Below are positions 1 through 49,385 of a stretch of DNA of 49,385 nucleotides, piece after piece. Under the pieces are notes generated by a model, which was given only the letters and a program-made list of their open reading frames with translations, made no database searches and was not told the DNA's origin. This stretch comes from Nemertoderma westbladi (lineage: Eukaryota; Animalia; Xenacoelomorpha), in contig JAUCBJ010005959.1 in the NCBI GenBank assembly GCA_032718475.1, positions 1 through 49,385 of the forward strand. Reading direction: 5' to 3'. The stretch's first letter is position 1. Every line of letters begins with the position of its first letter. Made by a program: the position numbers and the translations under genes.

Positions 1-23
1 ATAAATAATTGAATAAAAATTTA

Positions 24-127
24 TACTGCAGTAACAAATTATTTGTTACTGCAGAAAAATACAATTTTTTATTACTGCAGTGATAATTAATTCTTACTTT
101 CAGTAACAAATATTTATTACTGCAGTA
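24..127. repeat. Short degenerate tandem array of a palindromic TACTGCAGTA-type motif
   Basis: tactgcag(ta) recurs at about 25, 48, 73 and 118, with a variant near 96. Probably the interior of a non-autonomous DNA element cut by the window edge. Confidence 0.45.
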
Positions 128-2689
128 TTTTTTGGAGGCATCTTTATTGTTTCATAGAGGTTTTTATTACTTATATTTTACCCTTAGTCAAAGTCAATAT
201 ACACCATTCCATAGCCAGCTTCTGGCAGGACTGTATGAAATGACTGACAGTACTACTTTGAAATCGTTGAGGACACTTTGTCATTTTCTTAGACCACTTT
301 TAGAACTTTGAGACACTTTTAGTTCTTTGAGAAAATCTCAAAGAACAGATGCACTTTGAGACCCCGACTGTATATATATAATTTCCTATATGGGTTTTCT
401 TGGCACGTGACTTCATTCCTGATATCAGTATTCAAATTTGGCGTCGTTGTTCCTGTCAGTCTGTCTGTCAAAATATAACTGACAGCCTACCAGCCAAATT
501 GGAAGTCATCAAATGTTGAAAATGACACTCGAAATGGATTCTTCGACCAGAAAAACGCCTAGAGCTAAACATTTAGCTCGATGGTGTGCCCCTTTCTTTT
601 ATTTGACAGACATACTGTCGGAGAGTCTGTCGGAGGGTCAGAAACACCGACAGACAGACAAACATACTAACTAGATTTCATTAAAAGTGAAAACTGACCT
701 CAGAATTGAAATCAGCGACCAGGAAAACCTCCATAGCAATAGTGGTTTCCTCCATAGTGGATTCGTGTTGCTATATATATATTGACAGACATTCTCACAT
801 ATTAACTTTGTTTTTGCGCGGGAAGGTTCTAACTTTAAATGCAATTATCTCGGAATGCATTTTTTACATTATTTTTTAAAATACTATTCCTCCGCATTTT
901 TTAACCAATTTGCAAGTTGTTGGTAACAAATGAAAGCTACTAGCCCCCCCCCCCCCCCCCCCCCCCGCGTGCGGTGCGCAATAATAAAATTCGAGCAGTT
1001 TTTTTAGTTTTGCAATTCATTTGTTATAACATTTTTTACGCAATAAATATAGCTTTATTTTTAATTTGAAATTTATTTTGATAAAAATAATTTGGGCGCG
1101 GTATTGTCCTTGAAAAAAACGAAACAAAAATCCTGCACGAATCTTTTCACGTAATCAACCATGCTGATTCTTCCAAAAAACATGTTACAACTTCTGAAAA
1201 TAAAGCATAACAAAGGAGTCGCATTGTCAAAGATATAAAGTCAAAAATATAAATGTTGGTTATGGCCGATATGTGTAAAAAAAATTTTTTTTTTCAAAAA
1301 TATTAAATCCAATATAGTCCACCCTAAATTTATCTTACACTTTTTTCTACTTATTCGCTTTTTGGTGCAAAATGCACCTCATTTCACAATGAGGTGCATT
1401 TCAAAATGTTGACTTCCAAGCCAGTACTCCCCCCCCCCCCCCCCCCACCCCCCCCCCCCCCCCCCCCCCCCCCTTAATTACTGAGAGAACGAGTCTAGTG
1501 ATGAAATAAATCAGACTGGGCTACGAAGAAATTTATGACTGACTACCCCATGGAGTAAAAAATGTTGTTAGTTCGTGGCTGTTAGCAATTAGCATAGTAG
1601 GGAATTAACCAGTACCCATCGAGATCTTTCTTGATAAATACCTGTCATTCCTATCGAACCCAGATACTTCTGCTGGGGTTTGTAGTGATGTTGATTGGTC
1701 AAATCAATTGTAAAGCGGATCTCTGATGATCCAGGTTTAGGTGCTATTACAACTGGGTGACGTCACCCACTCAGTTAGTTGTCATTATTGACAACATTGT
1801 ATTGTTATTGTCATCCCTGACAATATCGTTAATATCCTCGTATTACAATGTAATTCCTATTTCCCAAAGTGAGTTATTTAGGTCTAATTTAAATTATTTA
1901 TGATACTTATAAGTCACTGTGGTTCATTCTCCCTTAAATGTCACAGCATGTACCAGAAGCCATATCAATTACTAAAATATTTAGTCTAAATGGTGGCTGA
2001 AGGAAATCCTTTCAGCCAATACTGAGTGATAAAAACGAGATATACCCATAACTGTAAGCACGTATGTCAACAACTCAACACTGGGATATATATCTGGTTT
2101 ACTGCCGATTACAATGTTTGCTCTACCTCAAAGCGTAGGAACACTTCTACGAGGATTGCGCTGTCGAATTACACTCTGGAGCTAGGTCTTCGTTTCGCGT
2201 TGCATAGCAGAGGGCCGGCATATCGCTATACAGAGGGATCTCGAGTGGCTAGAAAGTTGGGATGGTCGACAATGCGCTACTCCGGCTGTTCTCTATATCG
2301 ACCTCTAATTACTCAATAAAGTAATAACAATAATGGTATGAAACCTGTTACTAGTCCAGCAGCCTACTGCTGTACAGCTTAGTGCCAGGCAGCCAGGCAC
2401 CAGCACATTCTGACATTGGTAGGATAATTTAATCCTGACTCAAATTGTTGTGTCAAAAAGTTGTGTCAGACAAACAAAAGCCTGACACAACTGACAACAG
2501 CCAGAAAGTTACCCTGCAGCCAGCCTTCTACAATGGAAACCTACCGGGCCGGACGCTGCGCTGAGTGACTACAGGACTAGGGATAACACGATGCCGTCCA
2601 TACCGCATACACCGGTGAAACTAAGAAGTTGAATACCAAAGCTGCAGGCGGCTAGTCTACCTGCTGCTGCCTGCGCCGGATCAACCCCG

Positions 2690-4177
2690 ACTCTGATCTC
2701 CTCCGCCGGGAACACGACTGTGACGAGTTCCTCGGCCGGTTCAACCCGGACCTCATCCGCCACGACGGTGACGAGTTCCTCGGCTGGTTCAACCTGGACC
2801 TCCTCTGCCGGGACCACGACGGCGACGAGTTCCTCGGCCGGTTCAACCCAGATCTCCTCTGCCATTGATGGCGACGAGTTCCTTGGCCAGTAGAACCACA
2901 ACCTCCAATGCCGGGATCACGATGGCGACGATTTCCTTGGCCGGTTCAACCCCGACCTCCTCTGTCGGGACCACAACGGCGACGAGTTCCTTGGCCGATT
3001 CAACCCGGACTCCCTCCGCCACAACGGCGACGAGTTCCTTGGCCGGTCCAACCACAACCTCCAACGCCGGGACCACGACGGCGACGATTTCCTCGGCCAG
3101 TTCAACCCCGACCTCCTCCGCCGGGACCACGACGGCGATGAGTACCTCGGCCGGTCCAACCTGGACCTCCTCCGCCGGGACCACGATGCGACGAATTCCT
3201 CGGTCGGTTCATCCCCGACCTCCCCCGCCGGGACCACGACGGCGATGAGTTCCTCTGCTGGTTCAACCCGGACCTACTCTGCCGGGACCACGACGACAGC
3301 GAGTTTCTCGGCCGCTTCAACCCGGACCTCCTCCGCCGGGACCACAACGGCGACTGGTTTCTTGGCCGGTTCAACCCCGACCTCCACCCCCGGGACCACG
3401 ACTGCGACGAGTACCTCGGCCGGTCCAACCTGGACCTCCTCCGCCGGGACCACGACGGCGACGAATTCCTCGGTCGGTTCATCCCCGACCTCCCCCGCCG
3501 GGACCACGACGGCGACGAGTTCCTCGGCCGGCTCAACCCCGACCTCCTCCGCCGGGACCACGACGGTGACGAGTTCCTCGGCCGGTTCAACCCCGACCTT
3601 CCCCGCCGGGACCACGACGACGACGAATTCCTCGGCCGGTTCAACCCGGACCTCCTCCGCCGGGACCACGATGGCAACAATTTCCTCGGCCAGTTCAACC
3701 TGGACCTCCTCCGCCGGGACCACAACAGCGACGAGTTCCTTGGCCGGTACAACCCCGACCTCCACCGCCGGGACCACGATCGTGACGAGTTTCTCGGCCG
3801 GTTCAAGCCCGACCTCCTCCCCGGGACCATGACGGCGACGAGTTCTTCGGCTGGTTCAACCCGGTCCTCCTCTGCCGGGACCACGACGGCGACGAGTTCC
3901 TCGGCCAGTTCAACCCAGACCTCCTCCGCCGGGACCATGACGACGACGAATTCCTCGGCCGGTTCAACCCGGACCTCCTCCACCGGGACCACGATGGCGA
4001 CGAGTTTCTCGGCTGGTTCAAGCCCGACCACCTCAACGGGACCATGATGGCGACGAGTTCTTCGGCCAGTTCAACATGGACCTCCTCTGCCGGGACCACG
4101 ACGGTGACGAGTTCCTCGGCCAGTTCAACCCAGACCTCCTCCGCCGGGACCACGACAGCGACGAGTTCCTCGGCCTG
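2690..4177 (+). repeat. GC-rich 54-bp minisatellite (two 27-bp subunits), about 27 units, encoding AGTTTATSSSAGSTPTSS
   Basis: Unit gccgggaccacgacggcgacgagttcctcggccggttcaaccccgacctcctcc; consecutive starts at 3497 and 3551. ORFs 2865-3248, 3245-3832 and 3829-4047 are one Ser/Thr-rich frame broken by small indels. Confidence 0.95.
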
Positions 4178-5148
4178 ACTGCACCCGAGCCGGTTAGGCC
4201 CGGGTATCCATACAGCCAGTGACCCGGCTCGGGTGCATTCAACTACAACAGGCGACGAACAAAGGCCCATAAGGTTTCACAGGAGTGCGAACCTTGGCAA
4301 TCCTGCCGGAGCAGATGTGGTTGATTTCAAGCGGCTCGGAGTACCTTTGAATCAACATATAGTAATGCCAACCCCGGCTCAGATAGGTTTGGGAATCCGT
4401 ACAGCCAGTGACCTGGGCCGGGGAGGTGGGGAGAGCAATTATGCCTGCAGTCATAATACTACTGCAACTATGATGTTGGGGTTGGTTGAAAATCCAGTAG
4501 GCCTACCAGTATATTCTATGTCAATTAGTAAAACTAATGAATCTGTAAATACTGTCACGCCCCCACAACCACCAATTATACTCTCCACCTCCATATACCA
4601 AACTGAATCATCATCACTAATTAATGACGCCCCCCCCCCCCCCCCCCCCCCCCCAACTATGCCTTGTGTTAAGACACACAGTGTCACTTTATGTCAAAAC
4701 AATTTAGAGTCAATAAATCACAACCATACGGACACACACACCACAGAGGAGAGTACCTGTACCACACTCAAAATTATCAACCCACTCAGACTGAAGAACT
4801 CACTCACAGAGGTGGACCACTTACGAGGAGCAAAGGATACCCTCCACCTCCAACTGTCTTGCAATATACCGGTACCATAAAGCATAGGAAAAAGTTGTCA
4901 AAACTTAAAAAGAAAAAAGTCACAACTTTCAGAAATAAAGTGGACAAAACAAACTCTATCCCTGGCATCAGAACCAACAACACATTTTCCAGAACCAGTG
5001 TCAACACGCCTGGTGTATTGTCCCCCACCCCCACAGGTGCCAAAAGTACAGATGAAACCCTTTCAATAACTGCCGGAAACACAGTCAATGAAACTCCCTC
5101 CTATATGCCATTCAAGAAGACGAAACTTTTTCAACAACTGTTTGAAAA

Positions 5149-6097
5149 ATGACGATCGAAACTTCCTCCATACCTGCCCCTCCAGCGAATCAAACTCACT
5201 CCATGGGCGTCGGAACAACAGTCAATGAATCTCCCTCCGCACATACCACTCACATGGACGAAACTCCCACCACACCTGCTGGAAATAATATGGTGAATGA
5301 AACTTCCCCTACAAAATATATAAACGAAATAATAGTGGAGGACCTGGGAGAGAATGGTGAATGGATTAAGAGAACAACACCAAACAAAATTGTAAACATT
5401 ATACATGGTAAACATGCAACTGAAGAAGAAAATGTACATGTCTACCCAGACATTGAGAATGGTTTTAATGAATATGCAGTAATACTAGCAGCTACAAGAG
5501 AACCAAGAAAAAGAGGCCTCACTCTACTGAAACCAGGAGATGGTGATTGGGGTTATCTAAAACCGAAGAGGAGATTCTCAACGACTATTGTCGACGCGTT
5601 TCTCTCAATTATAATCTATATCCAGCAATACTTATGCAGTATTGACACCAGTCTGTGCACAAAACTACACCAAGACACATTCGACATTTCGAGTGCAGAA
5701 ACCTACTTTACCGCAGTCTGTGATATATCTGCTACCCCATTAATACTTATGCAGCTACACTCGTACCATGCCGGCTGTAGCCCTGATACATGAGATATGT
5801 AAACTTCTCAATCTAATAGATAAAGTAAAAGGCTGCCATAGGGATAGCTGGGTTGCAATGAGTCAGAAATCAACGTATCCCCTTCAGCCAACAACAAATA
5901 ACTACGACTGTGGAGCTTTCCTCTGTCTGTATGCTTATCTACTCAGTGAAGGAGAACCTCTCCTCCCTTTAGATAGCAGAAGTGACAAACTCCGGATGTG
6001 GATAGTGAAATCTCTTAAAGATTTCAAGGTCAATGAAGCACCCACAATAAATGTAAATGAATCACGATGTAACTCAAACCTAAATAGTAATAAATAA
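5149..6097 (+). pseudogene. Ulp1/SENP (peptidase C48)-like cysteine protease remnant upstream of LINE ORF1
   Basis: YLKPKRRFSTTIVDAFL resembles the Ulp1 N-terminal L-x-P-x-x-WL-x-D-x-II motif. PLQPTTNNYDCGAFLCLYA matches PQQ-x-N-x-x-DCG-x-F. The His/Asp segment appears missing at the frame break near 5750-5770. Confidence 0.65.
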
Positions 6098-6128
6098 AGG
6101 CCTAAATAGTACTCAGACTGGAGATGAT

Positions 6129-6980
6129 GTGAGTCATGTAAAACACATTCGAAACACCAGACCAAACAGCGTTACAAAGCAACCAAAGATAGCAGTTCCG
6201 CCAGATAATCCAGCAATATATGAACTAATACAAGGGACCAGGAAGGAGGTAATATCGGTCATCCTATCACTGTCTGATGAAGATAGAGATTTGATACGAA
6301 CGGCGCTATATGAAAGAATTAAACCGATGATGTCGCCAACACAAGCAATGACTCTCAAGATGAGGCAGAGAGGTTCTATGAATGAGATGGCTATTGACTT
6401 ATATGAAATCATGCGAGCACTGATGGAGAACTGCTTCACAGAGCAATGTAGAAAGAGGCTCAAATATGAACAACCTGCCATTAATGGCGATACGGTGTCA
6501 CAGCTGCGATCAGAATTTCTGACATCAATCAGCTGTCTTCAAACAAGAATTTGCAAACTTGAAACTGATTACAACCATATACAACAGGCCAATGACATAC
6601 TTCATAGCGAGCTCACAAATGAGATCAAAGATTCTCAAAAATATGGGGCAATACTTATCAAGGGGATCCATTGGAAGCACAACGAGGATGACATTATCAA
6701 TCATCTAGAAGAAAATGGAATACCAGTGTATAGAATAACCACTCGGCTATACAGAGATGCTAAAAATATGAAAGTCATAGTACGAAATCACTATGTTGAG
6801 AAACTAATGACCAGTAAACTCTTTGGGAAAGGTATAAAACTAGAACATTGGGGATATTACAGCTCCCCAGTATATACAACCCAGCGGAGACAAGTGAATG
6901 GAAGTATAAAAACCACCCGTACCTCAGGCTACCAAATCGATGACATCAAAACAAGTAGGGGTGTATATCAATGCTCCTAA
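6129..6980 (+). CDS. LINE ORF1-like protein (coiled coil plus RRM-like domain)
   Basis: Heptad-like LQTRICKLETDYNHIQQANDIL is followed by RNP2-like ILIKGIHWKHNEDDIINHLEENGIPV and KGIKLEHW. The ORF overlaps the ORF2 start by 41 nt. Confidence 0.7.
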   Translation: MSHVKHIRNTRPNSVTKQPKIAVPPDNPAIYELIQGTRKEVISVILSLSDEDRDLIRTALYERIKPMMSPTQAMTLKMRQRGSMNEMAIDLYEIMRALMENCFTEQCRKRLKYEQPAINGDTVSQLRSEFLTSISCLQTRICKLETDYNHIQQANDILHSELTNEIKDSQKYGAILIKGIHWKHNEDDIINHLEENGIPVYRITTRLYRDAKNMKVIVRNHYVEKLMTSKLFGKGIKLEHWGYYSSPVYTTQRRQVNGSIKTTRTSGYQIDDIKTSRGVYQCS

Positions 6981-9900
6981 CAATAGTAAAATACAAATCA
7001 TGGAGCCCAAAGATGACAATAAAACTGAAATGGGCGGTAGCATTATTGGAATCAAAAAATCTAATAATACAATACGTATTGGAACCTTGAACTGTCATGG
7101 CATAATAGGAAATATAGGATACTTTAAAGAACTTCTATCAGAGTTGGATGTATTAGCAATACAGGAACATTGGTTGGATGAGCAAGAATACCATCAGAGC
7201 ATATCAAAGGATATTGATAATAATTTTGATAGTGTCTATATGGTTAGTGAGAAGATGACAAATATAAACAGATGGAGGGGAATGGGTGGGATATCGTTGA
7301 TTTACAGGAATGGTATTTTTGGAAGCATCAATGCAATAAAGTCCGGAGATGATATTGTGGGAATAAATGCGAAGCTACATAATTGTACACAGGAATTATT
7401 GTTTATCTTATGTTATGCTCCAGACTCCAGCAAGCACCCCAGTGAATACATAAATTTTTTGTCAAGGCTCAAGAACGTAATACAAGAAAATGGATCTTCA
7501 ATACCATTTATCCTAGGAGACATGAACGCCGACGTTGGGGCCACCCAAGGACCACGTTTTCAGAGGAGTAAGCCGTCTTCTCAAGGATATCTTCTTCTTA
7601 ATCTTCTTAATGACATGGGTATGATCACAGTGGATACAACACCTAAATTTACAGGGCCAGTAGTAACTTTTTACGGATGTGGGAAGACATACATAGACCA
7701 TATAATATCAACGAAGATGGGAGAAAAATTTATTACTCGGGGTAAGGTTCACATACAGAAAGAAGAATCAAACTTATCGGATCACGCTCCCATCACAGCC
7801 ATAATACATATGCCAAAATCTAATAACCAAAGAAACCATAACTGCCCAGTACAGAAACAGAAAGCCACCGCATGGCGACGAGTGAATGCGGCTCAGGCTA
7901 AAATGTATAGGGAGCAAGTCAGTAGTGAGTTGGAGCAACTAAAACTTAGATACGGCCCCGTTAGCTCATGGTCAGAAATGAATATGAATAGTTATATGGA
8001 AAGAATCATAATTGCCATAACGTCTGCAGCATTGAAGTATCTACCCCAGGTGAACCATAGAAAACATACCAAGAATGTTAGAATTCATAATATTTTATTA
8101 GCCGAGCGATCAAAGGTCACTAAGAAGCTGTTAAATATATGGGCTAGAAGAGGGAATGAGACAAATTACCTATATGGTATGGCTTTCAAGGAAGCAAGGA
8201 CGAATATTCGCCGACTAAGAAATATGATCTTGAAAAATAATGTTAGAGAATTAACAATGGGCATAGACCCTCATATATCCACTTCAAAACAATTCTGGGA
8301 TAATTTTACAAAGAAAGATAGGAAAAGACGTCAAGGAGGTGGAACCACGTCAAGCATGTTACAGACGAACATTAGGGAACATTTACAAGTTAAATTCAAC
8401 AAAAGTTCAAAGGATAGTGTAGATAATGATATGGAGGAATTACGTAGGGAATTACACAAAAAGTGTAAAAGAACAATGCCATCCTTCAGCGTAGTCGAAA
8501 TAAGTAGAGTAATAAAGAGGTTAGCGCGTGGTAAAGCATTGGATTTTGCGTTCCTAACATCAGAACACATACAATGCTTAGATATAGATAAAATTAGTAA
8601 TCACCTAGAAATAGTGTTTGCGGTAGCCACGAGACTAGGCCAAGTACTGTCATTATTTGGAAAAACAATAATTAGTAGGATATTCAAGGGTGGAGGCAGA
8701 GATGCGCAATTACCCCAATCCTATCGTCCTATTTCAAGCATTAGTGTGTTCGGAAAGATATTCGAAGGAGTATTAGCATATAGGATAACCACCTACTCCA
8801 AACTTAAGGTTCACAGGTTACAGACGGCTTATAGGATAAGAAATGGTGCAGACCTAGTATTATCGTTAATCCTAGAATGTATAGAATATTATCGAAAACG
8901 TAAAGTCCCAGTATATTTATGCCAAATGGACATAGCTTCGGCATTTGATAGCGTCAATCATGTGAAACTATTTAGAAACCTATCAAAGTTCGTAGACCTA
9001 TATATAACTCTTCTGCTAATTAGCTATTATGAAGTAACAGCTGTAAATTTGATAATCTCGTGGACATTAATGGGTTCAGAGTATCAAACGGAGTAAAACA
9101 AGGATCAATTTTGTCACCATTGCTTTTTAATTTTTATACTTCTGAGATAATGGATGATATGGAGAACGCTCAGCTGGGATGCCATATAGCCTCTGAATGG
9201 ATAGGAGCAGTTTGTTACGCCGATGATTATCTGCTTATATCAACAAACAGACATGACATAACTCGACTCGCCACCGTATTAATGAAAAGTGCATCGAAAA
9301 TTAACCTAGATATTGAGTGTTCAAAAACCAAATGGATATGTATATCAAAACAGCAAGAAGAGTCATCAAAACAATTTGTAATTATTGGGAAACAAATAAA
9401 ATCCAGTGACCGAATTAAATTCCTTGGTGTAAAGTTATTCTCAAATGCAAACAAAATAAAGGGTGAAATAGATAGTATTTTGTATGGTATCTCGAACGAG
9501 TTTCTACGGAATAGTTGGACCCCTGAATGGTTTAGCTTGAACACAATTGCAAAACTATGGACTTCATACGCTCTCCCAAAGATTTTATATAGCACACGAT
9601 TCTATCTGGGTGGACTGTCGAAACAAGATATTGCAGGAATAGATGTAACCTATAGAAAGATTTTGCGAAAGTTACTCCATTTGGGATGTTATGCAAATAA
9701 CCAGGTTATATACGAACTCCTAAATACGTTGCCGCTCAGAGTGATGATATATCGTGAAATTTTATCCGTGATAATTAGAATTCCATCATGTCCAAATAAT
9801 AGTATCCAAAAGCTCCTACTGATACTATTATTGGAAAACAAAAATCAGAAGTATCAGGGGCTGGGAAGTGCGTTCAACTCCGCCGCCATAAACTATCCAA

Positions 9901-10088
9901 TACCATCTCTCATAAACTTGCTGAATGGACTTTATAGTAAAAAATTTATCAAATCGGAGATTGAAACTGGGTGTCTAACAATACAAGAGTTAATAACTGT
10001 GTCATTTATTAAATCTACATACGGATTACAGAGTTTGAGCTTTAAACAGAAACCCACACGAGTCTTGGAATACTTCAACGTTAACTAA
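6940..10088 (+). pseudogene. LINE ORF2: AP endonuclease plus reverse transcriptase, one frameshift near 9050-9090
   Basis: APE motifs: GTLNCHG, LAIQEHW, LGDMNA, YIDHI, SDHAPI. RT motifs: YRPIS, DIASAFDSV, GVKQGSILSP, GCHI...CYADD, KFLGV. Confidence 0.95.
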
Positions 10089-11179
10089 CAAACTATGGAA
10101 CTAGGGAACTATGGAACTAACGTAAATCTTGTAACTGTATACTTTGGGTTGGTTTTAAAACATATAATATAAATTGTGCATATTATGCCTGATGTTGGAA
10201 CTTCTTGAAACGTTTATTAATTTGTGTTTGTAAATATTGTAAATTATGTATCATGGGTGTATATATCTCTAGAAATCTGGAAATTTAGCCCGACCTTTTA
10301 TTGAATATAGCCACCGGGGCGTGAAGCCGGACGAATAATAAAGTCTGTACAATCTCGCATTTCTGTTGGTGCGCCGAAACAAATTGACACAACAAACCCA
10401 ACTGATTTTATTACTACAACATTGACAATTAATTATCTTAGTCTTTTGCAGAAGCGAGCTCGAGTGCAGGAGTTTTATAGACTCTAGTTGTTGATGTTAT
10501 TTTATATATATGTTTTAGTTACATTGTCTGTGTAATAATTGCATATATTTGTAGTGTGTCGCATTTTAATATTTTTTATTCCTCTATTGCAAATATATTA
10601 CCAGCTTGACTGATTTCTATCGGAATGAATGAATGAATGTAAGCCCTTACTCTACCCAGTAACACTGTTTTAATACAAATTACCGTGTTCCATTCGTATT
10701 TGTGTTTACAAGCAAAAAATATTCAGAAACCTCCATTTCAAAGATGCTATTTTAAGTGAATCTAAATGACCTACAATGAGCTTCCTTTGGTTTCATGCTA
10801 TTCCATAGTGGCCTATTACATTATTGTTTATACATGGTGCTCTTCGGGGCAGTTGTGCAGGCCCAATCTATATTCTCCACAATAAGAACAAACTGCCTTT
10901 TCAGAAGAAAAATTCCCCAGTGGACAGATGCCATTTGGTGAGATTGGTATGCTGTAGGTTTATTGTTTATTTGCTTATTTATACACCACAGCTACTATAA
11001 TTTGACAAACCTGTCTCCTGACCAATCTTGTGAGCCTCCTTTTGAGATCTTTCAAGATTTGTTAGGAATGTTCGACGTTCATGCCATAGCATAATTTCAG
11101 CCATTAGGGTAGCTCGATCACCATTTGATGATCAGCTCGATGTATTATTATATAATTGTAATTTTTATTTATATTTTAG

Positions 11180-11324
11180 GCAACGTTTTTATGACCTGCA
11201 ATTCCCCTGTTGGTGAAGAAAATGTGGATTTCAGTTCCAGATGTAAATCACCAGACATTGGAGTTCTAAAAAACCATGTCAGCTCAATCATTGTGACCGG
11301 ATCGTTCCCGTTTCAAGTATTTCA
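11180..11324 (+). other. Possible host exon with a beta/gamma-crystallin-like motif
   Basis: Higher-complexity island bounded by ttttag| and |gtacgt. It encodes PDIGVLKNHVSSIIVTGSFPFQVF, similar to the Greek-key N-x-x-SS-I-x-V motif. Confidence 0.3.
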
Positions 11325-11432
11325 GTACGTAATTATATCGTATATATATATTTACAATATAATATAATATATATATAATATAATTGTAAGGAAACCAAGA
11401 TCAACCACGTTAAATAAAAATTATAAGAAATT

Positions 11433-11473
11433 ACACAAGCTTTCGAAATAATATAATATTACTTTTTCAAGTG
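11433..11473 (-). ncRNA. Minimal hammerhead ribozyme-like motif of a Penelope pseudo-LTR
   Basis: Minus strand reads CAC UUGAAAA AGUAAUAUUAUAUUAUUU CGAAAGCUU GUG: 3-bp stem I, variant core, AU-rich stem II, GAAA, palindromic AAGCUU stem III. Confidence 0.6.
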
Positions 11474-11567
11474 ATTTAAATAATTAAATAAATAAATAGC
11501 TAATTCATTACAGTTTCCATGAAATTAATTAAGCGTCTACAGTACATTAGTCTACATAATGAGTTCT

Positions 11568-12008
11568 CTAATCTGGATTAAATACGTCTAAGCCGAAATT
11601 ATTGCAAACCGCTTCATTTATAGTGTTGAGACCAAATGGCTTGATTGTTCTTAAGGTGCACTGCCAGTATCCTTCCCTTGTACGGATCTCCCGTCGCTGA
11701 TCTTTCTTTCCCCTGCCTTTGTAATGGACCTTTTCAATGGGTGTTATTTCGAAATGCGAAAAATCATGGTTTTCATTTTTACAAAAATGTTTCTCTATAG
11801 TCGTTTGTGGCTTATGATTCTTTATATTACACTTATATTGTGATACCCTTGGTTTAAAAGTTTCTGTTGATCCGATTCCTTGTAAGTTACATATTTTACA
11901 TTTTGCTAAATATATTATATCTTTGTCATCACAGGTAAGGCGCTGTTTAATTTCATATTTAGTTTTCAAACGGTTCGAGGTTAATTTCAACCGATTCGGT
12001 TCGATCAA
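11568..12008 (-). CDS. GIY-YIG endonuclease domain of a Penelope-like element (5'-truncated)
   Basis: LTCDDKDIIYLAKCKICNLQGIGST...R...HF...H...REGYWQCTLRTIKPFGLN. Confidence 0.9.
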   Translation of the reverse strand: MIEPNRLKLTSNRLKTKYEIKQRLTCDDKDIIYLAKCKICNLQGIGSTETFKPRVSQYKCNIKNHKPQTTIEKHFCKNENHDFSHFEITPIEKVHYKGRGKKDQRREIRTREGYWQCTLRTIKPFGLNTINEAVCNNFGLDVFNPD

Positions 12009-14379
12009 TTTTTATTTAACGTGGTTGATCTTGGTTTCCTTACAATTATATTTATATATTTAATTTTTGTAACCGGATCCCACACCCCAACGGCTTGCTA
12101 AATTTATAATCTATAATATAATATAATATAATATATATATTATATAATTATATACGTAATTAAATCAATAATAATTATTTAATGAGTGCATAAATGTACA
12201 ATGCAACAAAGCCGATCTCAATTCCTATAGATCGATCATAGAGCCAGGTGGGGAAAGAAGACAATTTTTTAATTTTGAGTAGCCTTATTGAATTTTAGTA
12301 TTAAAAGAATGGTTGTTATCTTTTGTGAGACAAGTTAAATATAAAAACCGTTAAATTCGGGAAATGTCTGCCATCTATGTATTTTGGGGCTTCAAAATGA
12401 ATTTAATTTATTTTATTCAAAAATTGAAACATTTCTGCCTTCTGTCAGTTTTAAAAGCATAAAAAAGTTTAACTTTTATGTCCGCTCACACCTTTTTAAC
12501 GTTCACACTATTACGTCGTCAATTGAACCAAGGTACCGGTGGAACAGCTATTGTGAAATTTTATTTTCACATTCATATACTGTGCTATTGTACCGGTAGC
12601 AATCAGCATATCAAATGGCAATTTTGGTGATAAACACTGTAGGGTATGTACTGTTGCGTATGTAGGGTGTAATGTAGGGATAATATCAGTATGTCTATCC
12701 TACGGTGGCTGAATAGTGCGTGCCACTTAATACTTATTTTTTTCATTTTTTTAAGCAACTTTTGCGTCGACCAAAAAGTATACCAATTTTGACGGTACAG
12801 AATCACCGGGTACTTGTTCGCTCACTTGCACAAGCTTAGTTGATTGAAAACGTCAGAAAATCGGAAAGAAATGTTTCAATTCTTTAATAAAATTACATAT
12901 ATCAGATTGATAAATGTACTTCTACGCAAGTACCGTAGACGAGTAATATAAATAGATATTACAACTTTATGGTGATTAAAGAAGGGGAGCATTACCCAAA
13001 ATATATATTTTTTATAAAGCCACTATTTTTAAATTGGTTTACACATTGAACTGTGATCTTTTACTATGAAAATCAAGTAAACAATTTTGTTCGAAAAATA
13101 ATATGTAACTTTTTGTTTAGGGAGTTTTTTCTATAAAATTGTATATCTTTTCAGGATTATAAATGTAAAATATCTCGTGTAAGTAGAAGGATCCGCAATA
13201 CAACCTGGATTGAAGTTCTCGGTCCAAGAGTTTGGCACACTGGCAATCTTATGAAGATTTAATCATAAAATTTAATGTAGCTTTAGTATGTTTGGACTAT
13301 ATTTTGGGGATCATATACCTAAAGGAAGACATTTCACAAATCGTCAAATCACAAATATATCACAAATATACATATTACAAATCGATTCTAGAATGACCAA
13401 AATGGCAATTTCTTACAAAACCAACGTAGTCATAAAACTGGTAGCGGCCTCCTAGACGACTCTTCATACTACTAATCGGACAGCGTTCGCCCGCCGCACA
13501 TCTGGTTGGAGTTATTATGTAAATTTAAAATCAACACAATGTGGGAGGATCCTTTGTGAGGATTCTCCCAGTGGACTAAGCCTTACCATATAACATTAGT
13601 ATATAGATAGTGGAGCTTACTCAGAGCGATTTACAACTTAGAACCTAGGAATTATATTTTCTGAAATTTGACAAGTTTGTAATTTTCGTTATTCTAACAA
13701 TTTCTCATGATTTTGTGTTTTCACTTTTGTAGCTCTACCTTCCCAATTTGGCGATCAAATGTTCATTTTTGTCCCACTTTGGCCAATTTGGAAATTTCAT
13801 TAAAAAATTTTGTTTGGCCGAATTTGGCCATTTTGATCACATTGTAATTTAACCCAATGGTAAATGACCCCAATGGTGAAATTTTGCATTCTTTTGACGC
13901 GATCTCCAAAGTAGTTTGGCCATTTGGATTAAAAATCATACCGAACACATATCACCAATTGACTGAGAACCGGGACAACTAATTAAATAAACCGCCACAG
14001 CTTACCTCGTTATGTGTAAATCAGATAATCAAGTATTTAATAGCGGCAACTCCATAACATCACCAATATACATAAATTGACCATGAAATTTAACAAATTA
14101 ACAGGTACAGGTGAGTCAGTACAATTCAATGTTTGAGTATAAATCAGCCTTGCGTGTGACTAACGCAGTGGTGTTTGTATTTCAGTCCTCCGGTGATTGA
14201 CTATAATTCTTCCACATTTTAACCCAGATGTTAATGGCAAACGTCCTTCTGCTATAAGCAAAAGCAGAACACTGAACAAAGGTTTTTCGTACTGTAGTAT
14301 AAAACTATAATGCCGTCCAGCAATCGAACACAAGGAATTCTTAGAACCAGCAACCATGGCGATCTACATGGCAACTTCC

Positions 14380-15085
14380 AATCAAATCTTAGAATAACGA
14401 AGATATCATTTGCCTTGGGGTCTCGGTGGCCAGGTTTAGCATGATGGTTGTACCGATGTTGATTGCGTAATTCTTTCATATACTCATCCTTCCACAAGCA
14501 CCAGAATGTGTTCAGGGCCACTTCTCGATATATAACTTTCACAATGGGATTTGGTAATGAGCAAATACATTTACCTATTACGAAATAAGCAGGTGTCATT
14601 TAACATTTTTTACATATTTATGTTTACTGGGATTAATGGCACACGATGGCTATTAGCTGTATCAAAGCTAGTGTAGCTTGCCACCGTGCGCAAAAGGCAT
14701 TGGTATTGACAATGATGGCACTATTTCAAAGTGTAAACATCTTAAGATGAATAGGTGAATATGGCGATATTAATTTTTCCTTTGTGTAGTGAAAGATGTA
14801 GTGAGTCTTCGACGGTATTGAATGGGCCACAATATTCAACCCCTGTATGTTCAAAGACTCCCACCCAAGTCGAAACTCTTGACAGACGTAGGGGGCTAGT
14901 TTCTGGTTCTGGATATGGCTTTGCTTCCTCTTTGATACATTGAAGACAATTTTTCAAATTACGATTTATGATTTGTCTTCCCCTGGGAAACCAAAATCGT
15001 TCTCGTATTTGAACTAAAGTGTCACGAGTACGACTATGGCACATTTGTATATTTGCATCTAATATTACTAGTTGCATGTAGTGAC
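14380..15085 (-). pseudogene. Degenerate BEL/Pao integrase fragments
   Basis: HSRTRDTLVQIRERFWFPRGRQ...CLQC...FEHTGVEYCGPF (zinc finger and start of the core) and TPAYFVIG...FWCLWKDEYMKELR (C-terminal domain). Most of the core is deleted. Confidence 0.8.
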
Positions 15086-15534
15086 TTTCTGAATGCAATA
15101 ATGTGACGGGATCAGAGATCCCGACCGGGTTAGAAATGTACGCGTCACCGTTCTGCTGGGCGATCGTGCTAGTAACTTTGGGCGAAGGCCGTTGGGGAAA
15201 ACAATAAGAGTTTCTGTTGTCTCTCATTATAGATTAACATAGGCGACAATAGCACGTCGGTACTGATAAATGAATATAGCAGAAAATACAGAATAATTAC
15301 TGTTAATGGCGATGACGGTCATTAAATATGACCGGTCTGCACTGACTGAACTGAATAACTCAACTGACCAGTAAATCAGTAATGTAAGATAATATATGAT
15401 TAACACACATGAATTATTGGTTTCACCTTCTACTGTACTTGGCCTTCTGTACCCAGTGGATGCTTTCATATCTCTAATCACGTGCTTCCCTCCCCGCTAT
15501 TGGCTAATATACTAATTGTCCCATTGGCATCAGG

Positions 15535-16041
15535 TTGGCCCGAGCTTATATTACTTATCAAGAGTTGGTTACTGTAGCCTATGAAGTTGAAGCTTACATG
15601 AATGACAGACCCCTTACTTACGTTACTGCGGATAGGGACGAGCCCTTACCCCTGACACCTTCTCAAATCCTATATGGTCGTCGTCTAACTGGGTTTCCTT
15701 TACCCCTCATCGATAAGGATTTTAATAAAGATCCTTCTTATGGTGAGAGACGATCCCTTACTAAACGTCATCAGCGTGTTATCACACTTATTTCTGATTG
15801 CTGGTCACGTTGGAACCATGAGTATTTAACTTCTTTACGAGAGTTCCATCGATGGAATTCTTCTGAACCCAAACATATCCCAAAAGTAGGAGATATCGTC
15901 CTAGTTGGTTCCCGTAGACCCCGCATGCAATGGCCTCTCGGCAAGGTCATTGAACTCTTTCCTAGTAAAGACGGATGGATACGTTCTGTATCCATAAAGA
16001 CCCAAACTGAACTCTCTAAACGCCCTATCAAACTCTTGTAA
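15535..16041 (+). pseudogene. BEL/Pao integrase C-terminus (DUF5641-like)
   Basis: EVEAYMNDRPLTY...LTPSQILYG...WSRWNHEYLTSLRE...VGDIVLV...WPLGKVIELFPSKDGWIRSV...RPIKLL. Confidence 0.92.
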
Positions 16042-16443
16042 CCTCTAGAGTGTCCCGTTTCACCATTAGTGGATCTATCGGATGTCCCAATTGTCCCACC
16101 AATTCGTTCACCGCAAGTTAACACTATAAAACCCCATCGTGTAGCCGCAATACGATCCCGTGAGAAACTGAAAGAATATTACGAGGATGTTTCGAATAGC
16201 GATTCATCAGTCTCAGAGATATAGATTTATATTTTCTATGTAAACTATTTTAGTTGATATATTGTGCTATGTTTCAAAGTTTAGTAGTATATGTTTATGC
16301 AATTTGAGTTATTTTCTGTATGTGTTATTTTCTTACAATTAGATTTTGAGGGAATTATTGAGTTATTTACTGTATGTGTTAAATTTCTTATGATTAGTTT
16401 ATTGAGGAAATATTTACTTAGTTTATTCCTTGGCTGGCGGGAA

Positions 16444-16770
16444 TGTTCAAAATATTATTTCATTATGTATTTTGTTATATAAGAAAGCGTTTGTTTTTGA
16501 ATCTCGCTCTCCTTTTAAGTTATTTTTAGTATGACGTAAGTAATTATCCGATTACAGTCATTCTGATATGAAGTGGGTACCGGTTTATGTTATTATTATT
16601 CTTTTTAACTTGCTTATGACTACGTTGATTTCTGCCGTGTATGTCTGTCATGGTGTCAGTAAATAGGCCTAAACATGTATGTATGCTATACCCTTAGTTG
16701 AATAAAGGAATCAGGAAGTATCTTTACTTAACCCCTTATTATAAATCGCTCTCCCAAATGCTATCAAACA
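16444..16770 (+). repeat. 3' LTR of the truncated BEL/Pao element
   Basis: PPT-like ggctggcgggaa is followed by TGTTC; AATAAA at 16701; ends ...AAACA. RTE endonuclease-like sequence follows. Confidence 0.7.
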
Positions 16771-18970
16771 CATACGTGGTAACAACAAACCATCGCGTTT
16801 ATTTTAAGTCCGGAAATCGCAACTACCCTATGTTATTTCGGGACACTCGGCTGAAGCCCTCGCTTCAGCAGATGATAGTGGCAATGGTGGAATTGGTCTA
16901 TTGATGAATCCAACTGCACATGCAGCATTGGACAAAATAGACCAAATCTCTAACCGCATCATCCGTTGCCACTTCTCATGTTCTGGAAGACTGGCTAAGA
17001 AGTTTCCTAAGGTGGTTTTGATTGTGTGCTACTCTCCAACTAGTGTTGCCCCTGTAGAGGAGGTGGAAAATTTCTACCAGAATCTACAAGCAGCTACTGA
17101 TGGACTGGATCAGCATGCATTCTTAACATTCCTGGGAGACTTTAATGCAAGTCTGCATCAATCACCTACATCGCCCTGGGTCTATAGCAATAGTGTTAAC
17201 CGAAATTCCGTCCATCTTCAGGATTTTATCTCTGGAAATGGATTGTTTTCGGCTGGAACCCAGTTCAAGAAGCGAACTGGAAAGCTATGGACTCATTGTG
17301 GACCCAGTGGTCACAAGTCCCAGATAGACCATATCCTGTTTCGTAGGAAAAACAGGAGCTCTATACAAGACTGTAATGCATTTACACTATGACCCTTCTC
17401 CAGCGATCACCGCCTTATTGTGGCCAAGGTAAGACTTAGTCTGCGTGCTAGCAGAACAACGAAATCTGCCTTGCCGTGGCATGACTGGTCCTCTCTGTTG
17501 CAACAGCCAAGTGTGAGATCCAGCTTCACACTACAGCTGAGCAACAGGTATGAGGCTCTTGCCTCTGAGGTGGCAGATCACTGTGAGGGCTATACTGCCT
17601 TCACAGAGGCAGTTAAGTTAGCAGCTGCAGAAACAGTTCCTGTATACCCTTGAAACAGGAAACGGGCCCCCTGGACTGACAACAAAATTCAGAAGTGCCG
17701 AAATGACCTCTACAAGGCACAGAAAGAGTCCCGACTCAAACAGACTACAGCGGCCAAGAATGCAGTTAAGGCTGCATCTAGGTTCCTGAACAGGCAGTAC
17801 TCGGTTAATTTACAGGAGCTAATAAACAAACAGGTTGATGCCATCAATGATGCTGACGACAGCAGGCAATCATCCCAGGCATGGAGATCGATTAACTTGC
17901 TTGCTGGTCGAAAAAGCCAACCAACCACCAAGGTTAAGGCTGAATCACCAGCCGATCGCCTCAATGGTTGGAAGGCCCACTTTGAAAAGCTCCTCAATAA
18001 TGACAGGGTATTGCCTGATAACTTTATAGAAGTAAAAGTGTCTGAGTCTGTACTCCCAGATATTCCCATTGGTGATATCTCCTTTGCAGAAGTGAAGGCT
18101 GCTGCAAAGAGCATTAAGACCAATCGTGCCAGTAGAGTAGATGGTGTTCCCCCTGAGGTCTTTAAAATACCTGAGTGTTTAAGGCTCATCTATCCCATCA
18201 TAGTAGACATGTACCGTACAACAAGAGTCCCACAAGAAATGAAAACAAATAAGTTGGTGCCAGTTCCCAAGAAGGGCAACCTAACAATCTATGGTTCTTT
18301 TCGGGGAATCTCATTGATCTCAATTGCTGCAAAGCTATACAATAGAATTCTATTAAATCGCATCAGAGATCCCATTGAGAGACTGCTCCGTGGAAATCAG
18401 AATGGGTTCAGTAAAGGTCGTGGGACCATGGAGCCCATTTTTGCACTTAGAAGGATAATTGAAGAGTTATCCAAAAAGAAAGACAGGCATCTGGCTGTTA
18501 TCTTTGTTGACTTCTTCAAGGCCTTTGATTCAGTCTCTCACTCACGTATGTTCAGCATACTTTCATTATATGGGATTCCTGATGAAATTATTGCAGCAAT
18601 CAGATCAGTATACAATGGTTCGACAACATTTGTGTCTACTGTTGACAGTGACACAGAACCATTTGAAGTGTTATGGGGCGTCCTCCAGGGAGACACACTT
18701 GCACCATTCTTGTTCATAATTGTTGTTGACTATGTTCTACGCATGTCCTTAGATCATCATAATGATGATGGGGTGATGATAACTCCACCTACTGGCTCCA
18801 GAAGTCGAGGAAATCCTGCCAAGTACCTAACTGATCTAGACTTTGCTGATGACTTAGGAGTACTCTCAGAATCATTAGAGGGAGCCCAATGGCTCCTCAG
18901 CTCATTAGAACATGCTGCTTCTAGTGTTGGTCTTTTTATTAACTCCAGAAAGACCAAAATTTTGACAGTT
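16771..18970 (+). mobile_element. RTE-clade LINE, 5' part (APE and RT), with two in-frame stops
   Basis: ORFs 16901, 17420 and 17897 share one frame. Motifs: CYSPT, LGDFNA, QIDHIL, SDH, FRGISL, QNGF, FVDFFKAFDSV, GVLQGDTLAPFLF, DLDFADD. Confidence 0.93.
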
Positions 18971-19114
18971 GTGATGAATTATTTCACTATAAGATAGCAT
19001 TTGTAGTTTAACTTTAACGTAAAAACTTTCGAAAATCCGACGCATTTTGATTAAGTTACAGTAATGTAATATGCCTATTCATATTTGTACACATAAAACC
19101 CCTAGGTACTCTCA

Positions 19115-19198
19115 TGGCGTAGTGGTCAGATGGTTAAGGCGTTGGTTACATTACAGATAGGTTACGAGTTCGAATCCCGGTCGGAAAATTTGTATTTT
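19115..19198 (+). other. tRNA-derived Pol III promoter cassette in the LTR (second copy at 36039-36122)
   Basis: A box TGGCGTAGTGG (19115-19125), then tggttaaggcgttgg, B box GTTCGAATCC (19168-19177) and a T run near 19195. Acceptor and anticodon stems do not pair, so it is not an intact tRNA. Confidence 0.7.
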
Positions 19199-19234
19199 GG
19201 GACCATTTATTTTCATTTGGTGCAAATTGGTGGA

Positions 19235-19480
19235 CCAATGAGAAGCGTACAACGTAGCGAACGATGAGCCAGGCCAATCATGGGGCATAAAATATCTTAT
19301 TGCTCAAATGTGAGGCTATGGAAAATTCTGTTAGGATTCCATGTCCCAGATTAGTGTAAGGGCCGGATTGCGTTGAACGATGAGCTGGGCCAATCATAGG
19401 GCATAAAGCACTTTATTGCTCAAATGTGAAGCTGTGGAAAATTCTGTTTGGTTTCCATGTGCGATATTTAGTATAAAAGG
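19235..19480 (+). promoter_or_regulatory. LTR U3 promoter: duplicated CCAAT-containing unit plus TATA box
   Basis: Two diverged copies of gaacgatgagc..g.ccaatcat.gggcataaa...tgctcaaatgtga.gct.tggaaaattctgtt (about 19259 and 19376), then TATAAAA at 19472-19478. Confidence 0.65.
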
Positions 19481-22237
19481 CCGGTTTGCCTTCGGTTATC
19501 ACCTTCACCTTCACCCTTGTAAATTACCCCCTTCTTATATATTGTTATTAGTTTATTTGGTTTCTTGTTGAAACTTTGTTAAATCTGTTTGATAAATCCT
19601 TTGCTAAACTGTAATATACTGCAAATTCCTGAACATGTTTTCTTTTGGTCCAACTTTGGGACAGCCAAACAGCGGGAAGATGGCAGCCTAGACCGTTAGG
19701 CCGTCAGCAACGCAGGGGAAAGATGTCCACAACACGCTAGCGCCCACTTTGGATTTGACCGCGCACCCCCTTTGCCCTTCGAAATACTCCACTTGCCATG
19801 CAGCGCCCGCTTTGTGAGAAAGGTAAGACTTTGTTCGACGCCCTTGCCCGCCGTAAGACCTATAGATCAGGGTAAGCGTGACGCCGTCCTGGAATGCCGC
19901 AAAATTTAGGATCAAATAATTATATTTAGACAGGAACCCCCCCCCCCCCCCCCCCCCTTTTGTCATGTCCTGCAAACCCCTGGGTTAACCTGTACTTCTT
20001 ACAGGTGCGAACTATTGCCATTCGTCAGTACGCGAGTACATAGGTATGGACAGCATATGTTCCATAATTTAGTGATTCGTAGTACTGACTGTTTGGTACC
20101 GGTTCGCTTTGTAGAACGTACATTAGTACCCCCCCCCCCCCCCTGTCTGGAGTTAGCTATTTGATCAGGCAAGGAGTATTTCTGCTACCGGCACACTGCT
20201 TGGCCTAGGGAGGTTTTATTAATATCCTACCGCGCCTTGCCACATACTGATAGGTATTGCTGCTAACTACCGTGGCAACAAAGTTCTAGAATTAAATTAG
20301 TATACCAGATCAGCTAACGTATGGTAGCGATTAACCCCTATTTCTTATCTTACAACCAGAATCTGGTATTAGTGCCGATCACGGGTGTAGTTACTAACAC
20401 CGTGGTTGCCCATTGAGTTGTGGATAGGAAGGAGAGAGCTTTGACGTCATTTGTGAGTATAAAGTTCTACAAAACGCGACTAGTTTATTTTAGTAGCTAG
20501 CGCACGGTATCATTTCGGTCAGAAAATCACTAAAACCTAGTAAAAAAGGAGATACATAAAATTGTTTTATTTGTAACACACCCACACACACACGCCCTAA
20601 AACATATTCGCCCTTAGAGTTCTACTAGTTATAGCGTACTATATATTACTTTAGGCAGAATTTATCTGTATTTGTAAATTAGGATCTGATATTTAGTTAC
20701 GGCAAGAAGGAGCATTTCATTTTCGTTATTAAACTGTTGTTTCCTGTTCAGCAGTATTGTTACATTAGGCACGACCCTTTTCGACTGATTTAGGACTGAA
20801 TCAGTGTTGTTACGCTAGGTCTGTTAACCCACTAGCTCGTATATAAACCATATAAATCACACCGCGGCAAGTTACGATATTTAGGACTGTCAGTGATAGT
20901 TAGGATTCGCTACGCGGGGATTGTTTTCCCGTGAGTTTGGTCTGTTACTGTAACTGTACATCTGCCTCACCGGTTAGAGGACAGGTATCCTTTTGTCTAG
21001 TTTCGTAGGCATTAGACCCGCTCACGTACATAGAATAGACACTAGGCTCTGTTCCTCGCCAGTAGTCGTTTGTGTATTGTATCTGTTTGTTTAGATATCC
21101 TGGACTGGGATTTGTTGTCAGATACTGTACGAGCCCGTATACATTACTAGATCTTACGGTAAGATACATCGTTACTAGGATCCGGTAAGCGGTATACTAC
21201 TGGACCTTACAGTAAGAAGTACTATATAAATTAGTGTATAGTATTGTTTAGATATGTACGCTCTGTAAAGTGCATGCGCTCTTTACAGTGAGAAGTATTT
21301 ATTAAATATCTCGACCGAAGGTGCGTGCGCATTTAAGGTGGGATATATATATATAAATATTGTTAGCTATTGTAAGTAGGAGATATTTAAAATTTAAGGT
21401 TAGTAAATTTAGTAATTTAGAACGTCCCCTGCTTCAGTAGGCTTTTAGGGTAGCTAGTACTTTCGTATTTAATATTTGACTAGCTAACAGTTAGTTTGTA
21501 GCACTTTGTTTTACGCCGTGTGTGTGCGGTGTTACTTTCGGTACTTGAAAAGGTACATAGGGTTTAAAGACCAATTTGTATCGGTACCTAGGAAGATTTT
21601 TCGTAAGCGTAGAAGTAAAACTCTCACCTTCGACCTTTTCAGGACTCAAGGACTCATTTCTGGACCGCTTCGAGGATTAGACCGCTTTTCGCAAAGTTTG
21701 GGAGACAATAAATTCGTCCGCGCCACCGAAAAACGGAATGACCCACGTCCGGTTTGTATTTGGGAATTTGCACGACTGGAAGATCAAAGGAACGTAAGTT
21801 TTACGACTCACGTCGTTCAAACTTAAGAAAGCACAGTAGTACTCAAAATTTGTGGGTTTCACTGTCTATTAGTAGTGTTATTGGTACTTATTTTCCCGTT
21901 AGACGTTGCTGTTTTGCCTATTATTTGTACTTGTTGATCTATATTTTGGTAACGTATACCGTTATCTCATTTATTCGTACAAATTTAGCCGGTAGGCTAG
22001 ATTATTACTTATTTTATTGTATACTTTGTTAGTTTTATTTGTACCGGTTAGGGTATATATATGATATATATATATATCAAGGTAAGTTTGACATTTGTAC
22101 ATTTCGACATTCTGACTTGTTGATCTATTTGTACCGGTTGGGGTATATATATACTATATATACCAAGGTAAGTTTGACACTTCAACATTCAGACACTTTG
22201 ACATTTTATTACCTGTACTTGACGTATATAATAAGAC

Positions 22238-24799
22238 ATGAGTGACACACCCCATTCGACGAGATACCCACCTACCGACTATGACTCGTGCGACCCGGAC
22301 AGATCGACAGTAGACGAACCGAGAAGGAGAACCCGAGATTCCACCGATGTCACACCGCTTGCGTCGCCGGTACCCCGAATGGAAATACCGGAAGCCGCAA
22401 CGCGTGGCGACGGCAGAATCGAAGATTTCCTTACCGTCCCGCAGACCAGATCGCGGGAACCGGACATGGTAAGTTCGACTGGAAGCCAGGAGAACGTTAT
22501 TAGGAGTATAGGAGGACACATGGCCCAGATTACTCGGAACCTCGGAGAAGGTTTTCGCGTTTTACGCGAGTTAACCGCCCCGATGTCGAGATACGAGTTC
22601 TACACCTTACAAGTAAGGATAGAAAGTAGGGTACATGCCTCCGTAGATAAACTTAAAGGTTTACACGAACTTGCAGAGTTGCGTGGCGATAACTTTACTC
22701 AGGTAAAGATAATAGACAAGTTGGTAAGTGCGAGAGAAAGCCTTATCCAGTTTAAGTCGGTGATAAGATTGGCTCAACAGGAGCAGTTTGACCAACTGCT
22801 AGGTGAGTCAGTTTCGGACGCGTTGTTACAACCCGAAGAGGAAGAAGAACTCTACTGCCTGGACGGGAGGTTGGAAACGCTCACCAATTTTCTTCGTAGA
22901 TGCGGCGTACCGATCGACAAACCGGAAGTCGAACCGCGAGGAACGACGGAAGTTCTCACTACGGAAGGCTCGCGAGCCTACCAGCATCCACCTCTGGATA
23001 GATCGTTCGTTAGCATGCGGAGCGACGTTGGCGACGTTAGTAGGACAGCGTCTGTGATTACTCGACAACAATAGGACGTTGCACGCCGACAACAAGTCGC
23101 CGAGGAAGAAGCGCAACACCAGATGGCACAGATCGCCATCGAGGGAGAGAAACAATATAGAGAGGATGAGGCGAGAATTGCGCAACTCAAGGCGCAAGTC
23201 GAATTAGAATCCTCAGAGATGAGGAGACTAGAGGAAGATTTAGCACAAGAAGCAGCCGCAGCGGCGGCAGCCGACGAATTAGCACGGAAGAAAGCAGCAT
23301 CCGACGCTCGCGCCAAGTTGGAAGCGCGACAAATAGCCACTCGTTTAGCTATACAGGAAGCGGAGTTAGCGGCACAACAACAAGTAGCGGATCGACGCGA
23401 AAGGGAGATGCAACTACAGTTCGAATTAAATCGTAGATCGCGCGAGGCAGCGTACGCGCAAGCGGACCTTGAACTCGACGCGAGAGATAGATCTATAAGA
23501 TCGCGAGCTGGACACGACTTGTCTGCCCTGGATCGTATGGAAGCTCGATATCGCGGAATACAGAAGCGAATCGAGGAAGGAAGTGTGGGAGCGATAGATC
23601 GAGGAGAGGAGTTCGTCGAGGATTACTGTAAACGTTTTCCCCAAGTTATTCCTATGCTCAAACCCGCGACTTCGATAAAACCGGTCTTTGTTACGAAACC
23701 TAAGGAAATAACGCCTATGCGTTCGACGCAAGGCAACAGGTTTGTTGTGACGGAAATACCGCAACCTAGGGCGACTTCATCGCCAATTTTAGCAGGTAAC
23801 ATAACTATTCCACCTACAGTAAGTCGTAGTCTACTTGTAGGAAGAGAGGAACCTGCGTTTATGACCATTAAACAGGTGAGTAAACCATTACAAGTTAAAC
23901 CTGTGACGTGCTGTGCGAACCCAGTTATTTATAGACCGACTACGAAACCCGACTATTTCACTCAACCGTTGACACAATGTTCGACGCAACCTACGACTTC
24001 GTGGAAGGCTTGCGAGCCTACCGAACTACAGAGGAGGATGGATGTGGGTAGTACCCACGGGATCGGACAACGTATAACGAGACCTACGACTTGGTGGAAG
24101 GCTTGCGAGCCTACCGAACAACGGAGAGCCGTAGATCCCGGACCACAACGGACGAGACCGAGAATAATACGCCGGACACGAACCCACCAGCCATGTTATC
24201 TGGACGACAGCGACTCATCTAGTGACTCGGAGTCGACGGAACGGGAAATATTCCGTACTGGAGTGGCGGAGGATTACAAACGAGAGGACCCATCGATGAA
24301 CGCCTATATCGACAATCCACCTCGAGAAACACCCCAACAGAAACCCACGTTGAAACCAGCGGAAATGATCAGCGCCAAACAGTTCACCGAGATGACAGAC
24401 AGAATAGCTCAACTCGAAGAACGACTCGAAGCGCAACCGTCGGATCGATCACGAACCAGCGTGGAGTTGGAACAACCTAGACAACATCGACCATCAAGGA
24501 GAGAACAGGAGACTAGACGGACTCCGACACATCGAGAAGAAGATCCCGTTAATAATTCCTACCGACGAACAACGCGCGGAAGGGAGCGACTGGACGACGC
24601 CACCGAACAGGGACGCGGACAGTTGGATTTCGTTAGCGAGATTGCGAAATTTGCGGCTAGACACGGATTACCGGCACAGCAACCGCTGAAGTTCTCTGGC
24701 AACGCGAAACACTGGCGCACACTGGTAGACTACGTAGAGTCCCAGATCGCTAAGTGTGCTTTCACCTCGACGGAGAAGTTTAATTACTTAACTACTTAA
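22238..24799 (+). pseudogene. BEL/Pao gag N-terminal region (coiled coil, start of DUF1759-like domain)
   Basis: ORFs 22238-23074 and 23123-24799 are in one frame, split by a single TAG. Long E/A/R coiled coil; PLKFSGNAKHWRT...EKFNYL. Confidence 0.8.
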
Positions 24800-24948
24800 T
24801 TACTAACGCACCGACGGTTCTCATTCGAATAATCGGTCGACTTCACCATCGACTACGACGAGAATGGCGACGCATCGAGTACCAGCGTGAAGAGGCCGGA
24901 GGGTTATTAAAACTCACCGATGTCTATCAACTGATTTCACGGGAGGCC

Positions 24949-26499
24949 GTGATCGAGACTCGATCGAACTATACCGATCACCATATCGCGGCGGAAGGGA
25001 TAGCTATTTCTGCGCCGAATCAGACTAAACCACTTCCGACGAACGCGAAAGCCGTTACTTACGCCACCCCTACTGAGACTTCTAAAGTTCTGACGCCTAT
25101 CGGCACCACGCGGCCACGACAACAGTTGCCAGCGGACTTTGTAAGATGCTCATACTGCGAACAGAACGGCAGAAACTACAGCGGACATAAACTTCGTGGA
25201 TGTCGCGCTTTTAAGGAGTTAGGGATTGAAGAAAGGAGACTCCAAATCCGATCGTTAGATTCCTGCTGGAGATGTATGAAGCCAGGACACGTCCGGAAGG
25301 ATTGCCCGAGCGACGATACATGTCCTCAGTGTGGACGTAACCATGACGCGTTGCTTCACACAACCAGTCATACTCCGACCAAACGCTTTCGACGAGAGCA
25401 TCCAGATAAAGCAGCTAGATGCGACGCACTTTACAAGGAGCGTGCGCCGCGTGAGATCCGTACCTTTTATACAGACTGTATGGATCAGTCAGGATCATCG
25501 CACGAGGACAAGGAGGAAGACGACACTTTCTACGTGCATGCAGGTGAGGAACAGCCTTCGATAACGCTCCTCACACAGAACCAACTGAAAGGGTTTCGCG
25601 TGATTCCTATAAAGATTACCGGAACCCGAGGGAGCAAGCGTATATACGCCATCTTAGACTCTGCGTCATCGCATAGCTATGTCGACGAACAAGTAGCCGA
25701 CGTAGTTACGGACATGAGTCAAGGTAAGACTGCTCAGTATACTGTAAGCAGCATGCATGGTAAGAGAGCGATCCCTGTGACGAGAGTAAAACTAACTTTA
25801 GACACTCTTCTTTCCAAAGCGGAACACAGCAAGGAGGAGCGCTCATTACTTCCGGTAAGAAATTTGACCTTTGCAGCTACGAAGGACTTTAGTAACTTGC
25901 TCGGCCCTGTGCCAGAGCAATCACCAGAAGATCGTAAGTATTTCCGACACCTTGGAATACCGGAATGTCCTGTTAATTATCGTTCCATTGCGATGTTAAT
26001 TGGGACAGACCAGTTTAACTTACATCAGGTATGGGAGACACGCCCATCTGTTATTACAGCGGGCAACCCCTACGCATGTAAAACTCCCATAGGTTGGTAT
26101 ACTAGAGCACCAATACGTTCACTAGAGGTAAGTGACCAGGAGGACGACGTTTTGAGTATGTGTACTTTATTGACTAACACGATAGATAATTCTCCTTCAC
26201 ACTCCTGTGGTCCAATTGTACGGACGGCACTACGACAGACTTGCGTCACTAACGCAGATGCCACCGATACTGACGTAACCGATCTGGACACGACCATACG
26301 GACCTCTGACTTACAACTACTTGCAGTAGACCAGGTTGTATTGACTACTGAAGACCAAAGGGTTGTTGCCGTGGATGACTCGATGAACGAGGATTTTGGA
26401 AGGCTTGCGAGCCTACGAAAAATCCAAAGGTCATTGACCCCACCCACCAGGCTTCGACACCGGTCGTTGATCTTGGAAGGCTTGCGAGCCTACCGATAG
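24949..26499 (+). CDS. BEL/Pao gag zinc knuckles plus aspartic protease
   Basis: CSYC...H...C, CWRCMKPGHVRKDC, CPQCGRNHDALLH triple knuckle; AILDSASSHSYV; MLIGTD; KTPIGW. Confidence 0.92.
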   Translation: MIETRSNYTDHHIAAEGIAISAPNQTKPLPTNAKAVTYATPTETSKVLTPIGTTRPRQQLPADFVRCSYCEQNGRNYSGHKLRGCRAFKELGIEERRLQIRSLDSCWRCMKPGHVRKDCPSDDTCPQCGRNHDALLHTTSHTPTKRFRREHPDKAARCDALYKERAPREIRTFYTDCMDQSGSSHEDKEEDDTFYVHAGEEQPSITLLTQNQLKGFRVIPIKITGTRGSKRIYAILDSASSHSYVDEQVADVVTDMSQGKTAQYTVSSMHGKRAIPVTRVKLTLDTLLSKAEHSKEERSLLPVRNLTFAATKDFSNLLGPVPEQSPEDRKYFRHLGIPECPVNYRSIAMLIGTDQFNLHQVWETRPSVITAGNPYACKTPIGWYTRAPIRSLEVSDQEDDVLSMCTLLTNTIDNSPSHSCGPIVRTALRQTCVTNADATDTDVTDLDTTIRTSDLQLLAVDQVVLTTEDQRVVAVDDSMNEDFGRLASLRKIQRSLTPPTRLRHRSLILEGLRAYR

Positions 26500-26579
26500 A
26501 TCAAGAAGTTGTCAAACCGCCGCACGACGATTCGACGCCGACTAGTGACACCGGAAGGCTTGCGAGCCTACCAGACACC

Positions 26580-27560
26580 TTGACACTAGCCACCGCAGCG
26601 GATGAAGACGTGGACGAGGACCATGGCGCAGTGCAAGCAGCGCTAGACCGACTGCTGACTGAACGGACCATTCAATGGTTGGAACAGGACTCAGCAGAAC
26701 CCGGTAGTTACGAGATCGCTATGTCAGAACAGGAAAAACGGTCATTAAATATTATGAGAGATACCATTCGCCAGACCGCGAATGGCCACTATGAGGTTGG
26801 TATGTTGTGGCGCAATGGACAACCTAAGCTCGTTAACAATTACCCGCTTGCTTTGAGGCGACTCAAATCAATAAGGCAGCGATTATTGCGAGACGAGACG
26901 GCCCATATGCAATACAATGCACAACTTCAGACGTATCTCCAAAAGGGATACGCCATTAGGATGTTAAATCCCGAGGTAACCACAGACCAGACATATTACC
27001 TGCCACATCATTTTGTTCGACACCCGGACAAACCTGGCAAGGTGCGTGTAGTCAACGACTGCGCCGCGCTTTACCAAGGGATGTCTATGAACAGCGAACT
27101 GATGGACGGGCCGAATATGAACAATTACCTCATGGGAGTCCTAATGCGTTTTAGACAACGCAAAGTGGCTTTCACCTGTGACGTAGAGGCCATGTTTCAC
27201 CAGGTTAAGGCTTTGGAGCGGGACAGGGACAGCTTGAGGTTTCTTTGGTATCCGGACGGAAACTTACAACTTCCGCCAGAAACTTACCAAATGCAGGTAA
27301 GAGTATTCGGAGCCAGGGACAGCCCCAACTGCACCATGTACGCATTAAAGCAGACCGCATTAGACAGACGAGACCAATTTGACCCAGAAGTAGTTCGGAC
27401 CGTGGAACGAGACTTCTACGTGGATGACGGCCTCAAGAGTTGTGACACCTTGGAGCGCGCTACAACCGTAGCACACCAACTCCAGGATTGTCTCGCGGAG
27501 CGGCGGATTTCACCTGACGAAGTTCGCTTCCAACGAACCCGAGCTGGTGAACTCATTTGA
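26580..27560 (+). CDS. BEL/Pao reverse transcriptase
   Basis: YYLPHHFV..PDKPGKVRVVND, LMRFR, DVEAMFHQV, LRFLW, FGARDSP, DFYVDD. A one-base insertion near 27497 breaks GGFHLTKFASN. Confidence 0.96.
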   Translation: MTLATAADEDVDEDHGAVQAALDRLLTERTIQWLEQDSAEPGSYEIAMSEQEKRSLNIMRDTIRQTANGHYEVGMLWRNGQPKLVNNYPLALRRLKSIRQRLLRDETAHMQYNAQLQTYLQKGYAIRMLNPEVTTDQTYYLPHHFVRHPDKPGKVRVVNDCAALYQGMSMNSELMDGPNMNNYLMGVLMRFRQRKVAFTCDVEAMFHQVKALERDRDSLRFLWYPDGNLQLPPETYQMQVRVFGARDSPNCTMYALKQTALDRRDQFDPEVVRTVERDFYVDDGLKSCDTLERATTVAHQLQDCLAERRISPDEVRFQRTRAGELI

Positions 27561-30500
27561 CCCGATGGATCACAGTGGAGGTGACTTGGACTTAGACCTA
27601 GAACCTCTGCCGACGACCAAAGTATTAGGACTTAGTTGGGACCCTAACACCGACAATTTTAGGGTACGTGTAAGGTCCAACGACCAGACTAGACCTCTCA
27701 CTAAGAGGACTTGCTTATCGACCATGAGTCGATTGTATGACCCATTGTGTTTCATTAGTCCAGTGATCCTACATGCTAGGATCATACTCCGCAGCATTTG
27801 GCAAGCCGGACTGGAATGGGACGATCCCATCCCAGAAAAGTTAGCTGAGCGATGGAGGGACTGGGAAGCCCAACTGACGTTCCTACAAGACTATACCATA
27901 CTGAGGGTATACTTTCCTTTGCAAACCACCTTTCCTGCCGATTTAGAGCTTCACAGCTTTAGTGACGCTAGCAAGGATGGATTGGGGGTTACTTTGTACC
28001 TTAGACGACAAGTGACATCGGACAGCTACGATGTATCTCTCGTTACTTCAAGAGCTAGAACAATGCCATTGAATTATATGACTGTACCTCGTGGGGAGCT
28101 GCAAGCCGGGATGATATTCTCCGATATTGTCAGTCTAGTTCAACGCAAGCTGGAGGCTAACTTGAAGGTCACATATTGGACGGATGCGACGTTGGTACTT
28201 TGGTACATAAACAACGAAGCGTTTGAGTTCAAGACTTTCGTAGCCAACAGACGGGCTGAAATACTAGACCGGTCGCTCAAACAAGATTGGCGTCACTGTC
28301 CAGGGAAGCTGAACCCAGCTGACATCGCGTCACGGGGGATGCAACCACTTGACTTTTGTAAACCGGACAATAAATCCTTTTGGTTTAGAGGACCCGATTT
28401 CCTACAGCGACCATCAGACGAATGGCCACCGTTATTCGACGCGACAACCAACACCATACCAGAGGGTGCCGAGATAAAAATCGACAAGGTTGTCAAGTCT
28501 AAAGCGAAAGCCAATGCCAAGGTCAAAAGGAAAAAGGGACAGACGAAATCTGATGACCTGGACGCCAGACCTGACATTACGCCAGACGTCTCACCAGACA
28601 TTCGACCAGACGCTTGTACGAATTCTTCGCCGGATGTTCCGCGGGAGATTTCACCAGACGTTTCGCCGGATTGTTCACCAGATCACTCGCCAGACTATTC
28701 ACCAGAAGCGACACCAGATTGTTCTCCGGATTGTTTGCCAGACTGTTTGATGGAACTCTCGACAGAATGTCTACCGGACGTCTCACCAGACTTTCCACCA
28801 GACATCTCGACAGAATGTCCACCAGACTTTGAACCAGACTTTCTGACAGAAGTTACGCCAGACAGACCTTGGGACCGACGACAAGACATTTCGCTGGAAG
28901 TTCCGCGCTATGTCTCACCAGACGTCTCACCAGACTGTTCACCGGACGCTTCACCAGACTGTCTATTAGACACTCCATTAGAAGACCCATTGGAGCGGAC
29001 TTTTAGAGACTTACCGAATTTGACTTCTTTGGACGACAAAGGTGTGGCCACAGCGATCACACTCCGCTCAAAGAAAGTACTTGACTTACCTACAGGTAAA
29101 CGTGTGACTAAGGTTAGGAAGCTTACAGGCTCACAGGAACACACTGACACTGTAGAGTTGAAACCGTTACTGCCAGTCGACACATTAGGTGCGGACGGTA
29201 AAGGTAAGACCATAGAGATTGACGTACTTGGGGACTCAGACAAACCTACCGGAAGGCCCATGGGCCTACCAAGTCCAGACAAGTATCCACACTACGACTA
29301 CACCTTACCTGATGACGTCACCAACACTTACGTTGACAGGATAGTAAACCTAACTAGATCATGGACTGACGCATGCCGCAAGTTAGCATGGCTCAAACGA
29401 TTGAGACAATATGCCAGAGGCAAACGCGACTTTCCTAGAAGACTTACCTTAAAGGAAGTTGGCCACTGTGAAGTTGATATCATTAGACATTATCAATTGC
29501 GATATTTCGCACGAGAGTTCACAGCGATCAAACAAGGTAAACAGATTAAGTCTTCACCGATTTTGAGTTGGAGTCCGATTATTTACCGGGGCTTACTTTG
29601 TCACAAGTCCAGACTCCAAAAAATCGACTTTGCACTTGACTTTAGGTATCCTATCATCATACCGCAACACCATGAATTACAGCGCGCTATGATACTGGAC
29701 GCACATGTACAACTCAAACACGTGGGTAGACACCACTGTCTGTCACACTTACGCCCGAGGTTTGTACTGATTAGACCTAGTAAGGCACTGAGTTCGGTAA
29801 CGCGGAACTGTATTATTTGTAAGAAGGTGCACGCGAGGATAGGACACCAAGAAATGAGTGAACTACCACTAGCTAGATTACAGGCGTTTAGACCCCCTTT
29901 CACTGAGACAGGGATAGACTGTTTTGGACCCATAATCGCGAAACGCGGAAGGGTACAGGTAAAACGTTGGGGATTGATCTTCACTTGCATGGCCAGCAGA
30001 GCTGTCCATATAGAGCGAGTGACAGATTTGAACACCAATGCCTTTATCCTAGCCTTACGGCGATTTATCGCTAGACGTGGATTGGTCAAATCCATTTACT
30101 GCGACCAAGGGACAAACTTTGTGGGTGCACGGAACGAAATAACCAGAGCTTTGAGAAAGTTGGACCAAAACCAGATTTCCGAGGAACTACGTCCTCACCG
30201 TATTGTTTGGAATTTCAACACTCCAGACAGTACGTGGAGAGGTGGCGCTTGGGAAAGGCTGATTGGCTCAATTAAAACAGCTATGGCTAAAGTAGTACCG
30301 ACGCAACACATATTGACAGACGACCAACTGACGACGTTACTAATAGAAATCGAAGCAATCTTAAACACTAGACCGATCACTTTGATCCCAGACAATAACG
30401 ACGCACAGTTTGCCTTGACACCAGCGCACCTGCTTATGCAGGCGCCGACGACATTGTTGCCCATTTCGGTACCCGTTGATAGTGACGGATACGGCAACAA

Positions 30501-30837
30501 GGCTTGGAAAATCACTCAATTGCTTGCAAATAAATTCTGGGAAATATGGCTGAAATATTATTTGCCCTCTATTTCAACCAGAACCTCTTGGTATCTAAAT
30601 ACCCGATGTTTAAGACGTGGTGACCATGTTTTATTGGCTGAAGCAAATCTGAAAAGACGGTTTTGGCTGACTGGAGTCATTTTGACCACACACCCTACAT
30701 CTGGTGTAGTAAGGACAGTTACTGTAAGGACTATAGAGGGACGTACCGTAGATAGGCCTGTACAACGTCTCGTGCTCCTTGAAGAGACTAGAAACGAGAC
30801 AGGAGACTACAAATCTCCACCCAATATTAGTAAATAG
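27547..30837 (+). CDS. BEL/Pao RNase H (Pao peptidase A17 region) plus integrase
   Basis: KVLGLSWD, LYDPL, LHSFSDAS, TVPRGEL, WTDA, NPADIASRG; H..HVG...CIIC; TGIDCFGP, IYCDQGTNFVGA, GGAWERLI, LNTRPIT, RPVQRLVLL. Confidence 0.96.
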   Translation: MNSFDPMDHSGGDLDLDLEPLPTTKVLGLSWDPNTDNFRVRVRSNDQTRPLTKRTCLSTMSRLYDPLCFISPVILHARIILRSIWQAGLEWDDPIPEKLAERWRDWEAQLTFLQDYTILRVYFPLQTTFPADLELHSFSDASKDGLGVTLYLRRQVTSDSYDVSLVTSRARTMPLNYMTVPRGELQAGMIFSDIVSLVQRKLEANLKVTYWTDATLVLWYINNEAFEFKTFVANRRAEILDRSLKQDWRHCPGKLNPADIASRGMQPLDFCKPDNKSFWFRGPDFLQRPSDEWPPLFDATTNTIPEGAEIKIDKVVKSKAKANAKVKRKKGQTKSDDLDARPDITPDVSPDIRPDACTNSSPDVPREISPDVSPDCSPDHSPDYSPEATPDCSPDCLPDCLMELSTECLPDVSPDFPPDISTECPPDFEPDFLTEVTPDRPWDRRQDISLEVPRYVSPDVSPDCSPDASPDCLLDTPLEDPLERTFRDLPNLTSLDDKGVATAITLRSKKVLDLPTGKRVTKVRKLTGSQEHTDTVELKPLLPVDTLGADGKGKTIEIDVLGDSDKPTGRPMGLPSPDKYPHYDYTLPDDVTNTYVDRIVNLTRSWTDACRKLAWLKRLRQYARGKRDFPRRLTLKEVGHCEVDIIRHYQLRYFAREFTAIKQGKQIKSSPILSWSPIIYRGLLCHKSRLQKIDFALDFRYPIIIPQHHELQRAMILDAHVQLKHVGRHHCLSHLRPRFVLIRPSKALSSVTRNCIICKKVHARIGHQEMSELPLARLQAFRPPFTETGIDCFGPIIAKRGRVQVKRWGLIFTCMASRAVHIERVTDLNTNAFILALRRFIARRGLVKSIYCDQGTNFVGARNEITRALRKLDQNQISEELRPHRIVWNFNTPDSTWRGGAWERLIGSIKTAMAKVVPTQHILTDDQLTTLLIEIEAILNTRPITLIPDNNDAQFALTPAHLLMQAPTTLLPISVPVDSDGYGNKAWKITQLLANKFWEIWLKYYLPSISTRTSWYLNTRCLRRGDHVLLAEANLKRRFWLTGVILTTHPTSGVVRTVTVRTIEGRTVDRPVQRLVLLEETRNETGDYKSPPNISK
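28560..28975 (+). repeat. Degenerate 12-bp coding repeat (x-S-P-D units) between RNase H and integrase
   Basis: tcaccagac-type units encode DVSPDCSPDHSPDYSPE..., in frame with pol. Confidence 0.9.
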
Positions 30838-31572
30838 ATGTGGGACCTTTGTTGGCCGCCACATAGACCTACTGTATTTTAGTTATTTTGTATTTGTATT
30901 ACTGTACGTGCATTTGTAATCCTCTTCACTGTAGATAGAGACAGCGGTGGAATTCCATTGTCTTTATATGTGAACATGGAGGGTAGTACCCTTATGTATC
31001 ACATAGGAGCGGGATTGTGTGTACAGTAGGAATGGAATTCCACTTGGAACCCACAAGTGAGACAATTTTTCAAAAATTATTAGACAAATCCATTTATTTG
31101 GATTTAAATTTAAGAAAAACGAATCTCCAGTGAATGCGAATTCTAGAATACAGCTAGATAAAAATTAAAATTGGGGAGGACAAGAGCGGATGGAAGGCTT
31201 GCGAGCCTACCGATAAATTTTTTTTGGAAAAGAAAACCAGCCTTGTTCTACGTAGTCGTGTCTACTATCATTTAGACCAATTAATTCTCGACTGCACTAT
31301 TTTCTTGGGGAATGTAGCATGGGAAATTAAAAGGTGAGTATTTTAGACTCGCGGCTAGTTTACCCGGAATTCGTTTTTTATCGGCACATTTTTTGGATTA
31401 GGAGCCAGTGCGAAATCACGCGAACCCGAAATCATTAGGCAAATGGGTTGGGGTTTAGAGCAGAGTTGAGCCAAAAGCCGACAAACTCTAAGTCACCTCA
31501 CATCTAACCTCTATTTTGTGCTTCATCTACTAGAAACGTAACGATATGTAACCACATATATATTCATATACG

Positions 31573-34500
31573 ATGGCGGAGAAGATGTATAAAGAGTTAC
31601 GTCAAGGGTTTACGCAAGAACAAGAGCACCAGGCGCCATTCAATCGTTATGGAGCTAAAAACTTTAGTGTGTTTGGAGTGGAGAGTATGGTTAGGAGTAC
31701 GGCCAAGCTCGCTAAATCCAAGGCGGACCCAAATGTTACGCGACAGCGGTTGGACGCATACAACAAAAGAACGGAGGAATTACGCGCTGAGTTCAATGCA
31801 TTATATCCCTACGATGCGTTATGCGACGCTAGCGGTAAATGAACCGACGGGGATGACCGAGTTTGACGGTAAATGAACCCTTACCTGCAGCTAGAGACGA
31901 ATTTGAAGGAATGCTTCTTTATAGACGCACTCGAGGAGCGGATCCTGAGACCAAGGATGCGTTCTCCATATACAAACTGTTTTATAAATGTGGAGCGTGT
32001 ATGCGCGAGCAAGACAACGCGATTCCTATGCGGTTGAACTCGGAGAACCCCGAGCCGATATTAGCGCGATGTTCACACCACCAAAGTCTACGTTACCAAG
32101 AAGGCGGATACCCTTTGACAAATCCGTATCATTCGTTTAAAATGAGTGGACCGAACGTGGGTGAGATCGTTATTTACGAACCCAAATTAGTCGAACCAGA
32201 CATCTACAGCATGTTAGTGGACGAGTCTAATAAGTCGACACAAGAGCTTTGAGCCTCTACAGGGCGTACAAGGCGTATGAGAAAGGCGAGATCGAGGAGT
32301 TCGGCGGAAGGCTCGCGAGCCTACCATTCTATTGGATATCCCACGATCAAACCGAACCCAAGGAGATGACACCCGAGCTCTTTGATAGTATCACCTTTGC
32401 TCAGCGTTTGTCGCAGAGACTACAGATACCTCATGTCGAGATGACGCGAGAACCTCAGCCCCATTCTACTGGAGCGATAGTACCGGTTGCGAGACCAACT
32501 AGTTTTCCTATTAGTATACCGACCCGGAAGGAGACAACTTACGAGATCCCTATAGTTGAACACCCGGAGATCATCTCGAACCTGGATTTCCTTGCGTAAA
32601 GTAATAGTTCAAAAAATCGTACGCAACGTGCCTCCACATATTACGGACTTTAAGGAAGTAGATCGCGCGGGGACGGATATTGCACCTTGTATCTTGCGAG
32701 GATATCTGACGAAGACGATTCGATTATGGATCGGAGTTGGAACGTTTGAGACCGACACCGATATCGCGACCAATTGGACCGGTAAACCTATTAGTTTCGA
32801 TGATGAAAAGTCGATTGGGAGAATTTGGAACCCTACCGACGATTTACTCGACGATTGGGACGTGACTAGCCGATCTCTAAAGGAGAATGGTTATATGTTT
32901 TACGATAATGAAGGAGGAAGCCATCAGCAAAGCCTCACTTCAAAGACTATACAGATTAGAGCACCAGATGGCGTGTTACATGTCTTCAGCCGACAGAGGA
33001 GTGATAGGAAGATGCCTATGCCGGAAGGAACGACGCAAAGATACACGATGATAAAACAGATAGTTAAATCCATGGACCTGGCTTGTAGCATCGAAGCTAG
33101 GATGTTGCCAAAGGCCGTGCGAGACGTTGTGTTGGATAAGAGCATCGTCAAGATCGGATCCGGTGTACGGGATGACCTTATTAGCGACTTTGCAGGGATG
33201 CCCACGGAAAAGGACCGATTGCCTACGCCATACGTGGATACTAGACCATTGTTGCTTTGGGCTATTGAGCAAGGATATTTTAGGGAGTATAACACGCTAA
33301 AAACTGGGACAGGTTATATCTCATATCTAATGTTCAGTTGGGATTACAAGGAGAGTAAGAGGAGCAAATACACGGACGTATACGGAGAGGGAGATACCCC
33401 CGGCGTAAACGAGTTCGAGTCACAGTTGAAGTGGCGAGGTTGCGTGTATTGGGCGATTACTTCACCTCCGCGGATAATCTTGCAATACTATTTAGCGATA
33501 GAATCTTCGGTTAACGTTTGTTTCATCGCAGATGTAGTATCCAGAACCCTAAAGCGACACCCGTTATGTCTTAGCGAAGGACATACCTTTTACGATGGAG
33601 GAAGGACGCATACTGATGTATTCCGACGATTTCTCCAACCCTTTTATAACACTGATGCGCACTGCGAAGTTTTCACGCGAGCGGGACTTAGCGTTTTCAG
33701 GGACGTCTATCTCACTCACGCGGGAAGTCTAGTCGACAGACCGTCGATGTTAACGTTAGTACCCTACGACGGGGAACACCACGCGGAATTCGAATGCCCG
33801 GAAGGATCCTGGAAGCCTCGCGAGCCTACCGCCCATCACGACGATGTGGATCCGACCGAGTTGGCGCTAATAGACGAACCGTTACGGCAACTCATAGAGA
33901 TAGAGGAGAACCTTCCGAGGAAGACGCGAACTGAAATACGCGAGTTGGAGAAAAGCGATGCCATGGTTTGTGTACAACCTACGGAGACGAACATACCGAC
34001 TGACCCGGATGATGAGAATTATCACGTGGACGGTAGCGCTCGCCCCATCGGAGATCTCATCTATGAGCGAGTTTGGTATCCTGCCAACACTATTTGTGGC
34101 AGATGCGGAGCAACTGGCCATCACGCAAAGAAATGCGGAGCGAAGCACATATCTCTACCGGATTTAGTATGTAACTGGTGCGGGGATCAACGTTTGCACA
34201 CTTTCTACACTTGCTGGCGTTTCGTGGCGCAGTGCACTTATTGTAATATTAAGGGCCATAGGGCATCCGAATGTCAACTTAGAGACGTCCCCTATGAGCA
34301 CATGTCAGTTAAAATCGTTCGACAATTATTCGACCATTGGGAGGATCAAGCAGACGAACATGTATCGACGCAGCGACGCCGCTTCCCTATGAGAGCACAT
34401 TTGGGATTTTGGGCCGTAAACCCTCTCATAATGTCAAAGGAAGGATATGTATCGGCTATGCCTCAGTATGATGAATTGTTGGAGGTGTTGGATATATTGC

Positions 34501-35249
34501 CATTGGACAGCGGATTCAAAGTTGTGCGGGACTATTTCTTACAAGTGCACCCCGACAACAAGAATACTTGGAACTTTCAAACTGTGGTGAACAAGATTAC
34601 CGCCGGAGAATTCGATAAACTGCGAGTTGAACAGCGGAATCGAGGAGCCTGGCATTCGATAGCTTGGGCATACCGGAGCGCATTTTATCACAAACGAGTA
34701 ACCTCGTGTATTCTAGACGAGACCGACGTTTTGCGTGAGACTGGCTTCAAGGCCACGCCGTTAGCAGAGAAGACGCGTCACCCACAGGATGATCAGCAAT
34801 TTCGTATACTCAAAGCCCAGAAGTCCGGACAAGAGATAAAGAACATAGTAAATGTCGCCGAGAGGACGACATCGAAGTCGCAAATCCGGATGACTCGGGG
34901 CACGGTTTCCCTTGCTAGAGAACCACGCGGAGGGACAGGATACGCTTTGCCTGAACCCATTAGGATTCAAACGACGTCAGAGAGCAAGGTGTCAGCGGAC
35001 GGAACAGTCCCACCCTTTCGACTTCCTCCTAGCGTTGTGGAGACTCGATCCGATGTTAAGCCGACAGTTGGAATCGGACGAGGATTTAGAGGATTGAGCG
35101 CACGACGGATGTGCGAAACTCCCGTCGTCCCCTTTCCTAGCGTTTTGGAACCACCGACGACTCGACGCCGAAGTCCGAGCCCAGTTCGACCTCGACCACC
35201 CCCCAATCGCACTAGAGAACATGGACGAGCCCGCTCAGCGAAGGAATAG
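31573..35249 (+). CDS. Extra ORF: DEDDy (WRN/EXD/RNase D-like) 3'-5' exonuclease plus three CCHC zinc knuckles; N-terminal part frameshifted
   Basis: ExoI KPISFDDEK (32784-32810), TIQIRA, LPKAVRDVVLDKSIVKIGSGVRDDL (ExoII), YVDT, ExoIII-like QYYLAIE (33483-33503). Knuckles CGRCGATGHHAKKC, CNWCGDQRLHTFYTC, CTYCNIKGHRASEC (34095-34274). Intact block is 32556-35249. Confidence 0.75.
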
Positions 35250-35284
35250 GAAGCGAGTAGAAGGAAGGCTTGCGAGCCTACCGA

Positions 35285-35365
35285 TTTGGATATTATATTT
35301 GGATATTATATTTGGATATTATATTTGGATATTATATTTGGATGTTTATATTGGACATTATGTTT
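35285..35365 (+). repeat. 14-bp tandem repeat (tttggatattatat), about 5 copies, in the 3' UTR
   Basis: Directly visible between hairpin copies at 35263 and 35399. Confidence 0.9.
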
Positions 35366-35895
35366 GAATGTTGGGTTTGTAGGAGCGAGATATGGAAAGG
35401 AAGGCTTGCGAGCCTACCGTTAGTAATTAGTGCTCAGGAGAAGATATCCAGACCAGCAGGACGAACTTTAAGCTTGTCAGGAGGACCCTTTAAGACTCAT
35501 TTTAAAGTTATTAGCGCATTGTGTTTATATTATATTTGAACTGATTTAATTTGGTGGAAGTTTATTATGTATATTTACAATATGTAAAGATTTATCGAAA
35601 GAGTTACAATTATTTGTTCGATTTGTTTTGATTTATTTGTTCTGATTTGTTTAATTTGCTTACCTTGATAACCGAAAGCCTTTTTTGTATTTTAGGCACT
35701 AAAGTTAATTAGTAAATTTGTATTTGTATGTACGATCGATTGTATTTACGCCGTATCTGCAATATTAAGTATGCCATAATTAGATAGTGATTATATTTTA
35801 TATTTTAGGCCCTACCAGTAGATTTAGAAGTAGTTTGTAAACATTTTATATTTCGATTGGTGAAAACAGTCTTACTTACTGTTTTCATGGAGCGG

Positions 35896-38046
35896 TGATG
35901 AATTATTTCACTATAAGATAGCATTTGTAGTTTAACTTTAACGTAAAAACTTTCGAAAATCCGACGCATTTTGATTAAGTTACAGTAATGTAATATGCCT
36001 ATTCATATTTGTACACATAAAACCCCTAGGTACTCTCATGGCGTAGTGGTCAGATGGTTAAGGCGTTGGTTACATTACAGATAGGTTATGAGTTCGAATC
36101 CCGGTCGGGAAATTTGTATTTTGGGGCCATTTATTTTCATTTGGTGCAAATTGGTGGACCAATGAGAAGCGTACAACGTAGCGAACGATGAGCCAGGCCA
36201 ATCATGGGGCATAAAATATCTTATTGCTCAAATGTGAGGCTATGGAAAATTCTGTTAGGATTCCATGTCCCAGATTAGTGTAAGGGCTGGATTGCGTTGA
36301 ACGATGAGCTGCGCCAATCATAGGACATAAAGCACTTTATTGCTCAAATGTGAAGCTGTGGAAAATTCTGTTTGGTTTCCATGTGCGATATTTAGTATAA
36401 AAGGCCGGTTTGCCTTCGGTTATCACCTTCACCTTCACCCTTGTAAATTACCCCCTTCTTATATATTGTTATTAGTTTATTTGGTTTCTTGTTGAAACTT
36501 TGTTAAATCTGTTTGATAAATCCTTTGCTAAACTGTAATATACTGCAAATTCCTGAACATGTTTTCTTTTGGTCCAACTTTGGGACAGCCAAACATCGGG
36601 AAGATGGCAGCCTAGACCGTTAGGCCGTCAGCAACGCAGGGGAAAGATGTTCACAACACGCTAGCGCCCACTTTGGATTTGACCGCGCACCCCCTTTGCC
36701 CTTCGAAATACTCCACTTGCCATGCAGCGCCCGCTTTGTGAGAAAGGTAAGACTTTGTTCGACGCCCTTGCCCGCCGTAAGACCTATAGATCAGGGTAAG
36801 CGTGACGCCATCCTGGACGCCGCAAAATTTAGGATCAAATAATTATATTTAGACAGGAACCCCCCCCCCCCCCCCCCCCCTTTTGTCATGTCCTGCGAAG
36901 GTTCGTAGTACTGACTGTTTGGTACCGGTTCGCTTTGTAGAACGTACATTAGTACCCCCCCCCCCCCCCCCCCCCTCCTGTCTGGAGTTAGTTATTTGAT
37001 CAGGCAAGGAGTATTTCTGCTACCGGCACACTGCTTGGCCTAGGGAGGTTTTATTAATATCCTACCGCGCCTTGCCACGTACTGATAGGTATTGCTGCTA
37101 ACTACCGCGGCAACAAAGTTCTAGAATTAAATTAGTATACCAGATCAGCTAACGTACGGTAGCGATTAACCCCTATTTCTTATCTTACAACCAGAATCTG
37201 GTATTAGTGCCGATCACGGGTGTAGTTACTAACACCGTGGTTGCCCATTGAGTTGTGGATAGGAAGGAGAGAGCTTTGACGTCATTTGTGAGTATAAAGT
37301 TCTACAAAACGCGACTAGTTTATTTTAGTAGCTAGCGCACGGTATCATTTCGGTCAGAAAATCACTAAAACCTAGTAAAAAAGGAGATACATAAAATTGT
37401 TTTATTTGTAACACACCCACACACACACGCCCTAAAACATATTCGCCCTTAGAGTTCTACTAGTTATAGCGTACTATATATTACTTTAGGCAGAATTTAT
37501 CTGTATTTGTAAATTAGGATCTGATATTTAGTTACGGCAAGAAGGACCATTTCATTTTCGTTATTAAACTGTTGTTTCCTGTTCAGCAGTATTGTTACAT
37601 TAGGCACGACCCTTTTCGACTGATTTAGGACTGAATCAGTGTTGTTACGCTAGGTCTGTTAACCCACTAGCTCGTATATAAACCATATAAATCACACCGC
37701 GGCAAGTTACGGTATTTAGGACTGTCAGTGATAGTTAGGATTCGCTACGCGGGGATTGTTTTCCCGTGAGTTTGGTCTGTTACTGTAACTGTACATCTGC
37801 CTCACCGGTTAGAGGACAGGTATCCTTTTGTCTATTTTCGTAGGCATTAGACCCGCTCACATACATAGAATAGACACTAGGCTCTGTTCCTCGCCAGTAG
37901 TCGTTTGTGTATTGTATCTGTTTGTTTAGATATCCTGGACTGGGATTTGTTGTCAGATACTGTACGAGCCCGTATACATTACTAGTTCTTACGGTAAGAT
38001 ACATCGTTACTAGGATCCGGTAAGCGGTATACTACTGGACCTTACA
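35896..38046 (+). repeat. 3' LTR (2151 bp)
   Basis: Preceded by PPT-like atggagcgg. Lacks the segment equivalent to 19974-20075, which is replaced by gaagg at 36897-36901. Confidence 0.96.
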
Positions 38047-38739
38047 AGTTAACTTTGAAAGTCCTCAGCAAGTCTCTGATCGGATGAGCATAAGCTCAAA
38101 AGATGGTATGCTTGAGCATGTGGATGACTTCTGTTACCTGGGATCATGGATCCGGAAATCAGGCGAGGACCTTCGAATACGTAAGGGAAAGGCATGGGCA
38201 GCCTTAAATAGGCTTTCCAGGATTTGGAAGTCACCGAGAATTAATCGGAAACTTAGGGTCCGGTTATTTAGAGCAGCAGTAGTTCCAGTACTCCTCTATG
38301 GGAGTCCATGCTGGGCTCTAACTGCTGAGGACACCAAATCTCTGGATGGCACATTCACAAGAATGCTACGCCGGGTTCATTGTGTCAAGTTCAATGCACA
38401 CATCTCCAACCAGACACTATATAACATTGGAGGTGTCTCATTGGTTCCCCCAAGCTTGACACTAGAACAAAATCGCCTCCGCTTTGCAGGACATTGCTTT
38501 CGCCGTGAGGACCAGCCAGTGCATAATCTTGTACTTTGGCAGCCTTATGGAGTGAATAAGCATGGTGGACAGCCAATGACTTTCTTGAGACGCATCTTAA
38601 ATGACACTGGCCTTGAAGATGCGGATGATCTAGCAAATGTCATGGGTGATAGGGAGTTGTGGCGGTGCAATTTTGTCGATAAGCCGGCACACCATTCTTA
38701 AAAATGCAGCTGCAATGCAGCATGCCGATCCTAGTAGTA
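38047..38739 (+). mobile_element. RTE-clade LINE, 3' part
   Basis: VDDFCYLGSWI, RKGKAWAA, VLLYGS..W, RLRFAGHCFR, DRELWR; short 3' UTR ending in tagtagta. Confidence 0.93.
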
Positions 38740-39019
38740 CATACCATACCCTCTACTCTCTTTCTACGTGGCGCTTTCGGTGCCCACAACCTCTAACTCT
38801 CTCGGTACTATGTATCCTGCTACTACTCTCGTGGTATGTCTATATACCACACTCCCTAACTTCTAACTTCTTACTAACTCTTACTAACTTCTAACTAGTG
38901 CTACCTACTATGTAACTAACTACTACTATTACTTTCTAACTTTCTACTATCTCACTTCTTATTTATTATTTTTATTATTTATATTTTATTTTATGTGTGA
39001 GAAGGGCGTCTAGCCCACA
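38740..39019 (-). repeat. Truncated 3' LTR of the minus-strand BEL/Pao element
   Basis: Minus strand reads PPT gaggggggtgggat then TGTGGGCTAG.... It stops at the RTE tail without a CA end. Confidence 0.55.
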
Positions 39020-42000
39020 ATCCCACCCCCCTCAGTCCAACATATTACATATTGGATGACTCAACAACCTAAGGGCGATTTTTCCAGCAGGCAATTATCC
39101 CACTGCCCCCCTATAGGTCCTCTTAATCTTCGCCCCACTCTTCTTCTCAATTCCAACTCTTTTGGAATTGACCTTCCCTTCTCCTTTACCCTCAGGTCTT
39201 TCAGTCATGTTACTAATCTCTTCGTGGTCATCCCCTGGCGGCAAATTGCCACCTCTGCTGGCCTCCCCCTTAATATGTGTGCCGGCATTAAAGCCCCCGA
39301 TGACCCCGGTCATCCTTCGGTACATGTAATGGCTTACCATTTAATGCCCCCTCGCACTCTGCCAGCCCCTTATGCGTGTACATCATGCCCTCTCCCACTT
39401 TCCTGCCTCCTTTGTCACGTTTCATCATGGGCTTCTCTGCCCCTGGTCTAATCTTCCCACATCCTCTCCCTTTCCACCTTGTCTTCTTACTCGACCTCCT
39501 CCTCACAGGTATGCCTCTCAACTGGACCGGCATCTGTTCCAGACACCTTTCCGGACACCTCGCTGTCCACTCTTCTCCATCCCCATACATGGGTATTGCT
39601 CATACATACTCCCCATTGTCCTCCGCCCTCAGCATCGTCTCCCCAAACACTACTCGTGGTGCTGTTCCTTGCTGCTCGCCCAGCCAGATCGTGCCTCCCG
39701 CGAAATCCATCGACGGCTCCTCGTGCACCCAGGCCCGCTCGCCAGGTTCATCCCAGAAGGCTCTTGTCCTGCTGCCCGTCACCACTCTCCCGCCCACCCA
39801 GTCCGTATCTGAGTGGCCGATCCTCTCAATGGGCGGTCGTCATCCTCCTTCCTCGCTGGGAGCGGATCCGGACCCGGTAGCCTGGTAAATCCACTGTGCC
39901 CCTCTCCGCCCCGGCTTTCACCCATAACCTTCCACCCCTCCTGCTCCCTTGGTCTCTTCCTTGCAAGATCGCCCTCAGAACCACCTGGTGTGGGCATCAC
40001 TTGCAATCCCGATGCTGACTGTTTCGGTGATCCCTCCGTCCATCCCAGTTCCTCCCCCAGAAACTGGCCTGAGCTCCCTGATCGCCACCTTAGCTCATCC
40101 AAGTCCTGGGCTTCGAACCCATACTCCTCGTTTTCTTCCTCGGCCTGCTTCTCGTATGGGTCCTCCCCATCGCCTGTTTCAGGTTTCTCCTCTGCTCCCT
40201 CTTCCTCCACTTCTCTCAGTGTGCCTGCGAACATGCACCCTGAGGATTCCAGCACATTGAATGGACTTCTAGACTTGATTGGGCCGCTGAGTGTCCATCC
40301 AAATGATGTGGAAATCGCCATTGGGCCTCTATCTCCATCTTCTCCGAATAGGCAGGAAAACCTCCTGTGGGCTGTCGGGCAGTCCATTCCGACTATGATA
40401 GATACTTTCGGGATGTCCAGTTCTGGTATTGAGAAATCGATGTCGTCCAGGTACTGGTATTGTTCGACCTCGCTCTCCGTGGGTCGCGTGGCATTAATGT
40501 TAATCGATTGTACTATTTGAATGGGGTCGATGGTCACCCCTGATATCTTACAATGCCCCGTTCTCATCTTAAAGACTTCGTCTTTACTCGAGATAGTGGT
40601 CACCGCCATCTTGCTTGGCTACATTCGTAACCCTATCTTTTCAGCCACCCAATCCTCCGTTAGCGTGAACGCTGCTCCATTATCGATCAACATTAATGTT
40701 GTAACCGATAGCCCGCCTTCTCCTGTTATTCTCACTGGTACTATTTCGAGTAGTACCATTCTCTTTCTCTTTGATCCCGTCGTGCTCTTAGCCATAGTTT
40801 GGCCTCCAGTCTCATCATGTCCTATCGGTGTTTCTCCACACTCTCCGATTTTGTGTCCTTCCACCACACAGCGATTACATAGTCCATTTGTATCCGCGTA
40901 GGCTACCCGATATTGTTTAGGCAACGCTTGCCAATGCTTACAACTCATGGTCTTATGGGTTCCATCCCTATACAATTGACATTCGTATCCTGGATTGTAG
41001 CATTCCCTGTATAGCCCTTCACGTATAGCGCGTAGATTCATATCTACCGGTTTAGTGTTTTGGTTATTTGGACTTGGCCTACAGGGTATGTTGGGATTAT
41101 ATTTGTTCGTGTTGTTATTTTGTTTCTGTCCTTGCCACGGTGTGGCCCTACTCCCAGCTATCTGTGGACTAGCAGTCCCATGAGTGGCCGCATGTGGTAG
41201 CAACTGTCTCACTCTCGGGAATGGATCCGCCGGGCTGTGTTTGGGTTTAGGCCTGTTGTATTCAGCTTTCGGTGCCTTCCCCAAACTATCCTAACTGTAG
41301 ACTGGGTCTGTAATCAACTCTGCCTCATAATTGAGGAAGTTCGACATTTCCTCTAGGCCCGGTTCCGCACCTTTCTTCTCCCGGATGGAGAAGGCGATCT
41401 TCCTCCACTCATTTCTTAGCCAGATTGGCAGTGCCTGCGCTATTGTGGTGATGTTATTCGATGCATTGAGTTCGTATGGCGCATCCAAGTTCTTTAGCAC
41501 GATCAGTGCCTTCTCGACCTTATTCGCGAAAGTCTTTATACTGACAGGGTTATCCTGTAGGCCACCCGATGTTATTCCCCTCAAGGTTTGCCGGATGATC
41601 TTGTCAGGGTGTCCGTATTCCCTGTCTAGGGCCCGCCATGCAGTCGTGAATCCATCCGCGATACCTTGATACTGCCTTACGATATTGTACGCTGGGCCCC
41701 CTGTGTAAACTTGTAAATATTTTAGGCACTCCGCCTGCGTCAGATTCTTAGTTAATATTTCATTACTGTACATGCGTCGGAATTGCAGGTATTCCTCCGG
41801 TCTGCTTCCATCGAATTTAAATGGCTCCATCCAATAAGCAGCTCGATCATGGTCTTAAGCGCATCTATGAGTGTTGCCATTCCCATCGCCTGTGCTTCTA
41901 ATGGGCTCGATGGATGCTGTACAGACTCTCCTGATACTGGGTGAGGTTCGCCCGTCGGGCCTGTCGACTTCTTCTGTGTTGGATATATCATTGGGGTAAT

Positions 42001-42070
42001 GGTCCCCTCCACATCCCCGTATCGCACGATCTATTCTGGTCCAAGGGGTTTGGGGTTTTTGTTCTCAGTT

Positions 42071-43113
42071 ATATATATATATATATGAATGGGAGAATCT
42101 TTTAGGCTCGTTAAGCCAAGGAATGCCTGTTCACCACCATGGGTGATCTTCCACAGTAAACCCTTCCACATTATATATATATATATATAATTCATTAATA
42201 AAATATCCATATATGCGGATAAAATGGAGGCACAATAATAGTTACTTATAATCAAATATAGTACGTATTTATTAATTAGAACGATAAAATGTGTTTTAAG
42301 TGAATTAAGTGAATTTAGCGCCTCCTCGTTTGATATTTGTTTTGTTTCGATAATCATCCTCACGTTCACCTGCACACCGCTATCAGTGCAGAAATAACCT
42401 ATGTATCTCGGCAGAACCGTAAGCTACTTAATGTCTCGGTTAGACCCTTATTCCATAGTTCGTTTTTGAGTGACTGGATATATGTGATCTTATGTGGCAA
42501 GTTACATTCAAATATAAAGTGTGTTGCAGTTTCAGGTTCCCCACATAGCACATATTGTTGTCTATATCACCAAAATGTTTCATATATGCAGTATTTGGTT
42601 GACCCAAGAGGACACCAAGTATGAACGATTCAACGCTTCTCCCGCACTCCATATTTATTGGTTGTAGAGGTGGCAATCTAATATCATCCAAGTCATCCTG
42701 GTAATTAGCGCAAATTCTCCTTTTCCACATATCAGATATGTAATTATTCATCTGGTTAGGGATATAGTGGAACCACCTGAAGTCTAATTTTCTTAATGCT
42801 GGCAGGGAGTTGGCAGAACGTATTCCAGTAACCCAAGCCAGATACGAGCGAACTTCATTCGCCTGAATGGAGTATATATGTTTGTTATTGAATGACCCAG
42901 TTAACCAATAGATACCAGTTGTGTGATCAGTTTTTGAGATAAGTTTCAAGATGTACTTTACCGCGACCATTTTGTGCCAGAGATCAGGAGGCTGTAAACC
43001 GCAAACCACTTGCATATTACTTTGATCAGGATTAAATAAGTTGCCGGTAGCAGCCCTTAGCATCGTAGCTCACAGTTCGTCAAGAAGTCGGTTGAGTGTA
43101 TTGCTGATATTGC
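42071..43113 (-). mobile_element. 5'-truncated LINE 3' fragment inserted in the gag region
   Basis: ORF 42440-43063 (LRAATG...VVCGLQPPDL) resembles a post-RT LINE region. It ends in a (TA)n tail and interrupts gag-like sequence. Confidence 0.55.
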
Positions 43114-43203
43114 AATGGGTCACCCTGCCCCCCCCCCCCCCCCCCCCACCGGTGTTATATTTGGTATTGGGGTTGATGTTACCATATTAGGGCCCATATA
43201 CCT

Positions 43204-43780
43204 ATCGGCAATTACTCCCCCCTCCCCTGGGTATATGTTATGTCCTTGCATATTATTGTCATACTGGTGTGCAGGTACCGGTACAGGCCTATCCACCTCT
43301 TGCCTACCTACCGGTATGTATGCCGCAACTTCTGGATCTAATCCCGTTGTCTGCGCTACCCTATCGCCGACACTATCTGTTCCAGCATGGCCTATAGTAT
43401 GTGCAGTAAGGCCTACAGTATGCCCTGCAGTCTGCCTGTGTCCCTCCGGACCGAAGTTTAATCTTCTCGAATATTCCAAGAAGTCCTCCCCATCGGCAAT
43501 AACTCCCCCCTCCCCTGGGTATATGTTATGTCCTTGCATATTATAGTCATACTGGTGTGCAGGTACCGTTACAGGCCTATCCACCTGTTGCCTACCTACC
43601 GGTATGTATGCCGCAAATTCTGGATTTAATCCCGTTGTCCGCGCTACCCTATCGCCTTCACTATCTCTTCCAGCATGGCCTATAGTATGTGCAGTAAGGC
43701 CTACAGTATGCCCTGCAGTCTGCCTTTGTCCCTCCGGACCGAAGTTTAATCTTCTCGAATATTCCAAGAAGTCCTCCCCA
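43204..43780 (-). repeat. 288-bp in-frame tandem duplication in gag
   Basis: Copies start at 43204 and 43492; 96-aa repeat EYSRRLNFGPEG...IYPGEGGVIAD. Confidence 0.95.
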
Positions 43781-44029
43781 CGACTACCATACTCTCGATC
43801 GGCAGCTATGTCCCGTCAGGAAGTTTCTTTTCGATCCCCTCTCCTGTTCTCATCCTCACACAGGTATATCCTGTACCCTTCTCCTGGTGTGTGGTATATC
43901 ATCCGGCGCTTTTGCTTCGCCTGGTATTGCATAAGCCCCCTTAGCCGGGTATGCATATATTATCCCGCATATGCTTTCCCGCTCTCTCTCTCTGTCTCTG
44001 TCCTCTCTCAGACTTTGATTCGCTAATTC

Positions 44030-44240
44030 CATCTCTCTCGCCTCCCGCTCTCTACGCTCATTCTCTATTCTCGCCTCCCGCTCTCTACGCTCGTTCGCTA
44101 TTCTCGCCTCCCGCTCTCTACGCTCGTTCTCTATTCTCGCATCCCTCTCTCTACGCTCATTCGTTTCTCTCTCTACCCTCGCTGCCTCTTTCGCTTCTCG
44201 CTCCTTCCACTCATTCTCTATTCCGCCTCCCGCTTCTCGC
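44030..44240 (-). repeat. 33-bp coding repeat (ERREREARIEN) coiled coil
   Basis: ctattctcgcctcccgctctctacgctcgttc units. Confidence 0.85.
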
Positions 44241-44679
44241 GCTCGTTTATCTCTCTCTCTTCCTGCTCCCTGCAAATTCTCGCCACCCTCTCGGCTCTTT
44301 CTCTACATTCCCTCGCTAACTCTCTCTCTTTCTCTAATAACGCGGTTCCCTCGTCCAGTTGCCTCTCCAACTCCTGCCGATCCAGCGCCACAAAGTCTAG
44401 TTGACACACCAGATCTATCTCTAACACCCTTCTTGCTTTTGTGGAGGATGTAGCGACTTTTCACTTGCAACAGACTCCCGTCGCCTCTCCGTCATACTAA
44501 CTTTCCCCCGCTTTCTGGGGTTCTCGCTAACCGACGACACCGAATCCTCGGTGTTAATCCTCGGTGTTCGCCGTCGTGCGGGTTCGCCCAACCCACTAAC
44601 TTAATTCCCCTAGCATCTATGGCATACTTTTAGTATTAAAACCCCATTTTATTATTCACTCATATTTTTTTAAGGAAAA

Positions 44680-45352
44680 TAATTATGTACTCTTATTTTT
44701 ATATGTGTAACTAATTTAATTGCATTATGTTCTCATTTTAAAATGAGTACACCTATAATTCGGGAAATTTTGCAATTTTGTACTCATATTTTTATAAGAG
44801 TCACTAATTCAAAGAATTATGTTCTCATTTTAAAATGAGTACACCATATAATTCGGGAACATCTTTCAATTTTGTACTCATATTTTTATAAGAGTCACTA
44901 ATTCAAAGAATTATGTTCTCATTTTAAAATGAGTACACCATTAATTCGGAACATCTTTCAATTTTGTACTCATATTTTTATAAGAGTCACTAATTCAAAG
45001 AATTATGTACTCATTTTAAAATGAGTACACCATTAATTCGGAACATCTTTCAATTTTGTACTCATATTTTTATAAGAGTCACTAATTCAAAGAATTATGT
45101 TCTCATTTTAAAATGAGTACACCATTAATTCGGAAAACCTTGCAATTTTGTACTCATATTTTAGCCAATCGCGAATTTGCGCCTCATTTTAAAATGGTCA
45201 CCATTAATTCGGAATAACTTTGCAATTTTGCACCCATCTTTTAGCCAATCGCGAATTTGCGCCTCATCTTTTAATAATTGTCACCCATCTTTTAACCAAT
45301 CACGAATTTGCGCCTCATCTTCGAATAATTGCCACCCATCTTTTAGCCAATC
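44680..45352. repeat. Tandem array of about 92-bp units with a palindromic core, decaying into CCAAT-containing units
   Basis: About 5 copies of aattatgtWctcattttaaaatgagtacaccattaattcggaacatctttcaattttgtactcatatttttataagagtcactaattcaaag. Confidence 0.92.
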
Positions 45353-46037
45353 ATTGATAAGGCCTTTCTCCACTGTTGTAAAGAAGTATAAAGGGTGAAT
45401 CGGACTACTGTTGAAATCATATGGTTTCTGTGATAGCATATGATAACGACGGTACATAAAGTTGCTGCACTGGCTATCGAGAGTTTAAGATTTACTAGTG
45501 GATGTGGGTGATTGGGTCTGTAAAAGTGGGCATAACATAAATGATTACTAGGCCTAAGTTGTATTGCCGTCATTAGTATCTTAGTCACTATTATTTACTT
45601 AATGTAGTTAGTGTTTCTAAGTTTCCAAAATTTTAATTGAGAAAAATACATTACTATATTGTAATTACTCATATTGTATTATTATTACTATCATACTTTA
45701 TCAATAAAGATAAGTACAGAGATAGCGGAGTCAAGATACAGGAAAGTAGAGTTTAGTTAAGTGTAATCTACAAAACATTATTAAATACAATGTTAATACA
45801 AGTAAGTTGTATCTAAGAAGCAAAACATTAAACCGGTAATATTTCTGACCAGTTGTTACACGAGCTTAGTTGCATTCGCACATTTTCAGAAGTGAACATA
45901 GAGTTACAATAGAAACTAATTTTTTATCCTATTTTGGAACTAATTCTGACATTAGGCCATGTAATCTGGTACTGATATACTGTACAGTGTAGACTATACA
46001 TAACATTTGTGTAGCTTAGAGCTTATCATAATTCGTT

Positions 46038-47400
46038 GTGTTTGGAATGGACCAAGAACAGCGTCGCTGCTGTAATTTACTTTATGGCGATGATAATATT
46101 TATTGCACAAGATGTGGACACCGTTTACAACAGTTGTCAGTGCCTCAACATCCTGTAGTTGATCTTACAACAACGACGACGTCTACGAGTAATCAGAATT
46201 GGTCGTTAGTTAACCCTAATGGTAGTGGACCTGGACAGTTACAATTTCCAAACACTCAAAACATTAACAGGCCAAGGCGCCCAGCAGAGCTTATAGAGGA
46301 ATTGAATGCTACATTTGCTCCTTATGGTAGTGGAAGATCTACAGGATTGTCAGGACATATCAGTCGTCGGTCATCGAGTTCGAGTGGTAATCGAAGGACA
46401 TTACCGACAGTGTCAACTAGTGGTAGTCGATCAAGTGGCGTAGTAGGCCGCGTTCCTCCTCTGTAACGAAGTCAGTCATTGTTATCAAAACAGAAGAAGG
46501 CGATACTCGAGTTTGTAAAGATACCATTATTAAACAATGCATGGTAACATATACTGACAATTCCACTCAAGAAGAAGTGCGGTCAGTAATTATGAATTCA
46601 TTATTAGCACCACCGTCATGCAATTCTGACTTTGAGTTTATTAAAGTTTTCAATAAATCAATTCTACCCCTATCTGTGTCTGATAACTTTATATTTAATG
46701 GCCAGGCACTTAAATCGATTTATCCTAGAGATAAACCAATATATGTTCGGATTGAAAATAGAAGCAGCAATGAGTCCACTGTTATAGTCCCAACTACGAT
46801 TTCCGAGAATGATACATTACCAACAACATTTTTGCAGGGGCAGGCAACCGTTGTGGAACATATCCCAATAACTTCCCCGCAAGTCATTAATAGAGAAGCC
46901 ATACAAATATATTATGATTCCATGTTAGTGGACGACTCTTCCGATAATGAATGTAATGAGAGAGACATGAATATAGCTCCATCTTGTCTAGAATTTTTAG
47001 AATTGATTCACGAAGTTCCGGAAGTAATTACCAATTTGTTACAAGGAAACATCACAGACGAATTGCGATACAAGTCCTCCGAAATGGGATTGATTATGAT
47101 TGAAGCGAATATTACTCGCAGTGATTTAAGTCTGCGTAAGTTTGCAGAGTTGTTTCTGAAGTCGTTACTAATATTCAATAAAGGCGCTATAGATTCTCTG
47201 AAAGAAGGAATTCTGCCAATTCTGTCCACAAAAGATTTTCCAAGTCACCTTATCTATAAAGTCCTTTCTTGTTCCCCGGAAATAATGGTTTCCAAAATTT
47301 GGCGTGAAGCTGAATTCTTGGATCCTCACCAACCAGGCTCAAACGGTTACGAAAGGGAAGATGATATTTCATTTTGGTTTGGCACCTCATTTCAATGGTT
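46038..47400 (+). pseudogene. Intronless zinc-ribbon protein with G2E3/HECT-like remnant, probably transposon cargo
   Basis: CC...YCTRCG N-terminus; DFEFIKV...FNGQALK...PIYVR; IDSLKEGI and PGSNGYEREDD resemble G2E3-type HECT segments. Frameshift near 46460; C-lobe missing. Confidence 0.4.
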
Positions 47401-47477
47401 AGATGACTGTGGGTCATTAGTTTGGGAACAACACACATTGACCAAATCTAATACAGTCCCGCTCTCAAAAAGCATTC

Positions 47478-47670
47478 CTTTGATCAAACATTGATCAAAC
47501 TTTGATCAAACATTGATCAATGTTTGATCAAAATGTGTCCATAGAGTAGCATTGAAAGTAGAATTGACATTGAAATGACATTGATGGCATATTGAAATGA
47601 CCTTGAAATCGATGGACCGAAATTCCAGACTTTCTGTCTCATATTGAAATGACATTGAAATGATTTCAAG
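47478..47670. repeat. 11-bp direct and inverted repeats (ttgatcaaaca; ttgaaatgaca), MITE-like interior
   Basis: tttgatcaaacattgatcaaactttgatcaaacattgatcaatgtttgatcaaa, then repeated ttgaaatgac. Confidence 0.7.
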
Positions 47671-48658
47671 GTAACAGTTTACATCGCTCTTCTGCGGCAT
47701 GCCTTTGAACTCAGATTCCCGCCGAGAACTGGCTTTTGTTAATGGCCAAGCCGCGATGTGATTGACAGGGCGGTGGATGGAGCTTGCTTGACTTTGTGGA
47801 TGGACAGCGATTGGATTTACAAGGCGGTGTTGTGGTAGTGTCCCAGACTGAGTTTTGTTCTTGTAGGGCAGGGCCTATTATTACACCAACAACTAGTTCA
47901 GAAAAACAGTCTTTGGAATAATTTTATATTATTGTTATATTAGAAATTAGTTTCAATGTTCCTTAAATCAGAATCAAGGCCAAAGACCTCCATTGACGTA
48001 GCAGCGCGATGGCTGCCGTTGCATTGCATTTGCTTATACAGTAATTGTGTAAATTCGACAAGCTTCCTTCCTGCCCCTGTCTCTAAGTATACTAATAAAT
48101 GTAAATAAAGAAATAAATAAATCCAAGCGCTAGCGCCAGCGCACCCCCTAAAATACCTTCTAAAAATGTAGGTAATTTAATTTTAATACTCTGATAAGGT
48201 AATTTTATTGAAAACCTAATTTGTTTTAAAGTAAACTATGTTAAGTACATCATTAGTTACGTATTTTTTAATTCAGTTTAACGTATTGTAATTATAATTT
48301 TTAAATATTAAAAATCAAATTGGGTTAGTAATACTTATTAAATTATGCTCATTCATTTTTAATTAATGGAGGGTTTTAACCATCCGGCCGACAAACCACA
48401 CTTTTGCTCACAGGTCGTTGTAAGACAAGGCATCATATAACCCCATATCCCATCCCTCTTGTTGTGGACTATTACTATATCATTGTACAAGCTGCGGACC
48501 TGCACCCCCCCCCCCCCCCCCCCCCCATTATAATGTGTTGTAGCCATCCACCCAACCCATTGCGTAACTCAGAATTAAACTCCACACAGCACAGGCCATA
48601 CCTGCCATTGCTTTCATTACGCCACATCGCCAAGTGGAGATTCAATTGTGGCTGTGAA

Positions 48659-48775
48659 CAGGGACGGATTATGGATTTTCGGGCCCCCGGCAGTCGCAAC
48701 TTACGGGCCCCTACCCCCCCCCCCCCCCCCCCCCCCACGACGAAAACCAATTGCAAAAAATTTTGGTCCCCGTTG
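48659..48775 (+). mobile_element. Possible hAT-like terminus
   Basis: CAGGGACGGATT followed by repeated GGGCCCC subterminal motifs. The partner end is not in the window. Confidence 0.3.
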
Positions 48776-49385
48776 GTACAAATAAGTAACGCTGGTGATA
48801 TTTTTTTCAAATAAAACAATATATTCGATATAAAAACGTAACAGTTGAATAAAAAAAAACAAAAAAAATACATAGTTGAATTTCGCTGCTTGAATATCAG
48901 TTAACAAAGCGGTGATTTCCGCTTACTTTTTTTTTTATCGAATAATAGTCCTTTATTATTTATTATTTAAATAATACTAATCGAATAATAGTCCTTTATT
49001 ATTTAAATAATACTAATTTTTTCCTAAAATTACACCATCCAAAAGATATCAATTCTATATTTAGGAACGAATAATATATTGGTATATCAATAAATTAAAC
49101 ACAAAATTACTTAAAAATAGCAATTTCATAACCTACTGAACTCGTGAATGATTTCAGATAATATTAATTGAAAGGTAAATTAAATGTTAATTGTAATACA
49201 GTAATAGTTTACTATTATTTAAATTTTTTTTTTTTTTTGGTTAATTTTGTTTTTTTGCTAACGTTTTCCTTTAAGCATTACATTACACTTAAAATATTTT
49301 TTTAAAACACTTTAAACATTCTATGGGACACAGTGCTCTGAATGGTGAGGCTATATGTGAGATATACTCTAAATATTTATTGAAC

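Follow-up and report, generated by a model that had tools for sequence, protein, structure and literature searches.

An oversized BEL/Pao-type LTR retrotransposon with likely self-priming from its LTR RNA

The window, that is, the whole 49,385-nt stretch analysed here (contig JAUCBJ010005959.1 of Nemertoderma westbladi), harbours an LTR retrotransposon, oversized and multi-copy, whose enzymes are of the BEL/Pao type. It interrupts a host LINE within the reverse transcriptase (RT) frame. The element, its insertion site and its gag-pol region are laid out as follows:

17654-38701, + strand: interrupted host LINE, whose RT frame runs over 17654-18966 and resumes after 38047
18967-18971, no strand: left target-site copy, AGTTG, 4/5 identical to the right copy
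18972-38046, + strand: LTR retrotransposon, 19,075 nt
18972-21211, + strand: 5' LTR, TG...CA, 2240 nt
22238-24799, + strand: N-terminal part of gag, unusually long and without homologs, with a stop at 23072-23074
24784-26499, + strand: C-terminus of gag, bearing three Cys-His motifs, followed by protease (LDSAS at 25654)
26379-27560, + strand: RT frame, YVDD at 27417, 41-49% identical to fetched BEL/Pao loci
27472-30837, + strand: RNase H (Peptidase_A17), linker insertion, integrase and DUF5641
35887-35895, + strand: weak PPT, a short purine-rich tract ahead of the 3' LTR
35896-38046, + strand: 3' LTR, 2151 nt
38047-38051, no strand: right target-site copy, AGTTA

The empty-site joint 18966-38047 was found in contigs of three out of four runs. 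A first-pass annotation of this DNA had described a young, giant element with LTRs of about 2.2 kb, and the measured LTR lengths agree with it. The LTRs differ by 21 substitutions, two of them at the edge of a deletion, and the K2P distance was 0.009 over the other 19 (0.9% diverged). The copy is young yet not intact, as gag-pol is spread over five frames with several frame breaks. The word giant holds only in part: 19 kb is far over the BEL/Pao norm, but it lies below the threshold of a 20-kb internal region given in the available text of PMC6431247.

The domain order, PR-RT-RH-IN after gag and between LTRs, is that of BEL/Pao. RT and RNase H were nearest to BEL/Pao (Peptidase_A17, DUF5641), and the nearest RT matches were all BEL/Pao. 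No DUF1759 match was obtained in Gag, where the region crosses a frame break, and the DUF1759 marker was taken from relatives. The linker insertion in pol spans ~300 aa and contains 12-nt repeats. The LTRs, the domain order, Peptidase_A17 and DUF5641 are shared with Belpaoviridae (Semotivirus), whose members, however, measure 4.2-10 kb with LTRs of 0.2-1.2 kb and carry an 18-nt primer-binding site (PBS) for tRNA-Arg/Gly (PMC8742986). Since the element has no such PBS, we filed it as a variant of the BEL/Pao lineage rather than as a typical Semotivirus. It further differs by a third ORF that is not env-like and by an extra hairpin array. ARAGORN and Rfam scans returned nothing relevant.

We then considered how reverse transcription might be primed, for which the following features matter:

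19235-19479, + strand: three CCAAT boxes (19235, 19274, 19390) and the sequence TATAAAAG at 19472
19988-20006, + strand: local 7-bp hairpin with a CUUCU loop, containing the PBS complement (-8.3 kcal/mol for 19985-20012)
19992-20002, + strand: PBS complement, 11 nt exact, candidate 3' end of a self-primer
21212-21222, + strand: PBS position of non-tRNA type, directly abutting the LTR end, with a splice-donor-like GTAAGA
21289-21299, + strand: second PBS-like site, pairing with the same 11-mer via two G-U pairs (-10.2 vs -13.5 kcal/mol)

As announced by the first-pass annotation, TGG is absent downstream of the 5' LTR. The 11-nt self-complement that it had pointed out is exact, 21212-21222 being the reverse complement of 19992-20002, and ends flush at the LTR end; its segment, however, is lost from the 3' LTR, where a few bases at ~36897-36901 stand in place of ~100 nt of the 5' LTR (19974-20076). 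When the LTR was dinucleotide-shuffled 1500 times, such an 11-mer arose at offsets 0-4 in 8 shuffles, and the complement was the longest match when set against 375 internal control positions. Along the whole LTR the PBS found its best duplex there, at -16.4 kcal/mol vs -10.5 for the next. Folding of 19501-21320 gave a probability of 0.00 for the long-range PBS pair and favoured local hairpins. A kissing loop was judged weak because the hairpin on the PBS side is marginal (-0.5 kcal/mol).

The same arrangement, an 11-nt LTR segment complementary to the position beside the 5' LTR and no tRNA site, is described for Tf1/Tf2/Tj1 and the Tf1/sushi group, and plant Tcn1 and copia TAR are predicted to self-prime too, according to the available text of PMC7175516, PMC4600332 and PMC6317226. 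Those elements are Ty3/gypsy (chromovirus Pol) or copia, whereas the Pol studied here is BEL/Pao. Moreover, the Tf1 primer is described in that text as the first 11 nt of the RNA, whereas the promoter motifs above place the predicted transcription start near 19500, ~490 nt upstream of the PBS complement.

To see how far the signature extends, we used a comparison set of 80 fetched BEL/Pao loci, 73 of which were testable for a split complement. They are distant, since the window RT sits on a long branch (1.25) in a quick tree, with no supported neighbour and no subclade. An LTR-derived PBS complement of at least 11 nt, split across a GT..AG intron in the LTR, was present in 21/73 loci vs 0/73 controls. 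By our own count on the quick tree, one 10-nt group included, these loci fall in ~15 RT lineages; in the tree labels the 10-nt hits L022, L076 and L078 were dropped, and L019 and L037 were added. Sites of the tRNA type (TGG) were seen in 4/80. Relatives thus build the complement across an intron, unlike Tf1, and in the window it is contiguous; for the window itself, a complement assembled by splicing was rejected, since the best candidate reached 7 nt, the background level.

In all 17 split-complement relatives with a located 3' LTR, only 212-862 nt follow the integrase, LTR included, so that these relatives have no ORF3. A tblastn search for ORF3 was negative in 80/80 relatives, and no dispersed 12-mer repeat family or hairpin array was found in any of the 80. 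The proposal that the four traits form one system, co-occurring across related elements, therefore fails for priming: the signature recurs in relatives that bear neither ORF3 nor the array. Judged from these sequences, non-tRNA priming is a lineage-wide trait, independent of ORF3 and hairpins and needing neither cargo. Self-priming had been a reasonable inference from the window, and the relatives back it independently; RNA from its own LTR is the likely primer of the element's reverse transcription. In the literature, we found self-priming unreported for BEL/Pao.

Downstream of pol lies the third ORF, with these features:

31505-31533, + strand: candidate branch point and 3' splice site for a putative subgenomic ORF3 mRNA
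31573-31842, 31857-32252 and 32234-32599, + strand: short frames upstream of ORF3
32556-35249, + strand: ORF3, 897 codons, first Met at codon 114
~32895-33510, + strand: probable DEDDy-like domain, with D117/E119, D207 and Y312/E316 assigned by motif order
34095, 34170 and 34233, + strand: three CCHC-type knuckles in ORF3

The first-pass annotation had read here a DEDDy plus CCHC ORF behind a splice acceptor. The three knuckles are present, but the DEDDy assignment is only probable, as no exonuclease match was obtained in Pfam, NCBIfam, PHROGs, PDB or three protein searches. Likewise, no ORF3 homologs appeared in word-index searches, 1.84 billion representatives, metagenome contigs or phages. 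A language-model search (Atlas) yielded top scores of 0.91-0.92, with 24 of 30 matches in the PF01612 set. With hhalign, ORF3 matched 20 bacterial DEDDy proteins at E 0.003-0.008 (0/60 shuffles as high), in an alignment that covered motif II only, at a probability of 5-11%. The best HMM match fell on motif II in three of four profiles, and 4-7 of 300 shuffles scored as high. We positioned motifs I and III by eye against the sequences of that HMM comparison, and the fourth acid is E, vs D in the Y-x3-D of ExoIII. A single-sequence AlphaFold2 model was unusable (pLDDT 31). Taken at the level of sequence, ORF3 probably carries a DEDDy-like 3'-5' exonuclease fold.

As for the acceptor, AG 31533 ranks second among 144 AGs, but its score is low, it lies 1 kb upstream of the long ORF3 frame, and broken frames intervene. 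The frames at 31573-32599 are either a broken N-terminal part of ORF3 or separate small ORFs. Contigs of runs X3 and X4 contain a joint 32107-35119, that is, a variant without nearly all of ORF3. We consider ORF3 likely to be a separate accessory, not required for priming.

Comparable cargo is on record. DEDDy ORF3s are already published for rotifer Gypsy-type elements: in the available text of PMC5408684, Juno and Vesta, which are bdelloid LTR elements, and Terminons carry an exonuclease-type ORF in the env position, with the acidic motif altered to DEED, as it is altered here in its last residue (E). They belong, however, to another retrotransposon lineage, and the present ORF adds three CCHC knuckles and a long tail. 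The order DEDD nuclease then knuckles is also that of Trypanosoma brucei RNase D with its C-terminal zinc-finger domain (PDB 7c42, listed as CCHC-type), but this is a cellular mitochondrial enzyme, as presented in the available text of PMC7797062, and the PDB search found no sequence link between it and ORF3.

The remaining feature is the array of twelve near-identical 20-nt hairpins:

22963-22982, + strand: hairpin 1, CGCG loop, in gag
24003-24115, + strand: hairpins 2 and 3 (24003, 24096), a local duplication in gag
26398-26572, + strand: hairpins 4-6 (26398, 26475, 26553), in a protease-RT linker absent from relatives
29251-29270, + strand: hairpin 7, CAUG loop, with one compensatory pair (U-A to C-G)
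31192-31211, + strand: hairpin 8, in a non-coding spacer
32306, + strand: hairpin 9, among the short frames upstream of ORF3
33811, + strand: hairpin 10, in ORF3, between the exonuclease-like domain and the knuckles
35263-35418, + strand: hairpins 11 and 12 (35263, 35399), in the 3' untranslated region

The number and common orientation noticed earlier were confirmed: all twelve are on the sense strand, none is in the LTRs, and 0 would be expected by chance. Coding hairpins lie outside conserved domains and are read in three frames. Eleven of the twelve occupy positions aligned in 0/45 full-length relatives, the twelfth in 3/45. In the alignment, 97.6% of cells were paired, with one compensatory pair and an invariant A-A mismatch, and covariation was not significant (43/500 shuffles). 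Five of the twelve fail to fold in a 220-nt context, the antisense strand folds equally well, and the copies are partly local duplications. A scan of viral contigs gave two single matches, in near-identical unrelated contigs, which we treated as chance. Reading the array as a cis-acting RNA signal was judged reasonable, and the twelve hairpins may be repeated tags by which Gag packages the very long RNA. The ssRNA viruses likewise have dispersed packaging signals, many small stem-loops sharing a motif across the genome. According to the available text of PMC6281560, however, the viral signals are degenerate and their binding to coat protein has been demonstrated, whereas the element's hairpins are near-identical and their binding is only predicted. 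We found such dispersed tags unreported for retrotransposons in the literature.

The best explanation of the whole, to which we give a probability of roughly 0.55, combines LTR self-priming, hairpin tags for Gag packaging and a separate DEDDy-type accessory. The transcript would start near 19500, and the Gag nucleocapsid would open the local hairpin and anneal the 11-nt segment to the PBS. By analogy with the Tf1 RNase H cut, the RNA would be cut just 3' of 20002, and the 5' piece would prime minus-strand DNA flush at the LTR end. This internal step (annealing, cutting, priming) is in our view fairly probable. Whereas Tf1 takes the first 11 nt of its RNA as primer, this element would not, and it would also do without the splice by which the relatives build theirs. 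The hairpins might act as protein-binding tags, most likely for Gag, at assembly around the predicted ~17-kb transcript, a part that we hold tentatively, at a little under even odds. The ORF3 protein would be made from a spliced mRNA and would trim or bind RNA ends, like rotifer ORF3s. The three are probably separate adaptations on one oversized RNA.

Alternatively, the host could read the hairpins as signals for transport or export, in the manner of the I-factor stem-loop taken to the oocyte by Egalitarian-BicD. In the available text of PMC13186709, Egl binds a retrotransposon stem-loop, and its exonuclease-homology domain contacts the stem non-catalytically. Four hairpins would also remain on a spliced ORF3 mRNA, so that they would not mark genomic RNA alone. 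Yet the stems have just seven pairs and nothing ties them to a host factor, and we regard this reading as unlikely.

More ambitious is the integrated form, in which the ORF3 knuckles read the hairpins and bring the exonuclease, which trims the unpaired 3' tail of the self-primer to 20002. In one version, an LTR intron ending at AG 20004 would release its 3' tail as the primer, two bases of which would have to be removed. The complement indeed lies inside the predicted transcript, with an AG behind it and GTRAG donors 130-180 nt upstream of it, and the AG-free stretch that precedes it is the fourth longest of 134. In trypanosomes, an RNase D carrying a zinc-finger domain trims guide-RNA ends (available text of PMC7797062). 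But AG 20004, fourth by pyrimidine count, is outside the top 10 of 134 by the relatives' intron matrix, and the 3' arm of the local hairpin accounts for it, which weakens an intron-tail primer. ORF3 and hairpins occur together here and in none of the 80 relatives; no other element with either was found, their co-occurrence rests on one family, ORF3-less variants exist, and relatives bear the priming signature without ORF3. We hold the integrated form improbable, and that the knuckles dock on the hairpins while the nuclease trims an LTR-derived RNA end (perhaps an intron tail) to the LTR-adjacent base slightly more so. If true, ORF3 would be the element's own primer-maturing, genome-reading enzyme, replacing the host tRNA and the relatives' splice-junction primer.

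As improbable as the integrated form is a switch, whereby the 11-nt pairing hides GTAAGA at 21212 and so controls how much RNA stays genomic and how much is spliced to ORF3 RNA, a host RNA being the primer. At the PBS position stands one of four GTRAG donor motifs within 130 nt, and the donor word with its complement makes up 5 of the 11 paired bases. However, the pairing stops exactly at the LTR boundary, as is required of a primer; relatives keep the geometry (offsets 0-4) with differing, mostly non-donor-like sequences; and the leader contains stronger donors. Finally, we hold it quite improbable that RT pausing and template switching at a near-palindrome left the hairpins behind as neutral by-products. 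Although three clusters are local duplications and every coding copy lies in poorly constrained linkers, eight separate sites have ~21 nt in common with unrelated flanks, all twelve point in the same direction even though two of the three frames would stay open with the hairpin reversed, and there is one compensatory change and no copy in 80 relatives.

Self-priming with hairpin tags and a separate accessory thus remains our preferred reading. BEL/Pao replication is described by ICTV as poorly understood and tRNA-primed (PMC8742986). The element, and more clearly its relatives, suggest that a large part of the BEL/Pao lineage primes from its own LTR RNA, and that in many BEL/Pao families the primer sequence would exist only after splicing. 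According to the available text of PMC3118150, the main BEL/Pao survey filtered out elements >15 kb lacking a shorter call, so that oversized forms may be under-sampled. A DEDDy-type ORF3 cargo would extend from rotifer Gypsy-type elements to BEL/Pao, and the 20-nt candidate cis-signal, present twelve times, would offer a handle on the selection and packaging of an RNA far above 4-10 kb.

Directly after the 5' LTR, the element, a BEL/Pao-type LTR retrotransposon, carries GTAAGAAGTAC and no TGG at its primer-binding site (PBS), and an exact reverse complement of GTAAGAAGTAC lies at 19992-20002, within the 5' LTR. This agreed with the first-pass annotation, which had noted an 11-nt self-complement in place of a TGG site: 8 of 1500 LTR shuffles held an 11-mer complement at offsets 0-4, and pairing of this segment with the PBS position was the best duplex along the LTR. 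The 3' LTR is devoid of the segment, most simply by deletion after insertion. Three CCAAT boxes and TATAAAAG at 19472 in the 5' LTR predict a transcription start near 19500, so that 19992-20002 is probably not the first 11 nt of the RNA, unlike the primer segment of Tf1 as described in the available part of PMC7175516. In silico folding placed the segment in a local 7-bp hairpin, with a long-range pair probability of 0.00; thus, a chaperone would be needed for primer pairing. The complement is contiguous here, the best split (splice-built) match being 7 nt.

Features of the window (window positions)
2698-4175: 54-nt array, about 28 copies, preceding a broken LINE
4179-10088: that broken LINE, which encodes endonuclease and RT domains
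18972-38046: the element
19108-19192 (and 36032-36116): U3 stretch which we take to be tRNA-like or SINE-like, with A-box-like and B-box-like motifs; not called by ARAGORN or Rfam
19259-19468: 116-nt tandem duplication in U3, a CCAAT box in each unit
21140-21300: four GTRAG donor-like motifs (21159, 21185, 21212, 21288) around the LTR end, within predicted U5 hairpins
28578-28972: 12-nt repeats coding for a (S/P)PD-rich linker that joins RNase H to integrase and that relatives lack
32556-35249: ORF3, an extra frame
about 39000-44450, minus strand: second, broken BEL/Pao-type element with a protease-like motif, DUF1759 (41294-41854, E 2.6e-12) and 288-nt and 33-nt tandem repeats; 0 hairpins in the scan
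46427-47494: 355-codon frame, no significant Pfam match

The priming signature was then sought in 80 fetched BEL/Pao loci (RT identity 41-49% to the window, many truncated), 73 of which had enough upstream sequence for the PBS-complement test. A split complement was scored when the bases 0-4 nt after CA paired over at least 11 nt with sequence spanning the exon-exon junction that removal of a GTRAG..YAG intron would create. It was present in 21 of the 73 loci and in none of the 73 coding-region controls, and was located at the LTR end wherever that end is defined. In many metagenomic loci (L007, L016, L019, L029, L034, L048, L065, L071 and others), a PBS complement of 10-15 nt formed only after removal of an LTR intron (GT..AG, 67-256 nt). 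A tRNA-type TGG site was found in 4 of 80. By our own count on a quick tree, the split complement occurred in about 15 RT lineages, many of the loci being near-copies from few sampling campaigns. ORF3 had no match in any of the 80 loci, many of them truncated, and none of them held a dispersed 12-mer family. The 17 split-type loci whose 3' LTR was located have 212-862 nt after integrase, as against 5059 nt in the window element. The non-tRNA signature is therefore found in elements that have neither of the two cargoes.

According to ICTV, BEL/Pao elements are primed by tRNA-Arg/Gly and measure 4.2-10 kb, with LTRs of 0.2-1.2 kb (PMC8742986), whereas the LTRs here, reported earlier as ~2.2 kb, are indeed 2240 and 2151 nt, both with TG start and CA end. 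Two of these traits do not hold here, and the element was therefore filed as a BEL/Pao-lineage variant. Its Pfam domains (zinc knuckle, RT, Peptidase_A17, integrase zinc domain, DUF5641) follow the BEL/Pao order, gag-pol being spread over five frames in the window copy. The best 120 RT matches were marine-invertebrate and metagenomic proteins, mostly sharing these domains, and in the quick tree with the 80 loci the window RT sat on a long branch, none of its neighbours having support. Between the two LTRs there are 21 substitutions and two larger indels (K2P distance 0.009, two substitutions at a deletion edge excluded). Of the 21, 16 are transitions, many of them at CpG, a pattern suggesting that this copy has been methylated. 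The element interrupts a LINE within its RT frame (target duplication 4/5 matching), and contigs of three of four sequencing runs join the empty site. Runs X1 and X3 covered all 30 bins, with >1000 variant sites listed, indicating a multi-copy family.

The 12 sense-strand hairpins noted in the first-pass annotation proved real: all copies of the 20-nt stem-loop (GG-A-5 bp-4 nt loop-5 bp-A-CC) are confined to the region flanked by the LTRs and share a single orientation, with 0 expected by chance. They fall in all three reading frames, 3 of 12 being non-coding; 11 sit at positions aligned in 0 of 45 full-length relatives and one where 3 of 45 align. Eight sites remain once each of three clusters of local duplicates is counted a single time. 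The A-A mismatch is the same in all copies, pairing holds in 97.6% of stem cells, and in one copy a compensatory pair comes with a different loop; covariation was not significant (43/500 shuffles), five of the 12 hairpins do not fold within their local context, and the antisense strand folds equally well. What constrains the hairpins seems to act at the level of the nucleic acid and on one strand. Dispersed viral packaging signals, as treated in the part of PMC6281560 available, offer an analogy by which Gag would be the first-choice reader of these candidate tags, since selecting very long RNA is its job; the main rival is a transport factor of the host, for instance Egalitarian (PMC13186709, available in part).

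ORF3 (897 codons) has the knuckles announced earlier, at codons 514, 539 and 560, with a Pfam zf-CCHC match below cut-off. No homolog was found in word-index, 1.84 billion protein representatives, metagenome contigs, PDB or phage searches. In Atlas, a protein language-model map, residues 40-400 lie near WRN-like exonucleases (score 0.91-0.92), PF01612 marking 38% of the named cluster. When ORF3 was compared with a profile built from 20 bacterial DEDDy proteins, hhalign gave an alignment of 43 columns across motif II (E 0.003-0.008) that scored higher than any of 60 shuffles, its probability being just 5-11%; HMMER, and BLAST to RNase D, recovered this region weakly. Motifs I and III, placed by eye, are in the right order, the last acid being E. 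A DEDDy-like fold is quite likely, exonuclease activity less so. The first Met, codon 114, falls at motif I, so that the real start must lie upstream, putatively in short broken frames behind 31533, which stays a candidate splice acceptor. Contigs of runs X3 and X4 join a variant without 32107-35119, most of ORF3; going by coordinates, 10 of the 12 hairpin sites would remain in this variant. The contigs also skip 31834-32043.

Could priming, hairpins and ORF3 act as one system, as first proposed? The strongest argument for a link is that an internal primer must have an exact 3' end and that proteins combining a nuclease with knuckles trim the ends of RNA (PMC7797062); yet relatives show the priming signature without ORF3. 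One concrete version, a primer made from an intron tail ending at AG 20004, was weakened on testing: scored with a matrix trained on relatives' LTR introns, this site does not reach the top 10 among 134 AGs, it is 4th by pyrimidine count, and its AG doubles as the 3' arm of the local hairpin. Given both points, a single system seems unlikely; the first-pass observations were confirmed and their interpretation held in part.

In the sections available, the Tf1/sushi group is described as self-priming and Tcn1 and TAR are predicted to be so (PMC6317226, PMC4600332), and DEDDy ORF3s are described in the rotifer elements Juno, Vesta and Terminons (PMC5408684, PMC6431247, PMC5718144); the exonuclease cargo is probably an extension of this known arrangement. 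Within the mainly open-access literature covered, partly in excerpt, we found no report of BEL/Pao self-priming, an LTR-intron primer, BEL/Pao exonuclease cargo or multiple packaging stem-loops in retrotransposons, and the portions of PMC3601003 and PMC13524379 available added nothing on BEL/Pao priming. The hairpin array is a genuine cis-feature. Of most value, however, is the likely self-priming of BEL/Pao elements, with its splice-built form in relatives.

Follow-up and report, generated by a model that had tools for sequence, protein, structure and literature searches.

Why does one 20-nt motif recur twelve times within a single LTR retrotransposon, and at what level are its copies constrained? 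We analysed a 49,385-nucleotide stretch of Nemertoderma westbladi DNA (contig JAUCBJ010005959.1, the window), in which a search of the whole length on both strands detected 12 copies, all on the + strand and inside the element only.

The host element and its coding layout

The element is a BEL/Pao-type LTR retrotransposon of 19,075 bp on the + strand. The 5' LTR (18972..21211, 2,240 bp) has TG...CA ends and the 3' LTR (35896..38046) lacks about 100 bp corresponding to ~19974-20075 of the 5' LTR; the two are 98.4-98.9% identical over two aligned blocks. The left target-site duplication (18967..18971) shares four of its five bases with 38047-38051, and the insertion split a LINE RT gene into pieces at 17654-18997 and 38024-38701. 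The gag and protease region (22235..26499; ORF pieces 22235-23074, 23075-24799 and 24784-26499) includes a zinc knuckle. RT, RNase H and integrase (26379..30837; ORF pieces 26379-27560 and 27472-30837) are separated by long lineage-specific linkers, and the pol domain matches were Peptidase_A17 (6e-38), DUF5641 and Integrase_H2C2.

We found LTR-flanked gag-pol, the PR-RT-RH-IN order and a BEL-type Pol sequence, and the element is filed as BEL/Pao-type by Pol alone. As far as the consulted parts of PMC8742986 and PMC3118150 describe the Belpaoviridae, it shares with them the LTRs, PR-RT-RH-IN, Peptidase_A17 and DUF5641, and its RT is 41-51% identical to the listed BEL proteins; it differs in its length (19 kb, against a median of 7.4 and a maximum of 22.8 kb) and in having no tRNA-type primer site. 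The total length and the 2,240-bp LTR exceed the ICTV profile (4.2-10 kb; LTR 0.2-1.2 kb) and are within the range of the wider BEL/Pao survey (maxima 22,762 and 2,427). The 18-nt tRNA-Arg/Gly primer site of the ICTV profile is absent after the 5' LTR, and the primer-site position (21212..21222, + strand) has no TGG tRNA-type start; a TGG start was likewise absent at the three other BEL loci whose LTR end is clean. The 11 nt at this position of our element are exactly complementary to 19992-20002 of the 5' LTR (chance 9e-4), which makes Tf1-like self-priming possible.

The extra coding region 3' of pol (31508..35249, + strand, in pieces) contains the ORF 32556-35249, with an exonuclease-like part and CCHC knuckles. 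Against WRN-like exonuclease clusters this ORF has an Atlas feature score of 0.92, with 159 of 256 features shared; a DEDDy domain with catalytic residues is only a candidate on these features, with no Pfam, PDB or sequence match and a single-sequence fold at pLDDT 30, and the exonuclease identity is a lead only. The knuckle region scored below 0.9. Homologues were absent among 6,492 near-length candidates, 1.84 billion representatives and the PDB, and the ORF is an orphan, which sets the element apart from other BEL/Pao members.

Placement of the copies and constraint on nucleotides

The eleven starts listed in the preliminary description were recovered, nine exactly and two (26398 and 33811) with one mismatch each, and the variant copy at 29251 is real. 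Dinucleotide shuffles gave no match in 100 (mean 0.00), and ten minus-strand matches are the same sites, seen through near-palindromy. A profile built from 11 of the 12 copies, scanned over both strands of the whole window, scored the copies at 26.8-40.6 bits and the best other site at 4.0 bits; within the window no further or half-decayed copy was detected, and the reported absence from the LTRs and from outside the element stands.

The first copy (22963..22982, loop CGCG) lies at the end of the first gag ORF piece, 1,751 nt past the LTR, and the leader (21212-22962) carries none. Copies 24003..24022 and 24096..24115 (both loop TGCG) are in gag and share a 93-nt local duplication. Copies 26398..26417, whose 3' end deviates from the other copies, and 26475..26494 are in the PR-RT linker, and 26553..26572 is directly upstream of the RT core; all three have the loop TGCG. 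The variant (29251..29270; closing pair C-G, loop CATG) is in the RH-IN insertion, and its 14-nt palindrome is still perfect. Copy 31192..31211 (TGCG) is non-coding, between pol and the extra ORF. In the extra coding region, 32306..32325 (CGCG) is upstream of the exonuclease-like part and 33811..33830 (CGCG, with one stem-breaking change) is between that part and the knuckles; 35263..35282 (TGCG) begins 14 nt past the extra-ORF stop and 35399..35418 (TGCG) is 3' non-coding. The copies form eight clusters, defined after the data had been seen, three of which are local pairs or triplets spaced 77-136 nt apart; seven of the 12 copies sit in such local clusters and nine in ORFs.

The motif is read, as had been claimed, in all three frames (EGSRAY once, WKACEPT/WKPREPT three times, GRLASLP/GRPMGLP four times) and is non-coding in three copies; 26398 falls within two overlapping ORFs. 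Protein-level selection on the motif is ruled out by these frames and the non-coding copies. All eight clusters are outside the PR, RT, RH and IN cores common to other BEL proteins (p ~0.04), and their spacing is more even than random in 100,000 placements (p 0.005 by CV, 0.020 by largest gap). Taken with the three frames and non-coding copies, core avoidance and even spacing argue for constraint on the nucleotides.

Flanks of the dispersed sites are unrelated (25% identity, 28 pairs). In the sole clearly homologous duplication (24003/24096) the motif differs at 0 of 20 positions and the flanks at 23 of 60 (p 4e-4). A pooled test (1 of 81 motif positions differing against 101 of 223 flanking ones) was set aside as inflated, because the flanks of three of the four pairs (0.52-0.54) fall inside the range seen for unrelated sites (mean 0.43, maximum 0.57). 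Among the 40 variant places listed of 1,368 in family contigs none is in the motif, where 0.65 would be expected, a comparison of no power. A search of sequencing runs listed nine, with no RNA holder among those listed.

A functionless or selfish micro-repeat, recently spread by RT template switching, homogenised by conversion and tolerated only in linkers, would account for the orientation, the core avoidance and the local duplicates; a stop-free 20-mer in three frames is easily tolerated, and two copies (26398, 33811) are damaged. We consider this very unlikely, since the motif is unchanged where duplicated flanks diverged, the spacing is even, there is no continuum of decayed copies, and the sites share no target-site duplication. 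A micro-transposon with target duplication was rejected on that last ground, the longest flank repeat being at most 3 nt at 11 of 12 sites. RNA genomes with direct repeats are prone to template jumps, and the extra ORF needs an expression route, so that the motif could be a recombination or template-jump site yielding deletion derivatives or subgenomic RNAs. This is highly improbable: none of the 15 joints listed (of 190 in family contigs) ends within 5 nt of a motif, and the motif positions do not follow ORF starts.

Folding, pairing and the possible role of the motif

The proposed hairpin (GG-A-5 bp-tetraloop-5 bp-A-CC) holds for 10 of the 12 copies (-7.6 to -9.6 kcal/mol, folded alone) and fails in two: 26398 retains the inner stem alone (-6.0 kcal/mol), and 33811 barely folds (-1.0 kcal/mol) owing to its stem-breaking change, which had not been flagged before. 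The A-A mismatch described as fixed is invariant in 12 of 12 copies. Within windows of 120 nt, ten of the 12 copies form the hairpin at p > 0.9; in 300-nt windows hairpins are lost at neighbouring copies.

The central 14 nt are self-complementary through the loop in 11 of 12 copies; the element interior has 13 GC-rich self-complementary words of 14 nt, of which 11 are motif copies. The loops UGCG, CGCG and CAUG are all among the 36 of 256 self-compatible tetramers, and they rank 15, 4 and 6 among the 256 tetraloops by duplex gain; simple CpG decay of CGCG also yields both UGCG and CAUG, and five of eight such products are self-compatible anyway. Computed homoduplexes are 15.5-19.7 kcal/mol better than two hairpins, and the predicted two-copy form is a 14-bp duplex with two 2-bp ends, framed by the A-A mismatches. 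These energies indicate possibility, not use, because any near-palindrome gains energy as a duplex. The variant at 29251 pairs poorly with other copies (computed gain 2-6 kcal/mol), and its symmetry is kept by two double changes (15 of 500 shuffles), one of them at both central loop bases; these bases are unable to pair within the hairpin, so the symmetry is of no use to a hairpin. This covariation rests on one copy, and under the hairpin structure alone it is not above shuffles (323 of 500).

The preliminary description had suggested a multivalent RNA signal for packaging, export, dimerisation or nuclease protection, like a phage operator hairpin. Its nucleotide constraint and its confinement to the element within the window are retained, and an RNA signal is still the likeliest reading; its hairpin-only picture misses the self-complementarity through the loop, which favours dimerisation or compaction among those options and makes the MS2 operator a less apt analogy. 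We tentatively favour, as a quite possible function on these predictions, a repeated RNA signal, switching between hairpin and duplex, through which the long genomic RNA is linked and compacted, similar to the retroviral DIS/PAL signals but dispersed. Newly made RNA would fold the hairpins, and a zinc-knuckle chaperone (Gag NC or the extra-ORF knuckles) would bind the invariant A-A/GG-CC foot and convert pairs of hairpins to duplexes, either in the same RNA or across two co-packaged RNAs. A contact every 1-3 kb could keep the ~17-kb RNA compact and aligned, which would serve packaging and reverse transcription. The copies may have spread by local duplication and template switching, surviving only in linkers that tolerate seven forced codons.

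Several observations count against such a pairing signal. The perfect central palindrome would suit a dimeric DNA-binding site just as well; dimer and packaging signals known from other systems are in the 5' leader, where the element has no copy; and the four copies in or after the extra ORF would presumably also be on any subgenomic RNA. The shared orientation is no proof of an RNA role, because copying by RT would probably give the same orientation anyway and the DNA motifs of VANC proteins are one-oriented too.

The hairpins could instead be tags that act without pairing, as docking sites for the extra-ORF protein or a host factor in export, germ-line transport or protection from silencing. 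The invariant A-A mismatch and GG/CC foot suggest reading by a protein, the hairpins form readily in the shorter windows, and the extra ORF combines knuckles with its resemblance to WRN-like exonucleases. According to part of PMC13186709, Egalitarian has an exonuclease-homology domain that recognises stem-loops in RNA, the I-factor signal among them; Egl signals, however, are helices that are longer and bent. In rotifers, LTR elements carrying a DEDDy ORF3 (PMC5408684, as far as consulted) similarly have an exonuclease-like domain (a lead here) in an additional ORF downstream of pol, but belong to other LTR lineages (Juno, Vesta), and the words hairpin and stem-loop are absent from the main text of that paper. 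Such a tag is somewhat unlikely, as it leaves the symmetry through the loop unexplained and leans on an exonuclease assignment that is a lead only.

Double-stranded DNA is the other candidate substrate: the half-sites YGGWAGGCY are in inverted order, and a dimeric protein, for example a VANC-like anti-silencing factor encoded by the element, could cover the long interior at regular intervals. The extra ORF being an orphan fits this reading, as does the CpG o/e of 0.89-1.37 across the element against 0.34-0.68 in two LINEs (one the insertion target), but high CpG may reflect youth alone and its fall from 1.25 to 1.0 away from the motif is confounded with the enzyme cores. The VANC/VANDAL motifs, in the consulted part of PMC5735166, resemble ours in being family-specific, of one orientation, spread by tandem duplication and accompanied by an element-encoded extra protein; they differ in belonging to a plant DNA transposon and in being 8-9-bp non-palindromic DNA motifs in non-coding arrays. 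Here the motif is not mainly in non-coding tandem arrays, with nine of 12 copies in coding DNA. A DNA site is quite unlikely in view of this, of the absence of copies from LTRs and leader, where silencing acts, of the RNA-type extra-ORF knuckles and of G.U-type asymmetries that favour + strand RNA; for UGCG-type copies the computed duplex gain is 15.5 kcal/mol on the + strand and 7.7 on the - strand.

Known systems and matches beyond the window

Retroviral palindromic stem-loops are refolded by NC from kissing to duplex forms (PMC5874298, in part), and the Ty1 PAL sites are a precedent for palindromic pairing (PMC4974528, in part). Like ALV L3, MuLV SL-A/SL-B, HIV-1 SL1 and Ty1 PAL, as these partly consulted sources present them, the motif is by computation a short self-complementary stem-loop switchable to an extended intermolecular duplex, with an internal mismatch as a potential weak point of the stem and binding site for a chaperone. 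Those signals lie near the 5' end as a single sequence or a few different ones, whereas here one sequence occurs 12 times in 12.5 kb, for the most part in coding linkers. In ssRNA viruses and HBV, dispersed packaging signals (PMC6281560, in part) are many genome-wide stem-loops with a shared motif, for which spacing matters, and multiple dispersed stem-loops with a shared motif are found here as well; theirs have variable sequence surrounding a small loop motif and are bound by capsid, while our stems are near-invariant, the loop varies and copies are predicted to pair mutually.

According to the ICTV profile, the replication of BEL/Pao elements is poorly understood, and in the literature searched we found no cis-acting RNA signal for BEL/Pao, no comparable dispersed motif array and no distributed dimer linkage for LTR elements or retroviruses. 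If the motif pairs, the retroviral idea of dimer linkage at a single 5' site gains a distributed counterpart. An unlikely extension of the pairing signal is a genome-long RNA zipper, in which a dozen interchangeable palindromes would act at many points to fasten two genomic RNAs or gather them into a granule, and would be read by the orphan exonuclease-fold/zinc-knuckle protein; the oversized, possibly self-priming element would have no tRNA to bridge a dimer. Transcript production, RT processivity and packaging capacity set a limit near 10 kb, according to part of a review of giant transposons (PMC6431247), and the zipper, if true, would offer a candidate explanation for how giant retroelements exceed this RNA length limit. 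As an experimental handle, a motif of 20 nt that hardly varies and is evenly spaced is unusually simple.

The relaxed motif is absent from 11 BEL loci in GTDB contigs, which are no test of the element's own family because their RT identity is 33-42%, and no peptide trace was found in 240 BEL proteins; no BEL locus was found in viral contigs. Dispersed 12-mers at the other BEL loci were words at locus ends (L010), a single AT-rich word (L012) and an 11-copy word mostly far from the RT match and not a hairpin by eye (L016). A relaxed-pattern scan of the viral collection detected seven single-copy loci, four with identical flanks and three that are an arm of the phage C4 antisense RNA, a resemblance taken as coincidence; single copies also occur at two GTDB and two metagenome loci, and none of these 11 viral, GTDB and metagenome loci shows similarity to BEL or the window.

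No copy matched an Rfam covariance model at E values up to 5, and mimicry of the histone stem-loop, which the motif resembles, is ruled out by the length of the stem and by the loop. In favour of the pairing signal, the two bases on either side of the motif covary as U.G (six) or C.A (four), which are isosteric wobbles, and are never Watson-Crick (p 0.005 over all copies and 0.03 when counted by cluster).

Structure of the BEL/Pao-type element and its extra ORF

The element that carries the motif copies is 19,075 bp long in total, is bounded by TG...CA LTRs (18972-21211 and 35896-38046, 98.4-98.9% identical) and is inserted within a LINE RT gene, with 4/5 bases matching in the target duplication. 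Its Pol is of BEL/Pao type by Peptidase_A17 and DUF5641, and the named best matches belong chiefly to molluscs, echinoderms and cnidarians; the integrase search added fish and arthropods. These taxa suggest an animal host. The best database matches reach 41-51% identity for RT and 31-41% for integrase, and the element therefore has no close relative in the database. The reading frame is broken near 23070, 24790, 26380-26500, 27470-27560 and 31840-32600. The RNase H and integrase markers are 517 residues apart, compared to a maximum of 297 in relatives (both markers found in 105/240), and the PR-RT distance is about 448, compared to a median of 273 and a maximum of 685 (90/240). The RNase H-integrase insertion contains 12-nt tandem repeats with SPD-rich coding units (28560-28990). 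A GC-rich 54-nt tandem array (2660-4200) precedes another LINE (4179-10088), which encodes endonuclease and RT.

Contigs from four sequencing runs, three of them with the same organism label, span the interior in numerous diverged forms, which places the element in a multi-copy family. In two runs, family contigs lack 31834-32043 and 32107-35119 and likely represent a derivative without most of the extra ORF; such a derivative would have lost motif copies 9 and 10 and retained 11 and 12. The extra ORF (32556-35249), an orphan coding region downstream of pol, encodes several CCHC-type knuckles, and two large protein searches turned up no homologue of it. Part of it scored 0.92 to WRN-like exonuclease clusters, an identity left unconfirmed by searches on sequence, PDB and fold, and an exonuclease-like part is considered a lead. 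By eye, the acidic catalytic motifs of this part seem altered.

Leader region and putative self-priming

The 11 nt following the 5' LTR (21212-21222) are the exact complement of 19992-20002 within that LTR (chance 9e-4), a length that agrees with the 11 bases used in Tf1 self-priming (PMC7175516, PMC6317226). From sequence, Tf1-like self-priming of a BEL/Pao-type element is a possible lead, and the complement site is kept at that level because the 3' LTR lacks it and its sequence is also splice-acceptor-like. A leader-LTR complement of 9 nt or more was found in 0/4 other BEL loci. For Ty1 and Ty3 the tRNA primer was formerly proposed as a dimer bridge, a model later questioned (PMC4974528); by that proposal we speculate that a tRNA-free element might need palindromes of its own.

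The end of the LTR and the leader (21150-22200) contain several GTAAG donor-like words and a 91-nt tandem pair (22026-22202). By eye, a stretch resembling a tRNA, with A-box- and B-box-like words, is present in both LTRs (~19112-19185 and ~36036-36109); ARAGORN and Rfam did not call it. In the 5' LTR a 116-nt tandem pair (19259-19489) comes after it.

Distribution and conservation of the motif copies

All 11 motif sites of the preliminary description (22963, 24003, 24096, 26398, 26475, 26553, 31192, 32306, 33811, 35263 and 35399) were matched on the + strand, 9 exactly, and 0/100 dinucleotide shuffles matched the motif. The variant at 29251 is real, with stems kept, a closing C-G pair and the loop CATG. 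The profile scan of both strands of the whole window scored the 12 copies at 26.8-40.6 bits and background at 4.0 or less, with nothing between; it detected no half-decayed copies, and the reported absence from LTRs and flanks was upheld, as was the invariance of the A-A mismatch across copies. Copy 33811 has a stem-breaking change. Family contig versions include a length difference within copy 26398, so the departure of that copy is not common to all members.

As first noticed, the motif is read in three frames and also lies in non-coding DNA, there in 3 copies. Dispersed sites have unrelated flanks (25% identity, 28 pairs), and between 24003 and 24096, a 93-nt duplication, the motif differs at 0/20 positions versus 23/60 in the flank (p 4e-4); flanks of the remaining three tandem pairs were too diverged to count and the pooled flank test was set aside. 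A neutral micro-repeat appears improbable as the explanation of the array, and a jump site highly improbable, since among the joints listed for family contigs (15 of 190) 0/15 touch the motif.

The eight clusters formed by the copies, defined post hoc after data inspection, are spaced more evenly than random (p 0.005-0.02), and all eight avoid (p about 0.04) the stretches shared with the other BEL proteins; one such stretch is touched at its edge by copy 29251. The same orientation holds in 8/8 clusters (p 0.008); this uniformity is real but cannot tell an RNA role from a DNA role.

Hairpin and duplex potential of the motif

The explanation that we favour, with slightly less than even confidence, is that the motif is a repeated RNA hairpin/duplex switch. 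Its copies would act as such switches along a long RNA (roughly 17 kb, as we infer), contacts at many points would link and compact this RNA, and a zinc-knuckle chaperone would read the A-A foot (the mismatch with GG/CC). The central 14 nt are self-complementary in 11 copies (G.U allowed), and 11/13 GC-rich 14-nt self-complementary words of the interior are motif copies; other BEL interiors (n=4) hold 1-3 such words, unrelated. All three loops are self-compatible (36/256 tetramers qualify) and rank 4, 6 and 15 of 256 in duplex gain. The computed duplex of two like copies is 15.5-19.7 kcal/mol better than two hairpins, and for the common UGCG type the computed gain is halved on the opposite strand. 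In 29251 two double changes preserve the symmetry; one of them falls on the central two bases of the loop, for which pairing in cis is impossible. Such symmetry-keeping changes were matched in 15/500 shuffles and come from one sequence. Excess covariation for the hairpin alone was not detected (323/500 shuffles), and bases flanking the motif covary as U.G or C.A (p 0.005; 0.03 by cluster).

Against the switch, CpG decay of CGCG yields both loop variants, 5/8 of its products being self-compatible anyway, and 29251 pairs poorly with other copies. The palindrome would equally suit a DNA-binding dimer. A VANC-like DNA site, with a precedent in PMC5735166 and a CpG o/e of 0.89-1.37 in the element versus 0.34-0.68 in LINEs, is unlikely. 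Slightly less unlikely, yet still doubtful, is that the copies are simple hairpin tags, recognised by the extra-ORF product or by some host factor; Egalitarian provides a precedent (PMC13186709).

For the hairpin/duplex switch, the position, spacing and symmetry of the copies are observed and their folding and pairing computed, and binding, dimerisation and packaging via the motif would follow retroviral DIS/PAL and Ty1 PAL precedent (PMC5874298, PMC4974528). In its working, the closest counterpart of the array would be a dimer or packaging signal; however, it lacks the 5' location of DIS/PAL, and its invariance sets it apart from viral dispersed packaging signals (PMC6281560). A literature search for such an array retrieved nothing relevant, most subscription journals being outside its reach. 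The feature is strange and cheap to test, and its function is a prediction.

Phage C4 antisense RNA (viral loci L002, L003 and L004, match at centre) has one arm with the GG-A-5bp-tetraloop-5bp-A-CC layout, a likeness taken as coincidence. Eleven BEL/Pao retrotransposon contigs (L010-L020) are likely host contamination in the GTDB bacterial MAGs that contain them (Rubritalea, Endozoicomonas and others). One of these, L016 (122-18504), has a ~30-nt repeat in 11 same-orientation copies that surround its BEL RT match and lie for the most part towards the ends of the locus.
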